A stretch of 64,000 nt of DNA from Patescibacteria group bacterium (GCA_028717685.1 JAQUNI010000001.1:399451-463450), one strand, 5' to 3'. Positions 1 through 64,000 are shown, numbered from the stretch's first letter. The notes: generated by a model from the sequence alone, not told the origin. Translations and numbers: made by a program.

Positions 1-1
1 C

Positions 2-397
2 CTAAATAAAATCGCGCGCGCCACCTATCAAAGCAAGTCTCTTTCCGCGCTCAAGGTGTGGGGCTTAGCTCTCGCCCGCATCAAACAGGATCGCAAAAAG
101 GGGGTAACCCTTTCCGCAATTACACGGAAAGACCTCAAAGAATTAGGCGCTAAACCAGAAGATCTAGAGGGCGTCGTAAATATAATCAATACGGCTCGGG
201 GAACCAAATACGCCATGCTCTTAATGGAACAGAAAGGGAATAAAATTCGCGCCAGTCTTCGTTCGGAATTAGGCAGGGGAGTGAACGTGGCGCGGATCGC
301 GGAACGTTACGGCGGCGGCGGGCACCCCTTGGCTTCAGGATTTACCATTAAAGGCAAGTTAATGAAAAGGAAGGGGAAGTGGGTTATCAAGAAATGA
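2..397 (+). CDS. C-terminal fragment of a DHH/DHHA1-family phosphoesterase (NrnA-like nanoRNase/pAp phosphatase); 5' end lies outside the window
   Basis: The frame is open from the window edge. A GGGGH motif typical of the DHHA1 domain is present (...RYGGGGHPLASGF...). Confidence 0.5.
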   Translation, partial: LNKIARATYQSKSLSALKVWGLALARIKQDRKKGVTLSAITRKDLKELGAKPEDLEGVVNIINTARGTKYAMLLMEQKGNKIRASLRSELGRGVNVARIAERYGGGGHPLASGFTIKGKLMKRKGKWVIKK

Positions 398-499
398 AAA
401 ATTGAAAATGAAAAGCGAAAAATGATAATTTAAAATTAAAAAATTTTAGATTTTTATTTGTGGTTTTTCATTTTTAATTTTTAGTTTTCAATTTGAAAC

Positions 500-1078
500 A
501 TGCAGCTTATTCCTACTGTAATTGAAAAAACGCATTACGGCGAGCGGGCTTTTGATATCTATTCGCGGCTTCTAAAGGAACGGATTATTTTTTTAGGAAG
601 CTCAATTAACGACGCGGTAGCGAATACTGTGATTGCCCAGCTCTTGTTTTTAAATTCTGAAGATCAAGATAAGGATATCCAGCTTTTTATTAATTCGCCC
701 GGAGGTTCAGTCACGGCTGGTCTCGCGATCTACGACACAATGCAGTATGTGAAGCCTGAAATCTCCACGATTTGCATCGGTATGGCGGCGTCAATGGCAG
801 CGACTCTGCTTGCCGCGGGCGAGAAGGGTAAACGTTTCACCCTGCCCAACAGCGAAATCTTGCTGCATCAAATTATGGGCGGGGCAGAGGGTCAAGCGAG
901 CGATGTCGCCATTCGCGCGGGGCAAATTTTGAAAGTGAAAGACCGCTTGAATAAAATATTAGCCAAACATACCAGCCAACCCTTATCTAAAATTGAAAAA
1001 GACACCGACCGCGACTTTTATATGACCAGCGAGGAAGCAGTCAAATACGGGATTGCGGACAAGGTAATCAAAAAATAG
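500..1078 (+). CDS. clpP: ATP-dependent Clp protease proteolytic subunit
   Basis: The 192-aa product carries the conserved ClpP blocks (ERIIFLGS..., [19 protein letters not shown]..., MAASMAA) and has the typical length. Confidence 0.95.
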
Positions 1079-1177
1079 AAGCAAGAAGCTAGAATTAAGA
1101 ATCAAGAGTAAAAATACATATAAGGCAATATGGTTAAAATCTTGAAAACCCGAACAAACAAGAGAAAGGAGGTTGTA

Positions 1178-1420
1178 ATGCACTGGATAATAAAACTTGA
1201 ATCTAGATTTATTGAAGCAAAAGCATTGAAAGAAGATTTGAAAAATTTAAATTTATCTAATGATGTTCATTTAGAGCAGAATACTGATACTGGAGGGAGA
1301 ATAACTGCCGTCAGGATGTATATTCGGGAAGATAGAAGCAGAAATTTGATCCATCGAAAAATCAGAGAAGCTATACCGCTCTTTAATGGTTATGGTTATA
1401 AAGTGGAAAGAATAGAATAA
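1178..1420 (+). CDS. hypothetical small protein
   Basis: ORF with a Shine-Dalgarno AAGGAGG 7 nt upstream of the ATG at 1178. The longer ATG at 1130 lacks an SD. An intrinsic terminator follows. Confidence 0.5.
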   Translation: MHWIIKLESRFIEAKALKEDLKNLNLSNDVHLEQNTDTGGRITAVRMYIREDRSRNLIHRKIREAIPLFNGYGYKVERIE

Positions 1421-1427
1421 AGGGCAG

Positions 1428-1457
1428 ACGGAGAAATTGATCTCCGTTTTTTATTTT
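1428..1457 (+). terminator. rho-independent terminator (ACGGAGA-loop-TCTCCGT + T-run)
   Basis: 7-bp GC stem with a 6-nt loop, followed by TTTTTTATTTT. Confidence 0.7.
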
Positions 1458-1567
1458 AATATTTAACTTATATGAATTATCTCTATTATCGTTAATCGGA
1501 CGCGATATTTTTGTTATTTGCAATAAAAAAGAACGTTATAATAAGCTTTGACGGTCTTGGTAAAAAA

Positions 1568-1960
1568 TTACAGCGAGAATTTTTGAATTACTTTAGCGAT
1601 ATTAAAAAGGAAACCGAAAAGAAAATAAGCTAATTCAAATGCTATGACCAGAAAAAATGATATGCCAAAAATTTCAATCACTTTATTCTCTAGTGACAGA
1701 ATGCGAAATTTTTTGATGAAATTATGCACCTTAATCCCATGATTGAGCCAGAGAAGATAAGTAACGTACAGGCATCCTGTGATAAAAGCTTGACAAACAA
1801 TTATAATCGCGATACTACCATAAGGAACGTAATTAGTAGAAAGGACCAGAACAATGGAAAAAGGTATACCAATAATTAAAGCTTTAAACAATAACTTCAC
1901 TTTATGATCTAGACTAGATAACCTAGAAAAAACATTCTTAAAGAATAATTTTGCTTCCAT
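1568..1960 (-). CDS. hypothetical integral membrane protein
   Basis: 130-aa ORF with 3-4 hydrophobic helices and no recognisable motif. Confidence 0.45.
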   Translation of the reverse strand: MEAKLFFKNVFSRLSSLDHKVKLLFKALIIGIPFSIVLVLSTNYVPYGSIAIIIVCQAFITGCLYVTYLLWLNHGIKVHNFIKKFRILSLENKVIEIFGISFFLVIAFELAYFLFGFLFNIAKVIQKFSL

Positions 1961-2177
1961 ATCGACCTCCCTGATAAAAATTGGGTAAAGAACGCCCGAA
2001 AAAAGACTGGTTATCGTGATTGGGAAACAGTAAAGTTATTTGGCGGCACCACCTCCCTCTTCCTGATAATTTAGATTGCAAAGAACCGATTTTCAAAAAG
2101 ATTAGTATAGTATTATTTCATAAAAGGCTTAAATGGGCAAGAAGGCGTAGAAAGTTCTACGCCTTTATAAAACTTAA

Positions 2178-2208
2178 AAAACAAGCCCTTACAATGGCTT
2201 GTTTTTTA
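2178..2208 (-). terminator. intrinsic terminator downstream of gyrA (bidirectional hairpin)
   Basis: AACAAGCC-CTTACAAT-GGCTTGTT hairpin flanked by A-run and T-run. Confidence 0.65.
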
Positions 2209-2235
2209 ATCCACACTTTTTACTTTTTACTTTTT

Positions 2236-4671
2236 TTACACCCAGGTTATGCTCGCGACTTTATCTTCGTTTTTGAAACGCATCAGGGTTACGCCTTGGG
2301 TAGAGCGAGATTGTTTGGAAATGGTGTTAATCAGCATCCGAATGACCTGACCGCGCGCGGATATCAGAATTAAGTCCTGTTCTTCTTTGCCTAAAATCTT
2401 CATCGCCACTAAATTTCCGTTTTTCGCCGTGATTTTTGCGGTTTTAATCCCTTTCCCGCCCCGCTTTTGGACTTTGTATAGATTCAAAGGCGTGCGTTTG
2501 CCATAACCTTTTTCCGTCACCACTAACACCTGAAAACCCGTAATCGCGTATTGGCGCGGGATAATTTCCATAGCAATTACAGCGTCCTCTTGTCCTAGAG
2601 TAATGCCTTTGACCCCTGCCGCGGTCCGACCCATCGGTCTAATATCCGCCTCGCGAAAACGAACAGATTGACCTCGCCGCGTCGCAAGCATCACTTCATC
2701 CGACCCGGTGGAGGCTTCCGCCCATTCCAGAACGTCGCCTTTGCGCAAACGAATCGCCACCAAGCCACTTCGGCGGACATTGGCATATTCAGAGAGTTTG
2801 GTCTTCTTCACCACTCCCTGCTCCGTCGCCATCACTAAATACTTAAATTTGTGTTCTTTGGGAATCGCGACCATCGCGGTGACTTTTTCCTCTGCCGCCA
2901 CTTGGATAAAATTCACAAGGAGCTGACCCTTAGCGGCGCGGCCTGATTCCGGAATCTCGTGAGCCTTAAGCTGAAAAACGCGGCCACGATCCGTGAAAAA
3001 GTATAAATCTGAATGAGTGGTAGTTACGAAACAACAGCGCATCACATCTTCTTCCTTAACCTTTTGGCCGGCGACGCCCTTGCCTCCTCGGCTCTGCGCC
3101 CGATAAACGTCAGGCTTCATCCGCTTAACATAGCCGCCGCGCGTCAGGCTAAGAATGGTTTCCTCATCGGCAATCAAATCTTCATCGGAAAATTCGCCCA
3201 CTTTTTTCTTAAAAACGCGCGTCCTGCGTTCATCGCCATATTTTTCTTTAAGCATTTTCAATTCTTCCTTGACCACGCCCCAAATCCTTTTCTCGGAAGC
3301 GAGAATGCCTTCCAATTCAGCGATGAGCGTCCGCTTTTCTTTTAATTCATCTAGAATTTTCTTCCGCTCTAAACCCGCCAAAGAAGACAAGCGCATTTCT
3401 AAAATCGCGGTCGTCTGCTCCTCTGTAAACTTAAATTTCTTCATTAAATTGCGATGCGCCAGTTCTTTGGTTTTACTCTCCCGAATGGTGGTGATCACGG
3501 CATCTAATTTATCCAAAGCCTTCTTTAAGCCTTCCAAAATATGCTCTCGCGCTTTCGCTTCCGCCAGATTAAAACGGGTGCGGCGGGTCACTACCTCCTT
3601 GCGATGGTCCAAATAACATTCTAAAATATTTTCCAAAGGTAAAACCCGCGGTTGAATACCATCCACGAGCGCGAGCATATTCACATGAAAAGTAGACTGC
3701 AGGGAGGTTAAAACAAAAAGACGATTCAAAACCTTCTGGGGGTAGGCTTCTTTTTTTAAAAAAATCACGAGCCGTATCCCTTCGCGGTCTGATTCGTCGC
3801 GGATATCGCGGATGCCTTGGATCTTTTTGTTCTTCACAAGCTCCGCGATTTTTTCAATAAGTAAGGTTTTATTTACTTGGTAGGGAAGTTCAGTAATAAT
3901 AATATCAAAACCGCCCTTCTTGGTTTCTATAATCTGTGTTTTCGCGCGCATCACAATTGATCCTCGCCCCAGAGCGTATGCTTGGCGAATAGCGCTATAA
4001 TCGTAAATCTGACCTCCGGTCGGAAAATCCGGCCCTTTAATATATTGCAGTAAATCCTCAACAGTGGCGCTTTCACGATGGTCAATTAAATAAGTAAGAG
4101 CGTCTACAACCTCGCCTAAATTATGCGGGGGGATATTCGTCGCCATTCCCACCGCGATCCCGATTGTTCCGTTTAAAATGAGTTCCGGAAAAAGGCCGGG
4201 CAAAACAGAGGGTTCTCTGCGCGTGCCGTCATAGTTATCCCGCCAGGGGACCGTCTCTTTATTTAAGTCGCGCATCATCTCCTCGGCAAAGGTCTGCATC
4301 CGCGCCTCGGTATAGCGCATCGCCGCCGGAGGATCGCCATCTATGGAGCCAAAATTTCCCTGGCTGTCGATTAAGGGATAGCGCATCTTGAATTGCTGCG
4401 CCAGATGCACCATAGAAGGATAAACAATCATCTCACCGTGGGGATGATAATTGCCCGAAACATCGCCGCAGATCTTGGCGCTCTTCCTAAAACGTCCGCG
4501 CGGGGAAAGCCCTAAGTCGTTCAAGGTTACCAAAATCCGCCGTTGGACCGGCTTTAAACCATCGCGCACATCAGGAAGCGCCCGATCAATAATGACGCTC
4601 ATTGCGTAATCCAAATAAGATTCCTCCATTTCTTCTGTAATTTGACGCGATTTTATGTAACCAAGTTCCAT
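2236..4671 (-). CDS. gyrA: DNA gyrase subunit A
   Basis: 811 aa. The N-terminus (RALPDVRDGLKPVQRRIL) and the beta-pinwheel C-terminal domain are conserved in GyrA. Confidence 0.97.
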   Translation of the reverse strand: MELGYIKSRQITEEMEESYLDYAMSVIIDRALPDVRDGLKPVQRRILVTLNDLGLSPRGRFRKSAKICGDVSGNYHPHGEMIVYPSMVHLAQQFKMRYPLIDSQGNFGSIDGDPPAAMRYTEARMQTFAEEMMRDLNKETVPWRDNYDGTRREPSVLPGLFPELILNGTIGIAVGMATNIPPHNLGEVVDALTYLIDHRESATVEDLLQYIKGPDFPTGGQIYDYSAIRQAYALGRGSIVMRAKTQIIETKKGGFDIIITELPYQVNKTLLIEKIAELVKNKKIQGIRDIRDESDREGIRLVIFLKKEAYPQKVLNRLFVLTSLQSTFHVNMLALVDGIQPRVLPLENILECYLDHRKEVVTRRTRFNLAEAKAREHILEGLKKALDKLDAVITTIRESKTKELAHRNLMKKFKFTEEQTTAILEMRLSSLAGLERKKILDELKEKRTLIAELEGILASEKRIWGVVKEELKMLKEKYGDERRTRVFKKKVGEFSDEDLIADEETILSLTRGGYVKRMKPDVYRAQSRGGKGVAGQKVKEEDVMRCCFVTTTHSDLYFFTDRGRVFQLKAHEIPESGRAAKGQLLVNFIQVAAEEKVTAMVAIPKEHKFKYLVMATEQGVVKKTKLSEYANVRRSGLVAIRLRKGDVLEWAEASTGSDEVMLATRRGQSVRFREADIRPMGRTAAGVKGITLGQEDAVIAMEIIPRQYAITGFQVLVVTEKGYGKRTPLNLYKVQKRGGKGIKTAKITAKNGNLVAMKILGKEEQDLILISARGQVIRMLINTISKQSRSTQGVTLMRFKNEDKVASITWV

Positions 4672-4675
4672 AAAT

Positions 4676-4768
4676 TTGGAATAAGGAATAAGGAATCATG
4701 AATTGAGAATAAAGAAATCTTTCCATTTTACTATTCCTGATTCATAATTCACAATTCCTAATTCCCTT
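4676..4768. repeat. AT-rich palindromic intergenic element, family D (word GGAATCATGAAT / ATTCATGATTCC)
   Basis: Inverted arms GGAATAAGGAATCATGAATTG ... CTGATTCATAATTCACAATTCC. Related copies lie at 19745-19832 and 51125-51160. Confidence 0.7.
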
Positions 4769-5381
4769 CTATTCTGAACACAAAATTAGACTGCTCTCTC
4801 GCTCCTTCGCTTTGGACGCCCATAATGGATAAAGTGAAAGGCTTGCCCGGATCTAGGGCGGAAAAATGCAAGGCGCCGCTTACTTCGCTTTTAGCCGCAA
4901 CCAAATCCGGCAGAGGGTAATCCACTACTTTTTCTCTTTCTAATTCTGAAAATTCTTTTCCCTCCTGAATAATCTTGATTTTACTCTCTCCGGAAGGGCG
5001 CAATAAAACCCGCTCCTCCCCTGTATTGCTAATAAATATATAGACCCAGGTTATCTTCTCCTTAAAAACTATATTCACAAGCGTAATTTCCACATTTCCC
5101 TTGTTCTGGGTTTCCCCTACCTCTTTGCGGAGCAAAACAGAGCCGCTGTCTTCGCTTTGAAATTGCTCCTTCGCACTACCCAGTCCTGAATCTAATCGCA
5201 TCCCTTCCTTGCCCTTCTCTAATATCTCTCCCAACCCTCCTAGGTTCTGGCTTACTTTCTGACTATTGATTCTGAAATTAAAAGTCTGCAACCAAAAAAT
5301 ACCAATACCGACCGCGCAAACAGCCACCAATAAAAAAACCACTTTTTGTTTAAAAGCAACTGATTTATTCTGCAAGCTCAC
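4758..5381 (-). CDS. hypothetical membrane-anchored protein
   Basis: 207 aa with an N-terminal TM helix. Its start overlaps the stop of the upstream MBL gene in an ATGA junction. Confidence 0.55.
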   Translation of the reverse strand: MSLQNKSVAFKQKVVFLLVAVCAVGIGIFWLQTFNFRINSQKVSQNLGGLGEILEKGKEGMRLDSGLGSAKEQFQSEDSGSVLLRKEVGETQNKGNVEITLVNIVFKEKITWVYIFISNTGEERVLLRPSGESKIKIIQEGKEFSELEREKVVDYPLPDLVAAKSEVSGALHFSALDPGKPFTLSIMGVQSEGAREQSNFVFRIEGN

Positions 5382-6022
5382 TGTTTTTTTAATATTTTAA
5401 TCTCGGTTTCCTCGCTAGTTAAGTCTTTTTTTCTGATCTTCAATTTATCCAGCTGCGACTCGGGCGATATCCCCATTTCTTCGCAGAATTTATTCAAAGG
5501 TTCAAGAGCTCTTTCTTTTTTCGCTCCGGGTAGATCATAATGCATAGGAATCACTAAACGCGGTTCAATTTGGCTTATGAGTTCGGGGATTTTGTCGCAA
5601 GATAAGGCATGTTTACTACCCGCAGAAACAAAAAGAATATCCACATCGCCCAAGGCGTCAACCATTTCCTCGGAGAGAAGATGCCCTAAATCGCCAAGGT
5701 GCACCAAAACCATACCTTCCACAACATAGCGGTAGATAATATTACCGCCGCGCTCTTTACCCTCTTTACCATCGTGAAAGGCGGGAAAACCTACAATGTA
5801 GACATCTTTCACCTCATACTCACCCGGGCTATCAATAATAAAAGGCTCGCCGATAATCCCTGAAACATAATTATGGTCATGATGGTTATGGCTCACAGTC
5901 ACAATATCAGCCTTGCTTTTTATACCCCTTAAACCCGTTTCAGGACCAAAAGGATCGGTAAGCAGAACCAGGTCTTTGATTTGAATTTTGAAACAAGAAA
6001 ATCCAAGCCAGGAGATAATCAT
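5378..6022 (-). CDS. MBL-fold metallo-hydrolase
   Basis: The HNHHDHNY (HxHxDH) metal-binding motif and later His/Asp residues are present. Confidence 0.8.
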   Translation of the reverse strand: MIISWLGFSCFKIQIKDLVLLTDPFGPETGLRGIKSKADIVTVSHNHHDHNYVSGIIGEPFIIDSPGEYEVKDVYIVGFPAFHDGKEGKERGGNIIYRYVVEGMVLVHLGDLGHLLSEEMVDALGDVDILFVSAGSKHALSCDKIPELISQIEPRLVIPMHYDLPGAKKERALEPLNKFCEEMGISPESQLDKLKIRKKDLTSEETEIKILKKQ

Positions 6023-6032
6023 ATTTCTTTCG

Positions 6033-6133
6033 GTAATTAGTAATTAGTAATCAGTAATTGGTAATCAGTAATCAGGGAATTATTGGCCCGAAGGGCCAAA
6101 AAAATTACCAATTACTAATTACGGATTACTAGT
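6033..6133. repeat. AT-rich palindromic intergenic element, family C (word GTAATTAGTAATCAG) with GGCCCGAAGGGCC core
   Basis: Near-perfect 100-nt palindrome. A related copy lies at 36066-36135. Confidence 0.75.
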
Positions 6134-6157
6134 TTATTTTAACATAAGGTATTTGGT

Positions 6158-6186
6158 TTGACAACAATCATCTTTACAGATATAAT
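6158..6186 (+). promoter_or_regulatory. sigma70-type promoter, consensus TTGACA-17-TATAAT, upstream of rpsA
   Basis: TTGACA at 6158-6163, a 17-nt spacer, and TATAAT at 6181-6186. The AAGAGG SD precedes the ATG at 6240. Confidence 0.7.
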
Positions 6187-6239
6187 GGGCAATAGAACAA
6201 GAACTTAAGAGGTAGTGTCCACTTTACCTATCATTTTTT

Positions 6240-7493
6240 ATGAAAAAAATCGAGGATAAAAAACCCGAAAAAACTGAATTAAAATCACCAAGGAAAAATT
6301 CTTTAGGCGCTTTTTTAGCGAAAAAAGAGAAGAATAAAGAAGACTCAACAATGCACAAATTACTCAAAGAGAAAACGAACCTCTTTAAGATACCTCAAGT
6401 GGGAGAAATCATTAAAGGTAAAGTGATGCGCCAAGCAAAGAATGAGATAGAAGTAGACGTGGAAGGTATTGGCGTGGGCGTTATTCGCGGTCCCGAACTT
6501 TATCAAAATCCTGATCAGGAAATGAAAATCGGGGACCAAATCGTCGCTACTATTCTGGAGGTGGAAAATGAGGACGGCAGAATGGAGCTCTCTTCAAAAA
6601 GAGCCTACCGCGACGCCGCTTGGGAGGAGATTAATAAAATTATTGAAAACCACGAAACCATTGAGGTCAGAATCACCCAGGCGAATAAAGGCGGACTCTT
6701 AACCCAAGTGAAGGGGATCGCGGCCTTCCTGCCAGTTTCCCAACTGCATCATGAACACTACCCGAGGGTGGAAGACGCGGATCGCAATAAAATACTCACT
6801 AAATTGAACAAACTCGTAAATCAAACCTTGAAGGTTAAAATTATTGATGCCAACGCGGAGGAAGATCGTCTGATCATCTCGGAAAAACAAGCTACCTCCG
6901 AGGAGCAGAGGGATATTTTGGACAAACTCAAAGCCGGCGATGTCGTAGAGGGGGAAATTACGGGCGTGGTTAATTTCGGCGCCTTTATGCGTTTTAATGA
7001 TCTAGAAGGATTGATCCATATTTCGGAATTAGCCTGGCAACGGATTGAGAATCCCGAAGACATTGTTAAAGTCGGAGACAAGGTCAAAGCTAAAATCATC
7101 AGCATTGACGCTAATCGCATCTCTCTTTCCTTAAAATCCCTGCAAAAAGATCCTTGGGAGAAAAAAATTAAAAAATATAAAGTCGGCAATACCGTAGAGG
7201 GAGAAATCACCAAATTGTCTCCTTTCGGCGCCTTTGTGCAACTGGATGAGGATATTCATGGTCTCGCGCACATCTCCGAAATTACAGACGATCCATCGCA
7301 GCTGGAGAATATGGTCAAGATAGGGGAAAAAAGAAAATTTAAAATTCTTTCCATTGAACCTCAAGAACACCGCTTGGGTTTATCCATGAAGGCTTTGACC
7401 GAAGAAAAATCCCCAAAGGAAACTAAAACTCCCAAAGCAGCAAAGAAAAAAATGGCTAAAAAAAAGAAGGCGCCCGCTAAAGCTAAAAAATAA
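6240..7493 (+). CDS. rpsA: 30S ribosomal protein S1 (four S1 domains) with Lys-rich C-terminal tail
   Basis: Repeated S1 RNA-binding domains (GxV.G.V.....G.FV). The C-terminal end is KAAKKKMAKKKKAPAKAKK. Confidence 0.85.
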   Translation: MKKIEDKKPEKTELKSPRKNSLGAFLAKKEKNKEDSTMHKLLKEKTNLFKIPQVGEIIKGKVMRQAKNEIEVDVEGIGVGVIRGPELYQNPDQEMKIGDQIVATILEVENEDGRMELSSKRAYRDAAWEEINKIIENHETIEVRITQANKGGLLTQVKGIAAFLPVSQLHHEHYPRVEDADRNKILTKLNKLVNQTLKVKIIDANAEEDRLIISEKQATSEEQRDILDKLKAGDVVEGEITGVVNFGAFMRFNDLEGLIHISELAWQRIENPEDIVKVGDKVKAKIISIDANRISLSLKSLQKDPWEKKIKKYKVGNTVEGEITKLSPFGAFVQLDEDIHGLAHISEITDDPSQLENMVKIGEKRKFKILSIEPQEHRLGLSMKALTEEKSPKETKTPKAAKKKMAKKKKAPAKAKK

Positions 7494-7515
7494 TTTTCGT
7501 AATATTTTTTTCTCT

Positions 7516-7546
7516 TTTCAGCTATTTCCGAGCAAGACAAAAAGCT
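7516..7546 (+). terminator. rho-independent terminator after rpsA
   Basis: TCCGAGC-AAGACAAAAA-GCTCGGA followed by TTTAT. Confidence 0.65.
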
Positions 7547-7567
7547 CGGATTTATAATATCAACATC

Positions 7568-7646
7568 TTGTAACTTATAACGTGTAACTTATAACTCAAG
7601 AAAATGCTAATACCTTGCGTTACAAGTTTCAAGTTACAAGTTATAA
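7568..7646. repeat. AT-rich palindromic element, family H (word GTAACTTATAAC / GTTACAAGTT)
   Basis: TAACTTATAACGTGTAACTTATAACT ... GTTACAAGTTTCAAGTTACAAGTTATAA. A partial relative lies at 18340-18370. Confidence 0.6.
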
Positions 7647-7650
7647 AATA

Positions 7651-8619
7651 ATGATTATACTCAATAAAGTTCAAGAAGCAATTGAAAACCACAGACTAAT
7701 CAAAGACGGTGGAACGATTATCGTCGCTTGCTCTGGCGGTCCGGATTCGGTTTGCCTGACTCACATCTTGTGGCAATTACAAAAAAAGTTGGGATTCAAA
7801 ATCATTCTGGCGCATTTAAACCACAACTTACGGGGGAAAGAAAGCGATAGCGATAGCTGTTTTGTCCAAAAATTAGCAAAAGAACTAAACCTGCCCTTGG
7901 AAAATAAAAAGTTGCGGAGAAAGCCAAAAAACGAAGCAACCGCAAGAGAAGCCCGCTATACTTTCCTCGAACAAGTAAGAAAAAAACACGAGGGGCAGAG
8001 CATCGCGGCAGCGCACACGGCTGACGACCAAGCAGAAACTATTCTTTTGAACCTCTTGCGCGGAGCGGGGCTCGCCGGACTCGCGGGCATGCGGCATAAA
8101 AACAACTTCCTGATCCGTCCGCTTTTAGAATGCGGACGCGGAGAAATCCTCGGCTATCTTAAAGAAAACCGCCTTGCTTATCGCAACGACTCGTCAAATT
8201 TTGATTTAAAATATACCCGCAATAAAATCCGACACAAGCTCTTGCCTCTTCTGAAAAAAGAATACAATCCGCAAATTAGGAAAAATCTCCTCAAACTCGG
8301 AGAAGTGAGCCGCGCCGCAGAAGAGTATATTAGCGAGGAGGCTAAAAATTTTATCTGCCGCAATTCCAATCCTCTTCCCCTCAAATCTTGGCAAACCCTG
8401 CCTCCTATTTTAAAAACAGAAACCTTGAGGCAGATGATCGGCTCTGTCTTGGGTGGAGCCAAAGACATTTACGCCGTCCATCTAGAAGAGATGGTAAAAA
8501 TGCTGGAAAGCCCCCGCGGCAATAAAAAAAAGAACCTGCCGCGTGGGTTGCAGATTCTCAAGAAAGATGGTAGAATCTTAGTGTTTAGGGGGGATAAATT
8601 TAATGATTGGCGAATTTAA
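7651..8619 (+). CDS. tilS: tRNA(Ile)-lysidine synthetase
   Basis: PP-loop SGGPDS motif (ACSGGPDSV). The long ORF begins at 7615 inside the palindromic repeat, so the ATG at 7651 is the more likely start. Confidence 0.85.
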   Translation: MIILNKVQEAIENHRLIKDGGTIIVACSGGPDSVCLTHILWQLQKKLGFKIILAHLNHNLRGKESDSDSCFVQKLAKELNLPLENKKLRRKPKNEATAREARYTFLEQVRKKHEGQSIAAAHTADDQAETILLNLLRGAGLAGLAGMRHKNNFLIRPLLECGRGEILGYLKENRLAYRNDSSNFDLKYTRNKIRHKLLPLLKKEYNPQIRKNLLKLGEVSRAAEEYISEEAKNFICRNSNPLPLKSWQTLPPILKTETLRQMIGSVLGGAKDIYAVHLEEMVKMLESPRGNKKKNLPRGLQILKKDGRILVFRGDKFNDWRI

Positions 8620-8877
8620 AATCCCTTGTAATAACTTGTAGGACTTAACAGCATTTTCCGTTAAAACCCACTCATCCGGAATATTATGCAGACTACCCAT
8701 AGGGTCGTGATCATGGCAGAGATCGGACTTTAGGTTTCCCACTCCTTCCCTCAAGTCGCATTCATTTCTTGCCGCTTTCGGATCATCTTGAATGTTCTCT
8801 AAACGGCTGATTTCTCTTTCCGCTTGAGCAATAAGCCCTCGCGCTTTTTTCATTGTAATCTTCACGGGTTGCCTCCT
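8578..8877 (-). CDS. hypothetical small protein (GTG start)
   Basis: AAAGGAGG SD lies 6 nt upstream of a GTG four codons before the first ATG. Overlaps the tilS 3' end by about 40 nt on the opposite strand. Confidence 0.45.
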   Translation of the reverse strand, partial: RRQPVKITMKKARGLIAQAEREISRLENIQDDPKAARNECDLREGVGNLKSDLCHDHDPMGSLHNIPDEWVLTENAVKSYKLLQGILNSPIIKFIPPKH

Positions 8878-8992
8878 TTGAAAATACGGTTAGTATATAA
8901 AGAAAAGAGCCAATCTACACAATTTTATAACTTTAAAACCTGTGATGCGAATTATTAAACATAATAAATAACCCTATTTTTGTCAATAAAAT

Positions 8993-10903
8993 ATGAAAAA
9001 AATGAAAAACATTGTTAAAAATTTATTAATCGCCTTTGTGGTTTTTCTGTTTATCGCGGGCTTTTTCTCGCTCTACAATGCCCCAGGCTTTGAGCAACGC
9101 AAACAGGTCTCTTTAACCGCTTTAGCCCAAGAGATTAAAGATGACAAGGTAAAAATCATTGAGATTCAAGAAGACCAATTAAATATTGAGCTTAGGGACA
9201 ATACCAAACAGGAAAGCCAAAAAGAAGTAGGGGTGTCTTTATTCGATTCTTTAAACGGCTTTGACGTGCCTAAAGACAAAATTGACCAAGTGGAAATTAA
9301 TGTCAAGGATCTATCCGGCACTAAATTCTGGCTTAATACGGTTTTACCTTTTTTACTGCCTATTCTTTTGATCGGCGGCTTTATCTGGTTTATGTTCCGA
9401 GGAGTGCAGCGCGGCAACCGCAACGCGCTCTCCTTTGGTGAAGCCCGCGTCCGCGAGCAAAAACCCGAAGACCCTAAAAAGCGAAAAACCACCTTCGATG
9501 ATGTGGCAGGCTGCCACGAAGCCAAGGAGGAATTAAAAGAAGTGGTGGATTTTTTGAAAAATCCACGCAAGTACCTCGCAATGGGAGCGCGCATTCCTAA
9601 AGGCGCAATGCTCATCGGTCCGCCAGGGACAGGTAAAACCCTTCTTGCCCGAGCCGTGGCAGGGGAGGCGAACGTGCCTTTTTTCCATATGTCTGGCTCG
9701 GAATTTGTGGAGATGTTCGTTGGCGTCGGCGCGAGCCGCGTCCGCGACCTTTTCGCAAAGGCAAAAAAGGCGGCGCCAGCGATTGTTTTCGTAGACGAAA
9801 TTGACGCCGTGGGACGCCAACGCGGCGCTGGCCTCGGAGGCTCACACGACGAGCGTGAACAGACTTTAAATCAAATCTTGGTGGAGATGGATGGTTTTGA
9901 GCAAGACACTAACGTGATTGTCGTTGCCGCCACCAATAGACCAGATGTTTTAGATCCAGCGCTGCTTAGACCCGGACGTTTCGACCGCCGTATTGTTTTA
10001 GATCTGCCGGATATAAACGACCGCATTGCGATTTTAAAAGTGCACATTAAAGGCAAACCTCTGACGGCTAATGTTGATTTGCGCGAAGTTGCCGAGCGCA
10101 CGCCGGGTTTTTCCGGCGCGGATTTGGCAAATATGGTAAACGAAGGGGCGATTGCCGCCGCCCGCCACAATCAAAAAGAGGTGAAGCAAAAGGACTTTTT
10201 GGAGGCGATTGAAAAAGTGCTTTTGGGCCCAGAGCGCAAAAGTCATGTCTTAAATAAAAGGGAAAAACGGATCACAGCCTATCACGAGGCAGGGCACGCG
10301 CTGGTTACCCATATCCTGCCCCATGCTGACCCGGTGCATAAAATTTCCATCATCTCCCGCGGTCTTGCCGCGGGCTACACCCTGAAGCTCCCTTCCGAGG
10401 ATCGCAAACTGCACTCCAAATCCGAGTTTTTAGACGAACTCTCTGTACTCCTCGCGGGTCAAATCGCGGAAAAAGAAATATTTAATGAATTAACCACGGG
10501 CGCGGCTAACGATCTGCGCGAGGCAACGCGGCTTGCTAGAAGCCTCGTTATGGAATACGGGATGAGCGACCTTGGACCGATGACCTTTGGCGAGCGCGAG
10601 GAACTTATTTTCCTTGGCCGCACTATTTCCGAAAACCGCGACTATGGCGAGGCTGTCGCCAGCCAAATTGACGCGGAAGTGAAAAAATTTATCCAAAACG
10701 CGTCCCAATCCGCCACAAAGGTTATTCAAAATCAGAAAGAAAAATTAGAACTTATCGCCCAAACCCTGATTAAAAAAGAAACAATTGAAAGAGCGGAGTT
10801 TGAAAAGTTAATGAAAGGAGAGCCAAAAACAGAGCCTAAAACGCAAAAGAAGGAAAGGAAAATGCAGGAAAACGAGAAGGTTGAAAAGATAGAAGCGCTA
10901 TAG
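8993..10903 (+). CDS. ftsH: ATP-dependent zinc metalloprotease FtsH
   Basis: N-terminal TM helices, AAA Walker A (GPPGTGKT), second region of homology, HEAGHA zinc motif, and a Lys/Glu-rich C-terminal tail. Confidence 0.95.
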
Positions 10904-10906
10904 AGA

Positions 10907-11044
10907 ATTTCTAATTTTCAATTTCTAATTTCTATTAAATTTTTAATAGGTTAATTTTCAAATACTTGTTTTAAAAGGAAGTTTAAAAATTAAAACATTA
11001 GAAATTTAATGAAAATTTGTGCTTGAAAATTGAAAATTAAAAAA
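10907..11044. repeat. AT-rich palindromic intergenic element, family A (arms AATTTCTAATTTCTATTAAATTT / AAATTTAATAGAAATTAGAAATT)
   Basis: About 140 nt with about 30-nt terminal inverted repeats. Further copies at 24498-24636, 27207-27347, 39521-39768 and 60899-61052. Confidence 0.8.
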
Positions 11045-11045
11045 A

Positions 11046-11117
11046 GGGTCCGTAGCTCAGTGGTAGAGCGCCCGGCTCATAACCGGTTGGTCATAGGTTC
11101 GATCCCTATCGGACCCA
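11046..11117 (+). tRNA. tRNA with anticodon CAU (elongator Met or Ile2/lysidine type)
   Basis: A manual cloverleaf fits: acceptor GGGTCCG/CGGACCC, D-arm GCTC/GAGC, anticodon loop CTCATAA, T-loop TTCGATC, discriminator A, no encoded CCA. It is not initiator-like (1:72 is a G-C pair and there is no 3-GC anticodon stem). Confidence 0.8.
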
Positions 11118-11217
11118 CAATAAAAAGTGAAAAGTTAAAAGTTACAATTAAAAATTAAAGGTTCAAAATTTAAAATTGTAATTTTTAATTTTTCATTTTA
11201 CATTTTTAATTTATTCC

Positions 11218-11290
11218 GGGCCCATGGCTCAGTTGGTAGAGCGCCTCCATGGCATGGAGGAGGTCACCGGTCCGAATCCGGTTGGGTCCA
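11218..11290 (+). tRNA. tRNA-Ala (anticodon GGC)
   Basis: Cloverleaf with a G3:U70 pair (the Ala identity element) and anticodon loop ATGGCAT. The T-loop reads TCCGAAT, which is C55 rather than U55. No CCA is encoded. Confidence 0.75.
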
Positions 11291-11330
11291 CTCGAATTTT
11301 GAAACTTATACAACATAAAACGCGGAACAT

Positions 11331-11360
11331 AAAAAATTTCCCAAGAAGGGAAATTTTTGG
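11331..11360 (+). terminator. rho-independent terminator after tRNA pair
   Basis: AAATTTCCC-AAGAA-GGGAAATTT followed by TTGG. Confidence 0.6.
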
Positions 11361-11388
11361 TATAGAATCAAAATCAAATCAAAATTGA

Positions 11389-11489
11389 CCCCGTTAGAAA
11401 CATACCCCGCAGCTTGGCTAGCGGTTAACGTAGAAATATAGATAACTCGTGCGGTTGGGTTTCATGCCCCGCGCGAGTTTCTAACGGGG
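11389..11489 (+). other. long-loop hairpin with conserved arms CCCCGTTAGAAAC ... GTTTCTAACGGGG abutting a promoter -35
   Basis: 13-nt perfect inverted arms enclose a 75-nt GC-containing insert. The same arm sequence forms short hairpins at 32377-32408 and 60965-60996. Confidence 0.5.
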
Positions 11490-11518
11490 TTGACAAAAAA
11501 TTTTTGTAATGTTATATA
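11490..11518 (+). promoter_or_regulatory. sigma70-type promoter TTGACA-17-TATATA
   Basis: TTGACA at 11490-11495 and TATATA at 11513-11518. It drives ORF 11572-11913, which has a GGAGG SD. Confidence 0.65.
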
Positions 11519-11571
11519 GATATGTCTTGCTAAACTCAAAACAATTGTTCATTCATTAAAGGAGGGAAAAG

Positions 11572-11913
11572 ATGCCTAACAAGATAGGAAGGAAAAATTC
11601 CAGACCGAGGCATATGGAGGTATTAGAGATTCCGATTGATCCTAGAACTGGAAAAAAGGCGGATTGGGTGGGAATTAACCGAGGCAAACAGGTGATAGGA
11701 TTTTTTATTACTGTTGAACAAGAAAGCATAACGCCCGGGGCAAGAACCAACAGGGGCTGGAAATATTACCCTATCCCAGAGGAGGCATATTATGTTCTCT
11801 TTAATGTGACACCTGACGACCATCCAAAGATGAGAGACAATATAATCAAAATCGCGGAATTCCGCGATCAAAATAAGCAAAAGATGGAAACTTCTCGCGT
11901 GGAATCAAAATAA
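11572..11913 (+). CDS. hypothetical protein
   Basis: 113 aa with a strong SD (AAAGGAGGG) and a consensus promoter upstream. A terminator hairpin overlaps the stop. Confidence 0.6.
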   Translation: MPNKIGRKNSRPRHMEVLEIPIDPRTGKKADWVGINRGKQVIGFFITVEQESITPGARTNRGWKYYPIPEEAYYVLFNVTPDDHPKMRDNIIKIAEFRDQNKQKMETSRVESK

Positions 11914-11927
11914 ACGCGAGTTTTTTT
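11894..11927 (+). terminator. rho-independent terminator (CTCGCG...CGCGAG + T7)
   Basis: The stem is followed by TTTTTTT. A second hairpin (11936-11968) serves the convergent minus-strand gene. Confidence 0.6.
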
Positions 11928-11951
11928 AAATAAAAAACCTGCAGTTTTTAG

Positions 11952-13433
11952 CTACAGGTTGTTTTTTTGTACCAAAGTAATTTTTGAAAAAAAATCCTTG
12001 TATGCTGGCGCCACTCCGATATGGAAGGTCATACTCCTTAATGATTCCATAGTGGCGTCTAAAGCGCCAGCCCACTCAAGGTCGTCTAAAATGAATTTGA
12101 GACATTCCCTTTCGTGAGAGGAAATATTTTTATAAGAAATATCAAACGCCATTCCAGAGCAGTGCGTGGGCAGTTCTATTCTGGCATTAACATTGGAGCG
12201 AGAAAGAATCTTCTGGTATGCCAGCGTGCGCACCAAGGAAGTGATTTCCAAGGGTGTAAATTTCCCTCCAGATGCTTCAACAAGGCGCCGCGTTTCATAA
12301 GCGATATATATAATCGCCCCTGCAGCTTCTTTTGAAATCTGCTCGTATAATTTCCGATTGTTCGGGTCTTTCTTGCCAACATCATTCCGGACAAGAAATC
12401 CAAAGTAATCAGGATTATTCGGTAATTGGACGAGCCCAGCATCTTGCAGGTCTTGGGGTATTTTATATTTTAGATCATCCTTTTTGACCCAAAGCCACAA
12501 CCTGCTTGGAACCCTATCCCTCCCTTTGATAGGACTTTGATAGTTTTTCCAGAGTTCCCTGAAAGCTCCCGGACTTTGACGATATAATGTGAGCAATTCT
12601 TCTGCCCTTTTGATACGAAACCAATAAGTAGGCGAAGAATCGCGAGCTAGATGCTTTTTGACCCCTAAATACAGTGGTCGGTTATACGCCGGACTGCACT
12701 TAAAGAATATCTCTGACATAGTAATAGGTCCAGAGATTCCGGAAGATCCTTTGGCAAGGTTTATAAGTTCATTAGTCCCGCCTTCGCCGCAATGATAAGC
12801 GGCTATGGCTAAATCACGACCACCGAACTTTCCTTCTAATCTTTGAAGATATTGAGCCGCTGCAGGAATGGCTAATTCAGGAACCATCCTATCATCCCTT
12901 ATAATTGTTTGATAAGGAATTCTTTGCCGTTTGGTTATATATCTTATTTTCTTCCCCTTTTTTGTCCTGACCTTGACGGCAATCCTTTTGGAAACAATTT
13001 TATATCTGGTACCTCTTTCTATCTTCAGACCCATTTGTTTTGCCGTGCCTTCAGCAATCTGCATCGGACCTTTAGGACCAGTGGGGCTTTGAACCGCAAG
13101 ACCCCAGCTTTCTAAGAAGCAAATAGCCTCTAGGGTCTTTTTGGGGAAACTGCTGACTCGTTCAGCTTTTCTAAAGGCGCTTTGAAGCTTTTTTGAGCTT
13201 ACCACACGCTTAGCCCCTTCTAGGGATTCAGGGTGGCGCAAAATGACAAAGGTTTGGCTTTCAATCATTTGCCTTGTCCTTTGACCTAAAATTTCATTAG
13301 TCATATTTGCCCTCGAAATTCCGATCCCGTCAATCTGTTCCGGCGGCACGAAATATCTTGGTTTTTTCTCCTCTTGGCAACTAATTAACAATGAACAAAG
13401 AAAAATCACAACAATAAAAGTAAATCTCTTCAT
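11952..13433 (-). CDS. lipoprotein with lytic transglycosylase (SLT) domain
   Basis: Lipobox-like LLISC after the signal peptide. SLT catalytic block (...FLESWGL...GPKGPMQIAEGTAKQMGL). Confidence 0.7.
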   Translation of the reverse strand: MKRFTFIVVIFLCSLLISCQEEKKPRYFVPPEQIDGIGISRANMTNEILGQRTRQMIESQTFVILRHPESLEGAKRVVSSKKLQSAFRKAERVSSFPKKTLEAICFLESWGLAVQSPTGPKGPMQIAEGTAKQMGLKIERGTRYKIVSKRIAVKVRTKKGKKIRYITKRQRIPYQTIIRDDRMVPELAIPAAAQYLQRLEGKFGGRDLAIAAYHCGEGGTNELINLAKGSSGISGPITMSEIFFKCSPAYNRPLYLGVKKHLARDSSPTYWFRIKRAEELLTLYRQSPGAFRELWKNYQSPIKGRDRVPSRLWLWVKKDDLKYKIPQDLQDAGLVQLPNNPDYFGFLVRNDVGKKDPNNRKLYEQISKEAAGAIIYIAYETRRLVEASGGKFTPLEITSLVRTLAYQKILSRSNVNARIELPTHCSGMAFDISYKNISSHERECLKFILDDLEWAGALDATMESLRSMTFHIGVAPAYKDFFSKITLVQKNNL

Positions 13434-13594
13434 AGCGTCCGTCCTCCCTTATCTATTACGATCTATATCTATAAAACATTCAAAACAATTTTTCAGTGAT
13501 TGAAAAATGATTATGGCACATTTATTGAAAAAATGCAAGGAAAAGTACATCGTCATTGCGAGGGATCCGCCCAGGGTGGATTTTATAATTCAAG

Positions 13595-13629
13595 ATATAT
13601 TAAAAAGCAGAGAAACAAGATTCTCTGCT
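13595..13629 (-). terminator. intrinsic terminator downstream of radical SAM gene (bidirectional)
   Basis: AGCAGAGAA-ACAAGA-TTCTCTGCT, with TTTTAATAT on the minus strand. Confidence 0.6.
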
Positions 13630-13641
13630 TGAAGTTTTGGA

Positions 13642-15195
13642 TTAAGTAAAGTGCTTCTGCACTCTGCTTAATACCTCTTGGTATAAACATTGCGGGATAG
13701 ACTTGCCATCCTTGGGCGGACAATGGCAGTTGAACATCCCGTGACGGGCATAATTTTCACTTCTGTGCCAGATATCCGCTAAAGATTCTTTGCGGACATC
13801 CTCACTGAATACAGTTACGTCATCGCCAGGGCAGCGCAGAACAATCCCACGCGAAGTGATATACATTCCGCAGGCAACCTGGTTGCAGGGGTGACCGCCA
13901 GCGTAAGCGGAAACCCCATTCTCTGAAAGTTCTTTAAGCGTATTTACACCCTTTTCAATATTATAAATATTGATCCGGGTATACAGTGCGATGAGCTCTT
14001 CTTCCCGCGGCGTAAGGTCTTTCCACGATTCCCGCGCTCTACCCGCGCACATAGAAACAGTAGTTACGGGGTAGATATTGCGCTCCCGAGCAAAGACATA
14101 AATGTCATAAATTTCGTGAATATTCTGCTTAGTGATTGGAACAATGGCAAGGCACAGCCTTGTTGGCTGACCCTGATTAAATCCGGCTTCTGCTAGAAGT
14201 TCTAGAGCGCGGTTGCGCTTTTCAGTATAACCTTGAACGCCGACCATTTCATCTTGCAAAGCTGGATCAAAGGAATTAAAGCCGACATTAAGACTCACAC
14301 CCAGATCCTTGATGACACTGACCAACTCCCGAGCAGAAAGATTGAAATATTTATTGGCTAGCGCGTCATCGCCTAAGACATGGGCTTTCGTAAAAATATT
14401 GACCTTAATGCCTAAACTTTTTAATTGTTCCAAAAAAATTAGAAAATACTTATCCTCAAAAGGCTCGCCGGCACCTAAAATCTTAATGCTTTCTAAACCA
14501 AGTTCTTGGGCCTGACTATTAATCAAATATAATATCTCTATAGGCAGTAAACAAGGATTTGAACTACGGTTTACAGCGCCATTGCGCCGGAAACAATGAG
14601 GACAATTTAAGGAACAATACTCGCCGAAATCAAGATCCAGAGTGAGTAATTTGCCGGTATTTTGCGCAAGATATTCTTTACTAAAACTCCAGCCATCCAC
14701 ATCATTAACAAAGTTATTTGGCACCTGCTCTTTGCCGGGGCAAATAGGATTGATTTGATGGGGAAAAATGGACCTGCGTTTAGAGAAATCATTTTGCGTA
14801 AGGGCTGAACTTATCGCAATAATTATTTGCTTGGTGTTATCCTTATTTTTGCGCGGAATATCGGGTAAATTAACGCCTTCTTGCTCACTCTCATAGCGAT
14901 CAGAAAGATTAGTAGCCCTGTTCCGATCAAGCCAAGTAAAACCGTCAGGAATCGCACCTTTGCAGGTCAAGATAAAATTCTTGTCATCCACTTTGGTCAG
15001 TTCAACTTCAATATTGGTTTCATAACCTTTTTCACTTAGGACGTGTAAAATCGTGGGTCCGGTTTGGAAACCATAACCATAAATCAAAAACTGAACAGCA
15101 GAAGTGTTATAGCCGGCAAAAAGCGGCATTACCAGATTGATTGTTAAACACACGATAGCCGCCAAAATAAACCAAAAATTTCTTTTCATTTTCAA
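13642..15195 (-). CDS. radical SAM protein with C-terminal Cys-rich (SPASM/twitch-like) region and N-terminal hydrophobic anchor; paralog 1
   Basis: CSLNCPHCF (CxxxCxxC) motif and G-rich SAM-binding GAGEPF. C-terminal region HPCNQVACG...CPG...CHC...C. The N-terminus MKMKRNFWFILAAIVCLTINLV looks like a signal anchor. SD AAGGAGGT. Confidence 0.85.
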   Translation of the reverse strand: MKMKRNFWFILAAIVCLTINLVMPLFAGYNTSAVQFLIYGYGFQTGPTILHVLSEKGYETNIEVELTKVDDKNFILTCKGAIPDGFTWLDRNRATNLSDRYESEQEGVNLPDIPRKNKDNTKQIIIAISSALTQNDFSKRRSIFPHQINPICPGKEQVPNNFVNDVDGWSFSKEYLAQNTGKLLTLDLDFGEYCSLNCPHCFRRNGAVNRSSNPCLLPIEILYLINSQAQELGLESIKILGAGEPFEDKYFLIFLEQLKSLGIKVNIFTKAHVLGDDALANKYFNLSARELVSVIKDLGVSLNVGFNSFDPALQDEMVGVQGYTEKRNRALELLAEAGFNQGQPTRLCLAIVPITKQNIHEIYDIYVFARERNIYPVTTVSMCAGRARESWKDLTPREEELIALYTRINIYNIEKGVNTLKELSENGVSAYAGGHPCNQVACGMYITSRGIVLRCPGDDVTVFSEDVRKESLADIWHRSENYARHGMFNCHCPPKDGKSIPQCLYQEVLSRVQKHFT

Positions 15196-15284
15196 TTACC
15201 TCCTTAAAAAACATGCAGAATTTCAACAAGAGAAGTTTTGAAGGGGAGAGGATAAAATGGCGGTCTTTTATCCTCTCCTTGAGA

Positions 15285-16853
15285 TTATGCTGTCTGTAGC
15301 ACCTTTGCCTCTATATTTTTATAGAAATTTTGAGGCAAAGAGAAACCATCACGGGCAACACAATGATAATTGTATCGCTTGCCGTACTTGGCTCGCTGAT
15401 AGTTGGAAGATTTCATCCAAACATCCCGTAAGGATGTTTCTTGACGAATATCACGAGTGAAGATAGTGCTCTGATCCACTCTACCGGGACAGAGATTGAC
15501 CTGTCCAGATAGATTCAGGAAGAATCCGGCGGCGGTTTGATTACAAACATGGCATCCAGGATATAAGGACACCCCATCTTCCACAAAAGTTTCCTTGGAG
15601 ATAAGATTTTTTTGGACTGCCCAGATGTAAATCTTGGCCCACAGATCTTCAAGTTCCGAAATATACTCTTTATGCTTTTTCTCGAGTTCCAACTCGTCTA
15701 GCCCTTTACCACTGATAGTTGTTGGACAGGTCAACATATAAATATTTCTCGGTCTTGCCCATGAATACAGATCGAAAATTTCATCTACATTCTCTGGTTT
15801 TACTGGCGCGGCGATCATCGCTAAACGAGTCGCTTCGCCTTCGTAGTATTCATTAAATCCAGCTTTAACTAGATTTAATAACGCCTGATCTCTAAAATCC
15901 ACATAATTTTTCAGCAATGCAGACGATTTATACTTATCTACACCTGTGAAACTTTCTTGCATCTCACGATTAAAAGAATTAAAGCCAAGTAAAATGCTAA
16001 CTTTCAATTCTTTAATTCGTTGCGTTAACTCCAATCCGGAATAAATTCCACGATGGCTATTATACTTTCTGGCTAACTCATCGCAACCTAATACATGTCC
16101 TTTGCTAAAAACTGCTACTCCAACATCTAATTTGGTCATTTCTTCCAGAAATTCAAGAAATCTTGAATTCTGGAATGGTTCGCCCCTGCCCAAGATCTTG
16201 ATTTGCTTTAAACCAAGCGTTTTCGCTTCTTGAACATAGCCCACTATTTCCTCGTGGGTGAGAGGGTTATTGGCGAGGTCAAAACGCTTGTCCCTGCGAA
16301 AACAATGCGGACAGGCAAGTCCGCAAGTATTGCCAATATCAAGGTCCATAGTTAATAATCGCGCTGTCCCGTCTGGAAGGGTAGAATGTAATTCCTCTTT
16401 ACTAATATTGCCCCACCATTTGACGTTATTCTTATAACCTTCAGGGAATTGGCCGGGGAACATTACAGGAATTTTGGCAGTGAGCAGATCCAAAGACGAA
16501 TCGCGTCTTTGAATTATGGCTAACACATAAAGCATTGTTGGCTCTGCCTTCATTGCTGCGACCTTTTTGACAGAGACCTGAACATGCGGCTTGGACTCAA
16601 CTGGGATTTCTAGCCAACCAGCGCCTTCGCCTTTAAACGAAAACTTGCCAGAATTCTTACCATCTATTGAAATAATTTCTCCGTAATTGACACTAACTTC
16701 ATTACTTGTTCCGTCCAGCGTTAAAAACGACAGACAACCCTCTCCGGTTGTATCAATGCCTTTTACTGCCAGCGAGTGGCTAATATCCAAAGACACATTC
16801 ATCGCCACGAGCATAACCGACACGAGAATAATTAATATTCTTTTCATTTTCAA
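15285..16853 (-). CDS. radical SAM protein, paralog 2 (same architecture as 13642-15195)
   Basis: CGLACPHCF motif, GRGEPF, C-terminal CHVCNQTAAG...CPG...HC, and the N-terminus MKMKRILIILVSVMLVAM. The SD context GGAGGTAATTGAAAATG is identical to that of paralog 1. Confidence 0.85.
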   Translation of the reverse strand: MKMKRILIILVSVMLVAMNVSLDISHSLAVKGIDTTGEGCLSFLTLDGTSNEVSVNYGEIISIDGKNSGKFSFKGEGAGWLEIPVESKPHVQVSVKKVAAMKAEPTMLYVLAIIQRRDSSLDLLTAKIPVMFPGQFPEGYKNNVKWWGNISKEELHSTLPDGTARLLTMDLDIGNTCGLACPHCFRRDKRFDLANNPLTHEEIVGYVQEAKTLGLKQIKILGRGEPFQNSRFLEFLEEMTKLDVGVAVFSKGHVLGCDELARKYNSHRGIYSGLELTQRIKELKVSILLGFNSFNREMQESFTGVDKYKSSALLKNYVDFRDQALLNLVKAGFNEYYEGEATRLAMIAAPVKPENVDEIFDLYSWARPRNIYMLTCPTTISGKGLDELELEKKHKEYISELEDLWAKIYIWAVQKNLISKETFVEDGVSLYPGCHVCNQTAAGFFLNLSGQVNLCPGRVDQSTIFTRDIRQETSLRDVWMKSSNYQRAKYGKRYNYHCVARDGFSLPQNFYKNIEAKVLQTA

Positions 16854-16861
16854 TTACCTCC

Positions 16862-17092
16862 TCATTTAAACTGGGTTACAACCTCATCTACATTGTCTTT
16901 GACTCGCTCGCAAATCTGCTTTTTGATTTCCGCAATGGTATCGGGATCCAAGCCCAGCTCTTTTGCTTTTTCCTTTAATTCATTAAGCAGGAAATATATT
17001 TCCATAAGGGCGTAGCCAAATCCCATGCTGTAATTATTCCGAGCCACGCCATCGCAGATAGTCTTCATATAATTTGGCACATTTTCTTCCAT
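16862..17092 (-). CDS. small helical protein (76 aa) immediately upstream of the radical SAM pair; candidate partner or precursor peptide
   Basis: AGGAGG SD 8 nt upstream. There is an 8-nt gap to the downstream radical SAM gene. Two Cys residues. Confidence 0.55.
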   Translation of the reverse strand: MEENVPNYMKTICDGVARNNYSMGFGYALMEIYFLLNELKEKAKELGLDPDTIAEIKKQICERVKDNVDEVVTQFK

Positions 17093-17281
17093 CCTTCTAT
17101 CCTCCTATTTCCTCTTTTAAGGGTGAGCGTTAAACATTTATTTGACAAAGTTCATTTTTTGTTTTGTTATGACATTATAGCATATCTAAATATAATTGTC
17201 AATAGTTTTGGTCAAATTGACTTAATTATTTGTCTTTAAAATGGAGATAAAAATGATAATTAAATATTTTGTTGAAAGGTC

Positions 17282-17310
17282 TTGACACAAAAATAGGGGG
17301 AGTATATAAT
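17282..17310 (+). promoter_or_regulatory. perfect-consensus sigma70 promoter TTGACA-17-TATAAT for the TrmB-family regulator
   Basis: TTGACA at 17282-17287 and TATAAT at 17305-17310. It is followed by a 120-nt leader containing two G/C hairpins (CCCCCTTATCAGGGGG; CCCTCCCTGATAATGGAGGG). Confidence 0.7.
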
Positions 17311-17432
17311 AAAAACAAGGGTAAACCCCCTTAATCCCCCTTATCAGGGGGAAAATTAATTTCCCTCCCTGATAATGGAGGGTTGGGTTAATTCTTCCCC
17401 AGAATAAAAAATACTCATAACAACAAACATCT

Positions 17433-18242
17433 ATGCCTAAAATTGACTCAAGTTTACAAGCCGCTCTATCTGACCTTGGTTTTAGCGACAAGGAAACCAA
17501 GGTGTATTTAGCTTTGCTTGAAATAGGAAGAGGAACCGTGAGCGCGATTGCCCGCACTGCGAGTATTAACCGCACCACGGGATATAATATCTTGGATGTT
17601 CTAGTGAGCAAGGGTTTAGCGCGCATTTCCGGCAAAGAGCCGAAAGAGGAATATGTGGCGGAAGCGCCGAATGTGATTACCAAACTTTTGAAAGAAAAAA
17701 TCGCCGCGTATGAAGCGCAACTAAAAAAAGCGGCAAAACTTGTGCCGCAACTAGCGACGATCCACAATATTGTTGACCGACCGAAGGTAAAATTTTATGA
17801 AGGGAAAGAAGGATTAATTGAAGTTTATGAAGATACTTTAACCTCCACCGAAGAAATCAGAGCTTATGCTACTTTGGATGATATGTATCAGGCCTTGCCT
17901 AATTATTTTCCCGACTATTTTAAGAGGCGAGCGAAAAAGAAGATTCCAATTAAAGCTATTATTCCTTTTACAAAAGTGGCTACCGAAAGAATGAAATACA
18001 ACAAAGAAGAGATGAGAACTGCAGCTTTAATTCCTGAGAGACAATTTCGCTTTTCACCCGAGATCAACATCTATGACAATAAAGTAATGATCGCCTCTTG
18101 GCGGGAAAAACTGGGGATTATTATTGAGAGCGCGGAAATAGCAGACGCGATGAAAAAAATTTATGAGCTGGCTTGGGCGGAAGCAAAAAGATTGGATCGG
18201 GAGACGCGAGAGTCTCCTCCCATTGGCTTGAGGAAGGATTAA
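17433..18242 (+). CDS. TrmB-family transcriptional regulator
   Basis: N-terminal winged HTH typical of TrmB (KVYLALLEIGRGTVSAIARTASINRTTGYNILDVLVSKGL) plus a C-terminal effector domain. Confidence 0.75.
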   Translation: MPKIDSSLQAALSDLGFSDKETKVYLALLEIGRGTVSAIARTASINRTTGYNILDVLVSKGLARISGKEPKEEYVAEAPNVITKLLKEKIAAYEAQLKKAAKLVPQLATIHNIVDRPKVKFYEGKEGLIEVYEDTLTSTEEIRAYATLDDMYQALPNYFPDYFKRRAKKKIPIKAIIPFTKVATERMKYNKEEMRTAALIPERQFRFSPEINIYDNKVMIASWREKLGIIIESAEIADAMKKIYELAWAEAKRLDRETRESPPIGLRKD

Positions 18243-18273
18243 AAAAAAGTCTATCTAAAGAATAGAAAGGTTA

Positions 18274-18312
18274 TCCTCCCACCCCCTCCATCTCCCCCTC
18301 GGGCAGGGGGAG
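18274..18312 (+). repeat. GC-rich dispersed repeat, family R (TCCCACCCCCTCCATCTCCCCCTCGGGCAGGGGGAG)
   Basis: Near-identical copies at 35191-35226, 45129-45165, 45271-45312, 45735-45774, and 62262-62318 (inverted). Contains the hairpin CTCCCCCTC-GGG-CAGGGGGAG. Confidence 0.8.
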
Positions 18313-18415
18313 TGCAATCTCCTCACGGAATGGCTCTTGCGTTACGCGTTATATGTTATAAGTTACACGAAGATGTGCTAAAATAAATTCACCCCTAATT
18401 CATGCTTCCTGATTT

Positions 18416-18970
18416 ATGCTTCCATTCAAAAACCAAGAAAAAAAACTCGTCAAAAAAGCCCAAAGGGATCCTGAAGCCTTTGTGGAGCTTTATAATTTTT
18501 ATTTTCCCAAAATCTTCCGCTTTGCCGCTTACCGCGTGAGCAGCCTTGAGGATACGGAAGATGTGGTGGCGGATATTTTTGAAAAAGCTTTGAAATACCT
18601 CTCCCGTTTCCGCTGGAGGGAAAACGCTAACTTTGGCTCCTGGCTTTTCCAAATCGCCCGCAATACCATTATTGACTATTACAAAAAAAACTCTCGCGGG
18701 CGGTTGGTAAACCTTGCGGATTTGCCCGAAATCGCCTCCCACGAAATCCTACCTTCCGACGCGGTAAAGCGCAAAGAAGGCTTCCAAGAACTGCAAAAAT
18801 TAGTAAATACACTGCCCGCTCGGCAAGCCGAGATCGTCGCTTTGCGTTTTTTTGCTGAAAGGCGGAATAAAGAAATAGCCCAAATCCTCAAGATCTCGGA
18901 AAAAACCGTCGCCTCTAACCTCTGCCGCGCCCTGCGCACTCTCCACCGCCGTTACCAAAATTTGCAGTAA
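18416..18970 (+). CDS. ECF-type RNA polymerase sigma factor (sigma-70 regions 2 and 4)
   Basis: Region 2 (FPKIFRFAAYRV...DVVADIF) and a region 4 HTH (EIVALRFFAERRNKEIAQILKISEKTVASNL). Confidence 0.8.
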   Translation: MLPFKNQEKKLVKKAQRDPEAFVELYNFYFPKIFRFAAYRVSSLEDTEDVVADIFEKALKYLSRFRWRENANFGSWLFQIARNTIIDYYKKNSRGRLVNLADLPEIASHEILPSDAVKRKEGFQELQKLVNTLPARQAEIVALRFFAERRNKEIAQILKISEKTVASNLCRALRTLHRRYQNLQ

Positions 18971-19006
18971 TTAAACTAGCAACCTTGTTATAATATATAT
19001 AAACTT

Positions 19007-19621
19007 ATGTCTAAAAAAAATAATCCTGTGAACCCCGTTGGATGTTCACTATCTAACGGAGCCGACAGAGTCAACAATCAAAGCCTTTTAAATGAGATTG
19101 AGAAGATGCTCTCCGCGCCGCAAGGTCGGAATCACCTTAAGAATAATGCCTTGCTCGGTTTTTGCGCCCGACTTATTGCCACGCGACCTGAAGCGCGCGA
19201 TAACTACCGCCAATATCTCAAACAAAGGCTCTCTGCGCTATACCCTCGGAAACGGAAGATAGACTGGAAACAAAAAATAGCGGCTTTGCGCCTCCTCCCA
19301 TTGCGCCAGCTATTTACATTAAGGACAGCGTCTCTCTGCCTCTCCCTGATTTTACTTATTGTCCTCGGAGTGATAAATGGACAGAACCCCTTACTCCAAA
19401 AAACTTCCGAGGTTTCTTTAAGCCCAAGAACCATAGATAATGCCGCGCTCTCGGAAACAGACCGTATCACCCCCGTGAAAAAAACTTTGTTTTTAACCTC
19501 GGAAAAAATAAACTCCGAAAAAAATTACCGCGTCCTCAAAGAATATCAAGAATTTAAACTCATAGAATACACCCTTTTTGACGGCTCTAAAATTATTGCC
19601 GTAAAAAACATCTTGCTTTAA
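19007..19621 (+). CDS. putative anti-sigma factor / membrane protein downstream of ECF sigma
   Basis: Single TM helix (LCLSLILLIVLGVI). The call rests on position after the sigma gene. A TGTTATAAT extended -10 lies immediately upstream. Confidence 0.4.
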   Translation: MSKKNNPVNPVGCSLSNGADRVNNQSLLNEIEKMLSAPQGRNHLKNNALLGFCARLIATRPEARDNYRQYLKQRLSALYPRKRKIDWKQKIAALRLLPLRQLFTLRTASLCLSLILLIVLGVINGQNPLLQKTSEVSLSPRTIDNAALSETDRITPVKKTLFLTSEKINSEKNYRVLKEYQEFKLIEYTLFDGSKIIAVKNILL

Positions 19622-19744
19622 GGGGAACATCCCGAGAAATAAACCTCACAGAAATAAAAACACCTTTATTTAAGGGTGTTTTTATGTTTTGTAATTTAAA
19701 ATTCCAATTCCAAAATCACAAATTCTAAATAAACTTGAGTTCGA

Positions 19745-19832
19745 ATCGGGAATCAGGAATCATGAATGAGGAATTGAATTTTATAATTTATTCTTCTTTA
19801 TTCCTGATTCATAATTCATAATTCATGATTCC
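19745..19832. repeat. AT-rich palindromic element, family D copy
   Basis: GGGAATCAGGAATCATGAATGAGGAATTG ... TTCCTGATTCATAATTCATAATTCATGATTCC. Confidence 0.7.
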
Positions 19833-19837
19833 AGAGA

Positions 19838-20122
19838 CTACTCCCCGCAAAATGGATTTCTTAAATCCCCAATCCCTGACACGGGTCTTTGCTCATTTTG
19901 CCGCATTCTGTCGCTCACTTCATAATAAAGCCGCGTATTGACCTTTAATTCTTTAACCTCCCCCCCTTTGTCCTTCATCGCGAGAACATTGTCGTTCAGA
20001 AAGAAAATAACCATTAAACCCACTACTAAAATAATCAACATCATTATACAAACCGAAATCAAATTGCGACGTTTTTGCACAAAAGAAATGAAGTTCTGGC
20101 TGTTTATGGAAGGAAAATTCAT
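19838..20122 (-). CDS. hypothetical small membrane protein at distal end of pilus cluster
   Basis: ORF with one TM helix. The start was chosen to avoid overlap with the upstream PilO-like gene. Weak call. Confidence 0.3.
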   Translation of the reverse strand: MNFPSINSQNFISFVQKRRNLISVCIMMLIILVVGLMVIFFLNDNVLAMKDKGGEVKELKVNTRLYYEVSDRMRQNEQRPVSGIGDLRNPFCGE

Positions 20123-20126
20123 AAAA

Positions 20127-20777
20127 TCAATTAGAAATGTTAGTGGTATAGACTTCCGCTTCAACTGATGCCTGGATAAGGTCTGCCTGCGGCTCAATCT
20201 CGAGGGGGGGACTAGATGTCTTTGTTTCTTTATTTTTGAGAGTAAAACTCGCAAGGCGAGGATTGGTATAATAGTTTAGATTCTCTAGAGACTGTAAATA
20301 TTTCACAAAATTGGGAAAACTGCCTTCTAAATTCAACCTGTAAACCAAAGGCTCCACAGCGCGGCTTGGAGCAGTTTCTTTAGATTTTACCTTGCTATCT
20401 TCTCCTTCTTCTCCAGAAGGGGCGCTTTTCTTTGGCATTTCTTTCTTCTCCAGGTCAATTTTTTGCACCATACCCGTTTCTTGGGCAATCTTTTCCAACT
20501 TCTGGATGAAAACAATAAAGCTTGTCTGATCTAAAAATGTTTCATTGATTAAGAAAACGTCTGGTGCCACTTTCTCGTAATCCGCAGAGAATTTATCAAA
20601 ATTGCTCGCATTATAATCAAGCTCATTAAGCTCCTGCCTCTTTTCTACAATCTCGTTGCTTAAATTTTTAATATCTTGCACCACAAAATAATAGATTAAA
20701 AGACCGCCGCCCGCCCAAACGCACAAAGTAGCAAGAATGAAAATAATTAATTTCTTTTTTGGAAAAAAGGTAGACAT
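20127..20777 (-). CDS. type IV pilus assembly protein, PilO-like
   Basis: N-terminal TM plus coiled coil. Lies directly downstream of pilN in the pilMNO order. Confidence 0.55.
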   Translation of the reverse strand: MSTFFPKKKLIIFILATLCVWAGGGLLIYYFVVQDIKNLSNEIVEKRQELNELDYNASNFDKFSADYEKVAPDVFLINETFLDQTSFIVFIQKLEKIAQETGMVQKIDLEKKEMPKKSAPSGEEGEDSKVKSKETAPSRAVEPLVYRLNLEGSFPNFVKYLQSLENLNYYTNPRLASFTLKNKETKTSSPPLEIEPQADLIQASVEAEVYTTNISN

Positions 20778-20785
20778 ATAAAAAT

Positions 20786-21337
20786 TTACTTTAAATATTC
20801 TTCCTTAACTTTAAATTTTAACTGAAAATCCACATCCTCACGGCTTTCCAAATTAGAAAGGGGAGACTCAATGTCTTTAAAAAACGCGCTTTCGGCAAGA
20901 TTCTTTTGGAAACGCAATAAACTATCCCGCGTCTCCGCCACGCCCTGTATTTCCACGCCACCTCCATCCTTCTGAACCTGAAGACGGATTATTCTAACTT
21001 CGGGGGGCGTCAAACGGGTCAGCTCAACTAAAAAGGGACTAAAACGGATGTGTTGGAATTGAAGAGCCGCAATCTTTTCAAGGTTGTTGTTGAATTGGTT
21101 GATCTTATCCTCTAAAGCGGAAAATCCAGAGGCGGCAGAAGCGCTCTTTTTTTGCTCCAGATCTCCCTCTAAAATTTTTAAATTATGGCGCAACAAAAAG
21201 TCAGCGCCAAGGAGCAGGGCTAAAACCAAAATCCCAAAAATGGAAAGCACCAAGACTCTCCTGAAAAGAAATGAATGCAGTCTTGTTAATTTTAAGTCTT
21301 TAATATTTTGAGGAGGGAGAAGATTGATGGTAATCAT
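20786..21337 (-). CDS. pilN: type IV pilus assembly protein PilN
   Basis: Begins MITINLLPP (the INLLP signature of PilN), followed by a TM helix. Confidence 0.75.
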   Translation of the reverse strand: MITINLLPPQNIKDLKLTRLHSFLFRRVLVLSIFGILVLALLLGADFLLRHNLKILEGDLEQKKSASAASGFSALEDKINQFNNNLEKIAALQFQHIRFSPFLVELTRLTPPEVRIIRLQVQKDGGGVEIQGVAETRDSLLRFQKNLAESAFFKDIESPLSNLESREDVDFQLKFKVKEEYLK

Positions 21338-21339
21338 AA

Positions 21340-21458
21340 AACAAGTTCAAAATTCAAAGTTCCCGCCTGCCATCACCTGCTGGCGAAGCCAATGGCGGGC
21401 AGGCAAAATTCAAAGTTACAATTTCATTTACAATCAACTTTAAACTTTGCACTTTGAA
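21340..21458. repeat. AT-rich palindromic element, family E (word CAAAGTTCAAAGTGCAAAG) with GC-rich core GCCTGCCAT...ATGGCGGGCAGGC
   Basis: Related copies at 25812-25980 and 63178-63268. Confidence 0.7.
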
Positions 21459-21465
21459 CTCTTAA

Positions 21466-22530
21466 CTAAACCCCTTCCATCCCCCTTAAAGCTAAGCCTA
21501 TAGCCGTGGCATAGCCCAAAGAATCCTTACGGCTAACTTCCGGCAAATACTTGCTCTTGGGGGCTAAGATATTCACCCAAGGATCCCCTAAAACAACTTC
21601 CTTTTTTAAAATTATCTTGAGCTCTGGAACGAGGCCTTTCAATTTCGCGCCACCGCCGCAAAGAACCACCTTGCTTAAAATTTGCCCTTGGGGAAAATGA
21701 TCTTGGTAGAATCTCAATGCCGTTTCAATTTCTCGAGCTAAAGCCTCTAACCCCCCTTTTAAACTTTGATAAATCTTTGCCTCAATCCCGCTCTCTTTCG
21801 CGTTCAAACCATAAATTTTTTTCATCCCTTCGGCTTCGGTTATGCTGATTTTTAAATCCCGCATCAAGTTATTGGTAAAAGTTTCGCCCGCCGGCTCCAC
21901 GGAGGCTGTAAATTGGAGAGTCGCGCGGTCATAAATAATCAAACTGGTCCGGCTAATGCCAATATCCACAAGAAGATAACAAGCATTATCTCCTTCGCGA
22001 ACGAGACTGCGCGCGGTAGCCGCTGATTCCACCTCGCAAGCAATAGGAATGAGATCTGCTCTCCGTAAAACATTGATATAGCTGTCCACCAGTTTCTTGG
22101 GCGAAGCGGCGACTAAGACCTCTAAATGATCAGGGGATTCGCCCACTTTCTGCCAATCTAAATAAACCTCGCTGCCGGAAAGCGGAATGTGCTGTTCTGA
22201 TTCCCATTTGACCGCCTCCGCCAATTCCTCTTCGGGCAAACGAGGTAATTTAATAATCCGCACAAAAGATTCATATTCTGGCACACAAGCAACCACAAAC
22301 CGAGTTTTTATCCTGCCTTTACGCGCCTTTACCCTGCTCTCATTTATTGCCGCAACCAAAAGATCTTCCTTCACCACCCTGCCCTTAATAACCGTCCCTT
22401 CCTGCAAAAGGAATTCACAAAAATTAGAAAGTTCAATATTTTTTCCTTCTCTTTTTAGTTCAATCAATTTTAAACTTTGATCCGAGAGATCTAAACCAAA
22501 AGCATGCATTGAATAAATCTTAAATCTCAA
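21466..22530 (-). CDS. pilM: type IV pilus assembly ATPase-like protein PilM
   Basis: Actin-like ATPase fold, with blocks FGLDLS...LKLIEL and GGG...KGL typical of PilM. Confidence 0.85.
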   Translation of the reverse strand: MRFKIYSMHAFGLDLSDQSLKLIELKREGKNIELSNFCEFLLQEGTVIKGRVVKEDLLVAAINESRVKARKGRIKTRFVVACVPEYESFVRIIKLPRLPEEELAEAVKWESEQHIPLSGSEVYLDWQKVGESPDHLEVLVAASPKKLVDSYINVLRRADLIPIACEVESAATARSLVREGDNACYLLVDIGISRTSLIIYDRATLQFTASVEPAGETFTNNLMRDLKISITEAEGMKKIYGLNAKESGIEAKIYQSLKGGLEALAREIETALRFYQDHFPQGQILSKVVLCGGGAKLKGLVPELKIILKKEVVLGDPWVNILAPKSKYLPEVSRKDSLGYATAIGLALRGMEGV

Positions 22531-22619
22531 AAGTCAAAAGGCAAAAGTATAGTAGAAATAGAAGACTTTTAACTTTTACCTTGCAGATTTACCTTTTGAG
22601 ATTTAACTTTTAACTTTTT
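22531..22619. repeat. AT-rich palindromic element, family F (word AAAAGTCAAAGG / CCTTTTGACTTT)
   Basis: A second copy lies at 29088-29174. Confidence 0.65.
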
Positions 22620-23879
22620 TCAATATTCTTCCTCCCAATGTTCAATCGTGACCACGGGGGAATCGGTAGGCGGACCGAAAAGGCTTTTATTCAGAATCTC
22701 ATCATTATAAGTAATATTCATATCGCTCCAAAAGTTTAAAAAGTCAACCTCCCGACCAATAATTGAACCCGTAATATTCACCTCGCCCGTAAAGCTTAAA
22801 TTTTGGATGCGCACCCCATCCATAGCGTAAAGCACGCCTTCAATATTGACATCCCCGCTGAAAGGACGACCCAGAATTTCCACAGAACCCTTAGCGATAA
22901 ATCCCGAACCTTTGCCTGGAGTATTATTCACTTCCAAATGAATGGGTTCAGAACGAGCCCCTCCTGTGTCGCCGTAAATAATATTGCCATCCGCCACTAG
23001 AATACCATTCAACACCAAGGAATCGCCCCGCTTCAAACGCACATCACCCTCTACATAATTCACATCGCTATTTAAAACCAATGGATTATTATTGTCTAAA
23101 AGCGTGCGGAATTCATCTTCGGTATAAACCGCGCCCGCGCGGCTTTTGTAAGAATTGGGGTCGTCCGAGTCAAAATCAAGCATTGGCATTGCCACATGGT
23201 CGGGCGGCGCGGCACATGGAGAACACCCAACCACAGGACAATTCACCGCGCCACAGCCTTCCGTGGCATTAAGATTTGACCAGGAGTAAAGATGAATCTC
23301 ATCGGCAGTTAAAGCCTGTCCATCAATATTAGCCCCACTCCAAGCGAATAAATCTAAATCATCATTTGCAAACATATCCCCGCCCGTGATATTCACCACG
23401 CTCATATTAATATTGGTGTCCACATCGCTATAGGTTGCCATTCCCGCCAGAGGGCTCGGATTTACAGCCCGCACGACCTTTGTTTTGACAATTCTTTGTG
23501 CGGTAGCGCCGGTTAAAGTTAATTTTCCTATAGAGATAATATCCGCCCTTCCCGGATCTGTAGCCTCAATTTGCACCTCGTAGGCACCTCCGCTCGCTAA
23601 CCCGCTGTCGCGCGTCAAAGTGCGGCTGATATTTCCATCTTCAAATTCCTGCCGCCAATCAGAATCATTGCGCAGTTTATAGACCGCCTCATTAATACCG
23701 GCTTCGGCTAAATAATAGGTTTCAAAAGCCGAACCCTGGCTTAAAGAAATCCTTCTCTCCAAGGTAACAAGCGTAAAAAAGGTTGCGCCAACCAATAAAA
23801 GGACGCCTAAAATTAAAATAATCGTAATCAAAGCAAAGCCTGATCTGTATTGATTTTTTCTATAAAATCCTATTTCCAT
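22620..23879 (-). CDS. large minor pilin-like protein (PilX N-terminal-like domain)
   Basis: N-terminal TM helix followed by ...LVTLERRISLSQGSAFETYYLAEAGINEAVYKL, as in PilX-family minor pilins. The C-terminus is beta-rich. Confidence 0.55.
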   Translation of the reverse strand: MEIGFYRKNQYRSGFALITIILILGVLLLVGATFFTLVTLERRISLSQGSAFETYYLAEAGINEAVYKLRNDSDWRQEFEDGNISRTLTRDSGLASGGAYEVQIEATDPGRADIISIGKLTLTGATAQRIVKTKVVRAVNPSPLAGMATYSDVDTNINMSVVNITGGDMFANDDLDLFAWSGANIDGQALTADEIHLYSWSNLNATEGCGAVNCPVVGCSPCAAPPDHVAMPMLDFDSDDPNSYKSRAGAVYTEDEFRTLLDNNNPLVLNSDVNYVEGDVRLKRGDSLVLNGILVADGNIIYGDTGGARSEPIHLEVNNTPGKGSGFIAKGSVEILGRPFSGDVNIEGVLYAMDGVRIQNLSFTGEVNITGSIIGREVDFLNFWSDMNITYNDEILNKSLFGPPTDSPVVTIEHWEEEY

Positions 23880-23913
23880 TATACAATTTTAAAACTTAAA
23901 TAAAAAGATATCT

Positions 23914-24507
23914 TCATCTTAAATTGCGTCCGCAAACACCCGTTAAAAAATCCACCTTCTCTTCCAAAGAGAGAGCGGTAAGCATAATATGCACCAGCCT
24001 GTCTTCCCCCCAAAATATTAAATGATCAATGTATTCCGCTATAACCTCATCGGCATCTACCGCTTTTTCCGCGCTATGGCCAAATTCATCTACCGCGCTC
24101 CAGACCACCCACGAGTCCGGGTCAGCGGAAAAATAATAATGACTGCGCTCACGATGCAAACTGCCGTCCAGCACATAGTAACGAATATATTGTATAGGCT
24201 CCAGGGTATGACCGTCTTGGAACATAATCTCCGCCGGCGGGGGACTATCCGGGTCATCGGAAACAGGAGGCAGATCGGTCACCAATTCTTGAGATTGCCG
24301 CAAATCACGGGTGATGCGATCCAGGGCGACGCGACCGTTTTGGGCTAATTCCACCTTTTTGTTTTCTTTCTCCGTAAAGCGCAAAGCTAAATCATAAGAA
24401 GCATAGGCAAGTAAAACAACAACTAAACCTACACTGATAGCCACTAAGATTTCGGCTAGCGTAAAACCTTTTTGGGAATTTAAATTAACCATTTTACGAA
24501 TTTTCAA
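23914..24507 (-). CDS. type IV pilin-like protein (prepilin N-terminal methylation motif)
   Basis: ...NSQKG|FTLAEILVAISVGLVVV, a class III signal with G-1/F+1/E+5. Confidence 0.7.
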   Translation of the reverse strand: MKIRKMVNLNSQKGFTLAEILVAISVGLVVVLLAYASYDLALRFTEKENKKVELAQNGRVALDRITRDLRQSQELVTDLPPVSDDPDSPPPAEIMFQDGHTLEPIQYIRYYVLDGSLHRERSHYYFSADPDSWVVWSAVDEFGHSAEKAVDADEVIAEYIDHLIFWGEDRLVHIMLTALSLEEKVDFLTGVCGRNLR

Positions 24508-24636
24508 TTTCTAATTTTCAATTTTTATTAAATTTCTAATGATTTAATTTTTAAACTTCCTTATTAAGAAATGAGTGTTTGAAAATTGATTCATTGAAAA
24601 TTTAATAGAAATTAGACATTGAAAATTAAAAATTAA
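24498..24636. repeat. AT-rich palindromic intergenic element, family A copy
   Basis: AATTTTCAATTTCTAATTTTCAATTTTTATTAAATTT ... AAATTTAATAGAAATTAGACATTGAAAATT. Confidence 0.8.
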
Positions 24637-24642
24637 TACCTG

Positions 24643-25047
24643 CTAATATCTACTAACCAAAGTTACCCAACTTTTTTGTTTATCCTGGATTCCTTCCCGC
24701 CAATAAACCGTTACTTCTATTTTTTTCATCCCCTCATCTTCGGAGACCTCGTTTAAATCTCCGTCCACATGATGAATTTCGGTTTGGATTTCAAAATAAT
24801 GAAGCTGGCTTGTGGTATCTTCAACAGCCGAAGCGCGGGCCTCCACAACACCGGTTTCAAGCGCATTGTAAGGTTTGGCTATGTATTCCTCCATTTTCCC
24901 CTGGGCGAGGAAGGCGACCTGCGTGTCGTGGCGCGCGATTGTTGCTAACTTGGAACCCAGAGGTAAAAATTGCAAAACCGCTAAAAAAGCAATCAAAAAA
25001 ATAGCGAGAGCAACCACGGCTTCAATTAAGGTAAAGCCCTGTGCCAT
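24643..25047 (-). CDS. type IV pilin (prepilin-type N-terminus MAQG|FTLIE)
   Basis: GFTLIEAVVALAIFLIAFLAV. The long ORF extends to 25110, but MAQG is the typical short leader. Confidence 0.65.
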   Translation of the reverse strand: MAQGFTLIEAVVALAIFLIAFLAVLQFLPLGSKLATIARHDTQVAFLAQGKMEEYIAKPYNALETGVVEARASAVEDTTSQLHYFEIQTEIHHVDGDLNEVSEDEGMKKIEVTVYWREGIQDKQKSWVTLVSRY

Positions 25048-25126
25048 TATGGATTTACATCCGTGGCGTTCCAACGCGGGGGTAAAGGCGTAATTATGTT
25101 TATTGGACATAAATTATGCTAATTGT

Positions 25127-25251
25127 TCTAATTGACCTAATTGTTCTAAATAATGACCAAACCCCAATGTCTAATGTCTAAAATTTTGGTCATTTCACCA
25201 TTGGTCATTGGGATTTAGTTAGAAATTAGAAATTAGAACAATTAGAATAAT
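25127..25251. repeat. AT-rich palindromic intergenic element, family B (word AATTGTTCTAATTGACCTAAT / ATTAGAACAATTAGAATAATT)
   Basis: Copies at 40733-40890 and 43470-43621 share the arms and a central CCCAATG...CATTGGG core. Confidence 0.8.
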
Positions 25252-25318
25252 TTTAATGGAATCTTGCCGCGCCCGCTCTGGAAGCTTCGCTTCAAGCGAG
25301 GCGGGTTGGCACTTTGGA

Positions 25319-25834
25319 TTAATAGTTGATAAAGCCCGCGGGACGCACATCAATGGTCTTCACTTCATCATAACGATTAGCAAGGTCAATCTGACCCGCG
25401 TCCACCACTCCGCCCGCCGTGGTGAACTGAATCTCTGGATTGCTTAAATCGCGCAATTCCCGAATCTCAATATCGGAATCCAGGGTTTCGGTTTGGATCG
25501 TCTCCGGCAAATAACCGCCAGGATTTTCAGGATCTGGATTTAAACGGATAATCTCATAATTCCTCTTGCCTACTAAATCAAACCACACTAAATAGGTTAT
25601 CTGCTCCGTAACTGTTTTCTGCTGCGCCAATCTTAAATTCTGGACAACTTTCTCGGTCTCGCGAGAGAGTTTGTAGGTCGGCGCGAATCTCCGAAAACTA
25701 AAAAGCGTAATCGCGGCTAGGATAGAAAAGATAGACAATACGATTAATAATTCTATTAAGGTAAATGCCTTATGGTTATAGTGACTGTAATATCTACCCA
25801 TTTTGAAATAAAGAGTTAAAAGTTCAAAGTGCAA
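25319..25834 (-). CDS. type IV pilin/pseudopilin (prepilin-type N-terminus ...HKA|FTLIELLIVL)
   Basis: Class III signal motif. The true start is probably the internal MGRYY. Confidence 0.65.
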   Translation of the reverse strand: MHFELLTLYFKMGRYYSHYNHKAFTLIELLIVLSIFSILAAITLFSFRRFAPTYKLSRETEKVVQNLRLAQQKTVTEQITYLVWFDLVGKRNYEIIRLNPDPENPGGYLPETIQTETLDSDIEIRELRDLSNPEIQFTTAGGVVDAGQIDLANRYDEVKTIDVRPAGFINY

Positions 25835-25980
25835 AGTGAAAAGTTGAATTCAAAGTTTAAAGTTTCTTTTGCAAAGCGATTGCTTCGCAATAATTTTGCA
25901 CTTTGAACCGCCCACCCGCAACGCTTTGCTTGCATGGCGGGCGCGGCAACTTTGAATTTTGAACCTTGAATTTTGCACTA
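25812..25980. repeat. AT-rich palindromic element, family E copy with GC core (CGCCCACCCGCAACGC...GCATGGCGGGCGCGG)
   Basis: Arms AAAGTTCAAAGTGCAAAGTG ... CACTTTGAACC / CAACTTTGAATTTTGAACC. Confidence 0.7.
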
Positions 25981-25981
25981 A

Positions 25982-27202
25982 TTATAAGACGCTCGTTAAC
26001 GAATAGATCGGCAAAATCACCGCTATAGCCATCGCGCCTACTGCCGCGCCTATAACAAGCATCAAAACCGGCTCAACAATCGTGGAAATATTCTTCATTG
26101 TTTGATCCACGTCTTCTTCATAAAACTCGGCTAATTTGACTAAAATTTCATCCAAGGCGCCCGTCTCCTCTCCCACTTCAATCACCTGGGTCACGATAGG
26201 CGGGAAGAGAAGCTTATTATGAGATAGAGCCTTGCTTAAAGCAGTCCCTTTCTGGACCTCCACAATGGAGGCCTTCACTGCTTTTTGATAATACACATTG
26301 CCTAGCGCATCTGACACTACATTTAAAGCCTCTAAAATCGGCAGCCCGGAAGCGAGCAGTGAAGCGAGGTTGCGAATAAAACGGGCAAGGTTAATCTTTT
26401 TAACGACTTTGCCGATAACCGGCAGAAAAAGATAAATTCGGTGAAAAATCAAACGCCCTGTACGGCTGCGTATCGCCTTGAAGGCGAGGAAGCCAAATAA
26501 TACAATGCCCCCTAAAATCCACCAGACATACGCGCCCATAAATTTGCTGGTCGCGATCAAGATCCGCGTCGGCAGGGGAAGACGGGCGTCAAATTCTTCA
26601 AAAATGGTAACTAATTTCGGTAAAACAAAGGTCATCATCAAAAAACCAATACCGCCCATCGCCACTAAGACTACGGCTGGATAAGTCATTGCGCCCGTTA
26701 CTTTCTTAACTAAATCACGATCTTTTTTTAGTTGCACGGCAAGCTGATTTAAAGCTTGGGTTAATGTGCCGGAAACCTCCCCGGTTTTAACCACATTCAC
26801 GTATAAATCAGGAAAAACCTTCGGATGCCTGGCGAGAGCATCACAAAAAGTTACGCCTGTTTCCACGCTTCTGTATAAATCTTGAATTACTCTTTTGAAC
26901 TTACGGTTGGCTGTCTGGCTCACTAAAATATGGAGCGCCTTGACAAGCGACAGTCCGGCTTTCAGCATCACTTCCAGATACTGCGTGAATAATACCTTAT
27001 CCATTAGGGAAATAAAACCGATTTGAGTTAAAATTTTCTGCAAAAAAAGAACTTTCCCTTTTTTTCCCTTCTCGTCAAAGTGGGTTAGCAAAAAACCTTG
27101 ACTATAAAGCCACTCCGCAAGTTTAGCTTCAGAATCCAAATCAATTTCGCCCTTTTTGACATTGCCCTCTTTATCGCGAGCCGAATAAATGTATAAAGGC
27201 AT
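25982..27202 (-). CDS. pilC: type IV pilus platform protein PilC (GspF family)
   Basis: 406 aa with two GspF repeats and three TM segments. Confidence 0.9.
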   Translation of the reverse strand: MPLYIYSARDKEGNVKKGEIDLDSEAKLAEWLYSQGFLLTHFDEKGKKGKVLFLQKILTQIGFISLMDKVLFTQYLEVMLKAGLSLVKALHILVSQTANRKFKRVIQDLYRSVETGVTFCDALARHPKVFPDLYVNVVKTGEVSGTLTQALNQLAVQLKKDRDLVKKVTGAMTYPAVVLVAMGGIGFLMMTFVLPKLVTIFEEFDARLPLPTRILIATSKFMGAYVWWILGGIVLFGFLAFKAIRSRTGRLIFHRIYLFLPVIGKVVKKINLARFIRNLASLLASGLPILEALNVVSDALGNVYYQKAVKASIVEVQKGTALSKALSHNKLLFPPIVTQVIEVGEETGALDEILVKLAEFYEEDVDQTMKNISTIVEPVLMLVIGAAVGAMAIAVILPIYSLTSVL

Positions 27203-27206
27203 AATG

Positions 27207-27347
27207 GAGAATTTTCAATTTCTAATTTTTAATTTTTATTAAATTTATAATTAACTAATTTTTAAACTTGTGTCAATCAGGAGGTAAGGGTTTGAAAATT
27301 AACTCATTAAAAATTTAATAGAAATTAGAAATTGAAAATTAGAAATT
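27207..27347. repeat. AT-rich palindromic intergenic element, family A copy
   Basis: Same arms as 10907-11044. Sits between pilB and pilC. Confidence 0.8.
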
Positions 27348-29100
27348 ACTCTTTGGTTACCCTCAACACCTCTTCCAGGGTTGTCACGCCCATCTTGGCT
27401 TTGTAAAACCCGTCTTCAATCATCCTCGTCATTCCCTCACTGATGGCTTGCTTTTCAATTTCTTCCGTGGGCGCCCGCTTTGTCGCTAAACTCTGAATAG
27501 CCTCGCTGACTTCCAAAACCTCAAAAATTCCTAAACGTCCTTTATAACCAGTGTTATTGCATTGGGCGCAGCCCCGTCCACGGTAGAATAATAAAGAATC
27601 CGGGGTGATCTTGCTGGACACGATAGCCCCTTCGCGGACCATAATCTCTAAGATTTTCTTCAGATTCACCTCACTCTCCAAATTCTGCCAAGCCGCGCGA
27701 TCAAGATGGAAACTTTCAATACAATTACTGCAAATCTTGCGCACCAATCTCTGGGCGATGATCACATTTAAGGTGGAAGCAAGAAGAAACGGCTCAATCT
27801 TCATGTCAATCAGGCGGGGAATCGCCCCAGCGGCGTTGTTCGTATGCAAAGTGGACAATACCAAATGACCAGTGAGAGAAGAATGAATCGCCATTTCCGC
27901 GGTCTCGCTGTCACGAATCTCTCCCACCATAATAATATCTGGATCTTGCCGGAGGAGCGACCTTAGGCCATTGGCAAAAGTATAACCGATTTTGGGCGCC
28001 ACCTGGCTCTGATTAATGCGGGGCATATGGTATTCAATGGGATCTTCAATGGTGCAAATATTCACCTCGGGAGTATTGAGAATGTTTAGAATACTGTAAA
28101 GCGTGGTAGTTTTACCCGATCCCGTGGGACCCGTAGAAAGAATCATGCCGTGAGGCCGATTGATATTTAATTTGACAATCTTTAAAGCATTGAGACGCAA
28201 ACCCATTTCTTCCATAGTGAACGGCTTGGCGGATTCAAAAAGGAGACGCATTACAATCTTCTCTCCATTAAAAACAGGAATTACGGAAACACGGAAAGAA
28301 ATTTTATATTCCTCATTTTCAATCTTAAACCGCCCATCTTGAGGCAGGCGATGTTCATCAATTTTGAGGTCAGAAAGCACTTTAATCCGCGCCACCACCC
28401 CTGCCAAGATCTTTTTGGGCAGACTCATCACATCCCTTAAAACCCCATCCACCCTATAGCGCACCACAATTTCTCCCTCTAAAGGTTCAATGTGAATATC
28501 AGAAGCGTTCTCGTAGATGGCATATTCCAAAAGCGTGTCCACGATTTTGACTACGGGCAGCTCTTTGGCCATTTTTCTTAAATCCTCGGCGTCTTCTGGC
28601 TCCCGAATGCCTTGTTTGTCAATAATTTCGGAGAATTCTGTTTTCAGGCTCTTGCGATACTGCTTTAAAACTTCACTGATACTGGTAGGTGTCGTCAGAA
28701 AAACCTCAATCTTCATTCCTGTCTTCTTCTCCATAAATTCAATGGTTTGCAAATCCGTGGGGTCTACCATCGCCAGTTTTAATTTCTCTTTGTCTTTCTC
28801 AAAAGCCACTACCTGATAGTTGCGCGCGATCGGCTCGGGAATGGAAAGAAGAACCTCCTTGGGAATTTTTTTCTTCTCAAGATTAACATAAGGAACCTTG
28901 GATGTTTCCGCATAATGTTCTGCTAATACCTCTTCGCTAACCATTCCTTGTTTAACCAGTTCGGCGGCTAAAGTCACCTTATCCTGCTTTGCTTGAAGGC
29001 TGGCCGCGCGAATTTTCTCCGCCGTCACTAAATTATTCTCGGTTAAAATTTTAATCAGTTCTTCGTCTTTGAAAAACATTGAAATAGAGTCAAAGCGCAA
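27346..29100 (-). CDS. pilB: type IV pilus assembly ATPase PilB (GspE family)
   Basis: GSPII_E N-domain, Walker A GPTGSGKTTT, Asp and His boxes, and a tetracysteine motif (CSNC...CAQC). Confidence 0.9.
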   Translation of the reverse strand: MRFDSISMFFKDEELIKILTENNLVTAEKIRAASLQAKQDKVTLAAELVKQGMVSEEVLAEHYAETSKVPYVNLEKKKIPKEVLLSIPEPIARNYQVVAFEKDKEKLKLAMVDPTDLQTIEFMEKKTGMKIEVFLTTPTSISEVLKQYRKSLKTEFSEIIDKQGIREPEDAEDLRKMAKELPVVKIVDTLLEYAIYENASDIHIEPLEGEIVVRYRVDGVLRDVMSLPKKILAGVVARIKVLSDLKIDEHRLPQDGRFKIENEEYKISFRVSVIPVFNGEKIVMRLLFESAKPFTMEEMGLRLNALKIVKLNINRPHGMILSTGPTGSGKTTTLYSILNILNTPEVNICTIEDPIEYHMPRINQSQVAPKIGYTFANGLRSLLRQDPDIIMVGEIRDSETAEMAIHSSLTGHLVLSTLHTNNAAGAIPRLIDMKIEPFLLASTLNVIIAQRLVRKICSNCIESFHLDRAAWQNLESEVNLKKILEIMVREGAIVSSKITPDSLLFYRGRGCAQCNNTGYKGRLGIFEVLEVSEAIQSLATKRAPTEEIEKQAISEGMTRMIEDGFYKAKMGVTTLEEVLRVTKE

Positions 29101-29174
29101 AAGTCAAAGGTTAAAAGTAATATAAAAGACTTTTAACTTTTGAGTCGCAGTTTTACCTTTTGCCTTTTAACTTT
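29088..29174. repeat. AT-rich palindromic element, family F copy
   Basis: AAAGCGCAAAAGTCAAAGGTTAAAAG ... CTTTTAACTTTTGAGTCGCAGTTTTACCTTTTGCC. Confidence 0.65.
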
Positions 29175-30755
29175 TTATTTTCGATGATTCCGAAAAATCA
29201 GGCTTTCTTCCGTCATCTCTTGAGGCTTTTTAAAACCCAAATAGTCCAAAATTGTCGGCGCAATGTTAGCTAGTTTCCCTCTCTTTTTAAGCCTCATCTT
29301 CTTGCCTCTGCCAAAATCAGCCAAAATCAAAGGCACGGGGTTGGAGGTGTGAGTTGTTAAAATACTGCCTGTTTTGAGATTAATCATTTCTTCCACATTG
29401 CCATGATCGGCGGTAATCAGCATTGTGCCTTTCATTTTTTTCACTATGCTTGCCAGCCTCAACAATTCCCGGTCCAGAAACTCCAAAGCGAAGATCGCCG
29501 CTTTCAGATTTCCTGTGTGCCCTAACATATCAGGGTTCGCATAGTTTAAGACCACGAAATTCGCGAGCATACCCTTTAAAGACGCGAGCACCTTATCCGT
29601 TACCTCTCGGGCTTTCATTTCCGGCTGCTCTACGTAACTTTTTACCCGCAAGGAGGGGATCCTCACTCGCTCTTCCCGATCCACGGGCTTGGAAAAGCCT
29701 CCATTCAAAAAATAAGTGACATGGGGAAACTTTTCAGATTCGGCAATATAAAGCTGATGATAGTCTGAATTCTGGCCCACCACATTCGGCAGAGTTTTAT
29801 AAAACAGTCTCCCGGGGTAGGCAATTAAAGCGTCGTCTAAACCCGGGCCGAATTCCGTCATCGTCACAAAACATAAGCCCTTCAAGACCTTTTTGCGCTT
29901 AAATCCTCTGAAACCTTCCTTAATAAACGCCTCGGTAATCTGTTTAGCGCGGTCTGTTCTTAAATTAAAAAATATGACACCGTCATCGTCCTCAATTAAA
30001 ACAGGCGGCGAGTCTGTAACCACAGTAGGGGGTATAAACTCATCCGTGATTCCTTGAGTGTAATAGTTTTGCACCATCTGCAAAACATTGCTTGTTTTTT
30101 CTCCAATACCCAGGGTTAAATTGTCATAAACCATCTCCACTCTTTCCCAATCGCGAATGCGATCCATCGCATAATAACGACCGGCAATACTGACAATTTT
30201 GCCTATTCCCATCCTTATCATCCGCGCCTCTAAATTCCTTAGGTATTCCAGAGCGGAGATAGGGGGCGCATCGCGTCCGTCCGTAAATAAATGAAGATAA
30301 ACCTGGCGCAAACCTTCTTTTTTTACCAAGTCCAGAAAAGCATAAAGATGGCGCTGGTCCGCGTGGGCGCTCTGCGCTCCCGTCAAAAGACCAAATAAAT
30401 GCAACCGGCTATTCTTGGCTTTAACATAACGAATGGCTTGGAGGAAAGCTGGGTTTTTAAAAAAAGTGCCGTTCGCGATAGAATCATTGACGACCACTGA
30501 ATCTTGCTTCACGATCCGCCCCGCACCTATATTCGTATGCCCCGCTTCAGAATTGCCAACCTGCCCCTTGGGAAGACCCACGGCGAGACCAGAGGCGCTA
30601 AGAATAGCGCGCGGATACACGGCCCACAAATGATTGAAGTAAGGAATCCGGGCTTGCCGCACAGCATTGCCTTTTTGGTTCCGAGATAAACCCCAACCAT
30701 CTAAAATCACTAAAACAAATGGCCGCAGAGCAGGAGACATTTTATCCTTACCCAT
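29175..30755 (-). CDS. gpmI: 2,3-bisphosphoglycerate-independent phosphoglycerate mutase
   Basis: The N-terminus (VLVILDGWG) and later blocks are conserved for iPGM. 526 aa. Confidence 0.9.
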   Translation of the reverse strand: MGKDKMSPALRPFVLVILDGWGLSRNQKGNAVRQARIPYFNHLWAVYPRAILSASGLAVGLPKGQVGNSEAGHTNIGAGRIVKQDSVVVNDSIANGTFFKNPAFLQAIRYVKAKNSRLHLFGLLTGAQSAHADQRHLYAFLDLVKKEGLRQVYLHLFTDGRDAPPISALEYLRNLEARMIRMGIGKIVSIAGRYYAMDRIRDWERVEMVYDNLTLGIGEKTSNVLQMVQNYYTQGITDEFIPPTVVTDSPPVLIEDDDGVIFFNLRTDRAKQITEAFIKEGFRGFKRKKVLKGLCFVTMTEFGPGLDDALIAYPGRLFYKTLPNVVGQNSDYHQLYIAESEKFPHVTYFLNGGFSKPVDREERVRIPSLRVKSYVEQPEMKAREVTDKVLASLKGMLANFVVLNYANPDMLGHTGNLKAAIFALEFLDRELLRLASIVKKMKGTMLITADHGNVEEMINLKTGSILTTHTSNPVPLILADFGRGKKMRLKKRGKLANIAPTILDYLGFKKPQEMTEESLIFRNHRK

Positions 30756-30877
30756 AAAATATTTTCCTTAGCATATTAGGTCATTTAAATTATATCACAA
30801 ATTTCCTTGTTTTCAAAAATTAAAATGTGTTATAATAAAAAAAGATTGCGGTTGTCCATTAAATTCTAAAAAAATAA

Positions 30878-32284
30878 ATGCACAAAAATCAAAAAGGGGA
30901 AACCTCTTTCGCAATTTATTTGATTAACGGAGCAGTCGCTTCCTTAATTGCCGTGGTCGCTTATTTTAACGGACCGGATCTGCCTGTAATCGTAGGCTAT
31001 TTTGTTCTTATCGCTCTGACTAGCCTTTTCTACAACTATAAAGTATGCCTTACGACTGCCGCCTGCAGCATGTTAAGTTACGGTTTGATTATCGGCTATT
31101 TTATTCAAAAACAAATCATTCCTTTTTCAATCTCTGAACTCTTGATCCAACTCACCTATTTTTTGTCGGTCACGGCGATTGTTTCCTGGTTAGTCTTTAA
31201 ACTGCAAAGAGCCATGCCCAGCAGCGCCCCTTCATTTGAGGCGCAGGACAAAACGCGCACTCTCCTTAATAGCCTCCCTGACGGCGCTATTCTCTTAAAT
31301 CACAAAAAGCAAATTATTTTAGTCAACCATCAGGCAGAAAAAATCTTAGGGATTAAAGAAAATAAGATATTAAGCACTAAAAACATTGGGAGCTTTACCC
31401 ATCCCTCTTACCAGAATCTTTATAAAATATTAACCCTAGGCAAGGAATCAGGTTCTTTTTCGCAGGAGGAAATAACCCTGGAGAAGCCGCGCAAAATGGT
31501 TTTACAAGTTATGACCGCGCCTATTGAGCAAGACAAAAAACAACTCGGGTTACTAAAAATGATTCGCGATATTACCCATGAGAAAGAGGTGGATACAATG
31601 AAATCAGAATTAATCTCCATTGTTTCTCACCAATTGCGCACCCCCCTCTCCGCCGTAAAATGGGGGATTAAAATGCTGCTGGACGGAGACGCGGGAGAGG
31701 TAAGCAAAGAGCAAAAAGATATTCTCGCCAAAGGATATCGCTCCAATGAACGGATGATTCATCTCGTGAACGACCTCTTAAATATATCCCGCATTGAAGA
31801 AGGGCGATTTCAATATAAATTCGCCGCGAGCTCTATTGAAAATCTGGTAGATACCACAATCAAAGAATTTTCGTATTTTTTAGAAGAGAAACAAATTTCC
31901 CTAAAATGCCAAAAGGGTGAAAAACCCGCGCCTCCTGTCTGGATGGATCTAACGAAGATCCATGTAGTTTTGCAGAATCTACTAAGCAACGCCATCAATT
32001 ATACTCCTAATGGAGGAGAAATCATAATTAATCTCAAGGTGCAAGATCCATTCATTGAGGTCAGTATCAAGGATAATGGCATGGGCATCCCAGAAGACCA
32101 AAAATCATCTCTTTTCCAAAGATTCTTTCGCGCCGACAACGCGATCCGGACGCAAACAGAAGGTTCCGGACTAGGGCTCTTTATTGCCCGAAACATCATT
32201 GAAAACCATAAAGGCCGCATCTGGGCGGAAAGTGAAGAAAATAAAGGTTCAACTTTTTATTTCACCCTTCCTATCACAAAATAA
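30878..32284 (+). CDS. sensor histidine kinase (TM region, PAS-like, HisKA, HATPase_c)
   Basis: H-box SHQLRTPLSAV, plus N, G1 (DNGMGI) and G2 (GSGLGL) boxes. Confidence 0.85.
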   Translation: MHKNQKGETSFAIYLINGAVASLIAVVAYFNGPDLPVIVGYFVLIALTSLFYNYKVCLTTAACSMLSYGLIIGYFIQKQIIPFSISELLIQLTYFLSVTAIVSWLVFKLQRAMPSSAPSFEAQDKTRTLLNSLPDGAILLNHKKQIILVNHQAEKILGIKENKILSTKNIGSFTHPSYQNLYKILTLGKESGSFSQEEITLEKPRKMVLQVMTAPIEQDKKQLGLLKMIRDITHEKEVDTMKSELISIVSHQLRTPLSAVKWGIKMLLDGDAGEVSKEQKDILAKGYRSNERMIHLVNDLLNISRIEEGRFQYKFAASSIENLVDTTIKEFSYFLEEKQISLKCQKGEKPAPPVWMDLTKIHVVLQNLLSNAINYTPNGGEIIINLKVQDPFIEVSIKDNGMGIPEDQKSSLFQRFFRADNAIRTQTEGSGLGLFIARNIIENHKGRIWAESEENKGSTFYFTLPITK

Positions 32285-32416
32285 TTCCATGATTTTTGCA
32301 GTAGGGATAGGTTTTGAACCTGCCTGACGGTAGGCAGGCCTGCCTCTACAATCAGATATATATTTATTATTTACCCCATTAGAAATAAATTTCTAACGGG
32401 GTCTAAAGAACAAAAT

Positions 32417-33244
32417 ATGCCATATGATGATCGCAGCGTAAAAACAAAAAAAATAATGATTATTGAGGACGAGAAAGCCCTTTTATCCCTGATGGAAAAA
32501 AAATTAAGCAAAGGAGGGTATATACCCATTACCGCTCCCACGGGCACAGAGGGTTTAAAAAAAATCAGGGAATATAAACCAGATTTAATTCTTCTGGATA
32601 TTGTTATTCCGGATAAAAATGGATACGAGGTTCTAGAAGAAATACATAATGACCCTTTCCTCAATCAAATCCCGGTGATTATTATTTCCAACTCGGAACC
32701 TGATGAGAAAAAAATATTCGCTCTCGGGGCGCGCGACTATTTAGTCAAAGCTGATCTCACTCCCGAAGACATTCTTAAAAAAATAGAAACTTATTTCAAT
32801 AAAGAGGAAAGCCCAAAACCCGTCTCCGCTGCGCAAAAAGGCGAAGGAGAAGCGTGTAAAATCGTCCTTATTGAAGATGACGCAATCTTAAGGGATTTAT
32901 GCCTGATTAAACTGCAAAAAGAAAATTTCACGGTCATTACGGCTATTGAGGGGCAGGAGGGTTTGCATAAAATTGAAGAGGAAAAACCCGATGTCGTCCT
33001 TCTGGATATTATCTTACCGGGTATGGATGGCTTTGAAGTCCTCAAAAGGATGCGCGCTTTACAAAATAAAGCGGTGGCGAAAACACCAGTAATCCTCTTA
33101 ACCAATTTAGGGCAGGAAAATGACATCAAAAAGGGGGAAGCCTTAGGCGCAGAGGATTATATTATTAAAGCAAACTCTACGACAGAAGAAATTATTGATA
33201 AAGTCAGAAAGGTGATTCAAAAGTCAGAAAAAGGAAAAAAATAG
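32417..33244 (+). CDS. response regulator with two tandem receiver (REC) domains and no output domain
   Basis: Two copies of the D-D...D...K receiver pattern (ILLDIVIPDKNGYEVL; VLLDIILPGMDGFEVL). Confidence 0.85.
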   Translation: MPYDDRSVKTKKIMIIEDEKALLSLMEKKLSKGGYIPITAPTGTEGLKKIREYKPDLILLDIVIPDKNGYEVLEEIHNDPFLNQIPVIIISNSEPDEKKIFALGARDYLVKADLTPEDILKKIETYFNKEESPKPVSAAQKGEGEACKIVLIEDDAILRDLCLIKLQKENFTVITAIEGQEGLHKIEEEKPDVVLLDIILPGMDGFEVLKRMRALQNKAVAKTPVILLTNLGQENDIKKGEALGAEDYIIKANSTTEEIIDKVRKVIQKSEKGKK

Positions 33245-33263
33245 ATATTCTGTGGGATTATAA

Positions 33264-33299
33264 CAAAAACCCCTCTGAAAAACAGAGGTGGTTTTTGTG
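33264..33299. terminator. bidirectional intrinsic terminator
   Basis: AAAAAC-CCCTCTG-AAAAA-CAGAGGTGG-TTTTTGTG. It serves the plus-strand response regulator and the minus-strand tRNA-Gly/element transcript. Confidence 0.7.
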
Positions 33300-33318
33300 A
33301 TATACAGTTTTTCGGATT

Positions 33319-33388
33319 GGAGCGGGTGAAGGGAGTCGTCCTGTCATACGACAGGACGCCCCGTCGAATGACGGGGCGAACCCATACC
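33319..33388 (-). ncRNA. unidentified tandem-hairpin RNA element (paralog 1) between tRNA-Gly and terminator
   Basis: Two abutting perfect 7-9-bp hairpins (CGCCCCGTC-ATTC-GACGGGGCG; TCCTGTC-GTAT-GACAGGA), flanked by GGGTTC ... CACCCGCTCC. A paralog sits downstream of tRNA-Pro (34348-34414). Its identity is unknown. Confidence 0.4.
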
Positions 33389-33413
33389 TAGCGGGTCCGC
33401 CGTACGAATTTTG

Positions 33414-33484
33414 AGCGGGATACCAGATTCGAACTGGCTTCTCCACCTTGGAAGGGTGGCATACTACCATTGTACTAATCCCGC
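33414..33484 (-). tRNA. tRNA-Gly (anticodon UCC)
   Basis: Minus-strand cloverleaf GCGGGAT-TA-GTAC-AATGGTA-GTAT-G-CCACC-CTTCCAA-GGTGG-AGAA-GCCAG-TTCGAAT-CTGGT-ATCCCGC-T. Confidence 0.85.
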
Positions 33485-33589
33485 ACTTCGCAAGCCCTGG
33501 GCTTGCTCAGTGTAAACTCTTTTGCAAAAAATTGAAAATGAAAAATGCAAAACTACAGTTAAGAAATTGTATTTTTTCGTGCTGTCTTT

Positions 33590-34315
33590 TTAAGTTCTAA
33601 ACATATTTTTAATAAATTCAACTTCGTCGCGTGAGAATTGAAGATTCTTTGGTCGGATATCTCCCTCAATAACAATCGGGCATTTTAAGGAAAATATGGG
33701 CTCTATAGAGGACAAAAAATTTTTAGTGACAATCCTAATGGACTGGTGGTCGCGCTTTCTGTAGGTGCCGCTAAAGTGAATTTGCGAGATTCTATTTTTG
33801 AAGGCATTAACCAGCTTGCCGGTTTCATCCTTGGACCAAAGATAAGCGTGGGCGACATCAAGGCAAAGATTAACTTTGGGATATTTTTTAAAAATTTTTC
33901 GGAAGTCAGCAATGGTGATATTTTTCTTTTTAGCTAAGTTTTCAGTGGACACTTTGAACGGAAACATATTTAAGATGCGGGGCGCGGGCAAATCTTGAGG
34001 ATGGATAATCACGTTTTTGGCGTTAATTCTAGTATATAGTGCGGAAATAATTTTTAATTGCCTAATTACTTCCTGTTCATTATCCGCATCGCGGCTCAAA
34101 TGAAAAGGGGCGTGAATAGTCACATAATTCAACTTTGTGAGCCACTTCTCGTTGGCGGCAGAGAACTTTGAGGCATACAACTCTTCTTTAGAGGAAAAAG
34201 TAATCTCAATACCATCAACTTTAAGATTCTTCATATATGACAATAAGCCATTGCGATCTTTAGAATCCTTCCAGCTCCAAAAATTGCCTGACGCGAAACT
34301 AATTATTCTGGACAT
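33590..34315 (-). CDS. sugar phosphate isomerase/epimerase-like TIM-barrel protein (xylose isomerase-like fold)
   Basis: Pattern GIEI...IHAP...E......IIHP...DVAHAYLW typical of the AP-endonuclease-2/xylose-isomerase-like TIM family. No obvious SD, so the start is uncertain. Confidence 0.55.
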   Translation of the reverse strand: MSRIISFASGNFWSWKDSKDRNGLLSYMKNLKVDGIEITFSSKEELYASKFSAANEKWLTKLNYVTIHAPFHLSRDADNEQEVIRQLKIISALYTRINAKNVIIHPQDLPAPRILNMFPFKVSTENLAKKKNITIADFRKIFKKYPKVNLCLDVAHAYLWSKDETGKLVNAFKNRISQIHFSGTYRKRDHQSIRIVTKNFLSSIEPIFSLKCPIVIEGDIRPKNLQFSRDEVEFIKNMFRT

Positions 34316-34347
34316 AATTTTGAAAAAATGGTTTATCTAATCTTGCC

Positions 34348-34414
34348 GGAGCGGTGGGATTTGCCCTATCATTCGATGGGGCACCCTGTTGAATAACAGG
34401 GTGAACCCAAATAC
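34348..34414 (-). ncRNA. unidentified tandem-hairpin RNA element (paralog 2) downstream of tRNA-Pro
   Basis: CACCCTGTT-ATTC-AACAGGGTG and CCCCATC-GAAT-GATAGGG hairpins, with the same GGGTTC ... CCACCGCTCC flanks as 33319-33388. Confidence 0.4.
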
Positions 34415-34453
34415 AATTATTCCTTTCTTCAATAATAATGAGAACATCTTTTG

Positions 34454-34526
34454 TCGGGGATGTGAGATTTGAACTCACGACCTCCTGCTCCCAAAGCAGG
34501 CGCGCTAGCCACTACGCTAATCCCCG
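34454..34526 (-). tRNA. tRNA-Pro (anticodon UGG)
   Basis: Minus-strand cloverleaf CGGGGAT-TA-GCGT-AGTGGCTA-GCGC-G-CCTGC-TTTGGGA-GCAGG-AGGTC-GTGAG-TTCAAAT-CTCAC-ATCCCCG-A. Position 37 is G. Confidence 0.85.
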
Positions 34527-34627
34527 AACACTGTTAATTTACCAAATTTTACCCCTTCCCGTCAAACTATAATAAAACCTCATCAGTAAAATACCAGGAT
34601 GAGGTTTTATTATAGATAAGATAATCT

Positions 34628-34909
34628 CTACTGCTTCTTCACAGCATCCTTCAGGCTCTTACCCGCCTTGAATTTCGGAACGGTCACAGCCGGAATGGAA
34701 ATTTTCTCTGTTGGTCTCTGGGGATTCACGCCCGTTCTCGCTTTGCGATGAGACACTTTGAAAGTGCCGAAACCGGTCATAGTAACTTCTCCGCCGTCCG
34801 CCAAAGTCTTCGTTACAATCTCCTCAAAAGCCTCCATCATTTCTTGCACTCGCGCTTTCGGAATTTCGGTTTTGGCCGCCATTTTTTCCACGAGTTCTTG
34901 TTTTTTCAT
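34628..34909 (-). CDS. hup: DNA-binding protein HU
   Basis: 93 aa with the characteristic GFGTF/GFGNF arm (MTGFGTFKVSHRKARTGVNPQ). Confidence 0.9.
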   Translation of the reverse strand: MKKQELVEKMAAKTEIPKARVQEMMEAFEEIVTKTLADGGEVTMTGFGTFKVSHRKARTGVNPQRPTEKISIPAVTVPKFKAGKSLKDAVKKQ

Positions 34910-34987
34910 TTTTTTTAATGCCCCAAAGTTTAACTTCGGGGTGGTTAATATTCTTCAATGAGCCTCTTATGGCTTATTATAGCATAA

Positions 34988-35015
34988 ACTATACACAAGG
35001 CAAATATTCTGTCAA
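34988..35015 (-). promoter_or_regulatory. sigma70-type promoter for hup (TTGACA-16-TGnTATAGT)
   Basis: The minus strand reads ...GGCTTGACAGAATATTTGCCTTGTGTATAGTTT. Confidence 0.6.
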
Positions 35016-35190
35016 GCCTTAATAGGGAAGAAACGAAATATGGGGGGTAAAATCATACGATTTCAGAATCAAACAGAGTATTTTTTATTTTTTGTTTCTT
35101 ATTCATATATTTATGAAACTTCCATAAATATTCCTCCCCTTTGGAAAGCGGGAGGCTTAGGAGGGGTTCTGAAAGTTTATCAAGTTTATC

Positions 35191-35226
35191 TCCCACCCCC
35201 TCCACCTCCCCCTCAGGCAGGGGGAG
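35191..35226 (+). repeat. GC-rich dispersed repeat, family R copy
   Basis: TCCCACCCCCTCCACCTCCCCCTCAGGCAGGGGGAG. Confidence 0.8.
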
Positions 35227-35278
35227 TGAGTTTCGAATTCAAGGTATATTCTTAAAATAAGAAATAATTAAAAGCATC

Positions 35279-36070
35279 TCACATCTTCACTACTCTTTGA
35301 ATCCGCTCAATTCTGCCTGACCGTCCGGTTTTACTGTCAATTTCGCAAATAATCGCATTCACCGATACATCTCCCTCCGCGACCTCAAAACAAACAGGCA
35401 TTTGAGTGAGGAAATTAGCAATTACTAAATCCTTATCCACACCGATCACGGAATCGCGCGCGCCCACCATGCCAATATCGGTAATGTAGGCTGTGCCCTT
35501 GGGAAGAATGCGCTCATCCGCCGTCTGAATGTGGGTATGCGTACCCGCGACAAGAGACACCCTACCGTCCAGATACCAACCCAAAGCCATTGCTTCGCTT
35601 GTCGCTTCCGCGTGAAAATCCACTAGAATGATTTTGATTTTTTTTTCTTTCAATTCCTCTAAAATTTCATCCGCGCAACGGAAGGGGCAATCAAAATCTT
35701 CATTAAAAAAAACACGTCCCACCAGATTCACGACGGCAATCTTTTTGGTTCCAATTTCCATTATCTTGAAACCTCGCCCCGGCGCGCCCGGGGGATAATT
35801 GGCGGGCCTTAAAAGATCACTGTCTTTTTCGATTAAAATCTCGTGAGCCTGCTTTTGACTAAAAACGTGGTTTCCGGAAGTAAAAATCTCTATCCCAGAT
35901 TCGCGCAAAACACTTAAAGTTGCCCGCGTAACCCCTTTGCCGTGGGCTAAATTTTCACAATTAGCTAAAATTAAATCAGGCTCATAAGCCTTCTTTAGTT
36001 CAGGTAAAATTTTTTTGACTGCCAGGCGACCCGGACGACCGACAATATCGCCAAAAAAAAGAATGGTCAT
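35279..36070 (-). CDS. ymdB: YmdB-family metallophosphoesterase (TIGR00282)
   Basis: MTILFFGDIVGRPGR...ANCENLAHGKG...GNHVF. Positioned directly after rny. Confidence 0.85.
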   Translation of the reverse strand: MTILFFGDIVGRPGRLAVKKILPELKKAYEPDLILANCENLAHGKGVTRATLSVLRESGIEIFTSGNHVFSQKQAHEILIEKDSDLLRPANYPPGAPGRGFKIMEIGTKKIAVVNLVGRVFFNEDFDCPFRCADEILEELKEKKIKIILVDFHAEATSEAMALGWYLDGRVSLVAGTHTHIQTADERILPKGTAYITDIGMVGARDSVIGVDKDLVIANFLTQMPVCFEVAEGDVSVNAIICEIDSKTGRSGRIERIQRVVKM

Positions 36071-36135
36071 GAATAATAGTAATCAGTAATTAGTAATCGG
36101 TAATTGGTAATTAGTAATTGGTAACTTATAACTAA
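36066..36135. repeat. AT-rich palindromic element, family C copy
   Basis: AGTAATCAGTAATTAGTAATCGGTAATTGGTAATTAGTAATTGGTAAC. Confidence 0.65.
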
Positions 36136-36177
36136 TTAATCTAAATCACCATTTCCAATTATGAGCCGCGAGTTACC

Positions 36178-37698
36178 CTACCTTGCGTACTCCACCGACC
36201 TTGTCTCACGGATCACCGAGACCTTAATTTCTCCCGGATACTTTAACTCTTCTTCAATTTTAGCCGCAATCTCGTGAGACAATTTGACCGCTGCCAGGTC
36301 ATCAATCTTCTCCGGCGTCACGAAGACACGGATTTCGCGTCCGGCTTGGATGGCATAGCTCTTCTCCACTCCTTCAAAACTATTCGCTACCGCCTCCAAG
36401 TCTTCCAAACGATTTAAATAGTCTTCATAAGTATCCTTCCGCGCGCCCACCCGCGCTCCTGAAATGGCGTCCGCGGTCGTGACGATTAAAGCCTCGGAAG
36501 AACTATGGGGCACATCTTCATGATGCGACTCCATAGCCTGAATAATCTTCTCATCAATACTAAACTTTTTTAAAATACTCTTACCAATTTCAATATGCGT
36601 GCCTTTAATTTCGTGATCCACTGCCTTGCCAATATCATGTAAAAGTCCGGCTTTCTTCGCGAGAGCTGAATCCATTCCCAATTCTTCCGCTAAAAGACGA
36701 GCAAGGTGCGAAACCTCTAGAGAATGCTGCAACACATTTTGACCATAGCTAGTCCTGTATTTTAAACGACCTAAAAGCTGAACTAATTGCGGGGGCAAAC
36801 CCGCCACCCCCGCGTCATAACAGGCTGTTTCGCCCGCTTCCTTCATATCTTGGGCAATCTCTTTCTTGGCTTCCACGATTGTTTCCTCAATCCGAGCCGG
36901 GTGGATGCGACCATCAGCAATTAACTTTTCCAGAGTGCGCTTGGCGACCTGACGGCGAATCGGCGAAAAGCCGGAAATTACAATCGTTTCGGGCGTATCG
37001 TCAACAATAATCTCCACACCAATCAATTTCTCAATAGTATTAATATTGCGACCTTCGCGTCCAATAATCCGCCCTTTCATGTCGTCAGAGGGCAAGGAAA
37101 GAGTGGTAGATGTGGATTCTGCCGCGTGCGAAGAAGCGCACCTCTGAATCGCCAAAGACAAGATTTCTTTTGCCTTGCGACTGACCTCTTCCTGCTCTGT
37201 TTGTTCCAATTTTTTGATTCTTTGAAGCAATCGCTCTTTCATTCCTTCCTCTGTCATCTCCAAGAGCACATTTTTAGCTTCTTCCAGCGACAAATTCGCC
37301 ACTTTCTCTAATGTAGCCAGCTGTTTTCGCTTGAGCTGAATGATTTCCCGTTTCGCCTCCCGAATTTGATTTCTTTCTTTTTCTAAATATCTTTGATTTT
37401 TATCTAAATTGCCCAGCCTTTGGTCTAAAAGCTCCTCCCTTTGCACAAGCCTCCGCTCCAAGACCAAAATACTCTGCCTGCGTTCTTTATCTTCGCGTTT
37501 GGTCTCTTCCGTGTATTTGAAGGCTTGATCTTTAGCGGCTAAAAGGATCTCCTTAGCCTTTGTTTTAGCTTCTTCTAGCGCCTTTTGAGAACGCGCTTCG
37601 CTGGAATCCTGACGTCTTTGCGCTAAAACTTTGCGCAAAAAGTAACCCCCCGCTAAGCCCAAAATAGCGGCGAGAGGGAAAATGATAATATTGAACAT
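36178..37698 (-). CDS. rny: ribonuclease Y
   Basis: N-terminal TM helix, coiled coil, KH domain (GRIIGREGRNINTIEKLIG) and HD domain (HSLEVSHLARLLA...LLHDIGK). The start was chosen at MFNIIIFPL. Confidence 0.9.
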   Translation of the reverse strand: MFNIIIFPLAAILGLAGGYFLRKVLAQRRQDSSEARSQKALEEAKTKAKEILLAAKDQAFKYTEETKREDKERRQSILVLERRLVQREELLDQRLGNLDKNQRYLEKERNQIREAKREIIQLKRKQLATLEKVANLSLEEAKNVLLEMTEEGMKERLLQRIKKLEQTEQEEVSRKAKEILSLAIQRCASSHAAESTSTTLSLPSDDMKGRIIGREGRNINTIEKLIGVEIIVDDTPETIVISGFSPIRRQVAKRTLEKLIADGRIHPARIEETIVEAKKEIAQDMKEAGETACYDAGVAGLPPQLVQLLGRLKYRTSYGQNVLQHSLEVSHLARLLAEELGMDSALAKKAGLLHDIGKAVDHEIKGTHIEIGKSILKKFSIDEKIIQAMESHHEDVPHSSSEALIVTTADAISGARVGARKDTYEDYLNRLEDLEAVANSFEGVEKSYAIQAGREIRVFVTPEKIDDLAAVKLSHEIAAKIEEELKYPGEIKVSVIRETRSVEYAR

Positions 37699-37838
37699 TG
37701 TTTTTAGACATTGATAATCGGGAAACAGCTTGAAATAAATTTGGTATTCACTTTTAAATTGATGCAAAGGGGATTAATTTCAACGCTATTTTCATTATCA
37801 TATTATTATCTTAGATAAGTTTAAGTTTAACACGGATT

Positions 37839-37874
37839 TTGCCTCAAGGCAAATTTCGTTTTGCCTCAAGGCAA
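37839..37874 (+). promoter_or_regulatory. two tandem 14-bp palindromes TTGCCTCAAGGCAA (operator-like) just upstream of the rpmF promoter -35
   Basis: Identical palindromes at 37839-37852 and 37861-37874, centre-to-centre 22 bp. TTGACA follows at 37878-37883 and TAAGAT at 37901-37906. Confidence 0.45.
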
Positions 37875-37992
37875 ATTTTGACAAAGCGGAATAATTCAGG
37901 TAAGATAAAGGCATAAAAATCCTAAAATTTGAAACATGAAAGATGAAACATAATTAAAATGCTTCAAATTTCATGATTTATGTCACACGATT

Positions 37993-38238
37993 ATGGCTTT
38001 ACCCAAGAAAAAAATGAGCAGAGCGCGGAGACACAAACGCCGCGGCCAGCAAAAAATTAACCCCACCCTTCTCATTCTATGCGGTAAATGCCGCAAAATG
38101 ATCCTACCCCATAGGGTTTGCCAATATTGCGGCACCTATAAAGGAAGGCTTATTATAGATTTAGAAGCAAAAGCCAAAAAGAAAAAAAAAGAAGCAAAAA
38201 GAAAAAAACAAAACTTAAGAATAGAACTTTATGGCTAA
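37993..38238 (+). CDS. rpmF: 50S ribosomal protein L32 with Lys-rich C-terminal extension
   Basis: [17 protein letters not shown]...CGKC...[13 protein letters not shown], the L32 zinc-ribbon pattern, plus a [12 protein letters not shown] tail. Confidence 0.8.
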
Positions 38239-38671
38239 TCGACATCTCCTGCGCACAATTGCGATGCAATGCCTTTATGAATGGGATTTTTCGGGTCAGA
38301 ACCAGAAAAAAATCCAATTGATCATTCAACATAATACTAAAGAGTTCGCACCGGGCATCAGTGATTTTGATTTTGTCAAAAAGCTCGTGGCCGGGGTCAT
38401 TAAAAATCAAGAAAAGATTGACGCGCTTATTGAAAAACACGCGCCCGAATGGCCCCTGAATCAAATTACCACTGTAGACCGGAATATCCTGCGCCTCGGC
38501 ATTTTCGAGCTCAAATTTGACAACGATGTCCCGCCTAAGGTAGCAATTAATGAAGCGATTGAGCTCGGCAAGGCTTACGGCGGACCCTCTTCGGGCAAGT
38601 TTATTAACGGAGTTTTAGGCACAATCTACCGCAAAATGATTGAAAAAGGGGACGTGAAAGAGGAAAAATAG
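38231..38671 (+). CDS. nusB: transcription antitermination factor NusB
   Basis: NusB fold motifs ([17 protein letters not shown]...[12 protein letters not shown]...[13 protein letters not shown]). Confidence 0.85.
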
Positions 38672-38699
38672 AATTTCTTCGTTGTTTTATCAAAATAAT

Positions 38700-38820
38700 A
38701 AATCCAAAATCCAAACATCAAATTTCAAATCAAATCCAAAATCCTAATCCCAAAATTTTGAGTTTCGGATTTTGAGCTTTGAGCTTGATTTGGCATTTGG
38801 GCTTTGAAATTTGGATTTAA
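38700..38820. repeat. AT-rich palindromic element, family G (word AATCCAAAATCC / GGATTTTGAG)
   Basis: AATCCAAAATCCAAACATCAAATTTCAAATCAAATCCAAAATCC ... GGATTTTGAGCTTTGAGCTTGATTTGGCATTTGGGCTTTGAAATTTGGATTT. Confidence 0.65.
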
Positions 38821-39512
38821 GCCCTATGAAAAAATTTTCTGCCCTGGAAAAAAATTTAGATGTGAAATTTAAAAATCAAGACTTATTGAAACAGGCTCTT
38901 GTCCATCGCTCCTATATTAACGAAAATCCCGGATTTCGCCTCCCCCACAATGAAAGATTGGAATTCTTGGGCGACGCGGTCTTGGAACTTATAGTAACGG
39001 AAAATCTTTTTAATCATTACAATAACCCTGAAGGAGAAATGACCAATTGGCGCTCCAGCCTGGTCAACAGCAAAATATTGGCCATTGTCTCCCGCGACCT
39101 CGGCGTGGAAGATTTTCTCTATTTGTCTAAAGGCGAGACGCGCGACACAGGCAAGGCGCGGGAATATATTTTAGGCAATGCCTTTGAAGCCATCACCGGC
39201 GCGATTTATTTAGATCAAGGCTATGCTGTCACGAGGAGATTTATAAAAAACAAGCTGCTGACGCATCTGCCTAAAATTCTGGCTGAAAAATTATACATTG
39301 ATCCCAAGTCGCATTTTCAAGAACTTACGCAAGAAAAAGAAGGCGTTACTCCTGAATACAAAGTTTTAGAAGAGAGAGGTCCGGATCACGCGAAACACTT
39401 TGAGGTGGGGGTTTACGTGGGAAAAATGATGATGGGCAAGGGCAAAGGCACTTCTAAACAATTGGCGCAGGTGGAAGCGGCGAAAGACGCGCTGGAAAGA
39501 TATAAAAAATAA
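38811..39512 (+). CDS. rnc: ribonuclease III
   Basis: RNase III signature ERLEFLGDAVLE plus a C-terminal dsRBD. Confidence 0.9.
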   Translation: MDLSPMKKFSALEKNLDVKFKNQDLLKQALVHRSYINENPGFRLPHNERLEFLGDAVLELIVTENLFNHYNNPEGEMTNWRSSLVNSKILAIVSRDLGVEDFLYLSKGETRDTGKAREYILGNAFEAITGAIYLDQGYAVTRRFIKNKLLTHLPKILAEKLYIDPKSHFQELTQEKEGVTPEYKVLEERGPDHAKHFEVGVYVGKMMMGKGKGTSKQLAQVEAAKDALERYKK

Positions 39513-39520
39513 AATGTCAT

Positions 39521-39768
39521 AGGTTAAAATTTCTAATTTCTAATTTTTCTGGCTTCGCCAGATCTCGCATAGCGAGACAATTTTTATTAAATTTTTAATA
39601 AAATAATTTCTAAACTTTAAGAATGAATTGCCTAGCCGCCAGTTAGGCTAGCGGGAATAGCTTTTCCATTATAAATGGTAAATGAGTTACGAGAATTTGA
39701 TCTTTATTTGTTTAAAAATTAAGTAAATAGAAATTTAATAAAAATTAGAAATTGAAAATTAAAAATTA
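39521..39768. repeat. composite intergenic element: family A arms enclosing a CTGGCTTCGCCAGATCTCGCATAGCGAGAC module and other hairpins
   Basis: Family A arms at both ends. The inner module is shared with 62925-62990. Contains GCCTAGCCGCCAGTTAGGCTAGCGG hairpins. Confidence 0.65.
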
Positions 39769-40732
39769 CTTAAAAACACTCCAAGATTTGTTTGAGAGTC
39801 TAAGAGTTAATCAAGCCGTTGGCAAAATAGCAATTTTAGGGGTATTATTTGCCGCTATTTTTTTGTCTTTTTCCGTCTCTCGCGCCCAAAACACCGCTCC
39901 CGAACGGACAATCACAATCATTGACAACGGCCTTTATTTCCAGGTTAAAACAGAGAAAAATTTAGTTTCGGAAATCCTGGTTGATTTGGACCTATCCTTA
40001 AATCCTGAAGATAGAATTTATCCCAGCCTAAACGAAGAAGCCCTCTGGCGCATTATCATTGAAAGGGCAACCCCAATCACAATCCTTGCTGATGGAAAGG
40101 CAAAATCTCTTGTTACCTTTGCTAAAACCGCGGGGGCGGCATTAGAAGAAGCCCAAATCACATTGAATCCTGATGATGAAGTGAATTATGCTGCGGACAC
40201 GTCCCTTTTTTCCAATATGGAGATTGTAGTGACCAGAATCAAACTTGGCACTGTCACCAAAGATGTGTCCATACCATTCCAAACTGTGAATAAAAAAGAC
40301 GACACGCTGCTCTGGGGAAAATTCAAAATCGCCCAGGAAGGAAAAACAGGGCTCAAAGAACAGGTATATAAAGTAATCTATAAAAACGGCGAAGAAGCAA
40401 AACGGATTTTGGAAAAAGAAACCATTTTGCAAAAACCTCAAGATAAGATTATCCTGGAGGGAACAAAAATAGTGCTAGGGGAGGCGAATTACGGCATCGC
40501 CAGCTTCTACCGCTATGGCGATAAATTGACTTGCGCGTCCACGCGTTTTCCCATGGGAACACCCTTGCGGGTCACGAACACGGCAAACGGACAAGCGGTA
40601 ATTGTAACCGTGAATGATTATGGCCCTTTTGTGCTGGGACGGATTGTGGATTTAAACATACCGGCATTTGAAAAAATCGCGCCCCTCGGAACAGGATTGG
40701 CAAGAGTGAAGGTGGAGGAAATAATAGATTGA
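39752..40732 (+). CDS. RlpA-like (double-psi beta-barrel) domain protein with N-terminal DUF348/G5-like region
   Basis: C-terminal ...IASFYRYGDKLTCASTRFPMGTPLRVTNTANGQAVIVTVNDYGPF, the RlpA/3D DPBB. TTG start in the ORF track, and the start is uncertain. Confidence 0.7.
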   Translation: MKIKNYLKTLQDLFESLRVNQAVGKIAILGVLFAAIFLSFSVSRAQNTAPERTITIIDNGLYFQVKTEKNLVSEILVDLDLSLNPEDRIYPSLNEEALWRIIIERATPITILADGKAKSLVTFAKTAGAALEEAQITLNPDDEVNYAADTSLFSNMEIVVTRIKLGTVTKDVSIPFQTVNKKDDTLLWGKFKIAQEGKTGLKEQVYKVIYKNGEEAKRILEKETILQKPQDKIILEGTKIVLGEANYGIASFYRYGDKLTCASTRFPMGTPLRVTNTANGQAVIVTVNDYGPFVLGRIVDLNIPAFEKIAPLGTGLARVKVEEIID

Positions 40733-40890
40733 AATTATTCTAATTAACCTAATTGTTCTAATTATTCTAAAGAATGACCAAATCTTGAATTACCCAATGA
40801 TTTACCTTGATGATTGTTTTTGTTAATTGGGATTTAGACATTGGGATTTATTTAGGTTAATTAGGTCAATTAGAACAATTAGAATAATTT
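40733..40890. repeat. AT-rich palindromic intergenic element, family B copy
   Basis: GAAATTATTCTAATTAACCTAATTGTTCTAATTATTCTAAAGAATGACC ... GGTCAATTAGAACAATTAGAATAATTTT. Confidence 0.8.
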
Positions 40891-40985
40891 TGGAGGTGAA
40901 GGGATAAAGTATATCACGGTGAATACCGTGGCTTGAATTCCCAAAATAATTTTCACATTTTGATTTGTTATTTTACATTTTTCAC

Positions 40986-43469
40986 ATGTTTCTTCATAAA
41001 CTCATTATCAGCGGTTTCAAATCTTTCGCTCATCGCACCAGCCTTTCTTTTGACCGCGGAATTACTGCCATTGTCGGACCAAACGGGTCGGGGAAATCCA
41101 ACATTGTGGACGCTATCCGCTGGGCTTTAGGAGAACAGTCTAAAAAATCATTGCGCGGGAAAAAGGGCGATGATATTATTTTCGCCGGCTCAAGGACTAA
41201 AACTCCTTTGGGATTAGCCCAAGTAGCTTTAACCTTGGAAAACACGACCCAAAAAATTCCCGTCAACTCTGGAAAAGAGGAGGGGGTAAACTTTTCCGAA
41301 ATCACAATTAAGAGAAAATTCTACCGTAATGGCGAGGGAGAATATTTATTGAATAACAGCTCTGTGCGCCTAAAAGATATTGAAGAACTATTAGCGCAAA
41401 ACAACATCAGCCAAAAAGGATATATTATCAGCCAAGGAATGATTGATCGCGTAGTGGTCTTGAGTCCCCAAGAAAAAAGAGAGCTTTTGGAGGAAGTTTC
41501 AGGGATTAAACCCTTGGAACTCAAAAGAATTGAGACCCAGAAAAAACTTGAGACAACGCGGGATAATCTTGTCCGCGTGCGCGCCCTTGTGGCGGAAATC
41601 GAGCCGCACTTGAAAAGGCTTGCCAAACAAGCGCGAGAGGCGAGGAATAAAGAAAAGATTACCCAAAAACTCCAGAAATTACAAAAAATCTGGTATACTA
41701 AAATCCGACAAAATCAAGAAAAGGCGCGCCAAAAAATAGGCAAAGAGAGGGCAGAAATAGAGGGAATAATCAAAAATCTTGAAACCCAAATCCAAAATTT
41801 ACAAAAAATGGTGTCTATAATGGAGGTAAAACAAAAAAAAGACCAAGAAAACTGGCACCTCTGTTATCAAAATCAGGTAAAACTAGGGAGGCAAAAAAGC
41901 GCCCTAGCCGAAGAGCTTGCCACTCTCCGCGGCACTCTAGTTGCCGAAAAACTCCGCCCGCGCGAGCAGCAGCAGGAAATTAACCGCGCGCGTTTGGAGA
42001 TCCAAAGGATTGACGCTGAAATTATCTCCTCCCAGAAACAAAACGCGCTACTCCAGAATAATCTAGAAAAAACCCAAAAAGAAATTGAAAAACTAGAAAA
42101 AGAGGGAAAAAAAATAGAAGCCGAAGGAGTGGCGCGGCCGAACCCAACCACATTGCAAACTGCCTTGGAAAATTTACAAAACAAACAAAATAGCTTTCTG
42201 GACAACTTTAAACACGGCACTGATATTGCCTCTCTGAAATCCCAAGCGCAAGAAATTTTAAGGCTCATTCAACGCTTAGCAAACTGGCTGAAAACCGCGG
42301 CAACGCTGCCCGAAGAACAAAGCGGAAAGCGGAAACTAGAAATGTTAATGGAAGACAAAGGCAGAAAAGAAGAGCAAGCTCATTCCCTCTTTTTAAAATC
42401 GCGCACGGAAGAAGAAAAAATTCTTTTTTTGAATTTCCAAAAAAAGAGCTGGGAGGGCAAAATCAATCTTGGACATAAACAGAAAGGGGGAGAATCCCCC
42501 GCGGACGCCCAAAATATTGCCAAACTCCAGCAAAAAATCACTCTACTTAGCAAAGAAATGCAAAAAAAAGAAGGAGAGGAGCGAATTTTGGAAGAAAAAA
42601 TCGCCCAACTTCTCAAATTAGATACAGCGCGCAAAAACAAACTCTTCGCGCTGGAGCGCGAATCGCGCGAGAAACAAGACGCGATGGTGAAACTTGGTCA
42701 GGAAAAAGCCCGCGTGGAATTGGAAGAAGCGAAACTCAACCTGGAAAAACAGGAACTCACCCGCGAAATTGAAAAAGAATTAGGGGACAAATGGGGTCGT
42801 ATTGATATTACATCTAAAAAAGAATCTCCGCCTAATCTGGATTATGAACTCCAGATTAATAAACTAAAGAAAAAAATGCTCTCGGCAGGCAGTATTGACC
42901 CTGAAATTATTACTGAATACGAACAAACACGCAGCCGGTATGATTTCTTAAACCAGCAAGCGGAGGACTTGGAAAAAGCCTCTTCAGGCTTAGATAAGCT
43001 TATTCATCGCCTAAGCCGCATCATTCAAAAGAGATTCAGCATTGCTTTTAAAACCATCAACCTTGCTTTCAAAAAATATTTCCGGATGATTTTTGGCCGC
43101 GGCGGAAAAGCAAGCCTGAAAGCGGATCCCGAAGGGGGAATTATAATTGAGGCTTGTCCGCCGGGGAAAAAATTAAAAAGCCTATCCGTCCTTTCGGGCG
43201 GAGAAAAGGCTTTGGCTGGCCTCTCTTTAATTTTCGGGATCATTGAACTCGCGAGACCCCCTTTCTGCATTTTAGATGAAGTGGACGCGGCGCTAGACGA
43301 AACAAATTCCCACCGCTTTGCCCGCATTTTAAAGATATTAGCCCGAGGAACTCAATTTATCTGCGTCACCCATAACCGCGCAACAATGAAAGCGGCAAAA
43401 ATGCTGTATGGAGTGACGATGAATGAAGAGGGAGTGTCAAGATTGCTGTCTATGAAGCTGGAGAAATAG
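40986..43469 (+). CDS. smc: SMC-family chromosome segregation ATPase (short form, about 830 aa)
   Basis: N-terminal FKSFA...GPNGSGKSNIVDAIRWALGEQS, C-terminal LSGGEKALAGLSLIF...LDEVDAALD, and long coiled coils in between. The start was taken at MFLHKLIISGFKSF. Confidence 0.8.
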   Translation: MFLHKLIISGFKSFAHRTSLSFDRGITAIVGPNGSGKSNIVDAIRWALGEQSKKSLRGKKGDDIIFAGSRTKTPLGLAQVALTLENTTQKIPVNSGKEEGVNFSEITIKRKFYRNGEGEYLLNNSSVRLKDIEELLAQNNISQKGYIISQGMIDRVVVLSPQEKRELLEEVSGIKPLELKRIETQKKLETTRDNLVRVRALVAEIEPHLKRLAKQAREARNKEKITQKLQKLQKIWYTKIRQNQEKARQKIGKERAEIEGIIKNLETQIQNLQKMVSIMEVKQKKDQENWHLCYQNQVKLGRQKSALAEELATLRGTLVAEKLRPREQQQEINRARLEIQRIDAEIISSQKQNALLQNNLEKTQKEIEKLEKEGKKIEAEGVARPNPTTLQTALENLQNKQNSFLDNFKHGTDIASLKSQAQEILRLIQRLANWLKTAATLPEEQSGKRKLEMLMEDKGRKEEQAHSLFLKSRTEEEKILFLNFQKKSWEGKINLGHKQKGGESPADAQNIAKLQQKITLLSKEMQKKEGEERILEEKIAQLLKLDTARKNKLFALERESREKQDAMVKLGQEKARVELEEAKLNLEKQELTREIEKELGDKWGRIDITSKKESPPNLDYELQINKLKKKMLSAGSIDPEIITEYEQTRSRYDFLNQQAEDLEKASSGLDKLIHRLSRIIQKRFSIAFKTINLAFKKYFRMIFGRGGKASLKADPEGGIIIEACPPGKKLKSLSVLSGGEKALAGLSLIFGIIELARPPFCILDEVDAALDETNSHRFARILKILARGTQFICVTHNRATMKAAKMLYGVTMNEEGVSRLLSMKLEK

Positions 43470-43621
43470 CAATAAAATTTCTAATTGCTTTAATTGTTCT
43501 AATTATTCTAAATAATGACCAAATCCCAATGACCAATACCCAAAAGATTATTTGGGATTTAGACATTGGGAATTGGGATTTAGTTAGGTCAATTAGGTTA
43601 ATTAGAATAATTAGAATAATT
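43470..43621. repeat. AT-rich palindromic intergenic element, family B copy
   Basis: Arms AATTGTTCTAATTATTCTAAATAATGACC ... GGTCAATTAGGTTAATTAGAATAATTAGAATAATT. Confidence 0.8.
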
Positions 43622-43625
43622 CCAC

Positions 43626-43654
43626 TTGCTTTTTATATTATCTTGGGCTAAAAT
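43626..43654 (+). promoter_or_regulatory. sigma70-type promoter TTGCTT-17-TAAAAT upstream of rpsP
   Basis: TTGCTT at 43626-43631 and TAAAAT at 43649-43654. Confidence 0.5.
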
Positions 43655-43687
43655 AGCACCATATCCATTATTAACCATTAAATTCTT

Positions 43688-44197
43688 ATGTTAAGAATTC
43701 GTCTAACCCGCCGGGGGAAAAGGAACCGTCCCTTTTTCAGGATTGTCGTTTCCGAAGCGCGAGCGCCAATCAAGGGGCGCTTTATTGAGGTGCTGGGGGG
43801 ATTGGATCCCCTTGGAAAAAAAGTAAGCCTCAAGGAAGAAAGAATAAAATATTGGCTCTCCTGCGGCGCCAAACCTTCGGATACTGTGCATAATCTTTTA
43901 GTGGACCATAAAATTATTACCGGCGCGAAAATTAAAAAGTTCGCCCACAGGAAGAAAAAAGGCGAGGAAGCAAGGAAGGAAGAAGGAACACAGCAGAACG
44001 TAGAAAAAGAAGAAAAACCAGCCGAAGCTGAAAAAGAAAAGCAGGAAGATGCAGCAACGCAAAAAGAAACCGCCGATAAAGAGGAAAAAACCGAGCCCGC
44101 GCAAAAGGCGCCCAAAGAAGAGCCTAAACCCGAAGAAACGGAAGGCGCGACAAATTCCAAGGTTGAACCGCTGCCCACGATAGAAACAAAGCCCTAA
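43688..44197 (+). CDS. rpsP: 30S ribosomal protein S16 with about 85-aa Lys/Glu-rich C-terminal extension
   Basis: MLRIRLTRRGKRNRPFFRIVV...GKKVSLKEERIKYWLSCGAKPSDTV core, followed by a KKKGEEARKEEG...EKEKQED tail. Confidence 0.9.
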   Translation: MLRIRLTRRGKRNRPFFRIVVSEARAPIKGRFIEVLGGLDPLGKKVSLKEERIKYWLSCGAKPSDTVHNLLVDHKIITGAKIKKFAHRKKKGEEARKEEGTQQNVEKEEKPAEAEKEKQEDAATQKETADKEEKTEPAQKAPKEEPKPEETEGATNSKVEPLPTIETKP

Positions 44198-44219
44198 ATC
44201 CCGCGGAAGTGATACAGCT

Positions 44220-44250
44220 AAATAGAGACCAAGCCGTCTCTATTTTTGGT
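44220..44250 (+). terminator. rho-independent terminator after rpsP
   Basis: AAATAGAGAC-CAAGCC-GTCTCTATTT followed by TTGG. Confidence 0.65.
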
Positions 44251-44344
44251 TTGTTATATTTTCAATTTTTAATTTATCCGCTATAATGATAAAGGAATCC
44301 TTCGGCAATTTAGAATTTAACTAAACTTAATAAAAACAAAAATT

Positions 44345-44668
44345 ATGAACCCTCAAATTTTGGAAAAGGATATTATTGAGCTTTTAGGTCTGGAGAATTT
44401 ACCCGAAGACAAAAAAGCCGCGCTTCTCGCGAAAATGGCGGAAACTGTCCTGAACCGCATTAGCCTGCGCATTCTGGATCAGCTCTCTGACGCCGACCAA
44501 AAAAAGTTCAGCACATTACTGAAACAAAAAACTTCTGACGAAAAAATAGACCAATTTCTGAAAAACAAAATTAAGAATCTGGACGAAATTCGGACGGCGG
44601 AAATTTTACGCTTCAAGCAGGAGTTAAACGAAGACGCAGAATATATCCAACAGAAATTAACCTCATAA
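44345..44668 (+). CDS. hypothetical small helical protein
   Basis: 107-aa ORF, charged, with no SD. It lies directly upstream of the giant repeat protein. Confidence 0.45.
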   Translation: MNPQILEKDIIELLGLENLPEDKKAALLAKMAETVLNRISLRILDQLSDADQKKFSTLLKQKTSDEKIDQFLKNKIKNLDEIRTAEILRFKQELNEDAEYIQQKLTS

Positions 44669-44681
44669 AAAACAAAAATAT

Positions 44682-47600
44682 ATGGTAAAAAATACGGAAG
44701 GCGAGGGGGAAGAAGCGCCTTTAGAAAAAGATAAGGGGCGAAAAAAAAGAAGAGAGGTAAAAAATAAACACAAAAACAAATCAGAGCCCTTGGACCCTGA
44801 CGAGGAAAAAGATATTCCAGAGGAAACGGAGAAAAAGAAAGGAATTACCCCCGATAAAGTGCGGGCGATTTTAGATAATTTAGGGCGAGAATTGCCTCCG
44901 GAAAAATTGGAAATCATGACAAAGGGAGGAAAGGAAATTACGGTGCGCTTTCATCCTGATCTCGCGGAAAATAATTTTCCGGGTTTAATTTCCAAATTAG
45001 AAACCGAGAAGGGCGTTAAAATCATTCCTAAATGGGATGATGGAGTGGACATGGAAAAGGGGTTTGTGATTGTGTCCGAAACAGTCCCTGAAAAGCCAGA
45101 AACGGCTTTAGAACCAGCGGAGCAAGAGCTCCCACCCCCTCCATCTCCCCCTCTGGCAGGGGGAGAGCCACTCCCACCCCCTCCAAATACAGAAAAAGAG
45201 CAAAAGACCCCAGACGGGAACACCCCCGAAAAAAGCGCTAGCGAACCAGAGGAAAAAGGCAATGGAGAGCCACTCCCACCCCCTCTTGCCTCCCCGCTCG
45301 AGGCAGGGGGAGAAGAATCTCTTTTAGAAGAGATCAAATCTAAACAAGAAGAAACCGAGCCTAAACAGAAAGAGGTAAAGATTGAGGAGGTTATTTTGGA
45401 AAAAACGGCGGCAAAGACCGAGACAGAAAAAAAAACAGAAAAAAAAGAAATCCCGCCGCGGGTTCAAGAAGTTTTAGACCGCTTAAACGCGGAGTTGGAA
45501 AAGCATAACGATGTAGAGGAAGTTAATGTTGTTTTTAATTATAAACTGGCAAATAGCCCCCTGGGTGCAGATATTAAAAAGCTCCGACCCCAAAGCTACA
45601 AAAAAATTCAAATAATCAACTATTGGAAAGAAAAAGGGGGCGTTTTTCCTCTTGGTTTTATAATTGAAGAAATAAAAAAGGGGAAATCCGAAGAAAAAGA
45701 AGCAACCCCCGAAAAAAAACCCGAGGAAAAGCCGCTCCCACCCCCTCTTGCCTCCCCGCTCGAGGCAGGGGGAGAAGAATCTCTTTTAAAAGAAATCAAA
45801 TCTAAACAAGAAAAGACCAAGCCCCCACAAAAAACAGAAGAAAAGAATGTCCCTCCGAAAGAAGAAAAAAAAGAAACAGAAATTCCTCAAAATGTGGAAG
45901 TATTACTTTCACTCTTAGATTCAAAAATAGCCGAATTTCAAACAGCCCATCCAGAAGTAAAAGACATTGACATTCTTTTTAGCGAGGAACTTATAAAAAA
46001 ACTGGGGGTAGAATATGGCGATGAAAAACAACAAGCAATCTGGCAAAAGATTGACTCCATCAAAGAAAAAGGATTCAATGTGCTAAATCGTATTTTTGAA
46101 GACAAGAAGATACCCGAAGAAGAGGCGGTAAGGATTGAGAAGGTTGTTTTGAAAAAAGCAGGGGCAGAGACCAAAACAAAAAGAAAAATAACCCCCACGG
46201 AAAAAGGCGAGATAAAGGAAGAGCCTTCCCGGGAAAAAACCACTCCCACCCCCTTTAACTCCCCCTCCCTCCTTCGTCCGCCAGAGGCGGACTTCGGCGG
46301 GCAAGCAGGCAGGGGGAGCGCCACAGAAAAACCGCGAGAACCAATATTCGCGGCGCGGAAAACAGAGGATAAAACGAAAGGACCCAGAGCAGATGAGGAG
46401 AAGCAGAAACCGGGCAAAGTGGCGCGAGAGGCAGAGACCCTAATGGAAATACAACCCTCTCCATCCCGCGTGTCAGAAGAACGGCTTACTGAAAAGCGCA
46501 AAGAATATTTAGAAGCCAAAAGACTGCGCGGCAAATTTATTGGCCGCGGCGAATTTAAAGGCAAAGAGGGAGAAGCGAAACTTGCTCAAATCGGTGAAGA
46601 ATATAGCAAAATGCGCGCTGAATACATTCGCGGCAAAGCGTCAGAAGTATTGAAAGAACAGAAGCTGCCCGCGACGGAATTGAAAACAAAGGTCGTGGAA
46701 AAGCTTCTGGAAGAATACAACAAAGAGGACGGGGAACGGGAAAAATTGATTGTGGGCAGGGAAAAAGGCTTAGGGCAGAGGTTTAAAGAATGGTGGCGCC
46801 GCCATCCTAAAGCGCGAATGCTCGTTGGTTATGGCTTAACCGGCGCTTCGGTAGGGAGTATGCTTTCAGGGCAGCTCTGGCTGACTCCTTGGCTTATCGG
46901 CGCCCGAGCCGCTTTTGCAGGGACGGGCGCGGCTCTAGGCACCGAAGGGATGTTATCCCGCTATTCTAAAACCTTAGGCGAAAAAGGGCTTGTGAATGAG
47001 TTAGTTAAATTTAACAAAGAAGAAAAGGCTAAGCTCAAAAAAATCAAAGACAAAGGAGAACAGGAAAAAGCGCGCCAAAAAATGATTAACGATAACATTG
47101 CTAAAATCTCGCCCGAGAATTTAGCGCGCGAAATGGGGCGCGTCAAAGCCCTGCAAGAGAAAAAGGGGGTAAAACTAGAGAAGATAGGACCATACGGCGC
47201 AGTGCTTTCGGCTCTCCGGGCGCGGGAGCAAGAGCTTTTAAAGAAACGGATAACAGAAGCAATGGAAAAAGGAGAAAAGACTAAAGAAGATTTGCTTTTT
47301 GAAGCTATAAACTCCGGTTTGGAAAGAGAAGCAAGGGAAATGGACGAAAATGTAGAAAAGGCGGGAGAGGCGGAAAGAAAAAAGGCAATCAAAAGGTGGG
47401 TCTTCAGCAGTAGCGCCGGAGCAATCACAGCCGGACTCACCGCTTGGTGGGGATTTCACAGGCTTGGAGAAATTTCAGGCAAGGGAAAAATAGCAGGGAG
47501 CGCGGCTCACGCAAAAACGGCTCTGGGTCCGCCAGCGCCAGAGGGGTTGGCAAAAAATTTTGAGGTTGTTGCCGCCAAGGGCGACTCGGTCTGGAAAATG

Positions 47601-48449
47601 GCAAAGCGCGCTTTGGCGGAAAAATATGGCAGCCGCTTTACCAATCTTGACGAAGCGCGCCGCACTTATGTCATTGACGCCGTAAAAGATAAAATCGCGA
47701 AAAACCCCGCGCGTTTTGGTCTAATTGATATAGACAGGGTAAAAATTGGCCAAAAAATAGATTTTGGCGGATTAATAAATAATAAGAGTTTAATGGAAGA
47801 AACCTTTGGCAAAGCGGGACGTCTAACGGGAGAACAAGCAAAGAATATTTTAATCAATAATGAGACAGTGCAAGAATTTCACCATCTCCATCCGGAAATT
47901 CGGTTGGACAGCGAAAATATAGATTCAATTTTGGCAGGCAGAGGGAGAGAAATCCTGGGAACGGAACCCGCGGCGGCGCAGACAGATATCAGCGCGCCAG
48001 AAATTGCTCCCGAAGAAACCCCGAGCTTGGAAGAAAGCGCGATTCCTACTGAAACTGAAGCTGCAAAAACAGAAACGCCGCAGATAGAAGAGACGCAAAG
48101 TCCAAAGACGGAAACCCCTTCTCCGGAAGTTGCTCCAGAGCAAGATATATCCGAAGCAATGATTCAAGAAATTCCCGACTGGACTCCGGAAAAGATTGCC
48201 AAGACCACTCTGCCCTTGATTCAAAAAAATCCAAAACTGAATACGGTCAAGGGAATTTTAGAACATTATCTAGCTAATCTAAAAAACGGCGAGATTTTTT
48301 TACCCGAGCAAGAACAAGCCAATACTGCTATCAAAGAAATAACTAAAAGAACCGAGGGACTCGGAGAGAGCGTGGCGGAAAGATACGAAAAAATCCTGTT
48401 GGAAAACACCAAAGTTTTCATAGGCATTGCCACGATGGGGAGAGAATAG
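44682..48449 (+). CDS. giant Lys/Glu-rich repeat protein with central TM segment and C-terminal LysM-like motif
   Basis: 1255 aa. The repeat PPPLASPLEAGGEESLL(E/K)EIKSKQE occurs at least three times, each copy encoded by a GC-rich family R element. A hydrophobic region lies at 46795-46960. LysM-like GDSVWKMAKRA...IGQKIDF near the C-terminus. Confidence 0.7.
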   Translation: MVKNTEGEGEEAPLEKDKGRKKRREVKNKHKNKSEPLDPDEEKDIPEETEKKKGITPDKVRAILDNLGRELPPEKLEIMTKGGKEITVRFHPDLAENNFPGLISKLETEKGVKIIPKWDDGVDMEKGFVIVSETVPEKPETALEPAEQELPPPPSPPLAGGEPLPPPPNTEKEQKTPDGNTPEKSASEPEEKGNGEPLPPPLASPLEAGGEESLLEEIKSKQEETEPKQKEVKIEEVILEKTAAKTETEKKTEKKEIPPRVQEVLDRLNAELEKHNDVEEVNVVFNYKLANSPLGADIKKLRPQSYKKIQIINYWKEKGGVFPLGFIIEEIKKGKSEEKEATPEKKPEEKPLPPPLASPLEAGGEESLLKEIKSKQEKTKPPQKTEEKNVPPKEEKKETEIPQNVEVLLSLLDSKIAEFQTAHPEVKDIDILFSEELIKKLGVEYGDEKQQAIWQKIDSIKEKGFNVLNRIFEDKKIPEEEAVRIEKVVLKKAGAETKTKRKITPTEKGEIKEEPSREKTTPTPFNSPSLLRPPEADFGGQAGRGSATEKPREPIFAARKTEDKTKGPRADEEKQKPGKVAREAETLMEIQPSPSRVSEERLTEKRKEYLEAKRLRGKFIGRGEFKGKEGEAKLAQIGEEYSKMRAEYIRGKASEVLKEQKLPATELKTKVVEKLLEEYNKEDGEREKLIVGREKGLGQRFKEWWRRHPKARMLVGYGLTGASVGSMLSGQLWLTPWLIGARAAFAGTGAALGTEGMLSRYSKTLGEKGLVNELVKFNKEEKAKLKKIKDKGEQEKARQKMINDNIAKISPENLAREMGRVKALQEKKGVKLEKIGPYGAVLSALRAREQELLKKRITEAMEKGEKTKEDLLFEAINSGLEREAREMDENVEKAGEAERKKAIKRWVFSSSAGAITAGLTAWWGFHRLGEISGKGKIAGSAAHAKTALGPPAPEGLAKNFEVVAAKGDSVWKMAKRALAEKYGSRFTNLDEARRTYVIDAVKDKIAKNPARFGLIDIDRVKIGQKIDFGGLINNKSLMEETFGKAGRLTGEQAKNILINNETVQEFHHLHPEIRLDSENIDSILAGRGREILGTEPAAAQTDISAPEIAPEETPSLEESAIPTETEAAKTETPQIEETQSPKTETPSPEVAPEQDISEAMIQEIPDWTPEKIAKTTLPLIQKNPKLNTVKGILEHYLANLKNGEIFLPEQEQANTAIKEITKRTEGLGESVAERYEKILLENTKVFIGIATMGRE
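45129..45165 (+). repeat. family R GC-rich repeat copy inserted in-frame in CDS 44682-48449
   Basis: CTCCCACCCCCTCCATCTCCCCCTCTGGCAGGGGGAG. Further in-frame copies at 45271-45312 and 45735-45774, and a degenerate one at 46243-46320. Confidence 0.8.
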
Positions 48450-48454
48450 ACCCC

Positions 48455-48660
48455 CCTCTTTTCTCTGTTGGCTCCATAGTCCCGAGCGGAAGCGAGGGCT
48501 GTGGAGCCATAATGCTTCATAAAGACCCCCTCCAGAACCTCCCCTCACCCCTCCTTGGAAAGGAGGGGATAATCAGAACCCCCTCTTCGCTCCCCCTTTA
48601 AAAGGGGGAGATAGTATGTCCTCCCCTTTCCAAGGGGAGGGTGGGAGGGGTCTAAAAATA
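48455..48660. repeat. composite GC-rich repeat island (modules GTTGGCTCCATAGT, CCCCTCCTTGGAAAGGAGGGGATAAT, CCCCCTTTAAAAGGGGGAG)
   Basis: It shares modules with the islands at 51165-51360 and 58330-58640. Multiple GC hairpins sit in an otherwise AT-rich context. Confidence 0.7.
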
Positions 48661-48677
48661 CCACATAAAAAAAATAA

Positions 48678-48718
48678 GCCCAGAGTCAACGTATGATGTT
48701 GAACTCTGGGCTTTTTGG
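48678..48718. terminator. bidirectional intrinsic terminator between convergent genes
   Basis: GCCCAGAGTCAAC-GTATGAT-GTTGAACTCTGGGC flanked by A-run and T-run. Confidence 0.7.
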
Positions 48719-48725
48719 TTTCAAA

Positions 48726-49862
48726 TTATTTTGCAGCCGGTGCAGGCGGGTCAGATGGTGGAACTATTCTATTTACATCCACCAATTTTGCGCCATTACC
48801 TTCCGCTGCTTTCTGGATTAGTTCCTCTTTCCAATAGCACGATCTCAAGTAGACTTGGGCTATGCCATGGGCAGATTCGCCTTTGTAGCCGCGCTTTTGG
48901 TACCGCTCTAGCAGAGAGGCATACAGCTCCGCTCGTGCTTCATCCTTATTGTTCGTATTAAAGGCACGGGTCAGAGCCTGGCTTGTGGCTTCAGCATCTG
49001 CTTTGGCGACGTCAATTTTGACCTCCAAACACTTTGTTGCTGCATCCAAGTCAACCTTGGTGACAAATCCTTTTGTGTCTGGAATCAATGCCGTGGCTGT
49101 TGCCTCGGCAGTTGCCTTAGCTTCAGCTCTGACTACTGACATATCAATAGCGGGAATTTGAATTCCAGTGGCAGTTGTCAAAGCCTTGATAGCAGTCTCT
49201 GAAGCTAAACTAGCCGTATCAGACGCGGTTTGGGCTAACCCTTTCGCCTCACCAGCAGTTTTCTGCGCTCCTTCCGCAATCTTGCGAACCTCGGCGAGCT
49301 CGGTTTCCAACTTACTTACTTTTTCTGTGAGCTCTTTTAAGGTCTTAGCAATTGCTTCATCACAGATTTTCTTGATCTGATCTGGGCAAAGTGGAGTAGC
49401 TGGATCAATAATTCTCCAACCGCGCTTTTTTAGAGCAGCAGCGAGGGCGTTCTCAAAAGGTTTAGGCTCCATATTGCCCGCGACAATAGGGGACAACATC
49501 TTTTCAATGTCCTCTATGTCTGGCTTTTTCCCATTCGCATCTACGACCTGGCTATAGAGAGCCCAGGCTAAAGCACGATTTCCGATCCTGCGGGCTTGGT
49601 TGTCCTGATCGTTAATAATAGTCGTGCCGCCGCCAGGACTGCCTTGCCCTTGCTTAGGAAGATTCTGCACCTGGGTTTTTAAGCCAGAGATCGCAGTATC
49701 CATACCTTTAAGGATGTTAGTGATTCGCGTGATATCCTGATCCTGCTCCTTGACAACCTTGACCAATTTCCCAAAGTCCCCTGGATCAACCTTATCCGCA
49801 GCCTGCGCCGCAAGGAGGGGGAGAAACAGCGAAATCAATACGAGAACAATAAACTTTTTCAT
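48726..49862 (-). CDS. secreted coiled-coil protein (signal peptide MKKFIVLVLISLFLPLLAAQA)
   Basis: AAGGAAAGGAG SD lies 9 nt upstream of the internal ATG at 49862. Ala/Thr/Lys-rich coiled coil. Confidence 0.6.
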   Translation of the reverse strand: MKKFIVLVLISLFLPLLAAQAADKVDPGDFGKLVKVVKEQDQDITRITNILKGMDTAISGLKTQVQNLPKQGQGSPGGGTTIINDQDNQARRIGNRALAWALYSQVVDANGKKPDIEDIEKMLSPIVAGNMEPKPFENALAAALKKRGWRIIDPATPLCPDQIKKICDEAIAKTLKELTEKVSKLETELAEVRKIAEGAQKTAGEAKGLAQTASDTASLASETAIKALTTATGIQIPAIDMSVVRAEAKATAEATATALIPDTKGFVTKVDLDAATKCLEVKIDVAKADAEATSQALTRAFNTNNKDEARAELYASLLERYQKRGYKGESAHGIAQVYLRSCYWKEELIQKAAEGNGAKLVDVNRIVPPSDPPAPAAK

Positions 49863-49884
49863 TATAGATTTCTCCTTTCCTTGC

Positions 49885-50442
49885 TTACTGAACTGGATAC
49901 TTTTGTTCCAGATCATCTAGTACCTTACTACGCTCTGACTTTTGACCCTGTTGCGGAGCTGGTGGCGGTGGCGGTGGAGGATTAATTTTCTCCTCTTTTT
50001 TCGGTATTGAGAAATAGAAAGCCCCATCCTGGACTCCCTTACCGCTAACGGACACAGCGTAAAAACCGGGTTCCGTTATGGTCTCTTTCGGGGTCCATAC
50101 TGCTTCACCCTCACTGCCAAATGACTCCGTGGAGCCTTTTACCTCTTCTGCCGGACTATTCACTTTGACTTTCAAATGTTTAGCCTTGTCGGGATCGGAA
50201 ACTTTAAATTTGATGCTCTCAAGTATTCCAGTGTTTACTGTAGAATCCGATGGCCAGGTCATTGTGACCGTCGCCAATGTTTCTGGCACCTTTTCGCCGC
50301 CGCAACCGCGGACAGAGAAAAAGATTATAAGACCAATAACCGCTAAAACACCGATTACGACATAACCCCAACGAGGGAATTTGAATCCGCCGCCTTGTGC
50401 GCCTTGTGCCGCGTTTCTCTGTGCCATTCTGTCTCTTAACAT
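49885..50442 (-). CDS. membrane-anchored protein with beta-rich ectodomain and PPPPPPPAP tract
   Basis: 185 aa with an N-terminal TM helix. Its start overlaps the stop of the upstream gene in an ATGA junction. Confidence 0.55.
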   Translation of the reverse strand: MLRDRMAQRNAAQGAQGGGFKFPRWGYVVIGVLAVIGLIIFFSVRGCGGEKVPETLATVTMTWPSDSTVNTGILESIKFKVSDPDKAKHLKVKVNSPAEEVKGSTESFGSEGEAVWTPKETITEPGFYAVSVSGKGVQDGAFYFSIPKKEEKINPPPPPPPAPQQGQKSERSKVLDDLEQKYPVQ

Positions 50443-50804
50443 TATTTGACCTCCTTTTCTGGATTTGTAATCCTAACTGCTGTCTCATATATCGTTTTAG
50501 CTCTCGGAACACTGTCGAGACCACAATTCGCGATAAACGTAGCTTGGTCCGTATTCACTATATTTTGGGCGCTATTAAAGCCTTTTCCGCTCATTGATTT
50601 CGCTGTTTCCTCATCAATATTGAGCTCAATAATCAAAGTTTCCCAAGGCTCAATTAGATTGAGTTTTTTTCTGATGGGCAAAAGTTCCTCATCTAACGAG
50701 GGTATTAAACGATCCTGCCAATCCTCCAACCCAGAGACCCTTTTTTGTAGGACGCCGACCCAAATAATTAAAGCCACTATTAGTATCCCAACTATCCATT
50801 CCAT
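50442..50804 (-). CDS. small membrane protein (first gene of minus-strand secreted operon)
   Basis: GGAG SD 7 nt upstream of the second ATG. TM helix WIVGILIVALIIWVGVL. Confidence 0.5.
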   Translation of the reverse strand: MEWIVGILIVALIIWVGVLQKRVSGLEDWQDRLIPSLDEELLPIRKKLNLIEPWETLIIELNIDEETAKSMSGKGFNSAQNIVNTDQATFIANCGLDSVPRAKTIYETAVRITNPEKEVK

Positions 50805-51049
50805 TTTCATTCTCCTTTTATAATTTCACGCAACTAAAATTAACCTAGAAACACAAACACTCAAACTTTCTTTTAAAAACACGCCTCCTTCCTTTAAATT
50901 GCCATAAAATTTTGAAACCAATTTACAAAGAACAAATTCCCGTTTTTCAGGAATTCACGCTTCAAGCGCTCTAAAACCAAAGATTACCGATAAAGCCGAG
51001 GTTTTTAAAAGGCTGAAGCCTAAATTCCCAAGCTGAATTTTAACACTTA

Positions 51050-51078
51050 TTTATAGCATATCTGAAAAACTTTGTCAA
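51050..51078 (-). promoter_or_regulatory. sigma70-type promoter (minus strand) TTGACA-17-TATAAA driving 50804-48726 operon via about 240-nt leader
   Basis: The minus strand reads CCTTGACAAAGTTTTTCAGATATGCTATAAATAAG. The TTGACA-n-TTTTCAGATAT segment recurs at 51426-51450 on the plus strand. Confidence 0.55.
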
Positions 51079-51164
51079 GGATTTTTACCTGAAAATCCAA
51101 AGTAATCCAGATTTTGGCTAAAATAAGGCACAAATGGAATAGGGAATTAGGAATCATGAATCAG

Positions 51165-51360
51165 GGATAGACCCCCTCCCCGCCCGCCATCGCTTCGCTC
51201 AGGCGAGGCGGGCGGGCACCTCCCCCTTCCGCCCAAGGCGGACAGGCAGGGCAGGGGGGAGTGAGAATCTTCCCCTCCTTGGAAGAAAGGAGGGGATAAT
51301 AAATCCTCCCCTCAACCCGTGGGAGGTTTTTTAAAAAGGGGTCTCTAATAATTCTGCGGA
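51165..51360. repeat. composite GC-rich repeat island (modules GCCCGCCATCGCTTCGCTCAGGCGAGGCGGGCGGGC; CCCCTCCTTGGAAGAAAGGAGGGGATAAT)
   Basis: Shares modules with 48455-48660 and 58330-58640. Confidence 0.7.
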
Positions 51361-51368
51361 ACGATCCT

Positions 51369-51396
51369 ATACAGGGGCTTGACAGATTTTTTAAAC
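51369..51396 (+). promoter_or_regulatory. sigma70-type promoter TTGACA-16-TAAAAT upstream of long leader/non-coding region preceding secreted operon
   Basis: CTTGACAGATTTTTTAAACCTGCTAAAATC. A second TTGACAGATTTTCAGATAT copy lies at 51426. Confidence 0.5.
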
Positions 51397-52033
51397 CTGC
51401 TAAAATCATTTTTTAGATAAAAAGCCTAAAAAATCTTGACAGATTTTCAGATATAGTGCTAAGCTTAAAATCGGGATAAATAAAACAGCAAGAAATATCA
51501 AGAAGTAAGGAGGGCTCTTGTAGCTCTTTTTAAAATTCAGAAGTAACGCCCGCCCAAGTTTTGCAAAGCAAAATTTAAGCGGGAATGCATAGACAATGGA
51601 TTATTTGAAATAAGAGTAGTCCACTGTCTGTTCATTAACAAAAATATTTTTTCGCGCTATGGCAGATGCCTTTGTCGTATCCCTCCGCGTGGCTACTATG
51701 GAGGCAAGAAGCAAAGAGCATCTGCCATAGCCTTTATCGTCTCACAAGTGTAGTTTCTTAAAGTCTAGGTCGTGCCTGACATTGAGGAGTGAGCCCTAGC
51801 AACAACCAAAGATGGTTTTGTAGGTGCAGATCACAAATCAACGAAGGCGCGAGTATAGCCGCTTTCAATTCCTAGCCATTATAGAAAGCGGCTATACCCC
51901 TTAATCTTCAGAAAGGAGGGAGAAAAAAGGGGCTTAGTGTTCCGTTCGGTTAGTAAATAATGTATCTAAATGATCTAAAGGTTCGAAAAAAGTTGGCATC
52001 TAATTAAGAGAGCCAAAAAGAGGAGAAATTGAA

Positions 52034-52750
52034 ATGAGAAAGATACTGATTTCTATGTTCGTTCTGGTTTGTATGATGGCATTCACTGGTATAGCTCTGG
52101 CTAGTAATACTGCTTCGTGGACGTTCGATATTAAAGTACAGGTGCAACCTTGGATCCAGAAAAACTCCGGTAATCCTAGCTTAATGAAGATGGCGGATCT
52201 GGAGCAGGATAAGGATAAAACGGAAACCACTTTCGGGTGGTATGAAAGTTTTTATAGCAACGTTCCGTTCACGAAGACATTCACAGGAACTAATCCAGCC
52301 GGTGATGCTTATCCAATTTTTGCACGTGAAGAAAGAGCGGTAGGTGGAGCTGGACTAGGAACTTATGATAGACTTTCCACACGTATAACATTTGAAACAG
52401 TGGTCAACGGAATACTGGGAGGAGAAGTAGGACGAGACGATCAAAGTGCGGTGTTTAATGCAGGAACCCAGAATAGTGCAGGCGTACCCGCGGGTACAGG
52501 TTGGACGCAAGGCGGCTTTGATCCTAATGTTTATTCAAACCCCAATGCTTCTATAACTTTCGGCACTCCGCACGATGGCGAAGTTTGGGAGAAGTTCTTT
52601 GTTAAGGCGGATAGAAAAATGCCAGATTATGCCACTGATAATGCATGGTATCAATCAGCGGATGCTGGTATTTATGCATTAACAATCACCGAAACCTTAG
52701 TTGGTCAAAATACAGTGCAGTCATCGGATGCTTACGAGGTCTTCCCATAA
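52034..52750 (+). CDS. secreted protein A (signal peptide; Gly/Thr/Asn-rich; C-terminal DAGIY..T.T motif)
   Basis: AAGAGGAG SD. Signal peptide MRKILISMFVLVCMMAFTGIALA. Shares the motif W..SADAGIYALTITETLVGQ with the next gene. Confidence 0.65.
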   Translation: MRKILISMFVLVCMMAFTGIALASNTASWTFDIKVQVQPWIQKNSGNPSLMKMADLEQDKDKTETTFGWYESFYSNVPFTKTFTGTNPAGDAYPIFAREERAVGGAGLGTYDRLSTRITFETVVNGILGGEVGRDDQSAVFNAGTQNSAGVPAGTGWTQGGFDPNVYSNPNASITFGTPHDGEVWEKFFVKADRKMPDYATDNAWYQSADAGIYALTITETLVGQNTVQSSDAYEVFP

Positions 52751-52991
52751 TCTAATGACATCCGGAAGATCATTTAATGCTAAATGAGCACAGAGCAGTT
52801 TAGGAAAAAAAAGTTTTTCCTACTCTGCTCTATTTTTTTATTCAAAAACTTGACGTAATTTATTGTATGTGCTAATATTTCAGGTCCTATATCAGGTTAG
52901 AACTTTGACAATTAGCTACAGAATTAGAAAACGCAAGGGGAAAATTGTATCGTATTGTACTAAATTCTAGGGAGAAGGGAGGTTTTGAAAA

Positions 52992-53867
52992 ATGCAAAGG
53001 CAAAAAATCTGGACAAGCGCTATGGTTTTTACTGTTCTACTAGCAGTAGCAGCTTCTTTGGTCTTCGCTTTTGTGGAGATTAAAGAGCAAACTAATCTAA
53101 ACGGCGTTATCAGCGAGCCGGGAAACACCGCCTCAATGCGGAAAGGCAAGACACTCTTGGTAGAAAGCAATCAGGATGTCAAAATCGCTTTTTCCACTAC
53201 AGGAGACATTAAAAGGGAGGAACGAGGTTCAGATGGCAAGGGTTTGAACCGTTTTGATGAAATCAAAAAAACAACGGTCAAGCTGGGGATTTCCGGAGAA
53301 AACGACTATGAGTGGCAAGGCAATCTGGAAGATCTGAATGGCTTAACAACCGACACTATTACCCCAGACCAAGATGATAGAATCTGGTGGAATTTGAAAG
53401 TTAAGGCGAAAACAAGTTTGTTGAGCTTTGATAAGGATAAGGAGTGGGACGCATCCTTGGATGCGGGAATTTATCAAACAAGTATCACTATCACCGTAAT
53501 CACAGTGGGGCAACCGCCGCGTCCATCTTTGGAATTTATTCCTGATGTCGCGGAAGGCGGATCGTCATTATTCTGCGTGGAAATCCACAATAGTGGAACC
53601 GAAAAGAAAGACAGCGCGGAAAATGTCCGAGTCAGAATGAGAGTTTTAAACGGCGCGAAGTATGTTAAGGCACTGGATTATAACCCCAAGATTGGTAATA
53701 TTGAAAGCGAAGAGAGTAAAGGTTTCTTGTTTACTATCATCACTAATACCAAGTGGGACAGTGCGCCTCTGGACACAGAAATTAAGGTGGAAATAGAAAT
53801 TGTCCGAGAGGACAACTGGCCCGAACACAATGAAGGCAAGATCGCCTATTATAGCTTGGTGAAATAA
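52992..53867 (+). CDS. secreted protein B, partial paralog of A
   Basis: GGGAGAAGGGAGG SD. Signal anchor. Motif WDASLDAGIYQTSITITVITVGQ. Confidence 0.65.
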   Translation: MQRQKIWTSAMVFTVLLAVAASLVFAFVEIKEQTNLNGVISEPGNTASMRKGKTLLVESNQDVKIAFSTTGDIKREERGSDGKGLNRFDEIKKTTVKLGISGENDYEWQGNLEDLNGLTTDTITPDQDDRIWWNLKVKAKTSLLSFDKDKEWDASLDAGIYQTSITITVITVGQPPRPSLEFIPDVAEGGSSLFCVEIHNSGTEKKDSAENVRVRMRVLNGAKYVKALDYNPKIGNIESEESKGFLFTIITNTKWDSAPLDTEIKVEIEIVREDNWPEHNEGKIAYYSLVK

Positions 53868-53879
53868 GGAGGTGGAATA

Positions 53880-55235
53880 ATGAAAAGGTTTGTGACGTTT
53901 AGTATTGGATTCTTTTTAGTGTTGGTCTTCAGTGGTAATATTCTCGCGGAAAAGGTGGGACCGCCGCGAATTTACATCACCGTCCATAAAGGCAAAGCCG
54001 AGACTGCTATTCTCTCTTTGCAGGGAGTGGTACTGAATGAAAAGGTCTTCCTTTACCTCTGCGACATCACTGTTGACCGCAAAGGCAACTACAGCTTTGA
54101 AAATCTAAAGGGGTGGAAATATTCCGCCTTGGACTGGGTAAAACTTTATAAGCTCTCTGTCGCGGAGGAAAAAGTTATAGAAGACCCAAATCATCCCATA
54201 ATTATTACTTCTCCAGCCCAAGAAGAAGCAAGATTACCTAAGAAACGAGTGGTAGCTTACTTTCCTTATGAAGAAAAAGACGTTCTCTCTTTAAGAAAGG
54301 AAGCGATCACCTATATGGGGATCAAAGTGCAGGTTCCATTTGATGTGAAACCCGGGCAATATTACGCGGGAATAATGTCGGAACCGGTTGATTTCCAAAC
54401 GCTTAGGGGGATCGTGGACGGCAAAGCTATTCAAGTTCAAAAGAAGACTCGGATCGCTATCCCTGTAATTATTACTGTCCCGGGCGGGGTAGTGAAAAAA
54501 ACAGGCAAGATTGCGACAGATCCAGAAACTTCTTTACCTGTGCTTCACGCAGATGTACAGCAGAAAGAGATTAGAATTTCCGCCACTTTTGAAAACACAG
54601 GGAACATAATAGAATACGCCAAAGGGGAAGCGCGGATTGTCGGTAAAATAGACGGCAGAACCTATGCGGTTGTGCCGATGAAAGCATTAAACCCTTCATC
54701 GGTTGATGGCGCGGGAGAAATTTTTCCGGAAACATTAAGAGACTTTGAAGGCATTGTTTCACGACCTCTGCCTGCGGGAGATTATAAGGTAAAATTGGCA
54801 ATCAACTATGGCGTCAAATTTCGGGAAGCGAGGGCTGAAGCCGAAATCACTGTTTCCGAAGCTGTCGCCCAAAGCCAAAAAGATCTCTTGATGCTGGCGG
54901 TGGAGCCTGCTTTTTTAAATTTACGGATAAAACCAGGACAAACCACGATGGAAAGCATAGAGTTAACGAATTTGGATTATCAGCCCCTTTCAATAAAAGC
55001 GGCGATTGTGCCTGAAGGATTGTCTTGGCTACAGATTAACCGGAGCGACAAAATAGAAGTTGATCTGCTTGCCAACCAGATGAAAAAGATTGTTTGCAGA
55101 ATAAGCGTGCCCCGGGACGAAAAAACGGGAGAAGCGCAAGTAAAAAGAGCAAAAATTATACTTGTGCCTGAAAGAGGTAAAACAGTGTCCATAGATGTAG
55201 AAATCGTTCCTGGTTCAGGAACAAAAGGTGATTGA
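53880..55235 (+). CDS. secreted beta-rich protein C
   Basis: TAAGGAGGTGG SD. Signal peptide MKRFVTFSIGFFLVLVFSGNILA. Beta-strand-rich repeats. Confidence 0.65.
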   Translation: MKRFVTFSIGFFLVLVFSGNILAEKVGPPRIYITVHKGKAETAILSLQGVVLNEKVFLYLCDITVDRKGNYSFENLKGWKYSALDWVKLYKLSVAEEKVIEDPNHPIIITSPAQEEARLPKKRVVAYFPYEEKDVLSLRKEAITYMGIKVQVPFDVKPGQYYAGIMSEPVDFQTLRGIVDGKAIQVQKKTRIAIPVIITVPGGVVKKTGKIATDPETSLPVLHADVQQKEIRISATFENTGNIIEYAKGEARIVGKIDGRTYAVVPMKALNPSSVDGAGEIFPETLRDFEGIVSRPLPAGDYKVKLAINYGVKFREARAEAEITVSEAVAQSQKDLLMLAVEPAFLNLRIKPGQTTMESIELTNLDYQPLSIKAAIVPEGLSWLQINRSDKIEVDLLANQMKKIVCRISVPRDEKTGEAQVKRAKIILVPERGKTVSIDVEIVPGSGTKGD

Positions 55236-55254
55236 AACCAAGGAGATGGGTAAG

Positions 55255-57126
55255 ATGATGGTCAAGAAGAGTTTATTGATAGCAATGTTTATTAGTTTAT
55301 GTATTCTAATAATGGCTGCTGCGGAAGAACAAGTCGTAATTGACCCTGGTCCGACAGTTGCAACCGGGATTACATTGGGAAATACACCAATCGTCCCGAA
55401 ACTAGATTATGTGGAAACAGAAATCCGAACCATAAGTCAAGAATTGAGTGCGGCTACTGGTATCCAAATCCTTGTGGATCAAAATGTAGAAGGGACAGTC
55501 ACGATTGGCCCTCTGGAACAAGTTCCCTTGGAAACAGCGTTAGATCTAATCTGCGCTTCGGGGGGTTTGGAATGGGTAAAAGCAAAAAATTATTATTTAA
55601 TTCTTATGCCGGACCCAGATAATATGGCTTTCAAATCGCATGTAGTAACTGAAGGGGTAAAAATCAACAACCTGGATGCCAGAAGCATACCCGACCTACT
55701 CAAACAGTACGACTTTTACTTAAAAGTAGACCCGCTTAATAACCAGATCTTTATTACGGCTCTGCCTGGTTCAATGATGAACAGGATAAAAGGGGCGATT
55801 GAGAGAGTGGACACAGCCGTGCTTAAAGAAGTGGAAATCCGTCTGGTTACTTTGGAGTATTCTCGGCGCGATAAGGAAGAGATTGGCTTGGATAGTCTTA
55901 ACGCACTCCTCACCGAAGATGCGGCAAAAAGAGATATCTACGGCATTCAAATCGGCGAGAATACATTCGGCGCCACAAATGCCGAGATAGCACCATTACT
56001 CCGACTAAAAATCTTAGCAAGCCGAGAGGAAATCAAAATCACGGGCGATCAGAAAGCGACCGTTCGTGAAGGTAAAATTGCCAAAATCAACTTTAGTAAA
56101 AAAGGCGATATCTTCCTGACAACTGGGATCGGGGGGGTTGCTAATAATAACTTTTACAATTTGGAAAAGGCAACCGTGCAGGCAGAGCAAGGCGTAGAGA
56201 CAGAAATCCTGCGGGTTACTTCTGATAATCACATCCTTATAAATGTAAAAGGCATTTTGGAATACATTCAAGAGACACCTGATGCGATAAAGACCGGTCA
56301 AGCCATCTGGACTGAAAGCGGCAAGGTGGATACTCAAGTAAATATGCAAAACTACAGGACAATCTGGATTGGCACTTTACGTCGCGAAGTAAACAAGCAA
56401 ACACGGGAAATAACTGGGAGAGGTAAGGATAACCGAGAGATTGAAATCGCTTTCCTTTTGACTGCAAATGTCGTTGGCACAAAACCACCTGCCCCTCTAG
56501 AGATAGAGGCGAAGATTGAAAAATTCTTTGCTGCAAAAGAAAAAGGCACAATACACCCTCAATTCTCGTTTGGTGTTGGCGGTTGGGTGCAAAGAGCTGA
56601 AGATGCTTGGATTCCTTCCAGAGATTCTGTTGATCCTATTCCAATAGGAGAGATAAAAGTGAAACTCTGGGAAAACCTCAATATATTTGGCGGTGGTGGC
56701 GCAAAAGGGAAAAAGAACCTCGGATATTTCGGTGTTCAGTATGGCGACTTTCTAACCATCGGTGCTGGGGGAATTAAAACCAATCAGTTATCAAGCGTTA
56801 AGCCGTTTCTAACTACTGGTGTGTCTTTAGGCACTGATCGTGTAAGGTTAAATATAGAAGCTGTCTATCTTCCTGACGCCCCCAAACAAAGCGGCATTAA
56901 AGCTGGAATCAACTTCCGTTTCGGGGGATTTGCTACTAAACAAGTTTCTCAAGCCACAGAAAACGCAGAGGTGGAGCCAGTTGCAGAAGCTCCGATTGCC
57001 AAAGGGGCGACCCAGATCATTGAAAAGGAAAAAATAATAGAGAAAGAAATTCTTGTGCCCTTGGCTGATCCCGAAGAATGGAATAAAGCCATTGAACGGG
57101 GCAAACAAGAACAAGAAGTAAAGTGA
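55255..57126 (+). CDS. STN/secretin-like N-domain protein with degenerate secretin-like core and C-terminal Gly-rich beta domain
   Basis: IRTISQELSAATGIQILVDQNVEGTVTIGPLEQVPLETALDLICASGGLEWVKAKNYYLI matches the STN (secretin/TonB N-terminal) pattern. A later stretch ...NYRTIWIGTLRREV...REIEIAFLLTANVV resembles the secretin C-domain. N-terminal TM/signal. The start is ambiguous (55228, 55246 or 55255). Confidence 0.55.
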   Translation: MMVKKSLLIAMFISLCILIMAAAEEQVVIDPGPTVATGITLGNTPIVPKLDYVETEIRTISQELSAATGIQILVDQNVEGTVTIGPLEQVPLETALDLICASGGLEWVKAKNYYLILMPDPDNMAFKSHVVTEGVKINNLDARSIPDLLKQYDFYLKVDPLNNQIFITALPGSMMNRIKGAIERVDTAVLKEVEIRLVTLEYSRRDKEEIGLDSLNALLTEDAAKRDIYGIQIGENTFGATNAEIAPLLRLKILASREEIKITGDQKATVREGKIAKINFSKKGDIFLTTGIGGVANNNFYNLEKATVQAEQGVETEILRVTSDNHILINVKGILEYIQETPDAIKTGQAIWTESGKVDTQVNMQNYRTIWIGTLRREVNKQTREITGRGKDNREIEIAFLLTANVVGTKPPAPLEIEAKIEKFFAAKEKGTIHPQFSFGVGGWVQRAEDAWIPSRDSVDPIPIGEIKVKLWENLNIFGGGGAKGKKNLGYFGVQYGDFLTIGAGGIKTNQLSSVKPFLTTGVSLGTDRVRLNIEAVYLPDAPKQSGIKAGINFRFGGFATKQVSQATENAEVEPVAEAPIAKGATQIIEKEKIIEKEILVPLADPEEWNKAIERGKQEQEVK

Positions 57127-57199
57127 TAAAAGAGGCGGAAGGGAGACTCTAAAAAAATTCTTTTCGCCTCATCTAAATAAAAGAAAGGATGGAAAGAAA

Positions 57200-58228
57200 A
57201 TGAGAACAGTCAGGGTGATTGTCGTTATTGTAATAATACTTTTACTAGCCGGCGGAGGAGTATATCTCTTCTGGCCTAAGACCTCTGAAACGAATACTTT
57301 GGATCAGGAGCTAGCAGATTTAAAGGCTGCAAACGCCACTCTGGTCACGGAAAAGACTGAAACCGCAAATAAAATTTCCGAACTGGAGAAGGCAAAAAAA
57401 AGCCTGACCGAGGCTAATACCACATTAACCAGTCAGGTTGCAAATCTAGCTGGCGATCGTGATGCAATAAAGCAAAGCGAACTTTACTTTGCCAAGGTCT
57501 ACCGCGAAGGACTAGCTGTAAACGAAAAAGCCAATAAAGATAATGGAGTATTACGCAAAGAAATTGAACGGCTTAAAGCGGAAAATAAACAGCTAGTGGA
57601 GGACAATAAACTCCTGCAAACTCAATATAATGAACTCCTCACAGAAAAGAAAGCAGCCGAGGCAGCGAGAAAAGTTGCGGAAGATAAAGTGGCTGGTCTA
57701 AACAGAGATATTGACGCCGCAAAGCAAGGACAAGATGCCGCGGAAATGAAAGCAGTAAAAGCCGAACAGAATCTTACGAGGCTAGAAGCGGAAAAGGCAA
57801 AAGCGCAAAGCGAAATGGTGACCTTGAACGCTAAAATCGCTAACGATTTGGTGGATAAAAAGGCGCTTCAAGATCAGCTTGACACTGCCAAAAAGGCGCT
57901 GGAGGCGATGGAAGGACGGCTGGGAGAGTCTGACAAATTAGTCGCTAAATCACCGACGATGGATACGGTAAAGGAAAACTTGGCTCTAAAAGCCGAAATT
58001 AGATTCCTTTATGCGACAATCCTCGTGGCTACCTCATCCGAGAAGAATCTCTCGGACGAAAGCAGAAGAAAGGCGACTAACCTGATGGTTAGGTTGACCT
58101 ACCAATCAGACGCGGATCTGCGCTTTAAAGCGGCTGCCAAAGTTATGGAAGAAATGCCACTAGATGGCGCCGAAAGCGTTGACCAGCTCCACACACGTTG
58201 GGGAGCCTGGAGAAAAACGCAAGAATAA
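57200..58228 (+). CDS. membrane-anchored long coiled-coil protein
   Basis: GAAAGGATGG SD. N-terminal TM helix VIVVIVIILLLAGGGVYLF. About 280 aa of Ala/Lys/Glu coiled coil. Confidence 0.6.
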   Translation: MRTVRVIVVIVIILLLAGGGVYLFWPKTSETNTLDQELADLKAANATLVTEKTETANKISELEKAKKSLTEANTTLTSQVANLAGDRDAIKQSELYFAKVYREGLAVNEKANKDNGVLRKEIERLKAENKQLVEDNKLLQTQYNELLTEKKAAEAARKVAEDKVAGLNRDIDAAKQGQDAAEMKAVKAEQNLTRLEAEKAKAQSEMVTLNAKIANDLVDKKALQDQLDTAKKALEAMEGRLGESDKLVAKSPTMDTVKENLALKAEIRFLYATILVATSSEKNLSDESRRKATNLMVRLTYQSDADLRFKAAAKVMEEMPLDGAESVDQLHTRWGAWRKTQE

Positions 58229-58247
58229 ATAGTACCTTGAATCATTA

Positions 58248-58304
58248 CCCATAAGCTTTAGCCTATTAAATATTAGACTTCAAGCTTATGGGATTTTTTT
58301 ATTT
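58248..58304 (+). terminator. rho-independent terminator after secreted operon
   Basis: CCCATAAGCTT-(23-nt loop)-AAGCTTATGGG followed by ATTTTTTTATTTT. Confidence 0.65.
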
Positions 58305-58329
58305 TAATATTACTTTACCTCCCTCGCGA

Positions 58330-58640
58330 GGAGAAATGAAAAGTGAAACCCCCTAAATCCCCTTTATCAGGGGGATTTTAATTTCTTCCTTCTGTGACCC
58401 ACGCGCTCTAGGAGAGAGTTGTTGGCTCCATAGTGGCGTTAGCCCTATGGAGTCAGGATGCAAGCCGTAAAGAAAAAATATGATCAGACTTTAATGCTGT
58501 TTCGCATTGCGGCTCCACAGCCTGCCCGCCATCGCTTGCGCTTCAGGCGTTAGCGGGCGGGCCCCTCGCTTCGCTCGGGGACTATGGAGCCAACAGACCC
58601 CCTCCAACTCCCCCTTGGTAAGGGGGAGTGAAATCAAGCC
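58330..58640. repeat. composite GC-rich repeat island with 14-nt outer inverted arms GTTGGCTCCATAGT / ACTATGGAGCCAAC enclosing about 146 nt
   Basis: Arms at 58421-58434 and 58581-58594. Inner modules CCTGCCCGCCATCGCTTGCGCTTCAGGCGTTAGCGGGCGGGC. Flanked by hairpins CCCCTTTATCAGGGGG and CTCCCCCTTGGTAAGGGGGAG. Confidence 0.7.
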
Positions 58641-58693
58641 TCTCGCAATGACAATAATTCATTGATTCAAAGTGATAAAAAAAAGCGCCTATT

Positions 58694-59029
58694 TTATGAA
58701 AATAAGGCGCGGATTGAAGGAAAATTGACTCTTATAGTCGCTGCGATGTAATAGACTGAATAGGCAATGGCAACAACTACATAGCAGGTACTAATAACCT
58801 TGGGTCTTGCCCAAGATCTTTTAAGAGCCAATTCTGCAATAAAAACGGGAATGAACAAGAAAATAAACATTTTCACGGCTGCAAAAAGGGTAACCCCTCC
58901 TTGAGCCAAAGACCATTTCAGGATAGGGTTTGTCTCCTCGCAAACCCCCGTGGTGATGCCGATTACGGTGGTAAGAAGATCCACCAGACCGATTAAAAGA
59001 ACGATTTTGCCATATTTACTGATTTTCAT
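58694..59029 (-). CDS. hypothetical small membrane protein
   Basis: 111 aa with 3 TM helices. A TTGACA-17-TATTAT promoter lies on the minus strand at 59107-59135. Confidence 0.5.
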   Translation of the reverse strand: MKISKYGKIVLLIGLVDLLTTVIGITTGVCEETNPILKWSLAQGGVTLFAAVKMFIFLFIPVFIAELALKRSWARPKVISTCYVVVAIAYSVYYIAATIRVNFPSIRALFS

Positions 59030-59368
59030 CTTTCCACTTCCTCTAAAGAATGCCCTATATAAAGAATTAAAAACTCATAATGTCAAACCATATTAGATAT
59101 GAGACTATAATACCATTTTCTTACCTATTTGTCAAGAAAAACTAGAGTAGCCCCTTCGCCTCACAATCTCCAAGTAAAAAAAGGAGCCCCAGTTTCTTGC
59201 TGCCAGTCTAGGGGGAGGCTTACTATGACAAAACAAGATATGGGGCACAGGGAACCTTAGATAGAAAAATACCGCTTCCACCACCCAAGGATAAAGCGGC
59301 TCCATCCAGATTTCTGTTATATTCACTATATTACCCTTAAAAAATTATGTCAACCCCAAATAATGATT

Positions 59369-60898
59369 TTAGTTTTCATGCTGGCGATATTGCAGAGCTT
59401 CGGCAATATGTTCGCTTTTAATATGTTCCGCGTCTTCTAAATCCGCGATAGTCCGCGCCAACCGCAAAATGCGGTAATAGGAACGGGCAGAGAGATGGAA
59501 ACTCTCCACCGCGTTCTTTAAAAGCGCGCGGGAAGTGGAATCTAAAACGCAAAACCCGCGAATCTCGGGGTTGCCCATCTCGCCATTGGCTATAATTCTC
59601 TGCTTCTGCTGACTATTTTTAAACCGCTCTTCTTGAATGGCGCGCGCTTTTTGCACCCGCTCCCGCACGAGGGCGGAGCTTTCGGCTAACTCTTCACTCG
59701 CCAATTTTTCATATTTTACCCGCGGCACTTCTAAGTGCAGGTCAATACGGTCAAGAAGGGGACCCGAAATTCTTTTTTGGTAGCGGATGATTTCACTCGG
59801 CGAACAAACGCAGGGTCGCTCTGGATCGGATAAATAGCCGCAGGGACAAGGATTCATCGCGGCGACGAGCGTAAATTTGGCTGGAAAAGACATGGAACCT
59901 TGAGCGCGGGAAATCGTGATTACGCCGTCTTCCAGGGGCTGCCTTAAATTTTCCAAAACATTGCGGGAAAACTCCGGAAATTCGTCCAGAAAAAGGACGC
60001 CTCGGTGGGCTAAACTAATTTCTCCGGGTTTGGGATAAGCGCCGCCTCCCACCAGAGAAACCCCCGAAGCGGTATGGTGCGGAGCGCGGAAAGGACGCTC
60101 CAAAATTAATGGTTTATCCTTGGGGAGCAGACCCGAGACAGAATAAATCCGCGTTACTTCTAAAGCTTCAATCAAGGTCATTTTCGGTAAAATAGATGGA
60201 AAAGAACGAGCAAGCAGGGTTTTACCGCTCCCGGGCGGTCCGTTCATCAAGATATTATGCCCGCCCGCGGCGGCAATTTCCAGAGCCCTTTTGACATGCT
60301 CCTGACCGTGGACACAGGCAAAATCAACCTCATAAAGAGCATTGGTTTCTAAATTCTTTAAATTCAAAGGCGCCACAGGCGTGATAGAATTTATTCCCTC
60401 CAAATGGTCTTTCAACCCTAGAAGATTAGCCACCGGATAAACATTTAAACCGCGCACGAGCGCCGCTTCTTTAGCGTTTTCCTCGGGCACGAATAATTCC
60501 ATAAAACCCTCGCGCTTCGCCTCAATCGCGATGGATAAAACGCCGTTCACGGGACGCACCTCTCCTTTTAAGGAAAGTTCGCCCACAAAAAGCTTTTCTT
60601 TGGTATCAAAACCCAGCTGTCCCGTGGTGGAAAGAAGGCTTAAAGCAATCGGCAGGTCATAGGCAGGACCTTCTTTTTTTAAATCCGCGGGAGCCAGATT
60701 CACGGTTATCCTTTGCCTGGGGAAGGCAAGACCCGAATTCTTAATCGCGGAGAAGACTCGGTCCCGCGATTCAGAGACCGCCGCGTCCGGCAAGCCCACT
60801 ACTGAAAAACGGAACATTCCTCGACTCACATCGGATTCCACCTCCACAAGCTCCGAGGATAAACCGATAACGGAACAAGAGTGAATTTTAGTGAGCAT
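59369..60898 (-). CDS. comM: YifB/ComM-family Mg-chelatase-like AAA+ ATPase
   Basis: N-terminal ...SCSVIGL..., Walker A GPPGSGKT, and C-terminal Mg_chelatase_C (SARSYYRILRLARTIADLE). Confidence 0.9.
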   Translation of the reverse strand: MLTKIHSCSVIGLSSELVEVESDVSRGMFRFSVVGLPDAAVSESRDRVFSAIKNSGLAFPRQRITVNLAPADLKKEGPAYDLPIALSLLSTTGQLGFDTKEKLFVGELSLKGEVRPVNGVLSIAIEAKREGFMELFVPEENAKEAALVRGLNVYPVANLLGLKDHLEGINSITPVAPLNLKNLETNALYEVDFACVHGQEHVKRALEIAAAGGHNILMNGPPGSGKTLLARSFPSILPKMTLIEALEVTRIYSVSGLLPKDKPLILERPFRAPHHTASGVSLVGGGAYPKPGEISLAHRGVLFLDEFPEFSRNVLENLRQPLEDGVITISRAQGSMSFPAKFTLVAAMNPCPCGYLSDPERPCVCSPSEIIRYQKRISGPLLDRIDLHLEVPRVKYEKLASEELAESSALVRERVQKARAIQEERFKNSQQKQRIIANGEMGNPEIRGFCVLDSTSRALLKNAVESFHLSARSYYRILRLARTIADLEDAEHIKSEHIAEALQYRQHEN

Positions 60899-61052
60899 AA
60901 AATAGAAATTTCTAATTTTAAATTTTCAATTTCTATTAAATTTCTAATGACTAAATTTTCAAACCCCGTTAGAAATGAAAAATTTCTAAACGGGGCAAAC
61001 AGTTTAAAAATTAATTCATTGAAAATTTAATGAAAATTGAAAATTGAAAATT
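60899..61052. repeat. AT-rich palindromic intergenic element, family A copy carrying an internal CCCCGTTAGAAAT...ATTTCTAAACGGGG hairpin
   Basis: Arms AATTTCTAATTTTAAATTTTCAATTTCTATTAAATTT ... AAATTTAATGAAAATTGAAAATTGAAAATT. Confidence 0.8.
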
Positions 61053-61059
61053 TTTCAAA

Positions 61060-61530
61060 TTACGCCCTGCGAATTGCCTTTACTAATAAAATCACTACTC
61101 CTGCAACAATCATTATATCCGCGACATTAAACACCGGCCAAAATGCCAAGTTCAAATAATCTATCACATAACCAAAGCGGAGGCGGTCAAGCACGTTAGA
61201 GAACGCGCCTGCTCCCAACAGCACTAAACCGCAAAGAGAGGAAAAATCTTTTTTTTGCCAAAATTTCCGCCCCCAGTAATATAAAAACACGCAAAGCAAT
61301 GCCGTAATTAAATAAAAAAACACGACAGACCACGCGCCATCGCTGGACGGGGCGGGCAGGGGAATCCCGAAAGCAATGCCGTAATTACGGTAAAATTCCA
61401 AAGAAAAAAAATGACCTAAAATAAAAAAATTGGGTCTGCCCGCGAGAACATAGCCAGCCCAATTTTTTAAAATTTGGTCTAAGATGAATAACCCTCCCGC
61501 CAGTGCAAAACACCACTTAAGTTTGCGCAT
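61060..61530 (-). CDS. lspA: lipoprotein signal peptidase (signal peptidase II)
   Basis: 4 TM segments, with conserved Asn/Asp blocks (...FNVADI...). Confidence 0.85.
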   Translation of the reverse strand: MRKLKWCFALAGGLFILDQILKNWAGYVLAGRPNFFILGHFFSLEFYRNYGIAFGIPLPAPSSDGAWSVVFFYLITALLCVFLYYWGRKFWQKKDFSSLCGLVLLGAGAFSNVLDRLRFGYVIDYLNLAFWPVFNVADIMIVAGVVILLVKAIRRA

Positions 61531-61631
61531 AAAAATATAGGAATGAGTAAAACGTAATGGATAATGTGTAATTTATCAGCCTGCAACCCACTATTCTCTT
61601 ATTGCGCATTACGGGTATTACGCATTGCACA

Positions 61632-62093
61632 TCATTTCTTCTGCGCGCATTCTAAACAAATCGGCGCCCTCGGAAAAACCTCCAACCTTTTTGGATTGAT
61701 CGGCTGCGCGCATTTTTCGCAGATGCCATAAGTGCCTGCCTTCATTTTGGCTAGGGCATTGTTAATCTTAAGCAGGTCCACCTCCAGAGTGCCATGCAGC
61801 GCCAACCGATCATAGTATTCAGTCACCTCCATCGCGTTTTCATCAGGCTTAGTGCCGAAAGAGGGGAATTTAGCGTCATAATCACCCTTTACCTTTTTAT
61901 CTTTAACCGCGATTTTCTTTAATTCCTTCTCAAGCTCTTTTTTGTCTTGCTCTAATTTCTTCCTTAATTCCTTGAGCACCTTTCCTTTTAATCCCGCATT
62001 TTTAGGCTTCTTATCCTTATTGCCTAAGATATCGGGAAATTTTGGTTTAGGAATTTTAGTAAAATCTAGTTTGGGGATCTTGGGGAATTTCAT
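61632..62093 (-). CDS. DksA/TraR-family C4 zinc-finger protein
   Basis: C-terminal CEKCAQPI...CLECAQ four-Cys zinc finger, plus an N-terminal coiled coil. Confidence 0.7.
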   Translation of the reverse strand: MKFPKIPKLDFTKIPKPKFPDILGNKDKKPKNAGLKGKVLKELRKKLEQDKKELEKELKKIAVKDKKVKGDYDAKFPSFGTKPDENAMEVTEYYDRLALHGTLEVDLLKINNALAKMKAGTYGICEKCAQPINPKRLEVFPRAPICLECAQKK

Positions 62094-62261
62094 AAAATTA
62101 GTTTTTTATTTTTAGTCCTGCAACCTTAATCTAAGTTTATAATACCCGACAAGAAAAGGCAAGGATTAAATTTTTAATTTTTAATTTTCATTAAATTTTC
62201 AAGAAATTAATTTTTAAACCTCTTTTATTTCCTAATTAGTATAGGTTTCTTTAAATTGCGA

Positions 62262-62318
62262 AACCCACCCCCCCCCCCTGCCTTGAGCGGGGAGGCAAGA
62301 GGGGGTGGGAGCTCCAAT
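62262..62318 (-). repeat. family R GC-rich repeat copy (inverted orientation)
   Basis: Reverse complement reads GGAGCTCCCACCCCCTCTTGCCTCCCCGCTCAAGGCAGGGGGGGGG. The 78-aa ORF 62225-62461 translates through it and is probably spurious. Confidence 0.75.
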
Positions 62319-63177
62319 GCCCCACCTACAGTCTCTAGAGGGAGGAATATTTTATGATTTTGGAAGTTTTCATAATGCACACTAGGCTTTTTAAAAAAAA
62401 TAAACAAAAAAACAGCCTTATCCAAATTAAGCCTGTCTTCTTTTAAGAGAAACAGGGGCAAGATAGCCCGCGATATATATTGTTTAAGGGGGCATCTGCC
62501 CCTGTGTTAGATTGGAATACTCCAACCTCGACCCCAAAATACCAAAAGGTAAATGAGGTCGATTGGAATTCCAGTCTTTTTTTTGGCTGTAGTGGTCAAC
62601 TACTGGCCGTCTTCTACTACTGACCTCCCTTGCGGGAGATTCTTTTCCGCTTTTAAGTACAAAGAGCTATTTTTTGGACTGCACCCTGAAATTCAATAAC
62701 TTCCAGCTGAATTTAAGGCGTTATCAAACTTTAGGGCGCAGTCCATTTTGTAGTTTTTGTTTTTGTTTTTGCTATTGACCTAGAATAGCGAATTTTTAGA
62801 GTAGCAGAAGAAAAACCCAATCACAAATAGGGGGAACTTGTGATTGGAGTTCTCTCCACTACTCTATAAACAAAACAGAAAATTGATTGTCTGTGTTTAT
62901 AAATGTACCCTCTTTTTATTCAATTTTTCTGGCTTCGTCTAGCTTTGCCAGATCTTTATGACCAGATCTCGCAGAGCGAGACTATATCCAGTATAGCATA
63001 GAAAAAATCCCATGTCAATCCGTGTGGATAACTAAAAAACCCAATTAAAGCCTATTCTTCAATAATAAGTTGTTTCAGCCTAAAATAAACAAAACAATCA
63101 ATATTTTTCCCTTTTCCCTTCCTTATTTTTCCTTTTAAACAGTGGATAAACTGTGCACAACTGGATAAGCGAAAAAC

Positions 63178-63268
63178 TAAAAGTAAAAAGTTAAAAGTGG
63201 AGATTCAAATTTGTCAATTTGCAATTTAAAATCACAACTTTGCACTTTGAATTTTGAACTTTTAACTT
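63178..63268. repeat. AT-rich palindromic element, family E copy
   Basis: AAAAGTTAAAAGTGGAGATTCAAATTTG ... CAACTTTGCACTTTGAATTTTGAACTTTTAACTT. Confidence 0.7.
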
Positions 63269-63269
63269 G

Positions 63270-64000
63270 CTACATTTCCCCCCAAACCTTTATCAAAATC
63301 CCATCTCGCGCGTTGCGGCTTGAGCCTTGCAATTTTTTGAAGCCCGAAAGGACATTCGCCTGACCTGCTTCGGTTAACTTTTCCAAATCAAGATAAAACC
63401 ATTCATCAGCGTTGGAGAATGATTTCTGTAAAGGATCCTCTTGGGGCTCGCGAAAAGAAGAAATTACTTTCTGAAAAATCTCCTCGGAGTCGCTGACAAT
63501 GAGCCTGTCGGCTAAATAACCATAAAACAAATTGCGCTTGAGGTTTAAAGCAATTATATCGGTTTGAATGCCCGCCACTTCTTTTTGTTCGGGAAGCGCT
63601 TCATCCGGAAGAACGTATTCCGTAATTGCGCTGCCATCCGGCAATATCACTTCTTCTTCTTGAGGTTGGTTGGCAACAGCGAGGCTTTTTAAAATTGCCG
63701 CCAATCTTGGAAGCGCTGTTTCATCTTCCGCGCTTTTAGACACAATTAAGGCAGTGGTTAGGGTCTTGTCTATTTTACGATCAACGATAAGCTCAAGGTC
63801 TCCCAAGGCGAGAGACTTCAGCTCCGCCATCTTGTTGGTTGCCTCGAGATTTTTCCGAATTAACCCATCGGGATCCAGAAAAGACCAGAAAAAACTCTGA
63901 AAGGGAGTATCCCCCAAGACAAACCGGGCATCACCCGCGGGAAAACGCGCTACCAGCAAAGGATCGGAAGGAATAAATCTCGACCAGGAAGCTTCGGATT
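63270..64000 (-). CDS. hypothetical protein (5' end may extend beyond window)
   Basis: Acidic ORF of at least 229 aa. The frame is still open at the window edge. Confidence 0.45.
   Translation of the reverse strand, partial: SEASWSRFIPSDPLLVARFPAGDARFVLGDTPFQSFFWSFLDPDGLIRKNLEATNKMAELKSLALGDLELIVDRKIDKTLTTALIVSKSAEDETALPRLAAILKSLAVANQPQEEEVILPDGSAITEYVLPDEALPEQKEVAGIQTDIIALNLKRNLFYGYLADRLIVSDSEEIFQKVISSFREPQEDPLQKSFSNADEWFYLDLEKLTEAGQANVLSGFKKLQGSSRNARDGILIKVWGEM

Follow-up and report, generated by a model that had tools for sequence, protein, structure and literature searches.

Secretins serve type II secretion (GspD/PulD), type IV pili (PilQ), type III secretion (InvG/SctC) and filamentous phage (pIV). 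They form double-walled barrels of 12-15 subunits that have a periplasmic gate and a hydrophobic beta-lip. The most conserved region of the family is the amphipathic helical loop, which is found in all solved secretins (PMC6532946). Patescibacteria are treated in published work as having neither an outer membrane nor secretins, and the missing PilQ/GspD or outer-membrane components have been read as consistent with there being no outer membrane (PMC6744442, PMC7143001, PMC9166423, PMC12102498). The WxL clusters of Firmicutes consist of WxL proteins together with a WxLIP (DUF916-DUF3324) (PMC10599100).

Here we describe a divergent secretin encoded within a 64-kb stretch of DNA (the window, meaning the whole stretch analysed) that belongs to a 722-kb contig carrying the NCBI label "Patescibacteria group bacterium". 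A reading made from the sequence alone had singled out this protein as secretin-like. We find that its gene is not an orphan but closes a conserved module of four genes, and that the protein combines a predicted secretin core with a C-terminal domain of predicted barrel fold (Table 1).

Table 1. Features of the module, its flanks and the encoded secretin (positions counted from the first nucleotide of the window)
Feature	Position	Strand	Details or basis
Promoter-like site	51379..51406	+	TTGACA, 16-nt spacer, TAAAAT, extended TG; 11/12 consensus
Small secreted protein, 238 aa, module gene 1	52034..52750	+	Sec-type signal peptide read from sequence
Secreted protein, 291 aa	52992..53867	+	N-terminal domain of the 238-aa type plus extra C-terminal beta-rich domain (QPPRPSLEF...)
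Secreted WxLIP-like protein, 451 aa, three beta-sandwich (Ig-like) domains	53880..55235	+	AlphaFold pLDDT 77.6
Atypical secretin gene, 632 aa	55228..57126	+	GTG start; ORF exists
Predicted signal peptide, residues 1-33	55228..55326	+	Model: hydrophobic helix at residues 7-32
N0 domain, residues 55-126	55390..55605	+	PF21305, 4ar0, Foldseek, pLDDT >90
N1 / Secretin_N-type domain, residues 140-194	55645..55809	+	TIGR02517 alignment; pLDDT 93-97
Secretin core domain, residues 199-418	55822..56481	+	PF00263 in relatives, alignment, Foldseek
Predicted C-terminal eight-strand domain, residues 446-565, ends GINFRF	56563..56922	+	AlphaFold, Foldseek
Predicted acidic disordered tail, then terminal helix, residues 566-632	56923..57126	+	AlphaFold
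342-aa protein, N-terminal membrane anchor and coiled coil	57200..58228	+	Coiled-coil Pfam/NCBIfam matches only
Terminator-like hairpin, 10-bp stem then T-rich run	58355..58378	+	Best + strand candidate after module

Assignment to the secretin superfamily

The 632-aa ORF is identical to NCBI entry MDD5626822.1 (locus tag PHW01_02305), whose source is the 722-kb contig. Its own sequence reaches neither the Secretin nor the STN cut-off: PF00263 gives no match at E<=1, PF07660 does not match the protein itself, and the best Pfam result is a near-threshold match to an N0 domain. The case for a secretin rests on its relatives and on a structure model. Relatives that align over the full length at 23-47% identity score 26.8-54.1 bits against PF00263, P0005 (26.8 bits) being the only one of them below the cut-off of 27.5, and PF07660 matches relatives P0008 and P0009 above its cut-off. 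A family profile (A2), which also contains more distant canonical-type secretins, retrieves GspD, PilQ and MshL at E 1e-30 to 1e-48. When the AlphaFold model of the monomer was compared with known structures by Foldseek, the top 38 PDB matches were all secretins (probability 1.0, E down to 1.7e-13), with secretin folds and the N0 fold both matched. The earlier suspicion of a secretin-like protein was therefore borne out by profiles, family alignment and predicted fold; the check that had been proposed for it, a search with PF07660 and PF00263, succeeded in relatives, where both profiles match above cut-off, and failed on the 632-aa sequence. Judged by these alignments and by the predicted fold, the protein is a member of the secretin superfamily, in which a signal peptide is followed by N0 and N1 domains and by a secretin core.

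Several trivial explanations could be set aside. A chance ORF is ruled out by the full-length relatives and by 1327 profile matches in a representative library (a profile search of genome contigs with the close alignment gave no matches). An origin from filamentous-phage pIV or a prophage is rejected, as the viral contigs hold no relatives and there are no phage genes nearby. The gene is natively coded, with GC content, GC3 and codon usage typical for the window, and a chimeric assembly or recent transfer is unsupported, all three values lying within the window's range. Nor is the protein an ortholog of GspD (TIGR02517, 31.6 bits against a cut-off of 351.35) or of PilQ (TIGR02515, 29.3 bits against 284.35, over residues 59-125 only): both scores are about tenfold under the cut-offs of these equivalog models, and the gene context also argues against either assignment.

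Domain architecture and a lost motif

Signal-peptide cleavage is likely to occur after AAA and before EE, at a position where relatives have an ALA|QE site. The N0/STN domain proposed for the N-terminus was confirmed by several matches: PF21305 (GspD N0) aligns to residues 59-106 with 25.8 bits (cut-off 27, E 9e-6), TIGR02517 (GspD) aligns to residues 59-231 and TIGR02515 also covers the domain, the secretin sequence matches the PilQ N0 structure 4ar0 at E 4.5e-5, and Foldseek matches the N0-N1 structures of InvG/MxiD with probability 1.0. With an N0 fold present in the predicted structure, the sequence-only reading of a secretin-like protein stands. For the N1 domain, PF03958 passes its cut-off of 28.2 in relatives P0003, P0004 and P0008, with up to 29.3 bits.

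The block that had been read as the end of the secretin C-domain also aligns with canonical secretins, YRTIWIGTL corresponding to the canonical (E/G)T(I/V)V(I/L)GGL and EIEIAFLLTANVV to the canonical ELLIFITPRI. In canonical secretins VPxLGDIPxLGxLF normally sits between these two blocks; here it is cleanly deleted in the alignment (about 14 residues, between residues ~392 and 403), and PF00263 matches in the closest relatives end near position 130 of the 169 of the profile. A motif scan of 153 relatives found VPxLGDIPxLGxLF to be missing from the whole close subfamily only, and present in most distant matches. We identify this motif with the amphipathic helical loop, through which secretins associate with the membrane. 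As far as the alignment shows, then, it is the most conserved secretin motif that is lost here, and the loss sets this protein apart from canonical secretins. Since the secretin core is otherwise fully retained, a repurposed STN domain, which had been offered as one possible identity of the protein, is unlikely.

Downstream of the core, AlphaFold predicts eight antiparallel beta-strands of 9-12 residues each over residues ~446-565, with pLDDT 84-94 in most 10-residue blocks from residue 451 (lower blocks are 78 at residues 441-450 and 72 at residues 461-470) and with alternating sequence patterns rich in Gly and aromatics. Foldseek matches this region to the OmpA transmembrane domain (9fzc, E 7e-4; 2ge4, E 1.7e-3; probability 1.0), and the fold is predicted to be an OmpA-like barrel. 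A C-terminal aromatic beta-signal is seen in related domains, 13 of the 15 aligned ending in RF and the other two in RL and SF. In the window secretin the corresponding GINFRF is internal, as a 67-residue tail comes after it, with pLDDT 38-40 across residues 571-610 and a predicted helix at 615-631; the acidic tail occurs in the window ortholog only and is missing in P0002-P0005. The previous description of the C-terminal 150 aa as a Gly-rich amphipathic beta region thus holds for residues ~446-565, and does not hold for the last 67 residues, which are tail and helix.

This C-terminal domain is separable and found on other proteins too. A canonical pilus secretin carries it, as do a CsgG-like protein and coiled-coil proteins with a membrane anchor, and one family member, P0011, has a hydrophobic helix at its end in place of the barrel. 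Within the 64-kb window, no ORF besides the secretin carries the domain. It has no Pfam family and no PDB profile match, and hhalign comparisons with OmpX and OmpA sequences were negative. Since its sequence resembles no outer-membrane protein in Pfam or PDB, the barrel may instead be soluble.

A conserved four-gene module

The stop of the 451-aa gene and the start of the secretin gene share 8 nt. Among compact PDB matches of the 451-aa model, the best are the Enterococcus faecium WxLIP structures 9i1y and 9i25 (TM 0.52-0.54 over ~320 columns, probability 1.0), with which it shares the DUF916-DUF3324 tandem Ig fold; at the sequence level the match to PF06030 is weak (15.9 bits against a cut-off of 27.3), and PF06030 is recorded for relative P0187. 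The two smaller secreted proteins have a domain of ~200 aa in common. The 238-aa protein is homologous to the first module genes in locus L002, and the 291-aa protein shares 48% identity with its positional counterpart in L001. A profile of the small-protein family (A6), whose alignment includes small genes of L006 and L007 beside the 238-aa protein, retrieves the small module genes of L019 at E 1e-18 to 1e-20, and the family is marked by the motifs YANxPF, AREE..G.G..D.L.T, PHNG and W..SADAG.Y. Neither protein has a Pfam match (for the 291-aa protein, none at E<=1) or a PDB sequence match.

A homologue of the 451-aa protein lies directly upstream of the secretin in 11 of the 11 related loci whose neighbours were read (L006, L007 and L017 as ORF lists only). 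The module genes keep the same order throughout these eleven loci, over a range of 23-47% identity, with an overlap between the start and stop codons of the last two. Beside the module, the Pfam tables of the window, L001-L005 and L019-L022 list no T2SSE-type ATPase and no gene for a platform protein or a pilin. In L019, the contig of a true diderm, the module lies 8 kb from TamB, BamA and Skp, and we therefore regard it as a system of outer-membrane type rather than a monoderm invention. Two additional genome bins with relatives bear the title 'Candidatus Saccharibacteria'. The radical-SAM genes near the module in L001-L004 show no BLAST similarity to the two such genes at 13.6-16.9 kb of the window.

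On the downstream side, the 342-aa gene may be co-transcribed with the module, as no terminator-like site was found between it and the secretin; the gene is missing downstream of the secretin in L001-L005. Upstream, promoter-like sites in the region are no commoner than in shuffled sequence, and the site in Table 1 is a lead only.

Proposed role and the host envelope

We give about an even chance to the reading that the secretin is a dedicated outer-envelope channel which exports or displays its co-encoded partners, and which does not act as PilQ for the pilus cluster. If it behaves like all solved secretins, this divergent, Sec-exported protein would assemble as a gated ring, and its C-terminal barrel, whose fold is predicted, would serve as the anchor in an outer lipid layer in place of the lost helical loop. 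The secretin gene is translationally coupled to that of the 451-aa protein. The other three products, two small beta-rich proteins and the three-domain WxLIP-like Ig-fold protein, are likewise read as Sec-exported, and the synteny suggests that these are the partners which the channel, with no ATPase encoded beside it, exports or displays at the surface. The logic of such a pathway would be nearer to curli or chaperone-usher than to type II secretion or type IV pili, though an ATPase-driven partner may be encoded elsewhere, for example in the pilus machine at 19.8-29.1 kb. Against a channel we count that, if the host is truly without an outer membrane and BamA, there is no evident seat for the barrel anchor.

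A different view, which we consider unlikely, is that the module is a horizontally transferred or relict outer-membrane module, no longer a channel in a monoderm Patescibacterium but perhaps a wall or S-layer scaffold, an adhesin, or a gene set near loss. Such a fate would agree with the literature on Patescibacteria cited above, with the presence of the module in a true diderm and with P0011, whose terminal hydrophobic helix is not a barrel. It fits poorly with an intact ORF in native codon usage, with domains and synteny conserved over 23-47% identity, and with the relatives in the two bins titled 'Candidatus Saccharibacteria'.

Could the protein instead be the missing PilQ, an orphan secretin through which the type IV pilus of the 19.8-29.1 kb cluster (PilB, PilC, pilins, PilM and PilN) passes the outermost envelope layer? 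The sequence-only reading was correct that this cluster has no secretin within the window (0 of 10 ORFs scanned there match a secretin family) and that the secretin gene stands apart from it, 25 kb off and on the opposite strand. The lack of a secretin there, the PilQ structures that give the best N0 matches, and a canonical secretin with the C-terminal domain (P0025) that closes a complete pilB-pilC-pilin-pilMN cluster in L008 would all suit a pilus role. But in the eleven loci the gene ahead of the subfamily member is always WxLIP-like and in no case a pil gene, the secretin and the pilus-cluster ORFs gave no PilP or AMIN match, and the PilQ model score is as low as given above, which together make this role quite improbable.

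Finally, the host may not be a monoderm at all, whether through mislabelling of the 722-kb contig or as a small-genome lineage with an outer membrane, and the secretin would then be an ordinary diderm outer-membrane protein. The Sec signal peptide, the predicted barrel with its C-terminal aromatic signature and the diderm relatives adjoining BamA, TamB and Skp are what one would expect in that case, and the inspection covered 64 of 722 kb. We nevertheless rate it as distinctly improbable: the nearest labelled relatives are titled Saccharibacteria, and the impression of a monoderm-looking lineage, as far as it can be judged on a 64-kb window, rests on the NCBI label and on Gram-positive-type genes (RNase Y, YmdB and a G5+DUF348+DPBB protein, which is presumably RpfB-like), alongside the secretin-less pilus cluster. 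No BamA/Omp85 or other outer-membrane gene was found within the 64-kb window of the contig.

A farther-reaching reading, which we hold to be unlikely as well, is that a Patescibacteria sublineage produces and employs machinery of outer-membrane type, in the form of a secretin with an OmpA-like barrel for its anchor. If true, some Patescibacteria would have kept an outer lipid layer and its beta-barrel proteins, or acquired them anew, or the epibiont would insert the channel into its host's outer membrane in order to dock or feed; either way, the module would also represent a new pathway of surface assembly, built on a secretin and without an adjoining ATPase gene. The monoderm status of Patescibacteria is argued partly from missing secretins, and such a machine would bear on that argument, an intact, natively coded secretin with a predicted outer-membrane-style barrel on a Patescibacteria contig being a concrete and testable counter-example. 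Whatever the host, the subfamily widens the range of secretins to proteins with no amphipathic helical loop, a putative barrel anchor and no adjoining ATPase gene, and the module ties a WxLIP-like Ig-fold protein, of a kind described so far from Gram-positive surfaces, to a proposed outer-membrane channel.

Comparison with known systems

With canonical secretins of the PF00263 family (GspD/PulD, PilQ, InvG/SctC, pIV) the protein shares the Sec signal peptide, the N0 and N1 domains and a core that aligns block by block, and it matches solved structures in its predicted fold (probability 1.0). It differs from them in being without VPxLGDIPxLGxLF, in its extra eight-stranded C-terminal barrel, in having no evident S-domain or pilotin, and in the absence of adjoining genes for an inner-membrane ATPase, a platform or (pseudo)pilins.

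The barrel itself resembles OmpA/OmpX in its eight predicted strands, its Foldseek match to OmpA and the ...RF end seen in relatives. At the same time, it shows no sequence similarity to barrel families in Pfam or PDB, and it comes as a C-terminal fusion to a secretin, whereas OmpA/OmpX barrels are standalone or precede a peptidoglycan-binding domain.

With WxL clusters the locus shares a WxLIP-like 451-aa protein and two smaller secreted proteins encoded just upstream. To our knowledge, WxL clusters contain no secretin. Moreover, the 451-aa protein does not reach the cut-off of PF06030, carries a third Ig-like domain and lacks a C-terminal transmembrane helix in the model, and the small proteins have no WxL profile match and, from our reading of the alignment, no dual Trp-x-Leu motif.

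Likeness to curli (CsgG/CsgE/CsgF) and chaperone-usher systems is one of analogy only: the channel here is a secretin and not CsgG or an usher, and the small proteins showed no homology to curlin or pilin subunits. What the module has in common with both is the co-encoding of Sec-exported subunits, an Ig-fold accessory and an outer channel, with no ATPase. The C-terminal domain recurs on the CsgG-like protein P0039, and the Ig domains of the 451-aa protein give PapD/ASH-like fold matches.

Results

A divergent secretin

The 632-aa product of the GTG-initiated ORF under study (identical to NCBI MDD5626822.1, PHW01_02305, on a 722,217-bp contig) is poorly recognised on its own sequence, profiles picking up only the N-terminus: PF21305 (GspD N0) scores 25.8 bits over residues 59-106, short of its cut-off of 27, TIGR02517 (GspD) and TIGR02515 (PilQ) match residues 59-231 and 59-125, both with scores far under their cut-offs, and the match to PilQ N0 structures reaches E 4.5e-5. 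The sequence-only reading had proposed PF07660 and PF00263 as a check, and neither matches the protein itself. Four full-length relatives of 44-47% identity match PF00263 with 26.8-32.3 bits (three of them above the cut-off of 27.5) as well as PF03958 and PF21305, and more distant members match PF00263 with 37.8 and 54.1 bits. A 31-sequence family profile, which also includes more distant canonical-type secretins, matches annotated GspD, PilQ and MshL with E-values from 1e-30 to 1e-48. The best 38 Foldseek PDB matches of the AlphaFold2 model (mean pLDDT 79.9) are secretins (InvG, PilQ, PulD/GspD, BfpB and pIV; probability 1.0, E down to 1.7e-13), and the N0-N1 structures of InvG and MxiD are matched separately. 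Profiles, relatives and Foldseek therefore establish that the protein is homologous to secretins, and the N0/STN pattern that had been read from the sequence at its N-terminus is correct. We did not find relatives on viral contigs.

Alignment shows that the core follows canonical secretins block by block, YRTIWIGTL corresponding to ETIVIGGL and EIEIAFLLTANV to ELLIFITPRI, so that the later block, read before as the end of the secretin C-domain, is indeed that. Between these two blocks the roughly 14-residue VPxLGDIPxLGxLF motif, which we take to be the amphipathic helical loop of secretins, is cleanly absent; canonical secretins have this motif, whereas the window protein has lost it and gained a C-terminal eight-strand domain. 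In a scan of 153 relatives the absence was limited to the close subfamily, and the motif was present in most of the more distant relatives, many of them about 400 aa long.

The C-terminal domain

Following a short helix, residues 446-565 form eight predicted beta-strands (pLDDT 84-94 in most blocks from residue 451), which Foldseek places on the OmpA transmembrane domain (9fzc, E 7e-4; 2ge4, E 1.7e-3; probability 1.0 each). The domain has no Pfam family and no PDB sequence match. In nearly all relatives it terminates in RF, and this end resembles the C-terminal aromatic signal that outer-membrane proteins carry. The last 67 residues of the window protein, a disordered acidic tail and then a helix, are found in this ortholog only.

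The eight-strand domain is a separable module. It also ends the canonical, motif-bearing secretin P0025, which closes a complete pilB-pilC-pilin-pilMN cluster and is directly preceded by a distinct 264-aa protein that matches N0, STN and Secretin_N, and it ends the CsgG-like, TPR-containing P0039 and N-terminally anchored coiled-coil proteins (P0043, P0107 and others; P0110 and P0111 likewise belong to these two kinds). An N-terminal hydrophobic segment, a long coiled coil and this domain together look like an envelope tether. NCBI labels P0107 as Bathyarchaeota, but it is probably mis-binned, because its contig is only 4.6 kb long. In the motif-less P0011 (locus L015, 444 aa) the barrel is absent and the protein ends in a hydrophobic stretch, ILTLLIAGGIVAAVSN, which could be a C-terminal membrane helix. 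Elsewhere, a module-bearing contig (L017, 9508-10311, minus strand) encodes a beta-rich ORF in which hydrophobic and polar residues alternate as they typically do in barrel proteins, and for which Pfam returned nothing.

A four-gene module

The secretin is the last of four genes, whose order is repeated in loci L001-L007, L017 and L019-L022 at secretin identities ranging between 47% and about 23%. HMMs of the partner families, built on window-proximal members and searched in the most distant loci, find the 451-aa homologue in L019 (E 7e-69) and both small genes there (E 1e-18 to 1e-20). As read from their sequences, all three partners appear to carry signal peptides. The 451-aa protein is modelled as three beta-sandwich domains, and its best compact PDB match is the Enterococcus faecium WxLIP (9i1y and 9i25, TM 0.52-0.54), with PF06030 matches that are sub-threshold; WxLIP is the DUF916-DUF3324 component of the WxL surface clusters that Gram-positive bacteria carry (PMC10599100). 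The two small proteins have in common a domain of about 200 aa, for which no relatives were found. The Pfam tables of the module loci that have them contain no ATPase, platform or pilin gene; the neighbours in L006, L007 and L017 were read as ORF lists only.

Directly upstream of the module, 1.2 kb (50823-52033) holds no ORF of at least 100 aa and no Rfam match at the gathering threshold; this stretch contains the region's best promoter-like site (51379-51406). Large radical-SAM genes occur near the module in L001-L004 (L001 11727-13214; L002 6910-8400), and the window has two radical-SAM paralogs (13642-16853, minus strand); BLAST detected no similarity between the two sets, and the association is probably coincidental.

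Coordinates of the module, the pilus cluster and other features
Feature	Location	Strand	Remarks
238-aa protein	52034-52750		first module gene
291-aa protein	52992-53867		second module gene
451-aa protein	53880-55235		third module gene; stop overlaps secretin start by 8 nt
Secretin	55228..57126	+	fourth and last module gene
Type IV pilus cluster	19838-29100	-	PilB, PilC, three N-methyl pilins, PilX-like 419-aa protein, PilM, PilN
RNase Y and YmdB, side by side, with G5/DUF348/DPBB (presumably RpfB-like) protein nearby	35279-37767 and 39752-40732	- and +	
P0025, canonical secretin	L008 10001-12292		keeps VPFLSRIPILRSLF; charged helical linker of ~100 residues, then eight-strand domain

Discussion

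Elsewhere in the window lie ordinary chromosomal genes (ClpP, GyrA, ribosomal protein S1, TilS, FtsH, iPGM, SMC, NusB, RNase III, RNase Y, YmdB, LspA and ComM), and in GC content, GC3 and codon usage the secretin ORF is typical of the window. A Glu/Lys/Pro-rich 1255-aa ORF (44682-48449, plus strand) with an internal duplicated stretch (EPLPPPLASPLEAGGEESLL.EIKSKQE) and no Pfam match sits where the AT skew of the window is strongest (0.34-0.37). The window also encodes a G5+DUF348+DPBB protein, which we take to be RpfB-like, and together with RNase Y and YmdB this is content usual for Gram-positive-type lineages; none of the window proteins scanned (64 of 722 kb) is an outer-membrane biogenesis protein. 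The module could be an acquired or relict one that no longer makes a channel, in a monoderm, a reading that we consider unlikely. A distant member, P0019, has TamB (138.6 bits), Omp85/BamA (153.7 bits) and Skp about 8 kb away on its 72-kb contig; this contig is from a true diderm, which makes the module an outer-membrane-type system that is not specific to Patescibacteria.

Two species-representative genome bins, both bearing the title "uncultured Candidatus Saccharibacteria bacterium", contain relatives at 40% and 34% identity, and we think it improbable that the genome under study carries a wrong label or possesses an outer membrane. Several papers looked in vain for a PilQ or GspD secretin in the Patescibacteria that they covered, and interpreted the result as fitting a Gram-positive-like envelope (PMC6744442, PMC7143001, PMC9166423). 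A secretin on a Patescibacteria-labelled contig, here from a bioreactor community (runs SRR22315506-09), is odd given that reported absence, and it bears on whether a Patescibacterium has outer-membrane machinery.

We likewise doubt that the secretin is the missing PilQ of the window's own pilus cluster, which also holds two small overlapping ORFs (216 and 138 aa) that have no family assignment and which, as had been noticed from the sequence, lacks a secretin (none of its ten ORFs scanned matches a secretin or PilP family).

The reading that we favour, with about as much belief as doubt, is that the divergent secretin would form an outer-envelope channel, presumably as an oligomeric ring, anchored by insertion of the C-terminal barrel in the membrane in place of the helical loop, and would have as its putative cargo the three Sec-exported proteins that are encoded with it, with no ATPase gene beside it. 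The observation behind the sequence-only reading, a secretin-like protein apart from a pilus cluster that lacks one, holds, its interpretation being partly supported. What is new here is the architecture of this secretin subfamily and its partner set. The logic of the proposed pathway, which would work with no adjacent ATPase, is comparable to that of curli and chaperone-usher systems.
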